Notes: generated by a model from the sequence alone, not told the origin. Positions 1 to 62,615 are shown, counted from the first letter of the whole stretch. The stretch is 62,615 nucleotides of DNA, filler included, from Globobulimina sp. (GCA_003354225.1; 15 parts of 15 records of this genome joined end to end with filler, not necessarily neighbours in it), one strand, 5' to 3'. Numbers and translations are program-made.

Positions 1-119
1 TGCCAGAATATCACATTATAGCAAGCCTTCTATGAAGAAGAGTATTATGATCTTTCATTTCGCCGGCAGGCAACATAATGACGAAAAAAAAATAATCATG
101 GTGATGATGAATGATTCTA
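1..119 (+). repeat. Terminal direct repeat identical to 3969..4087 (circular or tandem contig overlap)
   Basis: The 119-nt stretch tgccagaatatcac...gatgaatgattcta occurs at both ends of contig 1. Confidence 0.95.
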
Positions 120-191
120 ATGCTCGATGTTCATTTTGACATTTTTATTCGTATATTGTGTTGTGATCGATCTATTATTGTATCCTATTTA

Positions 192-236
192 TATTCTTTA
201 TTCTTTATTCTTTATTCTTTATTCTTTATTCTTTAT
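192..236 (+). repeat. (TATTCTT)n 7-mer microsatellite, about 6 copies
   Basis: Seen directly in the sequence. Confidence 0.85.
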
Positions 237-564
237 TTAGTATTCTTTGGAGGGATACAACTCACCGGCCGATTGAAAGAATTTTGTCAAAATGTCTTGA
301 TCCTTCTGAGAAAACAGCTACACGAAAAAACGACATTTTAAGCTTACTTCACTGTAAGAGAAATATTCGGTATACAGGGGGGGAGGGCGTTATCTATCTG
401 AAATTCTGAATTTATTCGCTCAGTTACACACAAAAATTTATTCGTTCCTAAATACAACTTAATTAGGTAAGCCTGCCACTTTATTTATATTTTGAATTTT
501 ATGAAATGTTAAAAGAGCATGCAATCACACAATGAGTCAACAACCTTAATTAATATAATATGTG

Positions 565-1605
565 TCAGCAATATTCATTATATCTCCATTTTACGTTGAA
601 TAATTTTGTCATATTTTTGATGTTTTCACATTGTTGTTTTGAATATTTGAACAACATATCAATTTGGACATTTTTGTCATATTTTCCATGTGTTATGTGA
701 TTATCATTTGTATTTTTATTATCTTCATTATAAACATTATATTTGTTTAATTTATTCAGCAAATTACTTTTTTCCTCATATTTATAAACATAAAGATGGT
801 CCAACAACGACGAACAAGTTAAATTGTAATCATTTTCAAAATCTTCTAAAAAGACATTGTATCCTTCAATGAGCGACAAGTTATTATGAATGATATAATT
901 ATGACTTGAATATATTTCTGGAAAATCACAAGTTGCATATCGCAAATATTCAAAATGAATTCCTTCTGAATTATTAAATATTTTATTATGAATCTGTTTT
1001 ATCGAATAATTATTGATATAATCATCAAAATCATCAAACTGATCGAATAAAAGTGATTTAACTAAATTTGCGGCACAAATAATTCTGTTAAATTCTCCAA
1101 AAGTTTGTTTTGTTTTTGATAATTGGATCATTTTTGAAATTTCAATATTTGTCCATTTTTCGGCAGAATATGTTTTATGAAAATTGTAAGCTGACAATAT
1201 TGTATTTGCTGGAGATCTCATTGCATGAATTATAATTATTATGCTTTTCTTTTTCTTTTTCTTCTCATTTATAAATCCTTCAATATATTCTTTTGATAAA
1301 TGTGTTGTTGTCGAAACGTGCTCATTCAAATCACATTTTTTGTCAATATATTTATCAATTTCATTTGCAATGAATCGTGCAATGAGATGAGTTCCTGTTT
1401 TATGATGTCCCCCAAATAAAATATTTGAAGTTGGTATGTTACAAATATCGACATCAAAATCTTTTGAATTGTTAATAATCGAATGTTTAATGCGAATTTC
1501 GTTTGTTGTGCTTGTCATATCTTGAGTCAATATAAATATTATAAACTGAACAATCACAATAAATATTGCGACGCCACCTGTTACATGACATGCTTTGGGT
1601 GCCAT
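565..1605 (-). CDS. Type II membrane sulfotransferase-like protein
   Basis: N-terminal signal anchor (VAIFIVIVQFIIFIL), a 5'-PSB-like motif GGHHKTGTHL and a 3'-PB-like motif MRSPANTILSAY. The ATG at 1605 is preferred over the TTG at 1641. Confidence 0.7.
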   Translation of the reverse strand: MAPKACHVTGGVAIFIVIVQFIIFILTQDMTSTTNEIRIKHSIINNSKDFDVDICNIPTSNILFGGHHKTGTHLIARFIANEIDKYIDKKCDLNEHVSTTTHLSKEYIEGFINEKKKKKKSIIIIIHAMRSPANTILSAYNFHKTYSAEKWTNIEISKMIQLSKTKQTFGEFNRIICAANLVKSLLFDQFDDFDDYINNYSIKQIHNKIFNNSEGIHFEYLRYATCDFPEIYSSHNYIIHNNLSLIEGYNVFLEDFENDYNLTCSSLLDHLYVYKYEEKSNLLNKLNKYNVYNEDNKNTNDNHITHGKYDKNVQIDMLFKYSKQQCENIKNMTKLFNVKWRYNEYC

Positions 1606-2915
1606 GCAAAGATTGTTTTGATACCTGACCCCTTCAACCAATTTTGTTGTAATTTAATGTATTTTTGTATTCTTTGTTGCATAAATTCCGATCCTTTGTG
1701 AGAAAATACATTTTTTGCGCACCAATCAAATCCAGTCACTGTCAAATTGGTTACATTCGATGAATATAATATTGTATTTGCTGTCAAGTTATATTGCATT
1801 AAGCAATTTTTTATCACCTTTTGAAATTTATTGTAATCCGAAAAATCACTGCGTTTCAATTGAAATCGTGAATTATTTACTAAATAAGAATCATTTTCCT
1901 TGGTTGATAATATCTGATTAATTTCGTTTTTGTCATTATAATTATTCATTGTATCATACCACAAAGACATCCATTTATAATCCAAATTAAATCGTCCATT
2001 ACACACTGGATTTATTGACCGAATGATTAAACATTTGACATTCATTTGATTTGCTTTATTGATTATTTTATCGATTACTGCTTCAGTATATTTTGAAAAG
2101 TGTATCAGTTTTTTATTAGGAGCACGAAGCGGAAGTAAATGCATTGCGTGAAATCCGTACAAATCCGTATAAATCACATCAATCTTTGAATGTTTATTGT
2201 TAATAAAAGCATAGAGAGGCGCCATAGGTACTTGTTTATACCAATTTATCTCAAAATTATCCAATAAATGCATAGTGTGAATATTCTTTACATTTTGCAT
2301 ATATTTATTTGATATTAACTCGCTATTTTCGAGTTTTTCATGTTTTTGAAGTGCAAATTGAGAATAAAGCAATTTTGAGAAATTAAATGTGAAAAATGCA
2401 TCTCGATCATCATCAATTTTATTTGCAATATATCCATAATGAATGATATAAAATAATATTTCCAGATGCAGTCGAATGAGAGAATTACCATTATATAAAA
2501 TAATTGTATTATTCAACATATTTACTAATAATAAAGGGGTCAATTTATGCCATATCATATCATCTAAAACTATGTCCCCATTCCAATTAAAATAATCTTG
2601 ACTTGCTAATATTTGTATAAATTTATCAATTAATTTTTGATTCGCAATCATTGGAACATTCGTTGGATAAATCGTGGGGAAATAGGTTGGATAAAGTGTG
2701 GGGGAATAAGTTGGATAAATCGTGGGTTTATTCGTCGAATAAATGGTGTGTTTATTCACTTCATTTAATTTATTCACAACGCTCAACGAATTCGAATGAG
2801 TTTCAGAGATTTGTCCCAATAATTCTGGATGATTTAATCCAAAAAAGAACCCAATTACAATTCCAATAAACACGCTAAAAATAAAACAGAATTTAGAGAA
2901 CTGCATTAAATGCAT
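1581..2915 (-). CDS. Type II membrane protein with a PT(I/L)YPT stem; possible SGNH/PC-esterase (O-acetyltransferase-like) fold
   Basis: N-terminal TM segment, 12-nt PTxY repeats at about 2650-2730, and LYNGNSLIR resembling SGNH block I (GDS). No clear DxxH, so the function is tentative. Confidence 0.5.
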   Translation of the reverse strand: MHLMQFSKFCFIFSVFIGIVIGFFFGLNHPELLGQISETHSNSLSVVNKLNEVNKHTIYSTNKPTIYPTYSPTLYPTYFPTIYPTNVPMIANQKLIDKFIQILASQDYFNWNGDIVLDDMIWHKLTPLLLVNMLNNTIILYNGNSLIRLHLEILFYIIHYGYIANKIDDDRDAFFTFNFSKLLYSQFALQKHEKLENSELISNKYMQNVKNIHTMHLLDNFEINWYKQVPMAPLYAFINNKHSKIDVIYTDLYGFHAMHLLPLRAPNKKLIHFSKYTEAVIDKIINKANQMNVKCLIIRSINPVCNGRFNLDYKWMSLWYDTMNNYNDKNEINQILSTKENDSYLVNNSRFQLKRSDFSDYNKFQKVIKNCLMQYNLTANTILYSSNVTNLTVTGFDWCAKNVFSHKGSEFMQQRIQKYIKLQQNWLKGSGIKTIFAWHPKHVM

Positions 2916-2946
2916 ATGAGTCGTGGCTGAAAATCTCTCTTAAGTC

Positions 2947-4087
2947 ATGCACAAAGGATATTATGTTTTGGACACACTCGTTGTCGCTTTTGCAGTGCAT
3001 GCATTCTTTCAATATCGAATGCTAAGTTATAATTTTGCTGAACCGTCGTACAATTATATTGTTAGAGATAATATGAAAATCACACCGATGAATTTGACCG
3101 TAAATTTGTTGGAGAAAGAATGTATGTTTCATCATTGGGACGGTTTTGTGTCGCATAAAATTGATTTGTACAAACAATCATTACAATGTTTTGAATATGG
3201 TTATATTTGGAAATTTAATCATGTTGAACCTATTAATATGACCGCACAACATTTTGCTGTTTTGATCATGTTTATTGATGGCAAAATGAGTACAAATAAA
3301 TTTCGTATTAATCAATCGTTTTGGTCTGATTCTCGATGGAAATATTTCAAACTTGAAAACGCATTGAAATATTGCAAAATGAATGGATATGATTTGGTGT
3401 TTATGAATAAAGCAATATTTAAATATCAAAGCATGCGCAATGATACAGATTATAATAAATATATGAATTCCCCGCATTTTCAGAAGTTATTTTTGATTAA
3501 ACATTTTGTGAAATCCTATTCTTGGATGTTATGGATGGATTTTGATTCATTTATTTATGACTGTCATAGTGCCAATATACAAAATATCATCAATATTGCT
3601 TATGAGACACACGAGGAATTAAAATTCGATGAAACAATATCATTGATATTTGCAGGTGGTCCCCACACACGATTTAATAGCGGCGTATTCTTAATACAAA
3701 ACAATTTCTGGTCACATAGATTTTTAATTGATGCGCTTTATGTTATCCAAAATGCAGAAAAATACAAATTGCACTCAGTGGAACCAGCTGGAATTAAGGA
3801 TCAAAAGGTGATGGGAGCATTACTTCAGGGATGGCATATTAATATTACACAAACAAAATACATTGCAAATAAAGCTCACTTATTCAAAGCACGCAGTTAT
3901 GCGGAATGGCCTATTTTGGATGCGAATATGCGTAAATATGCTGTTGCAATTCCACCGTATACAATTAATGCCAGAATATCACATTATAGCAAGCCTTCTA
4001 TGAAGAAGAGTATTATGATCTTTCATTTCGCCGGCAGGCAACATAATGACGAAAAAAAAATAATCATGGTGATGATGAATGATTCTA
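2947..4087 (+). CDS. GT34 (GMA12/MNN10)-like glycosyltransferase; continues across the circular junction to a stop at 137..139
   Basis: WMLWMDFDSFI (DxD), FNSGVFLIQNNFWS, DQ and IFHFAG motifs. The C-terminus reads ...NDSNARCSF* through the terminal repeat. Confidence 0.8.
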
Positions 4088-4187
4088 NNNNNNNNNNNNN
4101 NNNNNNNNNNNNNNNNNNNNNNNNNNNNNNNTTAATTAATTAANNNNNNNNNNNNNNNNNNNNNNNNNNNNNNNNNNNNNNNNNNNN
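4088..4187. other. Artificial contig linker (N run, TTAATTAATTAA, N run). It recurs at 8274, 12458, 16642, 20824, 25005, 29186, 33366, 37546, 41726, 45905, 50083, 54261 and 58439.
   Basis: Identical 100-nt spacers with stops in all six frames; the intervening contigs decrease in length from 4087 to 4077 bp. Confidence 0.98.
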
Positions 4188-4542
4188 CTTGTTATCGAGT
4201 TAAAAATAAGGAAAATACACAAATACAAATTAAAAGAAAGAGATTGAATGAAAAACCAACATTAAAGACATGGGATCATTACAAACCATTTGAAAATTTT
4301 TTGAAACAAAATCCAATGGATCATATTGCAATGAATGTTGTTGTTAAAAATAGTGCAAATACTGACAAGTCTGAACAAAGATGTGTGATTGGAAATTGTT
4401 TATTTGAATAAGATTCCAGACGAAATTCCTTGAACAAATCTTTGAGGCGGACTTATACGATTGTTATAAACAGTAATTTCACAGAAACGTTATAAACAGT
4501 AATCTCCGATCATAGGTGACACGTTTTAGAGTGGTATACAAT

Positions 4543-4854
4543 TCAATCAGAACCACATTTTTCTAATTGCAAAGCAATATCAGTTTTTTGTTTTTCTAAA
4601 ATCTCGATTTCATCCAATGTCGAGTCCATCATTCTTTTGATCCTTTCAGTAATGGATCGTTCCTTAGGTATGAAATGTAAGAAAGTGGTTACCACCACAC
4701 CGCCACCAACAATCAATGGTGCAATCATTCCCATTTGTGTTCTTGCAGTCCGATGCATTAATTGACGCGCTTTTGGATGTAAGTCCAATCGTTCATTATT
4801 TATGCCAAACTCCTCTGTTCTTGGCATTGTTCGTTTATTCCATCGCGACGACAT
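4543..4854 (-). CDS. Small single-TM hypothetical protein (103 aa)
   Basis: ATG-initiated ORF with one hydrophobic segment and a coiled-coil-like C-terminus; divergent from the transporter gene. Confidence 0.5.
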   Translation of the reverse strand: MSSRWNKRTMPRTEEFGINNERLDLHPKARQLMHRTARTQMGMIAPLIVGGGVVVTTFLHFIPKERSITERIKRMMDSTLDEIEILEKQKTDIALQLEKCGSD

Positions 4855-4915
4855 TAGTTAAATTAATACAATTATTAGAAAATGCTAACAAATTCAGATT
4901 GAAAGTTTTTTACAC

Positions 4916-6454
4916 ATGGCTGAAGACACAAGTGGTGATATCGCGCTGAAACATTTACTAAAAGACCCAGGAACCAACTATTACACTCAATTAAATGACT
5001 CCACAACCGTTGTAACTGACGATGAATTCGAAGACCTAAGCAAATCCGTGCTAGAAACAACTGCGGGAAGTCAACTAACAAAATCTAGCAGGAAAAAGTC
5101 ATCAATTGCATCAGATTTTTTTTCTCAATCCAAAGCAACAATGTTTAGGTGGGTTAATTCTTTTTTTTTCTCAATAAATTAATACCAAAGCCCAACGTTA
5201 TTAAACTGTTTAATTAGTTCAGGAGTCAATCTTTGTAATGCAAACATTGGTGCCGGTATGTTAGGACTACCATTCGCAGTGCGCGATTCTGGCTGGTTAA
5301 TGGGTATAATGTTATTTATCATTTTTTCCTGTCTGACCATATTCTCATTTAATTTATTAACGGCTGTGGGCCATTGTTATTATCGAGAAGGCAGGACATC
5401 ATCCTACGCCATTGTATGCAATGATATTGCACCACGATTGCAAGTAGTTATTGATGTATGTATTGTATTTGGCTCTATATTAACAAATGCTGCATATTTA
5501 ATTGTCATTGGTGATTATATGCCATTAGTAACCATGGAATTGGCCGGTATGTCCCCCTCCACACACAGTGATTCTATGTTTATAACGCGAGAATTTTGGA
5601 TTATTATATTTTTAATTGTTTTAATATTACCGACCACTGCATTGAAAAAGTTGGATGAATTACGATTCAGTTCAATGATTGCAATCGGATGTTTTATTTA
5701 TGTGACGATAATTGTTATAATATTCTTCCTGGTCGACAGTGACAGTTTGCATATTGGTGATGATGATAAAGGAGAAATCGCAGCAGAGCCATCCTCTGTT
5801 TTCGATTTCTTTAAAGCAGCACCAATATTTATCACAGCCTATGGAGGACATCCGTTAGCCTTTATTGTGACGAATGAGTTATACAATCCGACATTGAGAC
5901 GTATTAATATTACACTGGTAAATACGTTTGTTTTTGTGACTGCAGTATATGTCACAGTTGGTTTATTTGGGTATTTGACGTTTGGTAATAAAACACAATC
6001 AAACATATTATTAAATTATCCAGATAATAATGTTTTGATTATTATTGTGAGGATTGGACTATCAGTGGCCGTAGCTTTTTCATATTCGGTTATCGCCAGT
6101 TTTTGGAAAGAATCAATGGCCGCATTGTTGTTTGGAGTGGATAAACAAGGCAAAGATGCAAAAGGTTTGGTGTGGTATAAATATTATACTTTGGTTGCAA
6201 TATTAATATTTTCTACTTTAACAATTTCAATGTTAACTGATGATTTAGGAGTTGTACTTAAAATAAAAGGTGCCACCGGGAGTGCGTTCCTTCAAATTAT
6301 TGCTCCAGGATTAATATATTATTATTATGATAAATTACATGTACAGACAATGGTAGCTAATCCATGGCACAACTTAAAATTGAAGGGATCAATATGTTTG
6401 ATTGTATTTGGATGTATTATGATACCGTTTGGAACAACACTTGTTTTCGTATAA
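4916..6454 (+). CDS. Amino acid transporter (AAAP/SLC38 family), two exons, intron 5149..5217
   Basis: Splicing GT(5149)..AG(5217) gives MFSSGVNLCNANIGAGMLGLPFA, the family TM1 motif. About 11 TM segments and GYLTFG...NILLNYP. Confidence 0.92.
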
Positions 6455-6602
6455 ATAGCATTTATACTTTTTTTTTTGTACATTTAAATATTATTATCAT
6501 GACATCCTTCAAGGGGATGACACCATAATTGCATGCGCATATGCACAAAAACGATCTGCGGTGATAGCTAAAGAAAAAACTTTATACGATTGCAAATTTG
6601 CA

Positions 6603-8273
6603 ATGGCTCGCACAAAACAAACAGCTCGAAAATCAACAGGTGGCAAGGCGCCACGCAAACAGTTAGCAACTTACGCAGCACGTAAATCAGCACCAACAGC
6701 TGGCCAAATAACAGCTGATTCATCACGGGAGTCAATGGAACATTTCTTGTATGCCCAAAAACGAGAAAATTGGTTAGATACATTAATTGTAGACAGTGAA
6801 GAATCTTTATATTATAATATGTTACAAATTGATAATGAAATCGAAGAATGCATTCAAAATAATAATGGCAATGACATATTACAAGATTTAATTCAACAAA
6901 TGACTGAATGCATTGACATTGTACAAATTATCAAAGACGAGGAAGACTCAAATATCATAACACCACGAATTGAAAAAATTATATTTAGATTTACAATGAG
7001 AATGATTGGCAATGATAAAAGTAACAAATATTGGAACAAATTAATTGATAAATTAAAATTTCATAGCAAATCAATCCAATTTAATGATAAAAAGCCAATA
7101 AAAAAACGATTAGCACAAAGCAGTGATGATATTCAATATCCATCCATTATTAAACCATTTTCTATGTTCGTAAAATCGGAAATTATCAATTGTTTAAATA
7201 ATAAAAAACAAAGTAAACAGTATTTATTCAAGAATAAGTTGAGCCAAAACTGTATTTTTGACATAGTAAATGACGAGAAAATATTTAAGAATTTAGCCAA
7301 TTGGCAAATTGCTGAAATATTAAACTTCGAATCAATTATTTATATTTCAAATGATAAATTATTATATTTATTAAAGAAGGATTTCAAAAAAAATAAAACA
7401 TTATTTGGAGATCGTGATATTCATAAAAAACTATCGATTGATGTTTTAGATAAATTACATTGTTATTTTCCAGCATTAATTCAAAATAGAATATTTTTAA
7501 CATTTTATATTAACAAATTACGACCAAAATGTCTGTTAAAATACGAGGATGATAACTGGGATAAAACCGGAGATATTCAAAGCAAAATAGTATATTATCA
7601 AATAATATCCAATTTTATTGATAAATATTTAATTTTGCCATCACATAATCAGTTTAAATGTGCCTTATTGTTATTTTTAATGAAGAAACAGTATCATTTC
7701 AATGGCGAAATTGATATAAATTTATTTTTTAAATATTTAATGATTCCAAAAAGAAAGAGTTATAATCAAACAATATGGACATATTATGATTATTATACGG
7801 ATAAAATGAAAAAACAAAAAGAAAGATTACTTATTAAACAACAAAGAAATAACACGAATAACAACAATACAAATAATAATATTAATGATTCAGAGGATGA
7901 TGAGGAGGATGAAAATGACAAAAATATATTACAAGAAATGAGTTTTATTGGTTTTGGAGAAGAGGTAAACGTTTGGAGAGCCTTTAATTTTTGTGATGAT
8001 TTTTTAACCAATGTAGGCTCTGACGATGATGACAGTGCTTCGACAGCGGGAATGACGATGTTTAAATTCATAGTGATTCGACACGATAATGACGATGATA
8101 AATTTGTACATGATGCAATTTTATATTTTTTAAGAAATAACAATAAAATATCACACATTACCTCTGCTTTAAAGGCAATGATTGAAAAAGATATAAATAA
8201 GTTAAATATAATTAATATGATTTATAATAAAGGAACGCAACAAATTGATGAAGATGACAAAAATGATCAAGAC
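6603..8273 (+). CDS. Large protein (3'-truncated) with an N-terminal histone H3 tail fused to a non-histone helical domain
   Basis: [34 protein letters not shown] followed by more than 520 aa in the same frame with no histone fold. Confidence 0.85.
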
Positions 8274-8564
8274 NNNNNNNNNNNNNNNNNNNNNNNNNNN
8301 NNNNNNNNNNNNNNNNNTTAATTAATTAANNNNNNNNNNNNNNNNNNNNNNNNNNNNNNNNNNNNNNNNNNNNACTTTATTCCTTGACCATTTGGACCCA
8401 ATTGACATAGTGATAACGGGAATACACAAAACAATGTTAGCAGTAAACTCAATTTCTTCATTTCGCCTACTCAAATGTGATGGTGTAATGTAACTGTTTT
8501 TGATTTTTGATTCGAAAAACTTTTCAAAGTTACAAGTCTTTTTAATCATTCTTCGAACCACTTA

Positions 8565-8773
8565 GGGGTTGTTCTTATATTGCGCATATAATTTGGACCT
8601 AGGACCTAGGTCTATGGTTATTGCAATTTAGACCTGAGTTGGGCTTTTAACGCAAGCTTATTTAGGACAACAATATGGATCACAGACAAGTCTCGAGTTA
8701 TTGCAATTTATTGCAGTTAAGGATACCTAGGTCCTAGATCCAAATTTATATTGCGCAATATAAGAACAACACC
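8565..8773. mobile_element. MITE, PIF/Harbinger (Tourist)-like
   Basis: About 45-bp imperfect TIRs (GG(G/T)GTTGTTCTTATATTGCGCA...TTTGGA(C/T)CTAGGACCTAGG) with TTA on both sides (8562-8564 and 8774-8776). Confidence 0.85.
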
Positions 8774-9023
8774 TTATATATCACATTACTATTATAGCAA
8801 ATCCAAATCTTTGGGTCATAAAGAATCGTGTTTAAAACGTAAAATAGTACCCTTATTACGCAAACATTTTCAAATTCTGAATGAATTAATTGAGTGCTGG
8901 ATTTGCAAACCCAAGACAAAGCTATAGCAAACAGTTTCTGTATAAAAAGTATATTAAATTATTATTACATTACATTCATTATATCACAAAAAGCATTGAA
9001 AAGTCATTATAACCATTGTTTCA

Positions 9024-11969
9024 CTAATTCTCTGTTGGTTTGCACAGTTTTTTTGGCACAGAAACAGCGCCTTGTTCACCAGACGGACCAAATGCTGCTA
9101 ACAATGCAATAAAAAATGTAACTGCAAATACTAAACTAAGTGCAATAATTGACATTATTAAAATGCCCATCTTTTTGAAAAAAATCATGTCAGGAAAAAT
9201 TAAAAACAATCCAGAACCAAATGTGGTAATACTGCCAGATATAATTGATATGCCCATTGTGTATAAAGCATATTTAATTCTTTCATACCTCTTTTTACTG
9301 TGTTCGCATTCAACATAAGCTGCAGCCAAATGGACCACGTAATCAATTGAAAAACCAATCATCATAACAATAGCAATACATTCAACAACACCCATTTCCC
9401 AACCCTGCAATTGCACAATCATCGTTGCACCGCACATGATGCAAATCACAGTAAGTGTTGCAAACATTGAAACAATCCAGTTCCTGGTAAATATTATTAA
9501 AACTACAAATGCTGCGGGCAATGCTACCGCAAGCCCCTGTATTGCACTTGGAATATATGCAGCTGCTGATTCTACCCAACCAAACTGCCCTGCTGATGTA
9601 AAAGCACCAGAAATATTTAAATTTGGTGCTAAAGCATTCCATTCTCTCGCTTTAGAATCAAAATAATCCATTGCTTCTTCTATCTTTAAGATAGGATCAT
9701 CCGTTGACACTGTTAACGCAAACTTGATTGCAACAAATTTTAATTGATTTTCGTCCGCATTATATCCAACCATACCATCAATCAAATGCTGAGGTTCTTC
9801 TTTTGTCCAATTTGATATTAATTGATTAAATGTTCTTCTTTGAATATCTGCATCAGCACTAAAATTAAATGGAAATGACATATTCAATGCACTTGATTTG
9901 GAAACATAACTTCTTAAATCATATATAAAACAGTTAAGTTCTTCCGATGGATTAAATAATTTATGCGAATGTGAATGTTCCAATTCTTGACAAATATCAT
10001 AAATATATTGTTGCGCTTCAACTGACGATATAGCAAAATTTTCATCGTAACGAACGGTTCCACGGTCCAAAGGATCCCAACGGTTCGCATCTGATCTGTC
10101 TATGTAAAGTGTTGTGTGTAAATATTTTTGTTTTTGTTAAATTTTATAAATGTAGTACATACCAACATATTGCTCTAACCCCCAAACAACGTTAACTCTT
10201 ATATACTGATTAATATCTCCACCGTCAAATTCGAATTGCCACCAAATCATTTTCTCTAAATAATGATTTTTTGAAAAGAACGTTTCTGGTTCAGTTAGCC
10301 GCCGTAATTTAGTGGTTTGCCATATGCTGACAGCTACGAAAATTGCAAAAAATGCCAAAATTGCTTTGTTGAATTTAATTATCCATTTGGACCATGTGTC
10401 CCTTAAGAACGTCTCTGTAGAGCGACCTTCATTGGCACGAATGAGAACATCTTCAAGTATTATTAAAGATGAACGCAATGATTCTCTTCTTGATGCTTTA
10501 CTTTCTGTTGAAACAGGCGAAACACTCGGCATTTCTTTCGGTTTTGCACGTTTACATGGAAATCGTTCATATTTTCTGACGTATATTTCATAGCAAGCGA
10601 CAACTGCTGGAAAGAACGCGAGCATTAACATATAATTAATAGCGATAACTAATCCTGCCCAAATACCAAATGTTGAAAAGACTAATAACGGCGATAAACC
10701 TGTTGCTAAACATGCAATTACCGTCGTCGCAGTGGTAACCAGCATAGCACGAGACGCTCGATTATAAGTATATGACATTCGTGCGATTATATCTGTTGGA
10801 TCTTGAACTATTTGCAAAGATTGTGACCAGGCATCTAAAAATACGAAACAATCATCCGCTCCGATTCCCAAAATTAAAAAGGCAACCATCAGTAACAAGG
10901 AACCAAAATAATTAATTCCAAACACAATTCGATATAAAAAATAACTGAAAGTGAATCCAATGATAATTTGAATTATTGCCATAGTTGGCAAAAATAAACT
11001 TTTCGTGTGAACTGACATAATCACAAATACTGCAAAAACACTTGCCGCAATCCAGATCATGCCAGCATTCGTTGCCTTATCTAAGTCTAAGAAAAAAAAT
11101 CTTGCCGCACTCATTACAATTTCAATTCCATTGTGGTCACTATTTAACTTAATATCTTCATATATGGGATACATGTAATCATCGAAATAAGCAGCTTGTT
11201 TGTCGAATCTGTCAAGTTTATTCTTGAAAGATGAGTTTGTGTCTGATATATCTGGAAACGGTAAACCGAATGTAAAAAATGCTCGGTAATATTGACTTTT
11301 TCGCGTGCTTTTAAATGAACGATCAAAATGATTGTAAAATAGAGCTCCATAATTTGAAATCGACGCATTAATCACAGTATCGAGTTGTTGTTGAGTGAGT
11401 GTCGTCGGATCAAAACCATGTGCACGGATACCTTTGGCAATTGGATCAACCGTTGCAAAATCTGAACAATTAGGGAATGAATATGAATCTGCATAACATA
11501 ATTTGGAATATTCATCGTAGTTTGTATCTGTTACTTTAGAATTTGTTTGTGCGATATAAGATAAATAATCTTTTTCGATTCCAGGTTGTAAAATATTGCT
11601 ACCATCCCTTGTATGGAACATTATCGCCACAGAAAACGTCATTTCTTGTTGTGTTTTTGGTTCTGCACTGTATTTGATTGTGTGGCTGATATCTTTTGTT
11701 GCCAGAGTTAATGCATCAAAATGATGGGTAGCTTTTGCTGAACTGTCATAATATTCCATTCCAACTCCACCATCACTCATTGAAAATACATTCACATCAG
11801 CAACACAAGCCAATACAGACAAACTTATAATTGACCATATGATTTTGCATGGATGTCTTGTTATAATCTCAGCGACTTTTAAATGTTTCTTAACTGGAAC
11901 AATGTTATCTGTGTCTTTATTATCTTCAGTGTTGTGCGTGTATGTCAATCCTTTATTTTCTTCTGTCAT
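9024..11969 (-). CDS. Patched/Dispatched-family RND protein with a sterol-sensing domain; intron 10100..10162
   Basis: GIGADDCFVF and GFSIDYVVH TM motifs. Splicing joins VVWGLEQYV|DRSDANRWDPLDRG in frame. Confidence 0.9.
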
Positions 11970-12557
11970 TTTGTAACGTTTTTTTTCCAGTAGTTGCGTT
12001 TTTTTAGCTAATTAATGCACGGTGATTTGCTATTAATAGTATAACGGATTATGAAACAAAAAACAGACAAAATACCAGCTGCGAAGTGATTCTATTTTGT
12101 TTGTTTTTATTTCTTTATAATTTGATGTTGTTGTTTTTTTGGTTAGTGAATTTCTTATTCCTCTTTAACACAATAAAACAAAAAGAATTTAACATATGCA
12201 AGTTTGTAAAATCATTTTGATTGAATAATTCAATAGGTTTGCAGGGAAGAATTTCAAACGTATGACCAAAAAAGTATGGACGAACTTTTCCAGGTAAATC
12301 TGAGTTGCGTACCTTCGCAAGAACTATCACCACACTCAATAGAAGCGCCATCATCTCTGCTACCACGGACTACGATATCTTGCACAAAGTACGCAGATAA
12401 ATCACCATTGGCACTGAATGCTTCACACTGTGTACAAGTAATTGATTCACATAAACANNNNNNNNNNNNNNNNNNNNNNNNNNNNNNNNNNNNNNNNNNN
12501 NTTAATTAATTAANNNNNNNNNNNNNNNNNNNNNNNNNNNNNNNNNNNNNNNNNNNN

Positions 12558-12905
12558 AAAGAATATGCCCTATATATTGGTATTGCAACTGTGGCCATTA
12601 TTTGCATTTTTATTATTTGTTCTAAATGTTATTGTTATAATAGGCAAAAAAAAAGAAAACAAATTCAAGAGTATCAACAATTGAATGAAGAAGCAGAAGC
12701 TCAAAACAATAACAATAACAATCATAGTGATGATATTCTACAAAATAATAACAATCATGGTGGTATTTCAAAAACCAATGTATGTGTAAACTCGAAAAAT
12801 ACAGCTAATTCGTCAAACGTTTCAGTAAATGTAACAACAACGTTTACAATGCCTCCACAAATAACGCAAAATATGCAAATGGCTCAACATTCTAATCAAC
12901 GTTAA
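12558..12905 (+). CDS. 3' end of a single-pass membrane protein (partial)
   Basis: TM segment with Cys, a basic stop-transfer and an Asn/Gln-rich tail, open to the contig edge. Confidence 0.55.
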   Translation, partial: KEYALYIGIATVAIICIFIICSKCYCYNRQKKRKQIQEYQQLNEEAEAQNNNNNNHSDDILQNNNNHGGISKTNVCVNSKNTANSSNVSVNVTTTFTMPPQITQNMQMAQHSNQR

Positions 12906-12950
12906 CGGCGTATATAATACAAATTATATACAATAAAAATAAAAAAAGTA

Positions 12951-14087
12951 TTATGTTTTTTTGGATTTAATTTTCTTATTAATTTGCCATAATTTTATAA
13001 ATTGATTTCTTTCAACAAAATGTAATAATTTATTGGCAACCTTTTGTGGTGCATCTTCATGCAAAGTATGACCAACACCACATCCAACAATACATAATTG
13101 ATATTTTCCTTGCATCTGTCCGATAGTCAAAGGTTTGTCCAATCGATCCGTGTCTGCCAACATTAACATTTTCGAGCAAGGCGCTTTCAAAAATAAGTTA
13201 CTTAAACCAACAAACCATTCTCTCCAATACGGCTGGGATAATAACACATTGGTTCTCCACACAAATCGATTTGTTGCGCTGTTCCAAATAAACATTGGCC
13301 GCACAGAATATTGCGCAGATTTTCGATTGCGAATCATGCCGCTTGTACAGCAATACTTTATTGCCTCTGGCATACTTGCAAAGGATTTTGGTCGTCGATT
13401 TATTATCGATTTCATGTGAATTAAGGAATTCAAAGCAGTGCCTTCCACCAAATCAATCACAACAATGCCAACAATACCAAGCAATCGAGCTGCCGCCAGA
13501 TTTGCGCAGTGGATCGCAAGCGCACCGCCTAAGCTATGACCGACCAAAACGATCGGCACACTTAAATTTGCATATTTTAATTTCACAATTTCAATAATAT
13601 CACAAACCAAATTATTTAAAGACATGCAATATTCTGATTCTTGCTTGCTTTCATCAAAGTGCGTATATCCATGACCTCTATAATCAAATGAGAATATTTG
13701 ATATTTTTGTTTGATTAATTTCGCCATTAAACTATACGACAATGCACTATGTCCACATCCATGCAAACAAACAAATATTAGATTATTATTATTTATTCCA
13801 GCGGAATAACAACAAAAATTAGCACCGCTTGATGTGTGAATAAATTCCTTTTTATCCCATATCTCTTCCTCTTCCTCTTCTTCTTCTTCTTGTTTTGCTT
13901 GTTGTTGTTTTGGAGAGTTTGCTAAACCAAATATATATTTATCGTCAATAGGTAATTGTTGCGGTAATTGAGACTCATCCTGGTTTTTATTTAGTTGTTG
14001 AATTTTTTTTACTTGTTGCTGGCGTAGAATTTGTTTTTCTTGTTTTGCTGCTTTGATCTTTGTTGCTTGAGTGGGTTGTGCCATCAT
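12951..14087 (-). CDS. PPME1: Protein phosphatase methylesterase 1 (PME-1)
   Basis: Alpha/beta hydrolase GHSLGG plus IDLVEGTAL, WFVGLSNLFL, LADTDRLDKPLTIGQMQGKYQ and GHTLHED. Confidence 0.93.
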   Translation of the reverse strand: MMAQPTQATKIKAAKQEKQILRQQQVKKIQQLNKNQDESQLPQQLPIDDKYIFGLANSPKQQQAKQEEEEEEEEEIWDKKEFIHTSSGANFCCYSAGINNNNLIFVCLHGCGHSALSYSLMAKLIKQKYQIFSFDYRGHGYTHFDESKQESEYCMSLNNLVCDIIEIVKLKYANLSVPIVLVGHSLGGALAIHCANLAAARLLGIVGIVVIDLVEGTALNSLIHMKSIINRRPKSFASMPEAIKYCCTSGMIRNRKSAQYSVRPMFIWNSATNRFVWRTNVLLSQPYWREWFVGLSNLFLKAPCSKMLMLADTDRLDKPLTIGQMQGKYQLCIVGCGVGHTLHEDAPQKVANKLLHFVERNQFIKLWQINKKIKSKKT

Positions 14088-14227
14088 TAAATCTTTTCAA
14101 ACGCTCATATCTAAACATAAAAGTTTTCAGCTACAAACAAGTGCACGGAACATGTTTCTCGCTGAATCGCAATAATACGCATCATATCACCGACAATTAT
14201 CCTTTGTGGGTTCTCTCTAGATTCAAC

Positions 14228-15202
14228 ATGAACGAATCTGAAATTGAGGCAGAAAACAAAAAACATTCATCGCCAATACCAATTCCTCCGCAATCTCCGA
14301 GTATAAAATCAATAAAAGATAATGCGAATAAGCACAATAATGGAGACACAATAATAACTGCAATAACCACAAATGTCTATTCAACAGTCGAACAAATGAA
14401 AAGAAGCCAAAATTACAGATTGCATTCATTCCAAAACATATCATCATCGCAGATGATTAGCTTAATTGCTATTTTTGTGATGGTGCTCACTTTTTATTTG
14501 ATGGTATACCGTGCATTTGAAGGTCACCAACAAGCACTGCCATGGCCATCGGCAATGGCAACGGCAATGTTTAATATTATGTATTTTTCAGCGTCAGTAT
14601 TGTATCCAGTTATTTTTTTTTTAGGACTTATTTGTTACATTGTTTTGTCAGCAAAAGATTGTGGAATTAAATTGTCACAAACTCCACAAAATAAATCAAT
14701 GGCTGTTGGCGATACCACCCGGTTTTGGTGTTACTTATGCCAAGAAATAAGATCCATTGGCACCAAACATTGTTATTCCTGTGCTAAATGTGTACCGCAT
14801 TTTGATCATCATTGTCAATTTTTAAATACATGTATTGGTGGAAAAAATTATTCGATGTTTATCGTATTTTGTACATTGTTGGAGATATTATGTTGTATTC
14901 AAGTTTCCACTCAAACCTATGTTTGGCATCACAATTACCTTGGAATTGGAGAGCATGACGGATATCTTTTTAATGATTATTTGTCTTTTGACAAATTTAA
15001 AATTCTGTTCAATATTTCGATTGTGATACCAATAATTTTTGGAGTGAGTTTACTGTCTTTGTTACAGTTCCATGCTTACTTAACATGCAAAGGATTGACT
15101 ACATTTGAATGGATATTAAGAAAAAGACAAAGAGAATCAAAGAAAAGATTGAAAAGAATGCAATTGCAAAGAGATAAAAAGACACAAGAACAGAATGAAT
15201 GA
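14228..15202 (+). CDS. DHHC palmitoyltransferase
   Basis: CYLC...KHCYSCAKCVPHFDHHCQFLNTCIGGKNY, four TM segments and a TTFE motif. The ATG at 14228 is the likely start. Confidence 0.92.
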   Translation: MNESEIEAENKKHSSPIPIPPQSPSIKSIKDNANKHNNGDTIITAITTNVYSTVEQMKRSQNYRLHSFQNISSSQMISLIAIFVMVLTFYLMVYRAFEGHQQALPWPSAMATAMFNIMYFSASVLYPVIFFLGLICYIVLSAKDCGIKLSQTPQNKSMAVGDTTRFWCYLCQEIRSIGTKHCYSCAKCVPHFDHHCQFLNTCIGGKNYSMFIVFCTLLEILCCIQVSTQTYVWHHNYLGIGEHDGYLFNDYLSFDKFKILFNISIVIPIIFGVSLLSLLQFHAYLTCKGLTTFEWILRKRQRESKKRLKRMQLQRDKKTQEQNE

Positions 15203-15474
15203 ATGGAACTAGTGACATAATTTACTTTTCAATAATAACCTTTCTTGACACACGTACACACAGAGTGGATATCATAATCACATGCCACATAAATGCAGTA
15301 CTCTACCAATTGATCTACGTGAATAATGTTGGAGTATAGATTAAAAAGTGAGTGACAATAGGATGGTGAAAAAAAAACCTTTTCAAACAGCAAAAAAAAA
15401 ACTGCACTTCAGTTATCGGGGAGCCCAATGCAGTCTTGTAAACATTAAAAACAAATTAAATTTCAACAGCACAA

Positions 15475-16641
15475 ATGATATTATTTCCATTTTTAACTGC
15501 CATCGCCATACATTTACTTATCTGCCAAGGAGGTACGTTTATACTGGTCGGATATTAAATAATTTTATTATCAACAAAATATATAGCAACACCACCATCT
15601 GCACATATAATTGTTGATGGTTCTATCCAGTCGTTAGTCCTCAATTTTGACACGCCGAGTGAATGTACAGTTGACACTGAATCTGTTGGTCTTGAAGAGA
15701 ATACTTACGGAGCTAACATCGGTGTTGGCTGTTGTAATGACGATGTCCCTACGGTCGGTTCACGCCCAGACGACTGTCTAATCCCCGCAACATATGCGGA
15801 AGCTCTCGCACATTGCCAAAGTCAGGTCCCCTCATTACGATTATGTACAGAAGCTGAAATATTAGCTGGGGCTGGCGACAGCACAGGATGCCAGTTTGAC
15901 CATTATCATCTGTGGACCAGCACTGAATGTGTCGCGTCGCATTACACTGTGGATGGTAATCCAGCAAATGCTCTCATTATACCGGATGAATGTCGCTTTG
16001 ACTTTGAGACAGAAAGTATTTCCCTCATCGTCAACGACGTTCATATTGGGGTTACTTGTTGTGATAATGGGACAATTACAACTGGCTCACGACCAGGTTG
16101 TCTAAGCGGTGTAACCTATGGTGAAGCTTTCAGACATTGTCAAGATCAGGTTCCCTCATTACGATTATGTACCATGGCAGTTTGGTTAACGTTGTGTTTT
16201 TTTTACATTTACGTTTGTTTTATGTTTGTTTTTGCGTTTTATACATTAAGGAAATTACAGCGGGAGCAGGCGCTGGGGAAGGTTGCCAGTTTGATGCTCG
16301 TCATAATTGGGTCAGTGATGTATGCGTAGCAACCTATGCTCCCACGGCCGTCCCTACAAAGAGTCCAACCCATGCACCGTCCGCTGCTCCTACGCAACCA
16401 CCATCCACTGCACCTACGCAACCACCATCTAGTGCACCCACCCAACCACCATCTAGTGCACCTACTCAACCACCGTCACTCGCCCCCACTCAACCACCCT
16501 CGCAGTCACCTACTCAGCCACCTACTATTGCCCCTTCACTCGCACCTACCCAGCCACCATCACAAGCACCTACTCAACCACCGTCACTCGCACCCACTCA
16601 ACCACCCTCGCAGTCACCTACACAGCCACCATCACTCGCAC
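15475..16641 (+). CDS. Secreted protein: signal peptide, two Cys-rich repeats and a PTQPPS mucin-like stalk (3'-truncated); introns 15533..15586 and 16180..16250
   Basis: The spliced frame gives MILFPFLTAIAIHLLICQG, then twice CC...SRP..C....TY.EA..HCQ.QVPSLRLCT..EI.AGAG...GCQFD....W, then Pro/Thr repeats. Confidence 0.8.
16341..16641 (+). repeat. Coding 24-nt tandem repeat, (A/S)PTQPPSx
   Basis: Repeated cctactcaaccaccgtcactcgca-like units running into the contig end. Confidence 0.9.
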
Positions 16642-16741
16642 NNNNNNNNNNNNNNNNNNNNNNNNNNNNNNNNNNNNNNNNNNNNTTAATTAATTAANNN
16701 NNNNNNNNNNNNNNNNNNNNNNNNNNNNNNNNNNNNNNNNN

Positions 16742-19700
16742 ACAAATGCCACCACCAACAATCCCAACAAACCCAACAATTCCAATGATGAAAAATCTCA
16801 GCAACCACTCACAATCAACCACCACACATTAAACAAACTATTACTCTCTCAAAGAGAGCGAGAAATGGAAGAAAAAACTGCCTTATCCGACATCAAGCAG
16901 TTCGAAACCGACATCCTTTTCCAATTCAAAACCGGCAACTTATCCATTTTCGAGTTATCTGTATTGCTCGAAAAGTACGCACACCGTCGCAATGCCAATG
17001 CATTGTTCCTCTTCAACGTCATCACTGACTTTGTGATCCCATCCAATTTGTACCTCTACGAACTGGAATGCACTGAGAAGATAAGGCTTAGTTTTTTCAA
17101 CGTCCTCTTCAGCCTAACCACTAAAATAAGCTTCAAAAACGTTATCAATTCGCATGCATTCTCCTTATCGCTCATTAAAATATTACAATGTGGACTGCCC
17201 ACTTTGTCCTCCTCGTTGATGCATTGCATGGCGAAACAGGTTCGCATTCAGCACAGCGAGCAGAGCGTGGATGTGTTGCGTAACATTTTCATTTTTTTGC
17301 GGCCGGAGATCGTCGAACAAGCGGCGGAATTGGTACAGTTTAATGCGAGTATATTCGAGCAAGTCTTCAAGGAACTAATCGAAGCGCTGTGTGACGACTA
17401 CCAACCTTTTCGAATCTGGCTCTTTCATCGCTTGTGCAGCAATAAAAGGAAATTAATCGAAGCGCAGTTGGCCAAATTCATCTGTTTTGGAGGCAAGAAA
17501 GCGGATAATATCCGGAATCGCAATGCGAGTAAAGATAAAATAGCAAATTCAAAACGAGCAAAGAGTTTAATTATTAATATGGACGAAGAGGATAACAATG
17601 AGAATGGAATGGATTTGAATCGATTGATGGATGCGTTTAAATTTTGTATGGATGCGTCCAACCAATTGGTCATTAACAATCAGTCGCGCACTTATTATGA
17701 ATTAGGTATTGCTTTTTGTTTTATTTTATTTTATATCCTTGCACCGTTTTTCATTGTTTTTGTTTTGTTTTGTTTTTGTTTTGTTTTGTTTTTGTTGTTG
17801 TTTACAGGTCATTTGATATTGAACGATGTGATCAGTATTGCATCGACACTGCGTTACCATTTTGTGGATACTATGGACGAGAATGAGTTTTGTCGCATGA
17901 TTGCGATCATGCATTGCAACTTAGGCAGCATCTATTTGCATGAAAATAAATTTGAGTTAGCGTTGTTATCCGCGAATAAGGCATTGCAATTTGATGTAAA
18001 TTGTATACAGTCACATAGAATCCGCGCAGAGTATGGCATAAAATATAAACATGATATCAACGTAGGTTTGAATGCCTTGTATCAGATCTTAGCCGCCGAC
18101 GAAGACCATCCCTATGCTATCAACACGAAAAAGGAGATTATTAAAGTTAATAAGATGCAAAATAACTCATTCATAGCCAAGGAGATATCCAATGTAAATC
18201 TAAACAAATCGCAGAGTCAGAGTCATGGCCCGAGTCCGAGTCCGCGGGAGAAGCACTCCGCGGTTTGCTATAAAAACGATAAGTTAATTATTTATGGTGG
18301 ATGTGGCATGGATAACAAATGCGAAACGCCGTTGAACGACTTATGGATATTTGACACCAACAACAATCTGTGGATGCAAGTGGATAGCATTGGCATTACG
18401 CCTTGTTTTCGGCACAGTCATTGTGCCAATATCATCCAACACAAATTATACATCATTGGTGGTGCAAACACGGCGGAGATTTACAGGCTTTTTGCAAATG
18501 CAACAGAGGATGGAACCGCCGGCGTCAATAATGATCATTGTGGCTTTGGGGGGAAGAATGCAGTCAAAATGCATCGGTTCCGTACGTATAAAAGCAGTAC
18601 AAACCCGAAACAGAGGGTGTTTTCATTGAATTCTACCTCAAATAACGGCGTGACATTGGAGACTGTGGTCACTTTTAACAAAGAGAGCAGCCGTAATAAC
18701 AACAAAGAAAACCGTGGCTATGCACTCGGTGGCTGGTTTACCAATTTTTTCAAGCATGAAAATGACGAAAAAATCAAAGAATTGGCCGCCAAAGGCATCA
18801 TTGAGGACAATTCAGACTCGATTTGCATGTCATCGGATGAAGAGAGCGAAGAGGAAGAAATATTTGCACATTATGAGATGTCCAGTTTCCCCGCCCTCGA
18901 AATGTTCGATTTGAAGCAGAAGAAATGGATTCGGCCAGAAACCACTGGCACTTCGCCCCAAAATATAATGATTAATCATCGCAGCATTGTGGTGGGCAAA
19001 AAAATATTTATATTCCCCACCAATTATTCGTTTCCCTACGAATTTGAGACGGATGCCGTGGGCGACGAGGAGGAGAATAATAATAATAGCAATCAGCGAT
19101 TGAAAGCTGTGGAGAATGGCTATGTATTACATACAGACACATTGCATTGGGAATCGTTTGCCATTCCGGCAACGCACAAAATTATATTATCGCCGCAAGT
19201 GGTCCCCGTTGTATATGACAAACGGGACAAAATTCTGTTTGTTTCGGCGTTTAATAAAGAATATCATATCCACTGTCTACTATTTACACGCAACATGCAA
19301 TGGACTGCCATGCAGAAAGTGCCAGCCCTGCATAAGTTGTCCGGTTATAATCGCCTGATTCATTTTGCGTACACGCAGTGCAATAATAAGTATGTGGTGT
19401 TCCATGGCGGCATACTAAACAAACAGAGGCAGCAAAACAACAGCCCGAAACATGTCAATTTATTATGCAAATTGCCGCGGGATACAGATGCTGTTAACAA
19501 CGTTATTGATGGCAGCAAAAAAGAAGAAGGCGAATATTCAGCGGATGGAGAGGACGGCGATGGGGCATTATTACAGCCATTGTATGGTGAAAGTGATAAT
19601 GGATCGAGAGTGTCCATTGTGGAGTCGCTGTTATTTAACAAAAATCCATTGGAAATGCACCGGATTGGGCCGCTTAAGGCACATTTGGGGGACATGGATG

Positions 19701-20524
19701 TGAGTGTAGGAGAGGAGGAGAATGAATGTGTGAATAATAGGCTGCGTCGGAAGGTGTCTTATAAGACCACGACGAGGACCACCACCACGCTGACCAGCTC
19801 AAATAAGTATAAAACGACCAGAACGCGGACGATTACCACCACGCACCATCTTAATCACAAGTTGTTGTCGAAAAAAGAGAGAGGAAACGCGCGCAATGCG
19901 TCTGGAATGGATTTGGATTTGCTATTTAATATGAAAAGTAGCGACTTATTCAAGTATGGCAATAAGTTTTCGTTTCTATCACAGTTTGAAATGTTTGATT
20001 TTATTTCAATGCGATGGTTGCCGCGGACATCGATAGCATTTAAGAATAGGGTTTATGACAATCATTTTGTTGAGAATCGAGGGAATGGCAAATGTGATAA
20101 GCGAGAAATAGATTTGTTGCGATCGGCGCGAATAAATCATACCATCACAATGGTTGGACACAATTTATGTGTTTTTGGTGGGATTAACAGTTCCAAGGTG
20201 TTGGTGATTGAAAATTTTATGAAAAGTACAGAGAAAATAAATAAAAGGTTTTATAAATGCAATAAACATAAACATAGTTATGATGGCACGAATGCTTTGT
20301 CGTTAACGAAATATTTATTTGGTATTTCGCCAAATATATTTTCGAATGGTTCGTATCGAATGGTTCAATGCGCGAATTGCTTGATTTTGGAATGTAATCG
20401 ATTTAATTTCCGGACATGTTCTGGCTGCGCCCAAGTTCAATATTGCTCAAAATTATGCCAAAAAAATCACTGGAAATTAAATCATAGACATTTCTGCACA
20501 AAAAATCATATTCGATATCAATAA
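16742..20524 (+). CDS. TPR + Kelch repeat + C-terminal MYND zinc finger protein (probably 5'-truncated); likely intron 17706..17807
   Basis: TPR-like HCNLGSIYLHENKFELALLSANKALQFD; Kelch motifs PSPREKHSA...IIYGG, RHSHCA...YIIGG and RINHTI...VFGG; MYND CANC...CSGC...YCSKLCQKNHW...H...C. The frame is open to the contig start. Confidence 0.85.
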   Translation, partial: TNATTNNPNKPNNSNDEKSQQPLTINHHTLNKLLLSQREREMEEKTALSDIKQFETDILFQFKTGNLSIFELSVLLEKYAHRRNANALFLFNVITDFVIPSNLYLYELECTEKIRLSFFNVLFSLTTKISFKNVINSHAFSLSLIKILQCGLPTLSSSLMHCMAKQVRIQHSEQSVDVLRNIFIFLRPEIVEQAAELVQFNASIFEQVFKELIEALCDDYQPFRIWLFHRLCSNKRKLIEAQLAKFICFGGKKADNIRNRNASKDKIANSKRAKSLIINMDEEDNNENGMDLNRLMDAFKFCMDASNQLVINNQSRTYYELGIAFCFILFYILAPFFIVFVLFCFCFVLFLLLFTGHLILNDVISIASTLRYHFVDTMDENEFCRMIAIMHCNLGSIYLHENKFELALLSANKALQFDVNCIQSHRIRAEYGIKYKHDINVGLNALYQILAADEDHPYAINTKKEIIKVNKMQNNSFIAKEISNVNLNKSQSQSHGPSPSPREKHSAVCYKNDKLIIYGGCGMDNKCETPLNDLWIFDTNNNLWMQVDSIGITPCFRHSHCANIIQHKLYIIGGANTAEIYRLFANATEDGTAGVNNDHCGFGGKNAVKMHRFRTYKSSTNPKQRVFSLNSTSNNGVTLETVVTFNKESSRNNNKENRGYALGGWFTNFFKHENDEKIKELAAKGIIEDNSDSICMSSDEESEEEEIFAHYEMSSFPALEMFDLKQKKWIRPETTGTSPQNIMINHRSIVVGKKIFIFPTNYSFPYEFETDAVGDEEENNNNSNQRLKAVENGYVLHTDTLHWESFAIPATHKIILSPQVVPVVYDKRDKILFVSAFNKEYHIHCLLFTRNMQWTAMQKVPALHKLSGYNRLIHFAYTQCNNKYVVFHGGILNKQRQQNNSPKHVNLLCKLPRDTDAVNNVIDGSKKEEGEYSADGEDGDGALLQPLYGESDNGSRVSIVESLLFNKNPLEMHRIGPLKAHLGDMDVSVGEEENECVNNRLRRKVSYKTTTRTTTTLTSSNKYKTTRTRTITTTHHLNHKLLSKKERGNARNASGMDLDLLFNMKSSDLFKYGNKFSFLSQFEMFDFISMRWLPRTSIAFKNRVYDNHFVENRGNGKCDKREIDLLRSARINHTITMVGHNLCVFGGINSSKVLVIENFMKSTEKINKRFYKCNKHKHSYDGTNALSLTKYLFGISPNIFSNGSYRMVQCANCLILECNRFNFRTCSGCAQVQYCSKLCQKNHWKLNHRHFCTKNHIRYQ

Positions 20525-20923
20525 TTTAATATTGTTTTTTTTCTCTTGATTTAAAATTAATTTTTTGTGTTGTTTATAGAATAATTGCAACAAAAATCGG
20601 GTGAAAGATTCTCAACACTCTCTGTCGCCACTGAACGCCATCGAACTCACAAAGGCGACGCATGTATACATCGAAAAGACAGAAACCAATAATCCAAACT
20701 CTTTTTGTTGCGCCAAATATCCCGAAACTTTGTCGAATGGGTTCTCAAATCCGAGCTCGTCGCTGTCTTTTTCGTCATTGCTGAGCATTGCTTGTTTGAG
20801 TTGAAGCATTTCTTTCTCTTTTTNNNNNNNNNNNNNNNNNNNNNNNNNNNNNNNNNNNNNNNNNNNNTTAATTAATTAANNNNNNNNNNNNNNNNNNNNN
20901 NNNNNNNNNNNNNNNNNNNNNNN

Positions 20924-21768
20924 GCAGCTCCTTCCTCATCATCATCTCCAATACATCGTAAAATACAACACATAAAAACCGAACATATACAACATACCAT
21001 ACCGCAGCAACACAGAAACGTAAAAAATGCAAATAATCCAACAACTCCCGCAGATTCAGTATAACTATCCGTATCGTTATAGACTGGATAGGTATGAGAT
21101 GGAGTGGGTGCATCGGTTGGATCGGTTGGATAATACGCTAATGACCATATAATTTGCGCTGCAGTACTATTACCTCCACAACTTGACACTGCATCAAAAT
21201 AATCCGTAGTGCATGGATCAAATGTTAGAGCAGAAGTTGAGGAAGCCGGCGATGCGATGCATCCTGGAGATAAATAGCCTAATTTTAATAAATTGACTCC
21301 AGAACATGAAAATTGTACGGATTCACCAGCTCGAGAATGGCCTTGTGGATAATCATAACATATATCCAATGCAATTGATGTAGAATCCTGTCCAAATTCA
21401 GGAGGAGGAGCTGTAAAATCGGATGAATCACATTGTGTTTGTAGTAGATCCGTAAAACGATTAACAACACCAACTTGACTCACTGGGCATATTGGATGAT
21501 CCTGTTGACATAATACTGATGCTGGATCTCGGGCGCTTATATTTCCATACGGTAACGTAAAATTATACTCCGCGGATCCGATACAATCGAAACCATCATA
21601 CACATGTTTCACCGAATCCCTTCCAAACCCTGGCTCTGCCCTCCACATATTGAAACAAACATCTAATGGAAGCCACGTATCTGTATAATCAAAATATGCT
21701 GCACAATTTGTCTGGGCATTTGCAATTCTCATTAACAATGAACATAGCCATAATAAAATAAAAAACAT
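20924..21768 (-). CDS. Type I membrane protein with a Cys-rich ectodomain (3'-truncated)
   Basis: Signal peptide MFFILLWLCSLLMRIANA, spaced Cys, a PT stalk, and a TM followed by a Cys-rich segment. Confidence 0.7.
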
Positions 21769-22133
21769 CAATGACAAATAGGGATATTTCCACGGCTTTA
21801 ATTTGGTTGAAAGTGAGCAGTCTTCTGTTTCAACTGTGCGTATTTGCGTGAAATATGGCTTTACGATATGTACTGAAAATGTCGGGCTGTTCAAAAAGTT
21901 TTTTTCTTTAATTACGATCTTTTCAAACACGTCTCCATATCGCTATGGCAGTCTCGCATCGTACTACAGTTTATATTCACTTTGCAAACCCAATGCAAAT
22001 TTTCTTTGCATAAAATCATGTACAAAATATCGACCAGAGGGGTGGTTATATCTATTAAAAGTCATCGTTAAATGATATCTTAATTCCAAAATGTGAACAG
22101 TTTTTGTTGTGCAAGGATATAAATCATATAATG

Positions 22134-23508
22134 TTATTGTTGTATTAATAAAGTAGTAAATTCTCCAGCAATGGCTCTAACAATGATGTCTTCAAATTTT
22201 GTACCAATTTCCATACTATTAAAGGTATGTGGATCTTTAACAATTTTATTTTGATTTAATGGATTTGTTTGATGGTACTCATTGCCACCAAAGCCAATAA
22301 CACTGTGATCAAATGCTAGTAATAAGGTGTGGTTATAGCCGCAGGAACCACTTTGGATCCGACACTTTCGAAATTCCCTATATTCTTTTTGAAATATGAC
22401 AATCTCTCGAATATATCCATGCGATGTCTTTGAGATTTGATGGCTTCTATTTGCTCCAAACAAGTAACACATCCCATCCCTATCAACAACCATACAATGC
22501 TCATGTTTGGTGGATGTAAACCTTATTAATGACTTATTAATAAAATATGGATGAATGGTTGGTGTTTTGTAATGATTTTGCTTTGCTGCGCCATAAATAC
22601 CCAATTCATTTCCTTTATTCTTACCAAATATATATAATTTATCATCAACACTGATACATAAATTATGATATCCACCGACTGTGATGTTTTTAAATAATAC
22701 GCCACATTCAATCTCTCTCATTACAGTTAATATTTTTTTATCTGTCTCAATACCACATTGCCAATCGTCATTGCGTCCGCACCCATATATTTTACCATTT
22801 TTATTTAAAAATATTGTATGATTATAACCGCACTCAATGGATATTATTCGATTATATTCCGTATTAAATGTGCTATTGATAGGGTATGGGATATATATTA
22901 TATCTGTTGTGTTGTCGCCACATTGGCCATATCCATTTTGTCCCGTTGCATATATGATATTATTTAATACAAATAACATGTGATTGGTGCCTGATGATAC
23001 ACATTGCACAAAATTATTTGTACGATGACGCACAACATTTGTCATATCAATTTCTGAGAACATTTGAATTTGTGTTTCTTCCTTACCGCAGCCACAGTCA
23101 CCATTATAATTATTACCGATGGAATATATGCGATCTTCATGCGTTTTAACTGTAAAACGGGAATATCCATAAAATATGTCTTGTGGTTGAATAGATAAGG
23201 AACCAAATTCTGACAATTCATGGAATGATGTCAATTTACCAGTCATTCCCAATTCATTGTAGTTGTTAGCACCAATTGCATATACGGTACCTGTGTGTGT
23301 GTTAAATGAAATCACTGTTAATATTACATACATCGTTAATCATTGAAGGAGCGAGAAACAACATACATTTTTTGGGATAAAACAAATAAATCATATTTTT
23401 CACCTCATCTGGAAAAGCCATAGTTAACGCAGTTAGTTTCTTTTGTTCGCGAATGTAACCATGAACTAGAATTTCCATTGGTTCTGGAGGTGGATCTAAC
23501 CATGACAT
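22134..23508 (-). CDS. RCC1-repeat protein with an N-terminal GYIR module; intron 23291..23366
   Basis: Multiple G.N..GQ.G and (C/G)G..H RCC1 motifs. Splicing joins FYPKK|CTVYAIG. Confidence 0.88.
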
Positions 23509-23618
23509 TTTATTAAATGTTGAATGTATTAAGAGTTCAACTGAGAGCCATGGAAGCAAGAAACTTAAATAAAAAACATTTTTTCACTATACATAATAAA
23601 ACATCCTTTTACATTGAA

Positions 23619-24800
23619 ATGTCGGTTACAGAGGTTACAGAGCCTTCAGATACTAATCACGTGCGACCAATACGTACCAGCAGCGATTTATATTCATTCC
23701 GAAGAAATGATACATATTTACATACTTTTGGTGTCCAAAATGGTAATATAATATTTGATATTTTGTACAATCGAATGACAGTTTGTCTATTATCAATATA
23801 TGGTGTGGGCTGCTTAATGCTTTCGTGGACGAGTCATTTTCTGACATTTAAACAATTTTATTTTGATGTAATATATTGCATATTTGGTTTATTTCTCTGG
23901 TTTTGGATAGTATTTGCAATATTATCTGTCAATAGAATTGCATTAAGATTAATGATAAAAAAATTTGATTTTTGGGTAAAAATTTTCTTTGTAATCATAT
24001 TTGTTATATCTTATAATAGCTGGCTCTTCATAACAAATAAACGTATAAACACATTAAATGAGTTAAATATGATTTATCTCTATATTGTCGAGTCCGGTTT
24101 AGTGAGTATTGATTTTATTTTAATGATAACCTATTATTCATTAATAAATGGAATGCAAATTAAATTTAAAAGCAAATTATATGTTGGAGTAATATTATCT
24201 GCATTTTGCACTCTATTTGCGATGCAATATTTGTTATTTACTGAAAACAATAGTAAAGACAAAGAGTTATACACCCAAATATATCCAAACTATGTCTCGA
24301 TATCATGGTATTCTATGTCCTTATCATCCATACAAATATTAACATTATTCCTATGGAAAAGTATTTATTTACAAAGGAAATACAAAGCAAAGTCTATTGT
24401 TATAAATACCACACCTTCTATTCAATGGATTGGTGGCGATACAAGAAAATTAAAAAGCAATCCCATTAACAATTGCAATAATAAGAATAATTATAATTAT
24501 AACAATGATGAACTAAAACAAATGGAATCACAAATTGAAAACCATAATTGTAATAAGTATAATAATAACAACAGCTCATTGGAAACATTGGAAGGCAATG
24601 ATGAATATTTAGATATTGAATCTGTAGAGTTACAGCAAACTGGCGCAGCATTACCAGATCGATTTTTTGATGACTCTGAGACCTTAACACCAACACCGGC
24701 AACGGCATCAACATCAACATCAACGACCACTGCTTTAAAAAACCAACTCCATTCAATGCGTGATCAACCGAACGCATTCAATACATCAACATCACTATGA
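23619..24800 (+). CDS. Multi-pass (about 6 TM) membrane protein of unknown function
   Basis: Long ORF with several hydrophobic helices and an Asn/Thr-rich tail. Confidence 0.7.
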   Translation: MSVTEVTEPSDTNHVRPIRTSSDLYSFRRNDTYLHTFGVQNGNIIFDILYNRMTVCLLSIYGVGCLMLSWTSHFLTFKQFYFDVIYCIFGLFLWFWIVFAILSVNRIALRLMIKKFDFWVKIFFVIIFVISYNSWLFITNKRINTLNELNMIYLYIVESGLVSIDFILMITYYSLINGMQIKFKSKLYVGVILSAFCTLFAMQYLLFTENNSKDKELYTQIYPNYVSISWYSMSLSSIQILTLFLWKSIYLQRKYKAKSIVINTTPSIQWIGGDTRKLKSNPINNCNNKNNYNYNNDELKQMESQIENHNCNKYNNNNSSLETLEGNDEYLDIESVELQQTGAALPDRFFDDSETLTPTPATASTSTSTTTALKNQLHSMRDQPNAFNTSTSL

Positions 24801-25430
24801 ACTTTTTTTTAATATTATATTGTTTTTATTATTTTTTCCTTGTTTTTTTTTAATTTCGTTTTTCAAAATGTCTCTTTGAATTATTTAGATTTTTACTTTA
24901 TATTAATATATTTATGCATTTTTCTCGAGAGTATAGATATTTTATAATGAAGATCTTGCAAATGCTGGCCATGGATTGGCAGCGAGTTTGATCGAAGGAA
25001 AGTCNNNNNNNNNNNNNNNNNNNNNNNNNNNNNNNNNNNNNNNNNNNNTTAATTAATTAANNNNNNNNNNNNNNNNNNNNNNNNNNNNNNNNNNNNNNNN
25101 NNNNTACTACGCACGACATACTACGCACTGCACGTTATACACGTTTGTATTTAGCGCTCAAGTCACTAGGCAGTTCGCAGTATTGGAATGATTATGCTTT
25201 AGCTTATATACTGTATGCTTCATGCTACGTTAGGAACATATTATTACAGTAATGCAGATGTGTACTATTATGGTAACATTGTTGTTTATATTTCCTCTCT
25301 AGGATATGAGTCAGACGTTTTTATTCCTCTTTGTCTCCTCTTGTGAAATCGATATATTCTCTCTTGGTTATTTTGGTAAAAGTCGGTTGTCTAACAAAGT
25401 CTAACAATATTCAAACATTTGTCCAACAAA

Positions 25431-25444
25431 GATTAGAAGTCCAA
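25431..25444 (+). promoter_or_regulatory. Putative primer-binding site complementary to the anticodon arm of tRNA-Arg(UCU)
   Basis: GATTAGAAGTCCAA lies 2 nt after the LTR-like CA; its reverse complement TTGGACTTCTAATC resembles a tRNA-Arg(TCT) anticodon arm. Confidence 0.7.
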
Positions 25445-25577
25445 GGACTATTGCAAGGACTTGTGTATGTGGCTAGAACATTTTTGTGTACGGCAACAAA
25501 ATCGTTTGAAAAGGAATTTCAAGAATTTATTTCAAAGTTTGTGTGCTGCTGTTCAAATTGTTTAGTCAAAGAAAGAC

Positions 25578-26576
25578 ATGACTGATCGTATGCCAAATTT
25601 CGAGAAATTGAGAGGAGAGGACAATTGGCCGAAGTGGAGGTCTATGATGGTCACATATTTCAAAGCATTGAAATTGTACAAAATCCTTGATGGTACCAGA
25701 ATGCGACCTGTAGTAGGACAGCCCCCTGAACATCCTGCTACTGCTGATGATGTCGAAAATTTCGAAACAGACTGTGCACGAATTGGGAACATTTTCAATA
25801 ATATGATTGAAGCAACATTGTTCAATGTCTACACTGGACCCGGTTTTGAAACTGTACGTCAGCAGTGGGATGCACTGACAACTTATTTTGATCGACCAAC
25901 TGTCTCGAATAAAATGGATTTGTTGTCCCAATTGATTAACTGTCATCAAAGAGAGGAACAGTCCATTGATGAGTATTTCCGTGAAATTACTGAATTGGTT
26001 AGTAAACTTGCTGATTTACAGTACGTTGTTGATGACCAGCTGAGATTGACTTTGTGTATGAATGGACTCTTGTCACAGTATTCTACAGTTGCACAAGTGT
26101 ACAGAGCGAAAGGTGATCAATTGACATGGGCTGATCTTCATGAAGCTCTCCGAAGCGAAGAGAAGCGGTCAGGAACATTATCTATGTCTGCAAGTGCAAT
26201 GTATGTTGGTACTGTTGGTACAAGAAGTAGCCCAAAGTTCAGCAGCAAACCGCGAACTTGTTTCAATTGCGGTTCTGAAGGACATTTCTTTGATTCCTGT
26301 CCAAAGCCAAAAGATATGAAGAAGGCGCCCAAGCATTCCAAGTGGAAAAAGAAAAGTAAAACTGTTGGCACAATGCCCAGACTTAAGACTGTTGCGGATG
26401 AATCAGAAAATGAAGAAGACACAACATTGCATGTGAGGGAGATGGTGAAAACAATGAAAACGAAAGACATGTCAAGTATCAATTTTGTTATTGATTCAGG
26501 TGCTACAAAACATGTAGTTGTTAATCGTGATTCATTTGTTAGCTATGTAAAGTTTGTGAAACCTCTAGTGTTGTAA
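25578..26576 (+). CDS. gag: Copia Gag with zinc knuckle and the first half of the protease
   Basis: KLRGEDNWPKW, CFNCGSEGHFFDSC and FVIDSGATKH. Confidence 0.9.
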   Translation: MTDRMPNFEKLRGEDNWPKWRSMMVTYFKALKLYKILDGTRMRPVVGQPPEHPATADDVENFETDCARIGNIFNNMIEATLFNVYTGPGFETVRQQWDALTTYFDRPTVSNKMDLLSQLINCHQREEQSIDEYFREITELVSKLADLQYVVDDQLRLTLCMNGLLSQYSTVAQVYRAKGDQLTWADLHEALRSEEKRSGTLSMSASAMYVGTVGTRSSPKFSSKPRTCFNCGSEGHFFDSCPKPKDMKKAPKHSKWKKKSKTVGTMPRLKTVADESENEEDTTLHVREMVKTMKTKDMSSINFVIDSGATKHVVVNRDSFVSYVKFVKPLVL

Positions 26577-29185
26577 TGGTTGATGGTAGTCGTGCTGAGT
26601 CATTAGGCATAGGACGTGTTCGTGTTGCTATGTATGTTAATGATGTATGCAGACATGTCACATTGCACGACACATTACATGTACCACAGTCACAAACAAA
26701 TCTCCTCAGTGTTCGTCGTGCTCAGAACCATGGATGCAGTTTCTGGTTTCCACAGTACTCTGATATGTGCCATATTTACGATTCCAAGGGAAAGGAGCTT
26801 GGACAAGCACAGGACATGGGAAACAAGGAATACATACTGATTGGTGAAGTATTGAAACCTAAAGAAACATCAGAACTGGACTTGGTGGATCATGTGAAGG
26901 CTTTAGTTGCACCAGAAAACCCATTCACTCTTTGGCATCGACGCCTTGGACATGTAGGAGAAGATCGACTCAAAGATGCCATAAGAAAGGAGTTAGTCAC
27001 TGGGATCGACTGCAAAGTGACGCCTAGTGCTCATCTACCTACATGTGAAGGATGCATTGAAGCAAAGTCAACACGGTTACCACATAAGAAGCTGTCAGCA
27101 GTGTCAACGTCAAATGTGCTTGAACTTGTGCACAGCGATGTGTGTGGACCTATTTCGAAGCCCAGCTTTGGAGGGTCGAAATACTTTGTAACATTTACAG
27201 ATGACTTCAGCAGAATGGTGTGGGTGTATCCAATGCAAGCCAAGTCAGAGGTGTTTAAGTGTTTCAAAGTTTGGCACCAACTTGTCACCACACAGATGGA
27301 AAAGAAACTCAAGCGTTTCAGAACAGACAATGGTGGTGAATTTGTGAATAGACAATTCAAAGAATTCTGTCAAATCAATGGAATCAAGCATGAAGTAACG
27401 ACACCATATACTCCACAGCAAAATGGAATCGCGGAAAGAATGAACCGGACTCTACAAGTCATGAGCATTGCCATGCTACGTCATGCTGTGAAAGGAAAAC
27501 AGTATTGGGCTGAGGTTGTTACTACAGCTGCTTATATCCGAAATCGACTTCCTGCAAAGATTGTGGATCAGTATCAATCTCCTTATGAAAGATGGTTTGG
27601 ACGTGTTCCATCAGTGAAACATCTACGTGTTTGGGGATGTGATGCATATGCAGTAAAATCTAATGTTCAGAAGTTTGATGCAAAAACTGAAAAGCTGATC
27701 TTTGTCGGATATGCGCAGAATTCAAAGGGATATCGTCTAATGAATCCAGTGACAAAACAGATTACCAGAGCATGTGATGTCACTTTTGCTGAAGATCACT
27801 TCTCATTGGATACGGTACAGAATGAGGATGAGATGGATGTCGGGATCGGAGGGAGACAGGTGTTGCCACAAGTGGTCCAGGAACAACCTGTTATTGTGCC
27901 TCAACTTCCTGAACCTGAACCTGCTCTGGAATTGCCAGACCCTGTTGAAATTGAAGAGCAAGTTGTTGAACCAGCCCTTCAACCAGAGAATCGGTACCCA
28001 TACCGAAATCGACAGCAACCGAATCGTTATGGTGATTGGGCATCAGACCAAGAGATGTCAGAAATTGATAGAAATGCCTCAGTGCACCAAGAACTCATTC
28101 GTCTACTGTCAACGGAAGATGAACGGATTGACTATTTGTTTCAAGTTGCCTATGAACCAGATCCGGTCACAATTGATGAAGCAATGAATGGACCAGATGG
28201 TTATGAATGGAAAAAGGCAACTGACAATGAATACAACTCTCTGTTGGAAATGAACACATGGGAACTAGTCAACCCACCTCAAAGTCGGAAGATTATTGGA
28301 AGCAAGTGGGTGTTTCGGAAGAAGTATAATGCAGATGGTAGTCTGGACAAATTCAAAGCTCGACTGGTTGCCAAGGGATTTAGTCAGGTGCCTGGTTTCG
28401 ACTTCTTTGAAACATACAGCCCTACTCTTCGACTTAGTACCCTGAGAACTGTAATCGCATATGCTGTTTCAAAGAATTTGTTGATTCATCAAATGGATGT
28501 AACGACAGCATTTCTGAATGGAACAGTGGAAGAAGATATCTATGTCCAACAACCACCTGGATATGAGAAACCTGGAGAAGAACACAAAGTGTGTCATTTA
28601 CTCCGATCATTGTATGGAATCAAACAAGCACCACGGTGCTGGAACAAACTATTCGTTCAGTACCTGAAATCGATTGGATTTCATCAATGTGTGTCTGATA
28701 ACTGTGTCTTCGTTCGTTTCAACCCGTTAGCCATTGTCATGGTCTATGTGGATGATCTTACTGTGATTGCTGAAACAAGCGAAGAAATGACGAAAATCAA
28801 AGCCGAATTGTCAAGCCGTTTCAAGATGACTGACATGGGTGACATTCATTACATCTTGGGCATTGCAATGACAAAGAACCATGATAAATCGGTGACCCTC
28901 AATCAAGAGAAATACATCGAAGAACTGGTCAAGAAGTTTCAAATCACTGGAGAACGAAAAGTAACTACTCCAGCTGACCCAAATGTCATTCTTCAGAAAA
29001 TAGATGGAAGTGAACCATGTGATCAGAAACGATACATGTCTGGAGTCGGAAGTCTCCTCTATGTAGCTCTTGGATCAAGACCTGATATTCAATGTGCCGT
29101 AAACACATGTGCTAAATTCAGTTCAGCTCCTACAAAGACTCACTGGACAGCACTGTTACGTATCATTCGGTATCTGGTATGGTAC
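26576..29185 (+). CDS. pol: Copia Pol (protease C-terminal half, integrase, RT; truncated before RNase H)
   Basis: WHRRLGH...CEGC; DDE motifs VHSDVCGP, TDNGGEF and NGIAERMNR; RT motifs KARLVAKG, MDVTTAFLNG and YVDD. Confidence 0.95.
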
Positions 29186-30895
29186 NNNNNNNNNNNNNNN
29201 NNNNNNNNNNNNNNNNNNNNNNNNNNNNNTTAATTAATTAANNNNNNNNNNNNNNNNNNNNNNNNNNNNNNNNNNNNNNNNNNNNACGCTGACCAGAGGA
29301 AAACCATTGGATCGATTCACCAGGTTGGAATTACTGTACCACCAAACTCCAAATCCATCCGAACATCCGCTAAACAAAGAGAATTACATAAGTGTGGGGT
29401 TCACCCTCATACTGTAATATGCTTTATGACAGGTTCCCTGCGACTGTGGGGGTGTAACCGTATCAAAAAATGACAAACAAAAATGAAAAGCAGAGGTTAC
29501 AGCATGGTTACACAAAATACAAAATACACAAAAATCATATACAAAATCCAATACGAAACCAAAAATAAACAAACAAGTCACTGATAAGGCACAGTAAAAG
29601 CCAAAGAAAGAAAATACCAAAAAGGGGTTAAGTAAAAATACACAAAATATAGCAGGCAAGAGGCTAAATTGCACAGAAAGCACTGTATTAAGCACTGTAA
29701 GCAGAAAATATTACTATTATAAAATATTACCTGAAAAGAAAACTACTCTACTCAAAGAAAACTCAGAAAAAAGAGAGTTCTGAGATCTAATCTAATTGCC
29801 TACATAGCCCAAAAATACCGTGACCAAGACAGGCGATTATGAATAAGTTGGTCAAAAGTGGATTACTTCGCTTCCTCGAGAATTCCTTAATTAGGTCTGA
29901 ACCGGTCGCCATTGCATTCCATGTTCGCCCTGAAGAAACTCTACGCAAAAGATGGTCTGGTATCCACTATATTGCATCTTTGAGCACGAAAACACTGACA
30001 TATTTAGAATCTACACAATTTTATAAAATACCTAAATAATAGTCTTATAGTATTACCTAAATAGTAAAATACACCAAAACAGAAGAAAATAATAATAAAC
30101 AGTCAAAACAATGGCTTACCAACAGCCTTAAATTGACTGGCGGACTACAGACAGCCAATCCAATCACCCATTCACTAACGAAACAACAGCAATAGCTGTT
30201 CCGTCATTCATTGTTCAGAATAATCCATCCAAACATCACTATCAGTAGTTGAATGAAATTGAATGTAAAATGTAGTTGAATGTAATTCGAATATCCAGCC
30301 TCTGTTTGATCCATTAAGTGCACTGATCCACCCAGTTCAGTCTTTCACAAGAGACGGTTTGATGTTAATAGCAAGGCCTTGCGTTTGCCGCTCTGTGTCC
30401 AACGACAAAAAATCAACATGTTTCGAACCATGCGGAAAGTTTACCATCAGACAGTGATTGACATACTTTGGATCCAATCCGTTTCAATCGTTCCAATCCA
30501 ATCCAAAAATCTTCAACCGTAAAACTGATAGCTGTAGTAGGATCAACCTAATACAAAAATTACACAGGGATATAATCTAAAAAAAAGTATAATGTCATTT
30601 CATGCTTTCTCGGTCTGCTGTAAAAAATCGCCATAACATCCTTTCTCCAAATGAGTCATTGTGAACATCTGGTCAACCTACGGTATGGCTAGAAAAAAAA
30701 ATGAATGGGGGATTTAATAAATATACACATTTTACTTAGGGGTTTATTACAAAAATGATGCTACAATAAAGGGACATTACAACAGGGCTCCCAATGCAAC
30801 TAAACTCTTATGCCTGTGGGTTAACATCACCTAAGATATACATACATTATTATACAATAAATACACAGAAACAAAATATTTGCAATATTAGGCAT

Positions 30896-33365
30896 TTACA
30901 AACATAAAAAGTACATCCATACTTTACAATTTTCACAAAATATACTATAAGTAAATAAAGCTACAAGTACACAAATACACAAATACCAAAAATCATCCCG
31001 TTTCACTAACACTGTCTGTTCCCGTACCATTCTCACTGGTCTTTGCTGTATTTGTGATTTGATTGTGGATGCAGCTACCATTACTGGAGTTCGCTGTACT
31101 TTCTCTGAAAAAAAATTCTGCGGAGGCAATAGACTAGTTTTGTCTATTTCTTGTGTCACCACTGGATATGTTGCAGGTGCTGCCGCAAATGCTCTTCCTC
31201 CACGACCTCGTCCTCGTTGATACGAATTGTTACCTCGAGATGGATTATTAGCAGCTTGTTGATTTCTAACTGTTTGATAAAATGCCTCTCTAGCGATTTC
31301 TTCTTGTTCAGGTGTTTCCCAGATGTTGTAAACTTCTCCCCGTAACTCCGCACAAAATTTCTTTTCAATTTCATCCTCCATCCTCCGAGTTTTCCAATCT
31401 TTATTACGTTCAATTAAGAATAGCGCCTGCTCTTCTTGTTGTTCTGGCGTATTACAAAATCGTTTGAATTCAGCTAGTTTCTCAGGAGAAGAAAAGATGT
31501 CAATAATGGAATGTCCAAAAGTTTGTGACTGCATCTTGCTTTGTATACTTGATGGTCTTCGATGCATTTCAGGCGATGATCCTAATGAACTTGAAGGACT
31601 CGTTATCTCAGTAGGAAACATTCTATGGTTCTCAGCCATCTGTTCAAATTTGTCTTTAAATTTCTCTACATCTATTGCGAAATCCAACAAAGTATGATAG
31701 GCTTTATCACGATACCGGATTGGTTGAGTATAATCCATATAATTCAGTATGGCATCTTTAATTTGTTCCCTGATTACTTTGATTTCATGTTATCTGTAAT
31801 ATTTTGATTCTTTTGGCAAGGGTCCAAATATCACACCACAAATTCTAAGACAACCAGGAGGTGGGACCTGCTCAATGTTCTTCCATGCCTCAGGTAATGG
31901 TAGATGTTTTACCAATCTGGTGAACTCCGTGCTCCTTCTTCGATTACTTGGCCATTCAAGTCCATCCGATTGTTCCATATTTAAAAGAAAATCAGCACAA
32001 TCTTCTGGATTTACTGGTGTACTTGAATCTTGGACATTCTCTTCGGTATCTTCCAATACTGTTTCCATAGCAGCGGCATTTGTCTTATCAGTCACTTTTT
32101 CAGGTTCTGTCTGCACAGGTATGGTTTCAGATTGTTCAAGATCTACCCGATCAGCCATTGCTTCTTTCGCTTGAGTCCCTTCAGTTCTTTGTGTTGTCAA
32201 TTCATCTTGTGGTTGTTCAGAAACACCATCATCAGTAATAGGAGGATGTGCGTCCGATGAGTCTGATGAGCCGTCCTTCTCCACAACTTCTTCGCATTGT
32301 ACCATTTTGATAGGCAATTCTACTGATAGTTCTTGTATAGGATATTCCTCTTCCTCTTGTTGTTGTTCTTCTAAATTGTCGCCAATTTGGGATAATAGAG
32401 TCTCAGATATTTCAATCACCGGATGTGCAATCAAAATCTGTGTTGTTGTTCCAGTAACATCATCCAATACTTCGGGTCCAAAACCATTACATCCTTCCTT
32501 TGACAAATCATTCAATCTTTCTTTAAAAATCAAACTGTCCCAAATATGTTCAGGCATGGTATCAGCTGATTCAGACCACATTGGATTTTCGTTGTCAGTT
32601 GGTTCGATTTCATATGAACAAGCAGCATCTTTAACCACTGTTTCCGAGTATTTCTGATTGTCACCACAAAACTGTTCCACCTCTGTTTCGAACACTTTCC
32701 TCAACATTCTCTGACATTGGTCGGGTATGTCATCAACACAGATAGACTCGGCTTCCACCCAATCTAAATTCTGCATTGGCTGCATACTAGTCTGTTTTGT
32801 CATTTGAGTTGGTCCTTTGTATGCTTTTCTTGGGCTTCCCATTTGTGTCGGATGTCCATTAACCACGAGTTGTTTCGTGCTAAAATCGATATTTGACTGT
32901 ACGGCTTCCAGAAAATCGTTTCCGAATACAATAACTGGTGACTTCTCATTATCTGGCAGAATATGAAAATACTGTAAAAATCGTATTCCTGTGATTTCAA
33001 TATTCACATAAACTCCGCCCATGATGTCAACGTCTCCACCAAAACCCATAATACCATCATAACGACATGGAGTTAAATCGTCCGTCAATTGTTTCTTGGA
33101 ATCTTCATCTCTGTTTCCCGTTGCTATATAAGCAGAATATTGCATGAGACAAATGGGTGCTCCTGTGTCTACCAATGCTGGTGCTTGATAACAGGGTTTT
33201 CCGTGCTTGTTCAACACTGTCACAGCAATTTCCGTACCAAGCAACTGTAGTATCTTTGCTGGTCCCAACTTGTATGCTTCTTCTCGAGTGCTTGGAGCCT
33301 TCAACTCTAAAGTATCTGGACTACACATACGTTTGAGGTTCCGAGTTCTTGATACCTCCAGTTCT
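30896..33365 (-). mobile_element. Retropepsin-encoding ORF (Gypsy-like protease) with one in-frame TAA at 31790..31792; no RT visible
   Basis: ALVDTGAPICLM...VIVFGNDFL. The 512-aa and 280-aa ORFs share a frame and are separated by a single TAA. Confidence 0.6.
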
Positions 33366-33465
33366 NNNNNNNNNNNNNNNNNNNNNNNNNNNNNNNNNNN
33401 NNNNNNNNNTTAATTAATTAANNNNNNNNNNNNNNNNNNNNNNNNNNNNNNNNNNNNNNNNNNNN

Positions 33466-34338
33466 TTTCATTCGCTGCCGCTGTCGATGTCGTTTCTTAT
33501 GTTTGTATTTTTTCTTCTTTTTCTTTCGATGACGAGCCTTTTTGAGGGGCGGTTTCTGGTCATTTGTCTGGTCATTTTTAATGTCAATGTTGTCGGAAGA
33601 ATCGATTGTGTCCTCGTTTGAGGTGTTGTTGTTGGTCAAAGAGGTGCTGTTTATTTTGGATATGGTCGGAGTCGAATCGATGTTGAAGGTGGGCATGGCA
33701 TGGAAATTAATGTCCGCGTCGTCTGCATTTGGCGTATTGTGGTTATTTGTGTTTGATGAATGTGGTGAAAGTGAGTCAGAATCGTTGAGCACGAATGGCG
33801 ATATTATTGGTGGTTGGTCATTCATTATGATGTTAGTGATGATATCATTTGGTCCATCATCGATATTTTTGTCTGGATCTTCGGTGCCAATGCCAGGCTG
33901 CTCGGAGTTGGTTCGTTTGCTTTTGCATTTTTTATGTTTTTTATGCTTCTTTCTCTTTCTTTTTTTGTTTTGGATTTCCTGCGTTTGATATTTTTGAATT
34001 AATTTCTGATGTTTGTGGTTTTTACGAATTAATTGTTTTTTCTCGGATTTGAGCTGTTGGATTTCGGTTTGATAGTATTGGTTCATTACAGTCAATTGTT
34101 TGTCGCAAGTATCTGAAATGCGCTCTATTTGGTCGTTGAATACTTTCATACAAACTCGTTTCTTGACGTCGAGCAACGAGGCCACAAAGTGAGCGTAGCG
34201 CTGTTCTAACATTACCACTGATGTTTGGAAATTAGCTACCTGTTTATTTCTGGTTTCCTGCAGAGATTTGAATAGTTCGTCTGCAGTCTTATCGGGTATG
34301 GCTTGGCCATTGTTTCTGCTGTCGCTGTGTGATGACAT
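33466..34338 (-). CDS. Coiled-coil, Lys/His-rich low-complexity protein (3'-truncated)
   Basis: ATG-initiated ORF with NLS-like KKRKRKKHKK tracts, open to the contig edge. Confidence 0.6.
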
Positions 34339-35309
34339 TTTGATTAATAATTATATGAATTTTGGTTCACACGAAAGGATGAGCCGTAGATGTGTAAGCT
34401 TGAAATGCGAGATTTTTGCAAATTGTTAGACATGGAATGTTAATGGATTAGAGTGGTTAATTGGAAATGAAGTTATTATAGGCATTTGGTGCTGAATTTG
34501 TATTGAATGAAAATAATGTTATTATTAATTACGCAAATTCGCAATTTTATTTTTGGTATCACGACATTATAAATGTAAACATATTAATACGGTTCAATAA
34601 CAAAATGAGTTAAAACAAGAAGCTGTCAATTCAAAATTTATTCAAATGCAATTGTTGAAACACGTGGTGTTTCCAAAATGTATTATAAAATCTACCGACA
34701 AATAAATGTAAAAATATGAAATCTGTCTATTGCGGTGATCGATTAAAACGGCCGATATCAATACATTAATACACGCCAATTAAAATTCCATACATTAGGC
34801 ATGTCATACGGGTCTAATTTATTGTGATGATAACTTAAGGAAAGCATCTATTGAAGAAGATTTAGGTTCAAATCCCAATCATCACTATTTTTTGTTTGTG
34901 TTTCTGTTGTAATTTTACAAAAAATTATGCAGAGGTAATTTTAAATAGTTTGATAGATGTTTCAAACGTACACGGATCACCTTTTCTAGACGACCTAATG
35001 TGCTCCCTAAACCGAAGCGGTTTCGAACATGTTCAAGTTTCGAACTTAGTTTTAGTTGGTTTTAGTCCTTAAAATAATATTAGTGTATGCTAAAAAGTCA
35101 TAATATCATGCAGATGTTCGAACTCTTCTAAAAAATACCCTTTCAGAGATAGAACGTTTTCGTGCATGCAAACCCAGACAAACCAAAAAATTAAATTTAT
35201 ATTTAATAAAAGTAGTAAAACAGAAAAATATATTCATGACAACAAACACAAATGACACAAACACAAATGACAACAAACACAAATGACACAAGTACGTCAA
35301 CAAAAAGAT

Positions 35310-36682
35310 TCATTTGATTGCCATAATGGGGTCGGTTTTATTTGTAGCAAACCGAATACAGATATTTATAAAACACTGATTGCAACAATGACATAACGAC
35401 TTATTGAGAGATTCTCCAAATTGAGAATCCACCGCAAACATAATACAACAAACAGAGTTCACCAAACTATCAATACTCGCCATATTCATTGGTATTAATA
35501 ACGTTAATCGTGTTTGAGGTAAAAATATAAAACGAAATGAAAACCAAAAAAATGTCACCATAAAAACAGACGTTGATGTAATAAATACCAACACCGCATT
35601 TTTCGCTGTATGTATACGTAAAAAATAAACATCAACACATTAAATATATAAATTTAATTACGCATAATTACACAACCTGTTACTTCTAAGAATGAGATGC
35701 TATGCTGGGCTGCTTTTACAACAGATATGCTTTGCTTATTAGCAGCCTCATCATTTGCATTTGGCGTTGTTGGCGTTGTTGGCGTTGCCATATTTGCTGT
35801 CTGTGGCTGTGGCGATGCTGTCTGTGGCGATGGATATGGATGAATGTTCAATTTGGACATATCAATTTTCGAATTTGTGTTTCTTTTTATTTCTTGGTTG
35901 GCTGCGCGACCGCGTTGCAATGAGGTCAAAAGTAACAAACGTCTGCTAAACAGATACAATAAGATAAGGGTTATTATTTGATATGAAATACGAAATGAAT
36001 TAAATCCAACTTCTGCCATAATCAAATTGCCAATAAAAACACCAAAATATGCTACAATTACGGAGCAAATACCCATCACTGTCACAAAAATATTCGTTGC
36101 CCGGAACACAAATGTGGAATATCGGAACAATGAGTTTTTAAATGCGAAATATAATCGGCCATTAAAAAAAAATATTATGGCAATTGTACCAATGTACCAG
36201 CAAATGGTTGAGATTACACGCAAAAAATGCGAATAATGTTCGGTGTAAAATACTGCATCGTCTTGATATGGGTCAAAAAGTAAATATATGCAATATATGG
36301 CATTGAATGAGGAGCATCCGGCATTTCCCACTACTAAACATATTGATGAGTATTTAATGTATTTCTGAGCGCGCGCATCGGCAAGAACGCGTTTTCGTTT
36401 TTTTTCGTCTGATTTTGTGTTTTTATGCGGATTGAAATTATAGTTTTTGAATATATTGATAGATGCGGGAGAAGGCTGATTCATTTTCATTATGCGTCTT
36501 CGTTTATGTCTATCGGGATAAATAAAATGGTATACAACATAGCCAGCAATTACGACTGTTAATATTGCAATGGCTGTGGAGACAATGGCTGTTGGAAAGA
36601 TGAGGAAGTTATATTCATTACGTCTGTAAGACATTGTAACGAAAATAAGGAGTGAAGTAGTGAGTATATTTTTGAACATCAT
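35310..36682 (-). CDS. 7TM (GPCR-like) protein; intron 35606..35676
   Basis: Five TM segments in exon 1 and two in exon 2. Splicing joins FLEVT|AKNAVLVFITS in frame; long third intracellular loop. Confidence 0.75.
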
Positions 36683-36854
36683 TTATTTGAAACATAAATG
36701 CTTTGGAAAGCTGCATGTTCAGCTCCTGTATACGAACAGCATTTATTTAAACAGAAACAGTTTAAAATTACATCTTGAATTTTGAAACACGTTTAATTTA
36801 AAAACAATTGGCTTTGCCTTTAAGACATTCACTAAACACTTTTATTTTGAACAT

Positions 36855-37525
36855 TTACAGAAAGATTTTCAAGAAGGCATCAATTTTCCCAGTACAAATA
36901 GCACAGGATCCAAATCTACGGCAACAATCACCGCAAAATGTGTGTCCGCACGGAATAATTGCTGTGTCTTTATCATTATCCATACAAATTGTGCATGAAA
37001 TCCTAATCCGAGCTGTGTCTTTATTATTAGGTTTAATTTCTTTTCTACGTTTCATTTGTGTTTGGTACTTTTGCCGGTTAAAAAATCCGGTACCGTCACA
37101 TCGAAAACATGTTCTGCAACGATTCCATATTCCGGTCCTTTACAACCGCCACACCGCGCTGTCAATACCTTGCGACCATGGCATTTATGGCACTTTCCTG
37201 GATTATTAGTACAACTGTGACAAAATCCACTCTTCCGATAAATTTCTGATCCCTTACATTTATCACAGTCGTCAGTCCCTATTTTTGTCGGATATCTTCC
37301 CGTTCCAACACAGGATACACATCCAACACCATCACAATTATTGCATGGCCACTTACCAACGGGCGGATATTTCCCAGTCGCATTGCATTTTTTACATTGC
37401 GAGGTCTCTGCAAAAACAGAAGTACCATTGCATCGTTTACAACTTCCAGTGCGATTACATTTATTGCAATCCATTTGTTTCCAGTCATTCTCACAGTTTG
37501 CACTGTGGTTTCACTGGTCTGCCAT
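36855..37525 (-). pseudogene. DnaJ-type CxxCxGxG repeat + RING (C3HC4) protein, disrupted
   Basis: A 1-nt loss at about 37137 breaks CGGCKG[T]G; the shifted frame continues CFRCDGTG into CTICMD...PCGH.FCGDC...CAIC. There is also an in-frame TGA at 37511..37513. Confidence 0.7.
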
Positions 37526-37709
37526 GTAACGGCTCAGAACTGAATNNNNNNNNNNNNNNNNNNNNNNNNNNNNNNNNNNNNNNNNNNNNTTAATTAATTA
37601 ANNNNNNNNNNNNNNNNNNNNNNNNNNNNNNNNNNNNNNNNNNNNTAAATGCAAACATCTTCCTTAATTTGGCGCTGCTTCAATTAAATCCTGTCTCTAC
37701 ATTCAAAAA

Positions 37710-38396
37710 TTAATCGTAATATGAATCGAAACAAAGTTGAGTTCTAAATACAAAATGAGGATCTTTGAAAATATCCTTTGGTTTAATATTATTTGCTGTG
37801 TAAATTGTTTTACTTTTCGGTGTTTTTTGGGGTAGTTTAAATCTCAAAGAATTGGGTGATGGAGTTTTGAATGTATAATGTTTATTTATTAATTGTATGT
37901 AGTGATCTTTAGTTTTATTTGCTGGTTGTTTTATATTATTATATTTTAACCATTTTTTTAATTCATTTATGGAGAATCTCTTTAGATAATTGACATCACC
38001 ATATTCCAAATTAATTGCTCCGTCTTTTTCTGAACATATTGGTTTCGCTCTTAATTTCTCATTCCATTCAATATATTTTCTATTAGGCATCCAATTGGAT
38101 TCTAATAATCTGTCAACACATTGTTGATATCCACCCCGTGTATCATAACCAATTGATCGCAATATTTGCTTAATATTACAGTATGATATGGTTGTATTAA
38201 TAAAATCTCTTTTTCTTTCTTTGCAATCCCATTTTATTGGTGATACAATACTTACTCTTTTGTTGTGTCTTCTATTTGTATACGATGAAGACGAAAGGAG
38301 TATGCTTACACTACTATTACTTGTACTTGTTGTATCGCTGTATGTGTCTCTTTGTGAACAGGACGGTGACGAAAACATGGACGGATGAAATGACAT
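37710..38396 (-). CDS. Hypothetical protein with a Ser-rich N-terminus and SAP/HeH-like helical motifs
   Basis: LKRFSINELKKWLKYNNIKQPANKTKDHYIQLI resembles a SAP/LEM-like motif. Confidence 0.55.
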   Translation of the reverse strand: MSFHPSMFSSPSCSQRDTYSDTTSTSNSSVSILLSSSSYTNRRHNKRVSIVSPIKWDCKERKRDFINTTISYCNIKQILRSIGYDTRGGYQQCVDRLLESNWMPNRKYIEWNEKLRAKPICSEKDGAINLEYGDVNYLKRFSINELKKWLKYNNIKQPANKTKDHYIQLINKHYTFKTPSPNSLRFKLPQKTPKSKTIYTANNIKPKDIFKDPHFVFRTQLCFDSYYD

Positions 38397-38792
38397 ATTC
38401 TCAATTACTTGTGTTTGTATTTGTTTTTAATTGATAAAGGTTATGAGATGACAGCTATAATAGCCATAATATTATGAGTACGCGAGAATTAACAATATTT
38501 GACTAATAATGCATATATGTCTGGTCGTGGTAATTGGACACAATGAATGAAGTGCGACCAGACAACAACCGCAAGGAATAAAGTTTTCAGTTAGTTTCTT
38601 TGAAAATTGCACATTTTGGATTTTGAAACTGCACAGTTTGCGATAACAATAACATCAACAAACAAAAACAGATAAAACAATTCTTAAGACAATTGGTTAT
38701 AACAATCAATCAACATACTCCGAACCAAAAAAAAAAACCAAAAACATTATATTGAATACAAATAAATTGTGATCTGTCGATTAATAATAACA

Positions 38793-40229
38793 TTACACAA
38801 CGTTAAGATTAAAATTCGCACGAATCCAAGAATTAATTTCCTTTTTCAGTTCAACATTGGGCGTCAAATCAGTTAACTCAGCCGGCTTTTGTGTAATTGG
38901 GTCTTTATTATACATCTTTATGTAGCCTTCGAGCACCTTCCTTTCGTGCGTATTACCCGACACATTCAATATCACTGCATCACGCATTATCTCATACGTT
39001 ATAGGATCAAAATAATTATACGGAATGTCGTCTGTAAGTATCGCATTTGCCACAATATTCTCATAATCATCCTTCGCCACCAAATCTGATATCACTTTCA
39101 AAATAGCCGCATGATCCTCCACATCCTCCAAACCCGCCATTTTAAATATAACTTCATTCAGTTTGCACAATTCATGACCTCTCACGCGACCAATATAAAT
39201 ATGCTTCCTTAAATTCGCATATTTGATCCCACAAAAAGCGCCATTATTGACGCGATTGAACCAATATATGACACCATAATAATTCCACACATTCACTCCT
39301 TTTCTACGCATGCCGCCCGGACCCGGCACATAATTTAAATTTCGCCTCAGAGCTGCAAGGTTCTCCTCCACCGAAAAGCCCGCAACCACCACATCATACA
39401 CATACGAACAGCGCCCAACAGCATCACCGCCACCATTAACATGTCTGCTATGCCCATTGTGTCCATTGCGTCCATGCCGTGATCCAGAACGAGATTTCGA
39501 ACGACAACGAGAACGAGAACGCGAACGAGAGCGTCTGTGATATTTTTGAGAGAATTGCCGAGTGCGAGAACCCTCAAAATGACCATTTCTAAGTTTGCTT
39601 GGAACCTTTGCTAACGGTAAAGGTGAAACACCAGCTCGATCCCAACCACGTCTCCGCCTTCGCACAAAGGCTATGGGCCCAATGTACTCCAAATTAGTAC
39701 ACAATTTGTCCACGAATTCAATGCCAGCACCAATCCTACAATACGCGGGAGAGTTTTTCTTTTGACCATAGGGACGAGTCACTCTTTCGGCATAGAAAAA
39801 TTCTTTGCGATTTTTGTCGCCTCGCGACGGTAATTTAATTTCATTGGTAACGCAGCGATAACCGCCATGGCGCGTACTCGTTAACTCAAACTGTACGCCG
39901 CTCCAATCGAAGTCGTATAGATAGGTTAGCACTTTTTGGATCACCCGAAATGTTGCTAATCGCATTGATGCATGTTTTTGCATCGTAATACCACCCGTTC
40001 CAACAAATATGACATCATTAGTACCTGGCATTAGCAGCGTACATTTTGATTTACGCCGGCCATCTAAGTTTAGGGTGGAATATTTTGCATCCAACAGCCT
40101 GAATTCTTGGAATCCTGGTTCAAAAAAAATATTATGTCTACCTAATAACCGCTTGGATTGGTCAATTACAAGATGACTATTAGGAATGTCCCAAAATATG
40201 AGTTCTTCCAATCGATAGAAAGTTGGCAT
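38793..40229 (-). CDS. U-box E3 ligase-like protein with an internal RS-rich segment
   Basis: C-terminal IPYNYFDPITYEIMRDAV...SGNTHER...DPITQ...LTPNVELKKEINSW; internal RSRSRSRSR. Confidence 0.8.
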   Translation of the reverse strand: MPTFYRLEELIFWDIPNSHLVIDQSKRLLGRHNIFFEPGFQEFRLLDAKYSTLNLDGRRKSKCTLLMPGTNDVIFVGTGGITMQKHASMRLATFRVIQKVLTYLYDFDWSGVQFELTSTRHGGYRCVTNEIKLPSRGDKNRKEFFYAERVTRPYGQKKNSPAYCRIGAGIEFVDKLCTNLEYIGPIAFVRRRRRGWDRAGVSPLPLAKVPSKLRNGHFEGSRTRQFSQKYHRRSRSRSRSRCRSKSRSGSRHGRNGHNGHSRHVNGGGDAVGRCSYVYDVVVAGFSVEENLAALRRNLNYVPGPGGMRRKGVNVWNYYGVIYWFNRVNNGAFCGIKYANLRKHIYIGRVRGHELCKLNEVIFKMAGLEDVEDHAAILKVISDLVAKDDYENIVANAILTDDIPYNYFDPITYEIMRDAVILNVSGNTHERKVLEGYIKMYNKDPITQKPAELTDLTPNVELKKEINSWIRANFNLNVV

Positions 40230-41033
40230 GCTCTTGGACTAACAAAAAAAAAGTTGAGGAAAATTTTATACAAAAGCCATGTTTTTCATCATGTTTACGG
40301 AGTTGTTCTTCAAATAATGAGAAATCAATAATGATAAACAAATTGTGATTTTTTGTTGTATACCGAGTATGAAGAAGGAGCTGCAAAATATGGATCTCTA
40401 CAGAAGTAAACAACATAGCTGCAAAGAATGTTATTTATATATATTATTATGACATCATCTTACATATTATTATGACTCATTCAATCATATCTAAACTTTG
40501 CATATGTTGCAAAATATATATTAAAAAATATAAAGTTTTATCACGTAAATCAAGAACAAAAATTTGATCTCAGCACTCATTCAATCACTCCAACAGCAAC
40601 AATAAAACTCATATTTATTATACATTTTATATTTTGAACAATATGAGAACAATATGTTTGACATGAAATATATCCATTTTGGTTATACTGTATTCTCATA
40701 TCATGACACTTATATCCGCAACGGCAACATATTCACGTAAATTGTTTGTATATTCCTTATGTGGTTTGCTTGCTAATGCAATATCTAATCTCTAATGTGC
40801 TATCGATCACTCATCACTTGTGCAAAGTTGTGCTGGTGTTTGTCATCATTTTAGCAATAAATTTATTTATGCTGCCATTGTTTTCTTGGTGCGAAAGGCC
40901 GTACGCGTCTGTTTAGTGCGTGCATTTTTCGTCTTCAAGTTGTTCAATGAATACAAGAAGAAATACTGTTACACAGAATTCAAGAATTAAACTATTTTGA
41001 AAGGAAAGGAAGTATTGACAGTTGACTGTGTGA

Positions 41034-41630
41034 CTACTCCCATTCAGTAGCACTGATATCAGTATTATACATTGATCCTTTTGTCAAGCATGAAACGCCT
41101 GGTTTTAACATTGGTGTTCCTTGTTCCTTTCGCAATACTTTTGCTGTTATTTTTAATTTCATTGTATATGTCTCGCGATCGATATTTTCATTTTTACTCT
41201 CATTTGGATCATCATTATGATTTAATTCCATTTGTTTGCAATCAGTATTTATCTTTTTTGTTTTCGGAACAAATTTAACATCCAAATAATCATTCATTTT
41301 CAATGCTTTTTGTGGATGAAGTTGAACACTGAGCGTGTGGCCATCATTTGATTTATTAATATCAATTAAAGTCATATTCGTTGTATGTTTGAATGGGATT
41401 TGAATCACATGTTTGGTGTCATCATATTCATGAATTAATTGTAATGTTGTTTTATAAATAAACCCTACTTTTAGCATTCCAACATTATAACTGATTGTAT
41501 TTCCTTTTATTGATGGTATTAATCCCAATGACTCGTTTTTTGTTCCTGACGCAAATGATATGTGAAGGTGTTGTGTTTTGTCGTCTTGATCATTGGTGTT
41601 AGTGAATGTATCCTCTGCAAACGAAACCAT
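41034..41630 (-). CDS. C20orf27/ADISSP (UPF0687)-like protein
   Basis: VGMLKV...Y and AKVL...GTPML..GV.C resemble conserved blocks of this family, as recalled. Confidence 0.65.
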   Translation of the reverse strand: MVSFAEDTFTNTNDQDDKTQHLHISFASGTKNESLGLIPSIKGNTISYNVGMLKVGFIYKTTLQLIHEYDDTKHVIQIPFKHTTNMTLIDINKSNDGHTLSVQLHPQKALKMNDYLDVKFVPKTKKINTDCKQMELNHNDDPNESKNENIDRETYTMKLKITAKVLRKEQGTPMLKPGVSCLTKGSMYNTDISATEWE

Positions 41631-42364
41631 GTACGATGGAGGGGATAGGGGTTAGCCACCGGAAAATCCATTAAGTTCTTCACTTTGAAAATAAAACCTA
41701 AGCATGGAAGTTGCAGAATTAGATCNNNNNNNNNNNNNNNNNNNNNNNNNNNNNNNNNNNNNNNNNNNNTTAATTAATTAANNNNNNNNNNNNNNNNNNN
41801 NNNNNNNNNNNNNNNNNNNNNNNNNGATTACAGATCAGTTCTTTTTGGGATGGGATAAATTCGATTTTATGATGCTGCGCTGCGACTTTAATGTTGCCAA
41901 GTCAGTTACGTACGAGTAACTTAACAGTCTTAAAATACCAACTCGTGCTTGACTAAAATTGCGATTTCCACGTGATGACCGTGATGTGCTGTGATACCAG
42001 TGATGGAGTCGTATGTGCAATCTGTATATCTATAAACAGATTGGGTGTACAATCCATTACGGGTATACAGTTCAGTTTCATTGTGCATAATATGTCCTGT
42101 TTCATTGTGCATAATCAAAACTGATTACACGTATAATATTTTAAGGCTGATTGCACTTCTGCTGATATTTTAAAATGACGTCGCAAATTCGGGTCCATGA
42201 TTGTAGGTTGCTAAATTAAAGAGTTTTTTCACGAGTACTAAGTAGGTGCCACTAGAATAGCAAATGCACTCGCTGAAAAAACTGAAATTCAACTATTTAC
42301 TAAATACAAATTAAAAACGATAAATACTGATAATTAATGAAGCCAATCAAAAATGTATCATGAT

Positions 42365-43384
42365 TTAATGATTGACACTCAAGTATGTATTACACACATT
42401 TGTTTTCTGTAACGCTAATTCTTTTGCAAATTTGTACAATTTAATATCATACTGATTTGTTTTGATAATATGCTGTTTTAATTTGGGGAAATTATGCAAA
42501 TTATAATCAGAAACGGTTTCTCTTATTGTACCAATATTTTTATGCGGCAAAGTGTTATTATTTATACCATAACATTTTAATTGCACACTTGTATGTTGCC
42601 ACATTTCTAATATCATAATAATATCAAAATCTTTTATAATTGATTTGGCCAATTCATAGTGCAGTGCATCAATAGTTATATTTGGGTTAAAATCAATGTT
42701 TTTCGAAATTAACCTATGGTTTGGATTAGCATACGGCCACACTCCACTAAATATTTTTGAATATACATTCTGTGTAAATTTGGCATGATTTCGATACAAA
42801 CATCGAATTAATTTCTCTTCAATCTGCAAATCAATTTGCATGTTATAATAATTGATGTCTTGGCATTTCCATGTCCGCGGATACAACATATCACTGAAAA
42901 CCCTATCTATCGGATTTCGAAGCAATGTCACTAATAACACATCATTCCATAATTCACGCTTATATTTTAAATAAGATGATGTAAAAAATGGCCAATATTC
43001 GTTATCAAATACTTTATGCCGTGTGCCAATGCATCGCCGTTTAATCGTTTCGAATGGCTCTGGTCGTTGGCTCCAAAAACATCTTTTTTTAAGCATTCCT
43101 TTATAGAGTCCGTTAGTGGCCAATAGCTGAACAAATGATGTTCCTCCTGTTTTCCTGGGCTTTTGATAAAACAGTATGCTCCAATTCTTATGTTTGAATA
43201 TTTCCGATGTAATTTTACTTTGATTATTTTGATGCGAATTGTTACCATATTGTGCATTTATCACAGAATCAAAAAATACAAAATGCGTTAAAGGCCGATA
43301 ATCCAAAATGCGAATTAATAATATGTATGCCAATAAAATTGCAAAAGGAAAGATAACTAAATTCTGTTTCATTAACTTACGCAT
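42365..43384 (-). CDS. Golgi-type carbohydrate sulfotransferase (Sulfotransfer_2-like)
   Basis: N-terminal TM, KPRKTGGTS (5'-PSB), LRNPIDRVFS (3'-PB) and NQYDIKLYKFA. Confidence 0.88.
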   Translation of the reverse strand: MRKLMKQNLVIFPFAILLAYILLIRILDYRPLTHFVFFDSVINAQYGNNSHQNNQSKITSEIFKHKNWSILFYQKPRKTGGTSFVQLLATNGLYKGMLKKRCFWSQRPEPFETIKRRCIGTRHKVFDNEYWPFFTSSYLKYKRELWNDVLLVTLLRNPIDRVFSDMLYPRTWKCQDINYYNMQIDLQIEEKLIRCLYRNHAKFTQNVYSKIFSGVWPYANPNHRLISKNIDFNPNITIDALHYELAKSIIKDFDIIMILEMWQHTSVQLKCYGINNNTLPHKNIGTIRETVSDYNLHNFPKLKQHIIKTNQYDIKLYKFAKELALQKTNVCNTYLSVNH

Positions 43385-43580
43385 TTTAAAAATTGATTTT
43401 CGCGGAAATGAAAAAACTCTCTGCTCCCACGAAACTCACACAATAATCATCCTTAATTTATTTGACAAAGTCGAATCGTACAATGAATTATAATACAGAC
43501 TTGACGTCATTCTATCAGATTCAGAATAGATAGTTTCTGAAATATTTTCGTTTACATATTAATAAATCAATCAATCAACA

Positions 43581-44084
43581 ATGCCAAAAGACACTGCACT
43601 TCATAAATCAGCGTACAAAGGGGATATGGTTGGCGTTGAAGTTGCATTGGATGATGACCAAATAGGCATTGATACGCCTGGTGCACAGAAACGAACAGCT
43701 CTGATGAGAGCGGCTGGAGCAAATCACGTTGCTATGGTAACATTTTTAATATCGAGAGGAGCAAACCCAAAACAAACTGATCAAAGTGGTCGTTCTTCGT
43801 TGCATTGGGTTGCAGCCGCCGGATCATTTGAGTCTGCCGATGTTATCGCAAAACATGAACTCGATTTTAACGCAAAAACAAAATCAGGATCAGCACCAAT
43901 TCATTTAGTGGCAGAAAGCGGTTCATTGCCATTCTTGAAATTATTACTCGAAAAAAATGTAGATATATTACTCGCTGATGGCGATGAAAAAACACCATAT
44001 CAATTAGCAAAGGAAAAAGGTAACAAAGAAGCAATGGTTTTGTTGAAACCTGCAGGCGAAGGTTGTGCATGCCACATAATGTAA
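43581..44084 (+). CDS. Small ankyrin-repeat protein with a C-terminal CaaX
   Basis: TALHKSA, TALMRAA, SSLHWVA and APIHLVA ankyrin motifs; the protein ends GCACHIM*. Confidence 0.9.
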   Translation: MPKDTALHKSAYKGDMVGVEVALDDDQIGIDTPGAQKRTALMRAAGANHVAMVTFLISRGANPKQTDQSGRSSLHWVAAAGSFESADVIAKHELDFNAKTKSGSAPIHLVAESGSLPFLKLLLEKNVDILLADGDEKTPYQLAKEKGNKEAMVLLKPAGEGCACHIM

Positions 44085-44812
44085 TATTATACATCTGATC
44101 AAACCTCATTCAAAACAAACTTTTTTGTTTATTTTCAAATTATATTTCCCGTTATTCCGTATCGATCAACAATGTGAAATTGTAAATTGGTGATTTTAAA
44201 CGACTAACTGACAAATTTGTATATGTTTGTCGCTTAAAAAATTTGTCCGCGATGGTGGATTCCAAAACATTTAATTTTATACTAATTTCCATAATCATTG
44301 TTGAAAAGTTAGAAATCCCGGCCTAAAAATATTACTTTTGAAAGTTACAAACAACGGTCCATATCTCAATGACAGTGAAGCTTCAATGGAACACAACTCT
44401 TTCCCATAAATGTAAAATGTGAAAATTGTTAGCGTTTAAATATGATTTTGTTGAATGCTAATTAAAACAAGAAGATATGCAGTGATGTGTAGATTGCTAA
44501 GGATAACCATTATTGATAGCAAAGGAATGTCTAATCACTTTAATACTTATTGATGTGTGACCAACACTGATATCCACTCGAAAGTATGGATAAAAGTATT
44601 GTATGATATTTATATTGTGCAATGTCTTCGGGGTTGATAATAAGAGGGAGTACAGTGTGAGGCCGGAAACGGAGCAGCAAAAATCCCCTATCACCATTCA
44701 GCTTAAGTGCAGATTGAATCGCATTCTCATAATATAATCAATATGTGCTTTCTTATCAAATCTTCTCTACACATATCTTCTTTTTTTGTTGTTTATTTTT
44801 CTGTCAATCAGG

Positions 44813-45775
44813 TTATGTTCGACATCTCATCGTATGAAAAACGTTGGAAATAAAATTCCTGAACGATTATATTTGCGGATATTATATGATGTATTGACAA
44901 GAACGGAAAGTAAATTTGATGTACAACATTTAATACGTTTAAGTGAACATCCATTATGTGCATTTTTTGCATTATCTGGAAAAAATAGTTTGGCTGCAAA
45001 ATATGGACATGATCATAGTGTTGATGGTGATGAACATATCGATGATGATCATAACAAAGTATTTAAATTTAGTTTGGATTTAAAACGATGGAATCGTGTT
45101 TTAGAGGATATTCTGATTTATTATGGTGAAGCAAATGGTTTTTATTTTGCTTTTATACTGCATTTATACTGCATTATACCAAATGGCTGTTTCCTATGAT
45201 GATAATTGGTTTAATATGGTTTATTGTACAATTAGTTAAAAATAATATTGCTCCGAACGGATCAATGATATTTAGTTTTATTGCAGTATTTTGGGCAACG
45301 TTGGCTCACGAAAATTGGAAACAAAAAGAATGTGAATTAAGATATAAATGGGGAATGTTGAGAGTAAATATTGTTGAAATACCTAAACCAATTTCAGCTG
45401 GAACTGTCAACTGTTATTATATCGGAAATGGACGGAGAAGTTACACAAATTTTTAAAAATAAATGTCAAAGATATTTAAGATTAATTTTATCATTTTCAA
45501 CAATATTTTTATGCATTGCATGTGTATTAAGTGCAGTATTTGCAATTTGGATATTAAAATCAAAATGGGGCGATGCTACCATCTATTCTGTATATATCGG
45601 AATATTAAATTCAATACAAATTCAAATATTTAATTGGATGTATACTCATTTAGCAATTTATTTGAATGAATGGGAAGAACATAGGAAGAGATCCCATGAA
45701 TATGATTCTTTGGTAATTAAATGAATATTATTTATTATGGTAAATTCATTTAATTCATTATTTTATTTAGCATTA
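44813..45775 (+). pseudogene. Anoctamin/TMEM16 pseudogene fragment
   Basis: YYGE..GFYFAF, FWATL..E.WK, LNEWE.HR...EYDSLV.K and VNSFNSLFYLA. It is broken by 11-nt and 7-nt tandem duplications and a TGA at 45722. Confidence 0.85.
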
Positions 45776-45840
45776 GAATTTCAGAGTTCAGTTAATCACA
45801 TTATTGTGTGTAATTTGTTAGTGTTAAGAGATATTACTAC

Positions 45841-45904
45841 TATAATGGATTGATTACCGTAATGATCCGCTTGCGGATCATTACGCTGTAATCAATCCAT
45901 TATA
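45841..45904. repeat. 64-nt near-perfect palindrome at a contig end
   Basis: TATAATGGATTGATTAC-CGTAATGATCCGC-TT-GCGGATCATTACG-CT-GTAATCAATCCATTATA. Confidence 0.9.
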
Positions 45905-46006
45905 NNNNNNNNNNNNNNNNNNNNNNNNNNNNNNNNNNNNNNNNNNNNTTAATTAATTAANNNNNNNNNNNNNNNNNNNNNNNNNNNNNNNNNNNNNNNN
46001 NNNNCC

Positions 46007-46189
46007 AGCATATGGTTAGGATGGGCCATTGCAAATGTGTCTGCCTCAATATTACTAGAATCGTTTTACAAATGTTGTATTGATTGGGAGAGTGTTGTAG
46101 AACATGCTAACCAACGAATTGATGACGATACACAAATAATAAAAACTTACGGAAGTATCAACAATGAGGGCTCAAAGGCTGTTTGGTGA
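46007..46189 (+). CDS. 3' end of a MATE-like transporter, with its C-terminus extended by the transposon TIR
   Basis: SIWLGWAIA...IDWESVVEHANQRI resembles the MATE C-terminus. The frame reads ...INNE, then GSKAVW* inside the TIR. Confidence 0.6.
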   Translation, partial: SIWLGWAIANVSASILLESFYKCCIDWESVVEHANQRIDDDTQIIKTYGSINNEGSKAVW

Positions 46190-46190
46190 C

Positions 46191-46375
46191 ACCTATAATT
46201 ATACCATATTACACCTATAATTATACTGTATTATACCTATAATTATACTTTATTATACCATTATACTTGTAATTATACCTATAATATATTGATTTACTTG
46301 TAATTATACTTGTAATTGTAACGAGTGTAATTATAGTGAATATAATAAATATAATTGTAGGTATAATTGACTTTT
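46191..46375. repeat. Subterminal degenerate repeats of about 22 nt with a palindromic TATAATTATA core
   Basis: ACCTATAATTATAC-like units are repeated just inside the left TIR. Confidence 0.75.
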
Positions 46376-46494
46376 TAGGTTCACACTTCTAAACACTTCT
46401 TTTGTGATTGACTAAGGGCTCAGACATTGATTTCTAAAACTTTCACTCTTACAATAATAGCAACACTACATCGAGGTCCTAACGTCGAATCTAA

Positions 46495-47550
46495 ATGAAC
46501 ATATACGATGTTAATTTAACTATTATAATTATACTTTGTGTGCAACAGCAACACGTAATTCACTCGATAGCAGTAGATAGAAACAATGAGGATAGCTACG
46601 AAGCATATGCATGGCCACATATTTATCATTTAGGAGAGTCAACGCAGCCAACCCAAGCAATATTAGACAATCTAAGCTATTACGAAGAGGAATGGCACAA
46701 ACTACAATTGTCAGAAGGCTTTGGTGAGACATATACCTTTACCATGGCATGGGACTGCGCTCCAAGTAAATGCAATACATGTTTTCAGGCAAATAAATTT
46801 ATAAATGTGGATGACGATGTTATCACAGCATTAAACACTTCGAAACTAAATGATGACATTAAAAAAATGGCCTGCAGAAATTCAAATAATTCAAATGACA
46901 AATCACAGTATAAAACCATTGATGAATTGTATCGGAATGTCATTGGTTTTGTAGCTTCTGGTTTAGGCCAAGAGGAATATTTAATCATCGAATTGATGCT
47001 TCATAGATATTATTTGTTCCCAATGGCGGTCAAATTATCGCAGGGCAACACCTATTATGCGTGGGATATACCTTGTTTTGAGCCACTACATCAGGAAAAT
47101 GAAGAGGATGTTTGTCAATATACCTCGGCAGCGGCAGCGAATGAAAGTGGACAGAGGACATTTTGGATAAGTGAGTCGATGCAGTCATTCATAGGCTGGA
47201 GTATGATATTTTTAATTCTCGTGGCCTGTTCATTGGGATATTGTATAAATTGGTTAAAAAAAAAGAAAGCTGAAAAGATTGATGCTTGGCGGGAAAAGGA
47301 AGAGAGACAAAGAGATGCTGAGAATGAAAGAGAGAAAGAGAGAGATTGGAGAAGGAAAAATAAAGGAAAAGGAAAAAAGAAATCGAAATCAAAAAGGAAA
47401 TCAAAATCAAAATCAAAATCGGAGAAAGAGAAAAGTGAAAAATACTCAAATATACCGATACTTTTAAACGCATCGGACCAGTCTGATGAGTCAAATATTA
47501 GTGATCATTATGATGATATTGAAGAACAAAAACATTCATCTGATTTATAA
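46495..47550 (+). CDS. Cargo gene: predicted type I membrane protein (351 aa)
   Basis: Intact, intronless ORF with a hydrophobic N-terminus, a Cys-containing ectodomain, TM FIGWSMIFLILVACSLGYCINWL and a Lys/Ser-rich tail. No transposase motifs. Confidence 0.8.
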   Translation: MNIYDVNLTIIIILCVQQQHVIHSIAVDRNNEDSYEAYAWPHIYHLGESTQPTQAILDNLSYYEEEWHKLQLSEGFGETYTFTMAWDCAPSKCNTCFQANKFINVDDDVITALNTSKLNDDIKKMACRNSNNSNDKSQYKTIDELYRNVIGFVASGLGQEEYLIIELMLHRYYLFPMAVKLSQGNTYYAWDIPCFEPLHQENEEDVCQYTSAAAANESGQRTFWISESMQSFIGWSMIFLILVACSLGYCINWLKKKKAEKIDAWREKEERQRDAENEREKERDWRRKNKGKGKKKSKSKRKSKSKSKSEKEKSEKYSNIPILLNASDQSDESNISDHYDDIEEQKHSSDL

Positions 47551-47826
47551 ATGCAATGCTTAAAATAAGTGCTGATACTCAAATTTTAATTTATCCCTTG
47601 TACAATTTCAATTTCTTTTTTGGTTCAATTATAGAACGAACACAGAACAAACTCAAGACAATTAGACAAATCTATAGCAAACCGTTTCTAGTATAATTGA
47701 AAAAATGTATACAACTTATCGCCAAACCCCTTTATAGGTGTCACCAAACCGCCTTTGAGCCACAATGAGTAATTATATATTTCATTGACTTTCAATTATA
47801 TACTAACATTTTAAATCAATTATTTG

Positions 47827-50082
47827 CTATTCCTTTAAAGTGCGACAAAAAAAACGATAACAAGAGTTGACACAAACAGTGCTATTATTTATTTGTACTT
47901 TTAATGCTTTTATCTGTTGTATAGATTGAACAATATTAATTTTCATTTCGTTTCTTAATGATTGACAAATTTTAACTAATTGAGACGGACATAAAATAAA
48001 TTTAATCACCCAATTATAATACAATGAATGCAGATCAATTCCAGGATAGCCATATATTACAGACAGCACTGCATTCTTTATATAAAACACTAGTTTATCG
48101 TCAATATATGGCTTATTGTCTGATCCATTCTTTATCCATGGATTACAAATGCAACACTCACTAAATTCACGAATAAATTTAATTCCATGTCTTCTTTTTT
48201 GCAAAGTATTGTAATTTTTATTTTTATTTTTGTTTTTATTTTTTTTTTCATTTTCAATCTGTAAATCGTCATTTAACCATTGATTCGGATCATATATATA
48301 TGGAAAGACACAAAAATATGATAGCTTTGGATTATTTTGTAATAATTTAACCGATGTCAATTTAACTCGATTCCATTCATTCACACATAATATCTCAAAT
48401 CTATTGTACAAATAACGTATATTATATAATAAGTAATTTCGATGATTGACATTTAATTTGTTACATCCAAATTTATCACAAAAATAAGATTCAATTTTTT
48501 TATTACAAAAAAACTGTGATAATGTCATTCCAAACGATATATTTTCATTATTATATGAATCATTTAATATATTTATTAATATATCACATAATTCCGAATC
48601 GTTTTTATTTTCATTTTCGTTTTCATACAATTTGTTTTTATCATCGTCATAAACTCCGAAATATCGACAAAGTCCCTTATATTTTCTGTGTTTTTGTTGG
48701 TTTTTTTGTTTATCCATAAAGGCAATCGCATCTTTATCACTTTTAATCATTACAATTTCGTCATTTTCATCATGTAATATTTGCGTATAACAATCATTGA
48801 TTACATCAAAAGTATCAACATCTACAATGCCATAAACATCTGTTAATGGCATCGGTTTTATGCACCTATTTCCTGCCTCGTTTTCATTTTCATCCAAATC
48901 CATACTTGTCTCTATATTTCCAACCATTGAAATAATTGGAATTGAATTATTATTTTCATCATTTAAACCAAATGGATCGCGCATTATATCCTTACTCATC
49001 GCATGCAATATATTACCAAATGAAAAAACATCCAAACATTCTTTTTCTACGATTTTACTGATACTGCACCGTATCTTTCTTTTTTTCTTTTTCTTTCTCT
49101 TTTTCTTTTTGATTGATTGAGTAATTGGTAATGTTAACGGTGGTTTCTCTAAAAATGAGTAAAGCGCCGCAGGTAAATCGTATCTCGGTAGTCTTGAATA
49201 ATACGTCCGTTCCCGCACAATAAAATATTGCCCATTAAACAGAGCTTGTCTCATATTTTGAGCTTGTACCTCGTTGAAATTATCAAAGATCAATGCTTGA
49301 TACAAATTGGCATAATGTTGAGTGATATGCTCGCTATGTCCCGATATAAAGTTCATGCGATATATACTCAACAATGATGTGTATAATGTGGAATGCATAC
49401 ATAATTCCTCTAATTCATCAAACTTTTTGTTATTATTATTATTATATTCATTAAATCTAAAATTATGCTCATCCGAATGATCCGATTTGTTTTTTATAGC
49501 TCTCCATCGCCTCGAAATCTGTGCATTTGTTCGATGTAATCTCTGTCTCAATTCTTGATATGCGTATATTAAAAATTTCGAGTGATCAATCATTACATTC
49601 CTATCATTCATACCATTCATTTCACAGATTTTATTTTTGTATTTGGTAAAGCATTCAAGTAAGGTTAGGTCCTCTTGTTTGGTCCATTTTAAATTCAAAC
49701 GAAATAATTCTTTTTCCTTTTCCTTTTCCTTCTCTTTGTCCGCAATTAATTGTTTATTTGTGTCCGTTGCCATCGATGCCGATGATCCAAATTTAAATTT
49801 TATCGTTGATTTATTCTTTTTATGCGCTTCTCCATTCATTGCAACATCCGTTTCTGTGTTAACTTTATTTTTATTTTCCTTTTCCATCCGTTGTTTAATA
49901 TATTGGTTGGAAGCTTTTTCGTATACAAAAGTAAAGCGTAAATATTCATAATTATGTCGTAAAAATGGATATTTAGTATATGCTAAAAACGATAACATTT
50001 TCTCTAACGAGACATGGATGGATTTAGCAAAAACACGCATTGTATCATACAATTGTTTTGTGTCAATATTTGTATAAGTCTT
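47827..50082 (-). CDS. Large nuclear protein, probably the C-terminal part of the TFIIIC B-block-binding subunit (5'-truncated)
   Basis: Myb-like WTKQEDLTLL; the C-terminal PWI..G......V.......VL..I...PGI resembles TFIIIC subunit 1 C-termini, as recalled. Confidence 0.5.
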   Translation of the reverse strand, partial: KTYTNIDTKQLYDTMRVFAKSIHVSLEKMLSFLAYTKYPFLRHNYEYLRFTFVYEKASNQYIKQRMEKENKNKVNTETDVAMNGEAHKKNKSTIKFKFGSSASMATDTNKQLIADKEKEKEKEKELFRLNLKWTKQEDLTLLECFTKYKNKICEMNGMNDRNVMIDHSKFLIYAYQELRQRLHRTNAQISRRWRAIKNKSDHSDEHNFRFNEYNNNNNKKFDELEELCMHSTLYTSLLSIYRMNFISGHSEHITQHYANLYQALIFDNFNEVQAQNMRQALFNGQYFIVRERTYYSRLPRYDLPAALYSFLEKPPLTLPITQSIKKKKRKKKKKRKIRCSISKIVEKECLDVFSFGNILHAMSKDIMRDPFGLNDENNNSIPIISMVGNIETSMDLDENENEAGNRCIKPMPLTDVYGIVDVDTFDVINDCYTQILHDENDEIVMIKSDKDAIAFMDKQKNQQKHRKYKGLCRYFGVYDDDKNKLYENENENKNDSELCDILINILNDSYNNENISFGMTLSQFFCNKKIESYFCDKFGCNKLNVNHRNYLLYNIRYLYNRFEILCVNEWNRVKLTSVKLLQNNPKLSYFCVFPYIYDPNQWLNDDLQIENEKKNKNKNKNKNYNTLQKRRHGIKFIREFSECCICNPWIKNGSDNKPYIDDKLVFYIKNAVLSVIYGYPGIDLHSLYYNWVIKFILCPSQLVKICQSLRNEMKINIVQSIQQIKALKVQINNSTVCVNSCYRFFCRTLKE

Positions 50083-50749
50083 NNNNNNNNNNNNNNNNNN
50101 NNNNNNNNNNNNNNNNNNNNNNNNNNTTAATTAATTAANNNNNNNNNNNNNNNNNNNNNNNNNNNNNNNNNNNNNNNNNNNNATTAAGGTGTCATCATTT
50201 GCTCCAATTCCGTTATAAATTTCACACAGTCATTGATTAAGCCATATATAACCAGTGATATTCTGCATTCCGTTCGCCATTTCCTATCCATATTCTATAC
50301 CATAAATAATATTACTGTAAATATTACATAAATGTAATCCACCGTACAATTCCAAACACATTGTGATACAGATATTATCATATGGTATCACCAGTACTTG
50401 TAATAATATAAAAAGTATATTTGTGTCTATTCCATTTGCTTTTCTTTCATAAAAATTGCATATTGCCTTTGTTCAATGCATTTAACACAAGCAAATTGCC
50501 ATATTCATTTGAATTACCATATGCAAAGTTGATGATTATATCAGATTGAAAGCAGTTGGATATATCAGATTGCTTTCGTTTGGTCTGACAGGAGTGCCCC
50601 AGTTAATGTGTTTGGAATTGTACGGCAGAATATCACTGTTCAGCAGTTTAAAAATCCTCTTTTACAAAAAAACAAAACAAAACAAAAACAAATATTTTGA
50701 ACAGATTATTTATGGTCTAAACCATGTGTAATATTATCAGTACAAAATA

Positions 50750-50812
50750 AATGTTGGGATTTGAACCCAAATCACCAGTGAACTGGGTGCTCTTTTTGAG
50801 CTACATTATTAA
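50750..50812 (-). ncRNA. tRNA-like element (degenerate tRNA or tRNA-derived SINE head)
   Basis: A-box-like TAGCTCAAAAAGAGCA, a perfect T-arm TTGGG-TTCAAAT-CCCAA, a short CCAG-TTCA-CTGG hairpin, and flanking TATTTTGT direct repeats. Confidence 0.5.
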
Positions 50813-53800
50813 ACAAAATATTAATTGCGACAAATAATCGATAGCATCTTCGTGATCTGACGCATATTTTAGTGACAAAAAACATTTCGTAGCAGTTTCG
50901 CCGTTAAAGGTATCGTTCCATACATCACCATTTGAATCGGTATACGATGACAACGGCACATTGAAAAACAAAGATTTAGCTACATTTATCAGCGTAATAT
51001 GTATCAAATTGTCACTTTGCATATATTCGATATCTGCCAATGATTGAATATTAACACTCTTCTTTTCTATGCTTAATATTTTGGTGCCGTCCGACAATGC
51101 GGAGATGCCACATTCTTTTGCTTCAATTTGCGAGTTTTCCGCCGAACTAAAATTATTGAATAATAGCTGCTGTTGCTGATCAAATTTGTTTTGTTCGAGT
51201 TGGTCAATTTGCTGCAACAACACGTCCTGTTTATTGATCTCTTCCTGCGAAGCGGCGAAAAACATATCAAAAAACACAGCGAGCAAATAATTGACCACCA
51301 ATATGGGCCCAGCTATGAAAAACAGCAAAAAGTAAATCGACACAAAATAGCTGTCCGTGATCTCAATCGCTTGATACATGATAATATGCCAATTGTTGGT
51401 GGTTAGTATTTGGAACAAAGTGATCATCGTCGCATTGGCATCACAAAATAGTGCATACGTATTTTGTTCCAGCTGTTTCAATCCATTGCACCTTATCTGT
51501 CCCCATTGGCTCTCATCGTGCCAATCATAAAATAATTCCATGCCAACCACAGTGAATATGTACAATAATCCGACGAATAAATAGAAGCAAATGCGCAGAA
51601 ACACGGGTATCATATAAATGACTGTCTGCGTCAATGTGTTGGTGACTGACGATTTTAAAAAAGTGAACCGTTGCCGCAAAAAGGAAGCCATCACCAATAT
51701 GCGCGAAATGCCAATGAACCGCAAGCCGGATAAATAGTTATCGTCCTTTGGCAAAGACGCAATGCCAACAATGGTGCCGAGGGACTGTATCATTGTGATG
51801 ACAAAGTAGATTTTATTTGTGCTAGTTTCGAAATAGCGGTCAAATTTAAATATGATAATATCGATAAAGGTGCTGATTAGGATAAGAATGATGCATATCC
51901 CATCCGTATAAGTGCACAATGTCGGCACATAATGATAGGTCAATAACGAACAGACATCGATGGAGATGATGAATAGTATGAAATTTCTGTAATAGGCAGA
52001 GGTGAATACGGACAATATGTCATAGCCATATTTCGAACCTAATTTCTGGCCTAAACTTTGCAAATATAATTTCAATTCGTCTTCGCGCGAATTTGTCCGT
52101 TTGGAAATGCTAAAATACAGACAATTTATCATCATATCGTTAAACTCGTCCTTTTCAATCTTGCCGTTTTGGTTCGGATCCATTAATTGAAACAACACAT
52201 TGATTTCAAACGTGTTGTACTTTGGTTTCAATTTCCTGATTAGCCGCGAAAACCGATCGAATTCAAAATAGCCCTTTTCGTCATAATCCAGACAATTCCA
52301 TGCCACATTAAGTGCGATCAACTCGCGATGCTCATCGTACACATCGATTTTGCCGATATTCATCAAATACGCGTTGTAGACGCTGGCGGAAAAGAGATTC
52401 ATTAAAAAAAAAGTCGATATCAAGATATAGACTAAAAAATATGAGTAATACACGTGGTTGCTTAGCCACGCCGGCCACAGCAATTCGGGGAAATTCTCGG
52501 CCGTCAACAATACGAATAGACTCATCGAGGAGAGGTAGAAAGTGTGGAACGAGTACCATATATATTCGCCTTCGAGGGCGGTTTCGGGCACAACCTGGTT
52601 TTCCAAGTATTTCTCGTACGTTCCGGCGCCGACAAAAAAGTCTTCCTTGCTGTACACATCCGAGGTATACTGAAATATGTGATATCCAATGCGCGCAAAG
52701 ATGCCCGTTAAGGCCAGGTATAACATAATGATCTCGATGATGGACGGCAGCGTATTGAATAAAATGAAATATTTAATGCGCAAATCGCGTATAAATAACA
52801 TTAGAAAAAAGGGTCTGAGGATACGCCGCATTGAGAAGGAATGGCCTTTTCTGATGCTGGCAATTAACAAATCTGTGAACAAAATGAATAATAATACCAC
52901 GCGCACTTTGTGCAATAAATGGTCCTTAAAAAACCATTTGCGACCAAATGAGTAGAAACGGAGCGAACATTCAATGAATAAGATAATAAATATAAACCAC
53001 TCGCAGATGATCAGAGTGCGGATGTATTCATATTGCGTCGTTTTTGGATCTGTGTCGAAAATGGTGGAGGAGGGCTCAAATTGGATGAAAAATAGCCATA
53101 ATAAACAGGTACAGATTAAAAAATAGCGCACCCATTTTGTATTTAGAAACTTATGCACTTTCTTGGGCAATTTGCCGTTTCTATGCATTTTGAAATCTCT
53201 GCCATGGATGGCGTCGTCCAAAAACATGGACGCTTTCTCAATTAAGTCATTTTCGGTCAATAAATTGCCATATTTATCATGCAATAATTGCTGCTCTGAC
53301 GCAATATTTGTGTTTAGCTCTCGGACGGGTCGAATGTAGGAATCATACGCATCAATATCCCAATACGCCAAATGAACGCCGGATATGTGCCCACACACAG
53401 AATTATTTATGCTTTTATCCAAATTATACATCTCATTCTCGCCAAATGCCTGATTTTTAGCATGTTCTCCAATGCAGCCAAATAGCACGAAATAGAAACA
53501 CAAACTGTCATTGTTTGCATCGCCGATGTTTTCGTTGTTTCTTACATACAAATACTTTGTTTTTTGGATCAATGCTCGAAATGTATGATGCCCCGAATAG
53601 ATGACATCGTCGCTGATTATTTCAAACTGTTCGAAATAAGCGATTAAAATATCAATTTCGTGTTTTACTCTGTCATTAATATCTTTTTTCAAGATTTCAA
53701 TAATTTCATTCACGGCGTCATCCGCAATGTCATCCGAATCAACGGCACCTTCGTTGGTTGCATTGGTTGTGCTGTCTTCATCGATAAGTTCCGGGATTTT

Positions 53801-54124
53801 TAATGTTATTACGGCGCTTCCCATTATATTCTGTGAGCCCATCATTGAGCCTTTACCGGGTCGGCTATGTCGATTCTGTCGGAGTCGTTTGTTAGGAATA
53901 GTGACTTCGATGTGTGTTTTTATTGTTGCGTTGTTGTTATTATTTTTGGGCTCAATCACGCCTTGCAATATTTGCCCCATTTCAATAGAATCATTCTCTT
54001 TGCGGTCATTCTTATCCGCTTCTGTTTCTTGTTTTGTTTCTGCTGCAGACTCGGAATGTCTGCTGTTTGATGATACTGTCATACGTAAATTTGATGCTGG
54101 CGGACAGGTTTTAGCTGCCATCAT
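50801..54124 (-). CDS. TPC: Two-pore channel (TPC) with EF-hands, an N-terminal cNMP-binding-like region and a C-terminal DEP-like region
   Basis: Two 6-TM repeats, S4 RRILRP, pores LTAENFP and LTTNNWH, and EF-hands DYDEKGYFEFDRF and DPNQNGKIEKDEF. Confidence 0.88.
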   Translation of the reverse strand: MMAAKTCPPASNLRMTVSSNSRHSESAAETKQETEADKNDRKENDSIEMGQILQGVIEPKNNNNNATIKTHIEVTIPNKRLRQNRHSRPGKGSMMGSQNIMGSAVITLKIPELIDEDSTTNATNEGAVDSDDIADDAVNEIIEILKKDINDRVKHEIDILIAYFEQFEIISDDVIYSGHHTFRALIQKTKYLYVRNNENIGDANNDSLCFYFVLFGCIGEHAKNQAFGENEMYNLDKSINNSVCGHISGVHLAYWDIDAYDSYIRPVRELNTNIASEQQLLHDKYGNLLTENDLIEKASMFLDDAIHGRDFKMHRNGKLPKKVHKFLNTKWVRYFLICTCLLWLFFIQFEPSSTIFDTDPKTTQYEYIRTLIICEWFIFIILFIECSLRFYSFGRKWFFKDHLLHKVRVVLLFILFTDLLIASIRKGHSFSMRRILRPFFLMLFIRDLRIKYFILFNTLPSIIEIIMLYLALTGIFARIGYHIFQYTSDVYSKEDFFVGAGTYEKYLENQVVPETALEGEYIWYSFHTFYLSSMSLFVLLTAENFPELLWPAWLSNHVYYSYFLVYILISTFFLMNLFSASVYNAYLMNIGKIDVYDEHRELIALNVAWNCLDYDEKGYFEFDRFSRLIRKLKPKYNTFEINVLFQLMDPNQNGKIEKDEFNDMMINCLYFSISKRTNSREDELKLYLQSLGQKLGSKYGYDILSVFTSAYYRNFILFIISIDVCSLLTYHYVPTLCTYTDGICIILILISTFIDIIIFKFDRYFETSTNKIYFVITMIQSLGTIVGIASLPKDDNYLSGLRFIGISRILVMASFLRQRFTFLKSSVTNTLTQTVIYMIPVFLRICFYLFVGLLYIFTVVGMELFYDWHDESQWGQIRCNGLKQLEQNTYALFCDANATMITLFQILTTNNWHIIMYQAIEITDSYFVSIYFLLFFIAGPILVVNYLLAVFFDMFFAASQEEINKQDVLLQQIDQLEQNKFDQQQQLLFNNFSSAENSQIEAKECGISALSDGTKILSIEKKSVNIQSLADIEYMQSDNLIHITLINVAKSLFFNVPLSSYTDSNGDVWNDTFNGETATKCFLSLKYASDHEDAIDYLSQLIFCLIM

Positions 54125-54360
54125 TCAAGAAAGTAACAAAGTAATTGTGTTTAAAAGGTTTTCCTTTAAAACACAGACAACACAAAAAGATTGTTTTTAG
54201 GCGCATATTTTGCGGATCAGCAATAGGGGTCTCCGATATGTACTGAATTTTAAAAAACTCNNNNNNNNNNNNNNNNNNNNNNNNNNNNNNNNNNNNNNNN
54301 NNNNTTAATTAATTAANNNNNNNNNNNNNNNNNNNNNNNNNNNNNNNNNNNNNNNNNNNN

Positions 54361-54996
54361 ATTTTTTACGACAATGAAGATGAAGAAGATGGAGATGACC
54401 AATATTTCGACTTAATTGTAAAAATTTATAAATATGGAAAAATGACGCAATATTTATCGAATATGAAAGTGTCAGATACCATAATGGCAAAACAACATTA
54501 TAACACAATTAGATGTTTAGAAATTGGTTTATATGAATTTGGAGATCCATTTTATGCAATGCTTGCATCGTATAAATTACGTGTTGGTCAATTTAATATG
54601 TTTTGTGCTGGGACTGGCATAACGCCAATGTTTCAAATTATTCATTGTATTAATCTCAATAAATACATTGATAATACACAAATATCCCTGTTTTATGCAA
54701 ATCGCACGTATCAAGATATTTTATTATTAGATAAATTAAAACCAATTCAAAAAACAAATCAAAATATAAAAATGTATTTTATTCTTGGTAGAGAGCCCAG
54801 AGTAGCTCACGCAAATAATATTGATATTGATATTGCTAAAATTGGATATATTGACAAAGATTTAATTGTTCAATATGCACATAAAGCATCCAAACAAACT
54901 GTTTCTTTGTTATGTGGTCCTGAGGCATTTATAAAAGCCATGAAAAATTATTTACACCAAATGCAATTTGATGATCAGCATATTTTTGTATTTTAA
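54361..54996 (+). CDS. NADH-cytochrome b5 reductase-like protein (5'-truncated)
   Basis: FDLIVKIY..GKMTQYL, AGTGITPMFQ, LFYANRT and LLCGP motifs. Confidence 0.88.
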   Translation: MFYDNEDEEDGDDQYFDLIVKIYKYGKMTQYLSNMKVSDTIMAKQHYNTIRCLEIGLYEFGDPFYAMLASYKLRVGQFNMFCAGTGITPMFQIIHCINLNKYIDNTQISLFYANRTYQDILLLDKLKPIQKTNQNIKMYFILGREPRVAHANNIDIDIAKIGYIDKDLIVQYAHKASKQTVSLLCGPEAFIKAMKNYLHQMQFDDQHIFVF

Positions 54997-55459
54997 CGTA
55001 TAAAAACAAATTGATGCGGTTCAAACAACCTTATTACATGTACAGCTGTATATATTTTCTTGTTTGGAAGAGCATCAATTCAATTTTTTTATTTGTAAAA
55101 TATTGTATGTCTTTGTGTGAAATCAGTATCGGTGGTGTTTATATCATGCCATCTTTAAACGAAACATTAAACAATTAATCAATTTCTTTTTTTTCCTATT
55201 ATGTGCTATTTATTTATCTTGTTTTGTTTTGTTTCGTTTTTCTTCCGTTTTTCTTCTTCATCCCTCCCTCTTAATACTGTGTCGCTTGTATTAACTCTAT
55301 AATTAATTATTAGTAAATGAAAATATAGATGACCAGTCATTGCAGGAAAACATGCACAAAGAGAAAGTGACGCTGCAGTACGTGAATTGTTAGAGAAAAG
55401 ACTTAACATTCAAAATTTCTAAAAAAAACCCTTATATTTTAGCAGAAAAGATCTAGAAA

Positions 55460-56608
55460 ATGCCAAGAGTAATATATACGGCTAGAAAACATGCCAGGGT
55501 CCGTACTGTGCCGCGCGATGATAAGTATTCGTGGAATGAACCAAAAGCCAAATGTGTAATGATAGGTCGACCAGCTCGTTCATTGGCAAAAGCAAGATCA
55601 CCAAAGCCATTATTTTATCATCCAAAACAATCAAAAAAATCATATTTTATAATTACTCCTTATGTATCAGTGAAAGATGAGTCCACTCATTTTGTTTATA
55701 AATATGACATTGCCGACAATAAATATATTAAATTTGTCAGATATCCGAAAGAATTTGATGTAAATTGGCCGATGCATTTTATTGATTATAATAAAGAAAT
55801 TTTATACATTTTTGATTCAAATATAATCAACAAAACTGCAACAAAATTATTTTGGAAATTAGATCTTATCAATGCATCTTGGACAAAAATACAGATTCCG
55901 ATGCCGCATCGTCGTAGGTTTAAATCACGAGATACGTCAACGTCGACATGTTATTATAATAACAATAATTGGATGAATATTGTTTATATGGTTGTGGATT
56001 CATATGAAACGAGCTTTTTTATGGATTCATTTGATTTTAAAAAGGAACAGTTTGAAACAAAAAAATTAGTTTGGCCGCAACGTACATTAATGAAAGATGG
56101 TTCATATGATTTTCAGCCTCAAGGCGATTGGAAACACTTTGGAATGAAAGATGTAGCAAAATATCAATCTTCTTTTTTTCGTTCTGATTCCGTTGCATTG
56201 ATATTGGCATTTGATTATATTTTAATTAGTGTCCAAAGTGTTTGTTGTGAGACGATTGTGATTTGGTGCTTAGATTTATTTAATGGTAGAAAGAAATGGC
56301 ACAAATCCAACAAACAATTACCATCTTATATGTATGGCCCTCATTGTCGACCACTTCATAGATATTGTATTGGGACAAATAATGGATATTTGCATTTTTT
56401 TCATAAATATTTTTATCATACGAAAATATCATTATTTGATGTGATACCACAAGGTTTAAAACAAGATCATGTTGAGGCATTTAGAAAATTAACATTTGGA
56501 TTGATACGAACTCAAATTGAAGAAAAATATGAATTGAATGTTCCTCATTATTTAAAAACAATGATATTGTGTTATTATACTTTTTTCCATACAAAAATTA
56601 ATTACTAG
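55460..56608 (+). CDS. Divergent beta-propeller/Kelch-like hypothetical protein with a C-terminal G(Y/L)IR module
   Basis: Beta-rich repeats (VYKYDI...KY, ILYIF, IWCLDL...W) and terminal LTFGLIR...VPHYLKTMILCYY. Confidence 0.65.
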   Translation: MPRVIYTARKHARVRTVPRDDKYSWNEPKAKCVMIGRPARSLAKARSPKPLFYHPKQSKKSYFIITPYVSVKDESTHFVYKYDIADNKYIKFVRYPKEFDVNWPMHFIDYNKEILYIFDSNIINKTATKLFWKLDLINASWTKIQIPMPHRRRFKSRDTSTSTCYYNNNNWMNIVYMVVDSYETSFFMDSFDFKKEQFETKKLVWPQRTLMKDGSYDFQPQGDWKHFGMKDVAKYQSSFFRSDSVALILAFDYILISVQSVCCETIVIWCLDLFNGRKKWHKSNKQLPSYMYGPHCRPLHRYCIGTNNGYLHFFHKYFYHTKISLFDVIPQGLKQDHVEAFRKLTFGLIRTQIEEKYELNVPHYLKTMILCYYTFFHTKINY

Positions 56609-56730
56609 TAATTACAAAAATACCTTGCATTGCCTCAAAGGAAATTGAATTCAAGACACAATGAGCAACTTTTTTTGTTGTTAAAAAAATACAAAAGAAA
56701 ACAATAACAACATACTATAAATTGTAACAT

Positions 56731-58438
56731 TTATTTTTTATATTTAAATTGAATAATATGCGTAGTGATAGCGTGATAATCCCGATTTATCACAAAAATC
56801 GTCGGAGAATGGACATTATTCACACAACTTTCATATTGTGTTTTTTTATCTGGCTTATAAGGAATGGAGCTCCCATCCATGTCACGCGAACCAACTGTAT
56901 ATTCTCCAATAATCACCTTACAAACTAACATTACGTATTTCTCATTATCGTCCTCATCATCAGCCTCGCAATATTTTGCCGATTCCGATGCCAAATTACT
57001 AAAATAAGTTCCCTTTCCATACAAATGATGTCTATTAAAATCACGATTAAATCCATTGTTCACTATCTTTGCTATATTGCTAAAAGATGTGCCATGGAAC
57101 AAAACGCGTTCAATCTTATCAATATCCACACCAATCTTAGCCGACAGCTCCTCTTTTTTTGCCGTTAACAATGCGTCGTAAACTACACTTTTTGAGGCAT
57201 TCGCTTTGATTTTTTGTATGGATAATATCAACACTGAATCCTTGGTCAAGGTCTTACTAAACTCATTATAAATATTTCTATCATCGTCACTCATCAATAC
57301 TCGCTCCGATTTATTCACATTTGCTTCTTTTTTTTCATCCTCATTATCCCCATTGTCCTCCACTTTATTTTTGTTTTTGTTTTTATTTTTTGAAAAAAGG
57401 CCACGTAATCGACTCGTCTTTTTTTTGTGTTTAGTATTTGTATTCGCATCATTTGCATTTACATTTGCATCCATATCATTATTTGGGTTATTTTGCTTGA
57501 TTTGATGCGTCTCATCGCCCATAATAATATCCTGTATGTCATTTGGATCCAATTTTATAATTTCTTTTGGTTTATCCTCCTCATTGTCACTATTATTTGC
57601 GGCTAAACTCGCAAACAAACCGCCATAACGATTCGAAAATTGATAATTCTGATGACTGCTCGACGTATTCTTAAATCCTGCGCGATAATTTTGATTATTT
57701 GTTTGTGCTAAATATCAAAATAACTTTTTCAAACTACATTCAACCAAACAACAAAACAAAATAAAAAGCACATCCTTGCACAAAGCACACTTTTTTTTTT
57801 CAGATTCAACTAATTTTCCGATCGACAAATATACAAAAAACATACCATGCGAAGTCCACCCAACATCCATATCATCCTTATTTTTCAGTATCATTTGATA
57901 CTTTCGCACCGTATTCGTGTTGGTATTGGTTTGCGTGGCATTCACAGCATCAATTTTAGTGATATCATACGTCCATTGTCCCCGTTGATGCTGTACCGTT
58001 TGCCCCGTGCCTAATTTTAATAATTTCACCATTAACTCATTACTATCAATACAGCTCCACCCACCTTTACCGTCATTGAAATGCCATACTACCCTTTGCT
58101 GCGTCGTATGGTCATATACGATGCGTCTTAAATCTCTTTGATTGTTGGTGTTGTCATTGGTTTGCGTACATTCATCCATCGAGATCTTACTCACTGTGTA
58201 CGACCATTTACCAAACGTATATTTCATACTTGCATTCAACTGCAAACTATCTAATTTCACAGCAATATTAAAGCCTAAATCTTTCCATTTATTATCATTC
58301 TCCAGAAACTGCCATAAGAATGCATAACGCCCAAAAATGCCCAACCAATTCTGGCTGCCGTGTTGAGTGTAGGTGACTGCCGCAGGTGCAGTGGATGGGG
58401 CTGTGGCTATATATGGTGGTAGCGGTACGAGCAATGCT
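56731..58438 (-). CDS. Tandem WWE-like domains + PARP catalytic domain (mono-ADP-ribosyltransferase type; 5'-truncated); intron 57678..57845
   Basis: WQFLENDNKW and WHFNDGKGGW WWE-like motifs; LFHGT, YGKGTYFS and PTIFVI give an H-Y-I triad. Splicing joins WTSH|GFKNT in frame. Confidence 0.85.
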
Positions 58439-58798
58439 NNNNNNNNNNNNNNNNNNNNNNNNNNNNNNNNNNNNNNNNNNNNTTAATTAATTAANNNNNN
58501 NNNNNNNNNNNNNNNNNNNNNNNNNNNNNNNNNNNNNNTCACGTGAATAGAATTGTTATTTCTCATCTCTCAGAAAGTTATAATATACAAAATTAAAGTA
58601 TTTTTCACGATCTTTCCACTGGTATAATCCACAAGAATTTATTTAGAGTCTTTGTGACCCAAAAACTTACCTAAACATTTTTCACTGGATTTGAAATTAC
58701 TAATCAGAAATATTTCGGTCTAAGTTGAACAGGACTAATTAGCAAACAGTGATTTAGTAAACAGATTATTACAATTCGTACAAAATGTTGACTGTGAT

Positions 58799-61243
58799 AT
58801 GTCATTAAGAGCTCAAGCAGCCATTACATTGCTTAGTATTCACAAACTTTGTTTTATTCCAACGTTAGACGCTGCGTTGAATACTTTAATGCGTTTTTTG
58901 GTCAAATTACTCCCAAATAAATTATGTGCAATCAAAGTTGCGAAAAATACGGCAATCGAAGTTATATTTAACGGCGGCTATGTTGACACAATCGATATAA
59001 ATATCGTTGATTTAATTGCGTATTTTGGCAAATATTTTGAATGTTCAATGTCTTATCAAAGCTTAGATTTTATCCAATTTATGCAATGTATATCAAAGTT
59101 AGATATTTGGTGTGTACATTCCATTTGGCAGAGGTTCATTGATTCCAAATTTATCCCCAAATTAAGAAAATGCTATTTATCAAATAATATTAAGATGTCT
59201 GAGCTGGCAGCAATCACTTTTGTTAACTTTGTGAATCAGGTAAATGTGATGGGAGTAAGTGATTTATGTCCCATTGCAATTAAAGCTTGCATCGGTTTAT
59301 TAGCAAAAGCAAATACTTGCAATTATAATCAACGAATATTAATTGCATTAGAATCAATGTCAAAATTGGTGATTGGTCAACCTTTGCATGTGTATATGGC
59401 GTTGGATTACGAGATCTTACAATATTTAATACCAGTCATTGTGGAAAATATTAATAAAGACAATGCATTGATAAACCAGGCAATTAATGTCTTGTTCCAT
59501 TTATCAGAGCCAAATATCGACAGGAAACATTTAGGAGAGATTTTAGATGGATTAAGTATTGCAACTAACATAAATACATATGCTTCATTGGAAATGTTAT
59601 GCACAATATATTCAAATTTCACTCATCCAAATTATGGGAAAATTAATCGCGATGTAACACGTTATATTATTAACTCTGCAAAATATAGCAATACATATGA
59701 TATTTTATTAATAAATGGATATTTACGATCAATTACGCACATCGATGGTGATATTGATGTTGATGTCGCTGAATGTTGTTTGTTATTTGGTCGTTTGTAT
59801 GGGAATGTTTTACAGTTTTTAGTCAATTCATTGGATTCATATTATTCTGCGTCCACTGCAATTTGTAATGTGATGAAAGTTGCAAATGAATCAATAATTG
59901 AATCTATATTAGATCATAATGGTTGTTATAAATTAATTCAATTTATAGACAGTAAACCATTTGATAACTATGGATTGGATGGATTGGATAATGTAACATT
60001 CATATTATTGAAAATGACAGAATCCAGCACTTATTTACAGAGATTGGTCCCTCATATTATACCTTCATTGACTGGATTGATAATTGACTCCTCATCAAAG
60101 TCCATATTACAAAATGTTATGTGGATAATTGGCAATGTTGCAAATCATAGCAAACAATATCGAGATATTTTATTAGATAAGCTTTTATTAAATTATTTGC
60201 TGTCAAAAATGGATAAACCATGCATTTGTAAAGAAGAAAGAAAGAAAATATACAATTGTATGAACTGGATATTGACTAATATTTGTAATAAGGGCTTATT
60301 TAACGATAAATATTTGGCTCCGATATTAAAGTTATTAAGCATTTGTTTATCAAATGCAACGGATGCAAATATATTAGAAGATATTTGTTGGATTTGTTCA
60401 GATTTAACCGATAAATTTGATGTCAATAAGTTAATAAACGCTGAGCTATTAATTAAGAAATATAATGAGACCCAGAATGTGTTATTAATAACAGGTTATT
60501 TACGAGGTATTGATTGTGATTTGCATATTCTACCAAGTGATATTGTTACAGTAACCTTGCGATTTAATAAAATATTTGATGTGCAAATGGATAAACATCC
60601 ATTTGTATCAATGATAAAATTATTAAAATCATCACACGATGTTCGAAATGTAGCACTCAAAGTAATTGGTAACATTGTTGTGTCCGGTATGGAAGGAACA
60701 CAATATTTGATTGATAATCAGTTGTTGACACAATTGGTACATTTGACATATCTGCGGACGGAAATATATCAGTCATTATCAGTGCAGACGGAAATATATT
60801 GGATATTTAGCAATATTTGCGCTGGATCGAGTGTTCAAATTCAATTAGTAATCGATGCGAACATATTCGAATTATTTGTAAATATATTGGAAAAAAAATC
60901 TGTTAATTATAAAGTGGCAAAACATGCATTTTATGCAATATCAAATGCAATTCATAACGGGACACAAACACAAATTAAACAATTGATAAATAAAAATATA
61001 ACATTTTCAATTTTTCAATTTATGCAACAAAAAGACCAAAAGTGTACAAAATTTATGATTGAGGTATTGGAGACCATTGAAAAAATTCTGTTTTCTGTAT
61101 CAAAAGAGTTGGCAGCACAAATAATTGATAAATGTAATGGTGTGGCAGTATTGAGTGCGTTAACAGCAAACGGGAAATATAACAAATTCAATAAAATACA
61201 ACAAATAATAAATAAAATGTTACAGCTTGTGACATGTTTTTGA
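58799..61243 (+). CDS. Importin-alpha-like ARM-repeat protein lacking an IBB domain, with two inserted GYLR modules
   Basis: WIIGNVA, WILTNIC, WICSDLTD, ALKVIGNIV, WIFSNICAG..QIQ.VID and AISNA ARM motifs. Confidence 0.8.
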   Translation: MSLRAQAAITLLSIHKLCFIPTLDAALNTLMRFLVKLLPNKLCAIKVAKNTAIEVIFNGGYVDTIDINIVDLIAYFGKYFECSMSYQSLDFIQFMQCISKLDIWCVHSIWQRFIDSKFIPKLRKCYLSNNIKMSELAAITFVNFVNQVNVMGVSDLCPIAIKACIGLLAKANTCNYNQRILIALESMSKLVIGQPLHVYMALDYEILQYLIPVIVENINKDNALINQAINVLFHLSEPNIDRKHLGEILDGLSIATNINTYASLEMLCTIYSNFTHPNYGKINRDVTRYIINSAKYSNTYDILLINGYLRSITHIDGDIDVDVAECCLLFGRLYGNVLQFLVNSLDSYYSASTAICNVMKVANESIIESILDHNGCYKLIQFIDSKPFDNYGLDGLDNVTFILLKMTESSTYLQRLVPHIIPSLTGLIIDSSSKSILQNVMWIIGNVANHSKQYRDILLDKLLLNYLLSKMDKPCICKEERKKIYNCMNWILTNICNKGLFNDKYLAPILKLLSICLSNATDANILEDICWICSDLTDKFDVNKLINAELLIKKYNETQNVLLITGYLRGIDCDLHILPSDIVTVTLRFNKIFDVQMDKHPFVSMIKLLKSSHDVRNVALKVIGNIVVSGMEGTQYLIDNQLLTQLVHLTYLRTEIYQSLSVQTEIYWIFSNICAGSSVQIQLVIDANIFELFVNILEKKSVNYKVAKHAFYAISNAIHNGTQTQIKQLINKNITFSIFQFMQQKDQKCTKFMIEVLETIEKILFSVSKELAAQIIDKCNGVAVLSALTANGKYNKFNKIQQIINKMLQLVTCF

Positions 61244-61415
61244 GCTGATTTGGCATGATTTTAAATAGATTTAACTTGTTTTCAAAAACTTTATATTAAA
61301 TTTGGTACTAACTTTACAGGATGTTTACTCTGTTTCTGCGAAACGATGGCAACCCTTAAACCAATAATTTTTCACAGAATGCAATAGTGCTGATAGCGAT
61401 ACAACTTTTATTTGT

Positions 61416-62549
61416 TCAAAGTGTAGTTTTATGATACGTCCTTGCACTCCATGTCAATAAATTTTGTGCATTGATGCATTTACCTAACCATGTCTCGACA
61501 TATTGCTTTGCTCTCAATCTTTCACCAAACAAATACATTGTTATAAGATGTGCCATGTCTTTAGATAGTTTGGGAACACAATGTTGAATGGTTTCAATAT
61601 AATTATTTCTATGGAACATTATTTGATGAATTTCTTTAATGTTCGCCAACATAAAACCAACATCTTTGTATACTTCGCGATCACGTCCATCACTTCTCAC
61701 AATGCAATCAATCCAATAATACAGTTTTGTGTAACTCCAATAAACACTGAACCTAACAATACATTCACAGATTACAAACAGTAATGACATTGTATGGTCA
61801 CTATGCTTGCGATAATAATAAATAATAGCAATGGCATCAACAACTGACACAACACACATTACTCCGTTTACATACAACTGATACAAACACGGCGAATCAG
61901 CATACGGTGCACATAAACTAAGATCAATATTTTCCACATTCACACCTTGTTCGCTTGTATTATGTTGAATATTATTTAACAATGTTCTATGAGTTGGTAG
62001 CAAACGACAATAATAACATTGTTTTGCTAATAAAATATAATAATCCGCAGAGATGACAAGTTGTTTAATTTTGTTTGTGTTATTTATGCCAAATCTATAT
62101 ATTGCATCGTAAATTATTGATATTCGTTCTTCCGATTCATATTTGATTATTGTGCATAATAAAAATGTTTGTGGAAATAAAATATAATAAAATATATTCA
62201 ATCGATCTAACTCGATGTCAAAAATCATTCGTGATATGGATATGCTGCATAATGTTATGAATGAATGCATTATCAACCCAAAAAGACAATGTTTACCGAT
62301 ATTATCGACATTCTCATTATAATGGTTGTAATGTACAATATAATATAATGTATGTGTTGTAATAATTAATTTACAAATTTCAGCGACACGACATAAGCAT
62401 AGTACATAATAAATATGATTTAACAAAAACACTCGTTTATTTATTGACGGTTCGCATTTTAACGCAGACTCGACACTGCCAACGTGCCGGGTATGTTTAC
62501 TTCCCATGGAATGGATGAATGACTTAAGATCTTTTTGATGCAGATACAT
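61416..62549 (-). CDS. Multi-pass membrane protein of unknown function
   Basis: 377-aa ORF with about 5 hydrophobic segments. Confidence 0.6.
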   Translation of the reverse strand: MYLHQKDLKSFIHSMGSKHTRHVGSVESALKCEPSINKRVFLLNHIYYVLCLCRVAEICKLIITTHTLYYIVHYNHYNENVDNIGKHCLFGLIMHSFITLCSISISRMIFDIELDRLNIFYYILFPQTFLLCTIIKYESEERISIIYDAIYRFGINNTNKIKQLVISADYYILLAKQCYYCRLLPTHRTLLNNIQHNTSEQGVNVENIDLSLCAPYADSPCLYQLYVNGVMCVVSVVDAIAIIYYYRKHSDHTMSLLFVICECIVRFSVYWSYTKLYYWIDCIVRSDGRDREVYKDVGFMLANIKEIHQIMFHRNNYIETIQHCVPKLSKDMAHLITMYLFGERLRAKQYVETWLGKCINAQNLLTWSARTYHKTTL

Positions 62550-62615
62550 TTTAAGTTTTTTGTTAAAAATAACGGATTATCGGAGCTGTTGGAATTTTAA
62601 ACGGAAACAACAACA

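Follow-up and report, generated by a model that had tools for sequence, protein, structure and literature searches.

In two distant protist groups, the foraminifera and the oomycetes, a giant non-histone protein begins with histone H3's N-terminal tail, in the register of H3 itself and letter-perfect over the first 17 residues. The gene described here is from the foraminiferan Globobulimina sp. (GCA_003354225.1), and the fusion of H3 tail and giant protein is genuine in foraminiferal DNA. On balance, we favor the reading that the fusion is a long H3 N-terminal mimic, which selection would maintain on a giant scaffold and which readers and writers of the H3 tail would engage, with the protein acting in an adaptor-like manner. 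The tail provides a first functional handle on an uncharacterized protist family, which apparently extends to the Planctomycetota.

The fusion gene in its contig

The window, by which we mean the whole stretch of DNA analyzed (62,615 bases), is made up of 15 contigs of about 4.08 kb each, with artificial N44-TTAATTAATTAA-N44 linkers between them. The contig that bears the open reading frame extends from 4188 to 8273 (4086 bp, GC approximately 28–33%) and is followed at 8273 by such a linker. On the same strand, 5′ of the ORF, lies an amino-acid transporter gene (Pfam Aa_trans, E 5.3e-50) with a 69-nt GT..AG intron at 5145-5213, which marks the contig as cellular eukaryotic DNA. This intron is absent from contigs of runs X2 and X6, and both runs thus hold RNA-derived sequence. 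A viral origin of the contig was rejected, as the gene adjoins an intron-containing, expressed host gene. Foreign DNA was rejected on third-position GC (GC3), which is uniform across the tail (0.265), the body (0.218) and the adjoining gene (0.283), so that no part appears foreign.

Translation of 6603-8273 in frame +1 gives 557 residues without a stop up to the contig end. The initiator Met is followed by 33 H3-tail residues (nt 6606-6704) and a 10-residue linker, after which the body begins with MEHFLY (Table 1). An earlier reading of this DNA, made from the sequence alone, had claimed more than 520 residues in frame; the 557 open residues bear this out, and the end of the ORF at 8273 is merely that of the contig. 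The orthologue makes about 2500 residues the probable length of the complete protein. As that reading also held, no intron interrupts the junction of tail and body in the DNA of this genome.

Table 1. Features of the fusion gene and the region directly upstream, in window coordinates
Feature	Position	Strand	Basis or remark
Intergenic stretch or putative 5′ leader	6503..6602	+	Spliced X2 contig over the transporter ends at 6502
Start codon, with Ala after Met as in H3	6603..6605	+	First in-frame ATG; frame opens at 6459
H3-derived tail (residues 1-33 of histone H3), predicted disordered	6606..6704	+	PDB matches, pLDDT
TAC, Tyr replacing H3 Lys23	6672..6674	+	Translation
10-residue linker from tail to first conserved body motif	6705..6734	+	Alignment; tail-less paralogues begin about here
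N-terminal all-alpha domain of the giant protein, cut by contig end	6735..8273	+	phmmer, AF2

A PDB sequence search with the protein found 135 distinct sequences at E ≤ 0.01. The best 60 of these 135 are all H3- or CENP-A-type chains (E 9.7e-12 to 1e-9), which cover query residues 1-36 only, with one reaching 54. A homology search with the whole protein, dominated by H3, gave 1300 matches at E ≤ 0.01 among 8000 candidates, and just 6% of the query was covered among the matches listed (best 120 of 1300). A degenerate DNA pattern encoding ARTKQTARK was matched at one place in the window and in 0/100 shuffles. Tyr at H3 position 23 was the sole difference listed by the sequence-only reading within H3 residues 1-30, and both the translation and the PDB matches over residues 1-36 agree with its account of the tail; the aligned PDB H3 chain has Lys at this position, as does an H3 contig with a loose end at 6670. 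The exact N-terminal register that it described also holds, the ATG at 6603 being the first in frame, and it was right that no histone fold follows: no Pfam family was found on the ORF protein at E ≤ 0.1, and the PDB matches stop at residues 36-54. In an AlphaFold model built from 30 aligned sequences (mean pLDDT 78.3), residues 1-37 score below 50 and only helices are seen beyond them.

The junction of tail and body is bridged by contigs from sequencing runs, which answers the earlier concern that the fusion might be a chimera. A contig of run X1 spans 6646-8085 with 0 mismatches, taking in 53 nt of the tail and 1387 nt of linker and body; X1 is possibly the sample of origin, which would make it an independent assembler rather than independent data. 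The X1 contig breaks at 6646 and a contig of X6 starts at 6691, an expected pattern where the tail has sequence words in common with genuine H3 genes. The spliced, RNA-derived contigs of X2 and X6 provide coverage of 6691-6980 and of parts of the body. A start of transcription downstream, at MEHFLY, had been named as an outcome that would speak against the fusion. The orthologue proteins, which hold both tail and body, count against such a start; on the other side, only genuine H3 transcripts (about 87% identical) align over 6603-6690, with no fusion-specific RNA contig there. An X2 H3 contig has 13 differences from the window in 102 nt. One X3 H3 contig departs from the window at 6703 and continues as GGVKKPHRYRP-coding sequence, and another H3 contig departs at 6670, after which it has a Lys codon opposite the Tyr of the window. 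Similarity to H3 transcripts begins at 6602 and nothing upstream of this point was matched, which indicates that no H3 leader or promoter travelled with the tail. Splicing of the tail exon to a histone fold elsewhere, a further alternative raised at the outset, was rejected, as no orthologue has such a fold.

The giant-protein family

A phmmer search with residues 33-557 against 1.84 billion representatives returned 27 proteins at E ≤ 0.001, 8 at ≤ 1e-10 and 3 at ≤ 1e-30, the best matches being foraminiferal. A 204-residue fragment from Bolivina argentea (P0122) has a body 76% identical to that of the window and an H3 tail with Tyr23. The Nonionella stella protein (P0153, 2574 residues; isoform P0184, 2603 residues) has an H3 tail and the full body, and keeps Lys23 in place of Tyr. 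In a search among long proteins, P0153 matched residues 1-400 with 62% identity at 100% coverage (E 8.4e-145). As far as can be told, these EukProt entries (P0122, P0153) stem from the Trinity transcriptome assemblies of PMC8153729, and if so the tail/body junction is present in orthologue mRNA.

Tail-bearing members are also found in oomycetes. The Aphanomyces euteiches entries P0176/P0185 begin with the H3 tail; they belong to a cluster of 10 from many contigs, of which 8 members have 2379 residues, one has 2378, and one is a 1004-residue C-terminal isoform. The partial Thraustotheca clavata protein (P0182, 1601 residues) begins in the same way. BLASTP of P0176/P0185 and P0182 against P0153 gave E 4e-53 (C-terminal 800 residues), 4e-37 and 4e-22. 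The sequence-only reading did not credit the family with such a tail, which is in fact present in three foraminifera and two oomycetes.

Other members have no tail and, in the alignment, begin at the end of the linker of the window protein, in which 6–7 of the 10 residues are common to the window and its orthologues. They include P0123 of Nonionella (2450 residues; 38% identical to P0153 over 2055 columns), to which the window body is related at E 3.3e-59 in phmmer, P0124 of Bolivina (E 1.6e-51 in the same search), P0200 of Nonionella (2270 residues), two fragments from Reticulomyxa filosa, and P0150 of Balamuthia (2313 residues, E 2e-82). A short-protein search with residues 36-300 found P0122 and P0127 only. 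Unnamed clusters, largely of Planctomycetota, were matched in the Atlas at 0.98; the window body used as query against the ESM Atlas gave no usable match. Scans of metagenomes, one with the body as sole query and one with three orthologues aligned, gave 333 and 308 pattern matches, respectively, and 0 relatives, and a scan of IMG/VR viral contigs gave 136 pattern matches and 0 relatives. None of the other contigs of the window encodes this family. The assignment of the body to an uncharacterized giant family (2270-2603 residues) of protists, with apparent relatives in the Planctomycetota, is supported by phmmer, the source names and the Atlas, in agreement with what the sequence-only reading had proposed for Planctomycetes and protists.

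The family layout runs from an all-alpha N-domain through a long middle rich in beta structure and a disordered, acidic linker to a C-terminal third that is weakly A2M/C3-like. Foldseek found no match for the N-domain model in the PDB at E ≤ 0.001, and a wide VIA-align search gave generic helical bundles (best Z 8.1, within the stated noise for helical models). The C-terminal 1004 residues of the Aphanomyces homologue were modeled from only 7 sequences at pLDDT 55.3. With this model, Foldseek found 66 matches at E ≤ 0.001, the strongest at 2.4e-7 (probability 0.99-1.00), and all of those listed are C3, C3b, C3c, C4b, C5 or A2M chains, but with TM-scores of only 0.09-0.10. The Balamuthia member has the source name ‘MG2 domain-containing’, and MG2/A2M clusters were matched in the Atlas at 0.77-0.80. 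These are the points of likeness to alpha-2-macroglobulin and complement C3-C5. Against them stands the absence of several hallmarks in the giant proteins. In none of the 8 giants scanned did any Pfam family, MG2/A2M included, reach threshold: P0123, P0125, P0132 and P0141 had none at E ≤ 0.01, the matches of P0153 and P0182 were unrelated and sub-threshold, and P0176 and P0150 had no match. The CxEQ thioester motif is present in 0/7 long members, and no signal peptide is obvious by eye at the N-termini of the eukaryotic members. At most, the body appears macroglobulin-like, with a modeled C-terminal third that weakly resembles alpha-2-macroglobulin/C3 and lacks the thioester motif.

Conservation and descent of the tail

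Residues A1-R17, which include R2, T3, K4, R8, K9, S10, T11, K14 and R17, are identical in 5/5 tail-bearing proteins (window, Bolivina, Nonionella, Aphanomyces, Thraustotheca), the bodies of which are 36-76% identical within a lineage and 24-25% between lineages. The distal half of the tail is far more variable (Table 2). At position 23 the window and Bolivina have Tyr and the two oomycetes Gln; Nonionella has Lys, so that K23 is kept in only one of the five. The oomycete tails are without K27 and S28, and residues 21-26 are not conserved there. Thus, with K23 lost here and K27/S28 lost in oomycetes, just part of the ‘code’ is conserved. The decay of the distal tail, together with the Tyr23 common to two species, further indicates that the tail is not refreshed from H3 genes.

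Table 2. Identical residues in pairs of tail-bearing proteins
Pair	A1-R17	Residues 18-34	Body
Window vs Bolivina	17/17	13/17	117/154
Window vs Nonionella	17/17	8/17	267/466
Bolivina vs Nonionella	17/17	7/17	101/151
Aphanomyces vs Thraustotheca	17/17	4/17	521/1447

By simple arithmetic, 17 consecutive matches at a per-site identity of 36% would be expected with a probability of about 3e-8. An invariant histone captured twice would also give 17/17, so that it is the within-lineage pairs that carry the case for selection. The pattern in these pairs shows a tail that is, to judge from the sequences, under selection and not accidental.

A second H3-like stretch lies within the tail-bearing proteins. 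The window tail was aligned locally to the long members, from which the first 60 residues had been removed, with 200 shuffles of the tail as control. In 4/4 tail-bearing rows an internal stretch was found whose score was reached by 0/200 shuffles: residues 1696-1722 in P0153 and P0184 (z 9.4 and 9.8), 1424-1439 in P0182 (APRMQLATKASRRSAP, z 8.9) and 1544-1571 in P0185 (z 3.9). None was found in the five tail-less or N-truncated rows (P0123, P0125, P0150, P0141, P0200), where 64-200 of the 200 shuffles reached the score. The stretch sits in the disordered linker, and the conserved C-terminal block lies approximately 50–60 residues further on. Directly after the stretch comes an acidic run, in which 20-29 of 70 residues are Asp/Glu. 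In P0153 and P0184 three YSPTSP[TS] heptads are located just upstream of it, and residues 1632-1661 of P0153 matched the C-terminal repeats of RPB1 in the PDB search (E 4.9e-13).

A maximum-likelihood tree was built from 8 long members with their tails removed (2157 columns); P0184 (an isoform), P0132 (a partial duplicate from Balamuthia) and every short fragment were left aside. Tail-less Nonionella paralogues form a clade that takes in the tail-bearing Nonionella protein (100/100), the oomycetes are separate (100/100), and a Logan protein is grouped with Balamuthia (91/94). In an AU test, the union of all tail-bearing proteins in one clade was rejected (p 2.75e-6), the group having been chosen after the first tree; a common functional origin is therefore not taken as given. 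In a count of steps, two gains do better than one gain with three losses. What speaks for common descent is the ease with which a disordered tail may be lost, and the same place of the internal motif in both lineages. If the tail has a function, it was either kept since before the lineages split or gained twice, and either course would imply a functional bond between this scaffold and the H3 tail.

Functional readings of the fusion

The initiator Met is normally removed before Ala. In the mechanism that we favor, codons 1-34 would have been derived from the organism’s own H3 gene and fused to the gene for a giant intracellular protein. Removal of Met would then expose a free, disordered H3 N-terminus, which the enzymes, readers and carriers that act on R2, K4, R8, K9, S10 and K14 of H3 would treat as H3. 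The tail could tether the giant scaffold to the chromatin-modifying or transcription machinery, or the scaffold could compete with nucleosomes for that machinery. In Nonionella, the CTD-like heptads beside the internal H3-like stretch would fit a multivalent ‘landing pad’ scaffold better than a simple decoy. A fuller proposal, that giant macroglobulin-like scaffolds carry the H3 N-tail (twice) and CTD heptads (in one species), and that the machinery of chromatin and transcription writes and reads both, is tentative and in our estimate would more probably fail than hold. If it were true, a protein outside chromatin would be subject to the histone and CTD codes.

To our knowledge, the histone mimics described so far in cellular proteins span only a few residues. 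Among them are the short N-terminal H3 mimics of human proteins (H3TMs), which are H3-like over the first few residues only and are not known to derive from an H3 gene. Peptides of such proteins, VRK1 for example, bind PHD and Tudor readers in vitro (Chen et al. 2021; PMC8166343), and the rules given for them, within the human proteome only, are removal of Met, Arg2 and Lys4 (PMC8166343). The Met-Ala-Arg-Thr-Lys start of the window protein agrees with these same three rules, with Arg2 and Lys4 present and the removable Met inferred, and in both cases the mature N-terminus would imitate that of H3. The difference lies in the 33 H3-derived residues found here, 17 of them invariant, in the protist carrier of approximately 2500 residues, and in the second, internal copy. 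G9a and SETDB1 have internal H3K9-like automethylation motifs (PMC2175347; bioRxiv 10.1101/2025.01.21.634156, 10.1101/2025.10.22.683908) and are likewise cellular non-histone proteins with an H3-like lysine motif, which is described as written and read by HP1-type proteins. Their motifs consist of few residues and lie internally on the writer itself, whereas here a whole N-terminal tail is borne by a carrier on which no Pfam domain, catalytic or other, was found. With histone H3 the protein has in common residues 1-33 and a start codon in the same register, and it differs in being a giant protein without a histone fold. In contrast to viral histone-tail mimics, it is the product of a cellular gene, located beside an expressed, intron-containing gene and kept across genera. 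A literature search found human, viral and bacterial histone mimics and no long H3 tail on a giant protist protein; in the foraminiferal transcriptome paper (PMC8153729) the word ‘histone’ occurs 0 times in the main text. As a variant of histone mimicry, the fusion is new.

‘Histone mimic’ and ‘import signal’ remain the two sensible readings. The H3 tail (residues 1-28) is described as a nuclear import signal bound by Kap123 (PMC5677370). An H3-NLS-GFP reporter cited in the same paper showed tail-dependent nuclear localization that was reduced by K14Q. K14 and K23 mediate the contacts of Kap123 with H3 residues 12-17 and 21-26, and affinity is lowered by K23A/Q; residues 1-11 are not ordered in the complex (PMC5677370). 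The tail might then serve only to carry the giant protein into the nucleus by way of histone-specific importins, with no part for readers or writers. This is consistent with the presence of K14, which enters the first Kap123 pocket, in 5/5 tail-bearing proteins, and with the lack of an obvious signal peptide in the eukaryotic members. However, K23, which enters the second pocket, is kept in 1/5 and replaced by Tyr in the window protein, and the oomycetes do not conserve residues 21-26, yet residues 1-11 are invariant. Moreover, an import signal has no need of an exact N-terminal register, and the CTD-like heptads are left unexplained. Import alone is thus unlikely, though it is the best of the rival readings. 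Invariance of residues 1-17, freedom at 21-26 and loss of K23 fit readers and writers of K4, K9, S10 and K14 better than import by Kap123. Import and mimicry may also act together.

A further alternative is that the H3-like stretches pair as basic segments with the protein’s own acidic linker, or with histone chaperones, and not with chromatin enzymes; they would then serve to regulate the giant protein itself or to have it chaperoned. The acidic run directly after each internal stretch argues for such pairing, as do unrelated fungal proteins in the long-protein search that share the pattern of an internal H3 tail and an acidic run. A generic basic segment does not require letter-perfect H3 over 17 residues, and we regard this explanation as improbable. 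More improbable still is a functionless by-product, formed by chance exon capture or by partial 5′ duplication of an H3 gene and now decaying. Decay between species is indeed seen in residues 18-34 and at the junction, K23Y indicates some relaxation, and the tail-less paralogues function without a tail; yet A1-R17 remains 17/17 while the bodies are 57-76% identical in foraminifera and 36% in oomycetes, and the tail co-occurs with the second, internal stretch. An artefact, whether an assembly chimera of an H3 gene and an unrelated ORF or a joining of gene models, is hardly credible: the assembly is highly fragmented (4-kb contigs), H3 sequence is repeated in the data, contigs break within the tail and transcriptome assemblers can form chimeras with abundant H3 mRNA, but the X1 contig crosses the join without a mismatch, the identical fusion with K23Y is present in the transcriptome-derived Bolivina protein, and the full-length Nonionella orthologue, two oomycete annotations and the uniform GC3 concur.

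Should the mimic be modified and read, histone-tail signaling would extend beyond chromatin in these organisms, and the protein would be a natural probe for readers and writers that act on a free H3 N-terminus. The oomycete carriers include culturable plant pathogens, which offer testable hosts, and antibodies against H3 marks may show a band above 250 kDa in these taxa.

Proteins outside this family also carry H3 tails. The long-protein search returned 31 proteins (976-2785 residues) at E ≤ 0.01, and 17 of the 31 have no precomputed histone-fold family. Seven of these 17 begin with the H3 N-terminus: P0153, P0176 and P0182 of the giant-protein family, P0157 (helicase-type), P0160 (HECT+SPRY), P0175, and P0172, in which only seven residues are H3-like. 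In the remaining 10/17 the H3 tail is internal. Long H3-tail grafts on non-histone proteins thus appear to be a wider, little-noticed theme.

H3-like stretches in the Nonionella orthologue and in other proteins

The full-length Nonionella stella orthologue of the H3-tail ORF protein (isoforms P0153 and P0184) contains, within residues 1632-1722, three heptads resembling those of the RNA polymerase II CTD (YSPTSPT/S, at 1639-1659), which matched RPB1 repeats in a search of the PDB (E 4.9e-13). A second H3-like stretch is found 40 residues beyond these heptads.

Near-complete H3 tails were also found by similarity search on other long non-histone proteins, namely P0157, P0160, P0175, P0169, P0159, P0164, P0168, P0173, P0174, P0177, P0178, P0179 and P0183. 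Three carry it at the N-terminus: a helicase-type protein (ResIII), a ligase with HECT and SPRY domains, and one protein without a family. The tail is internal in a protein with FHA, SET and 2OG-oxygenase domains (at 1029), in P0164, which has 1078 aa and no Pfam family (at 611), in a VIT/vWA protein, and in seven proteins of ~1000 aa, four of which are named ascomycete proteins. All seven have an acidic or acid-rich run after the tail, and in three of them the stretch begins near one particular 12-residue segment.

A genomic fragment resembling the Bolivina orthologue

P0127 is a 76-aa NCBI protein from an 800-bp contig, a genomic fragment. It shares 43 identical residues of the first body motif with the Bolivina argentea orthologue (P0122), and on both sides of this segment its residues are unrelated. 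Either the body-motif exon in the P0127 genome has an intron on each side, one of which falls at the tail/body boundary, or P0127 represents a tail-less copy.

The contig of the H3-tail ORF

Upstream of the H3-tail ORF lies an amino-acid transporter gene with a 69-nt GT..AG intron (5145-5213), which is skipped by contigs from the two runs that behave as RNA-derived, X2 and X6. The X2 contig covering this gene ends at 6502, and the H3-tail ORF begins 100 nt further on. A second version of the contig, ~88-92% identical over 4960-6481, is present in the same sample (runs X1 and X3), and one stretch of 691 nt, for instance, contains 86 differences. This second version may represent a diverged haplotype, a paralogous copy or a sister strain.

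Composition of the window and its other genes

The window (1-62615) is not one locus, being composed of 15 contigs of ~4.08 kb each in order of descending length, joined by N44-TTAATTAATTAA-N44 linkers. Any feature that reaches a linker is truncated there by the end of its contig, and neighbouring features on opposite sides of a linker are unrelated. The GC content is ~42% in the region of the Copia-type retrotransposon versus ~30% elsewhere in the window.

Genes and elements annotated on the window contigs
Feature	Position	Strand	Remarks
Amino-acid transporter gene	4916-6454	+	Pfam Aa_trans, E 5.3e-50
Patched/sterol-sensing-domain protein, intron-split (host gene)	9024-11969	-	Unrelated contig
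Kelch + MYND-finger protein, >1260 aa (host gene)	16742-20521	+	Unrelated contig
RCC1-repeat protein (host gene)	22137-23339	-	Unrelated contig
Copia-type LTR retrotransposon gag + pol	25566-29185	+	Retrotran_gag_2, rve, RVT_2 (E 6.3e-73)
U-box protein (host gene)	38796-40238	-	Unrelated contig
Two-repeat Ion_trans channel with EF-hands (host gene)	50804-54124	-	Unrelated contig
PARP catalytic-domain protein (host gene)	56734-57714	-	Unrelated contig
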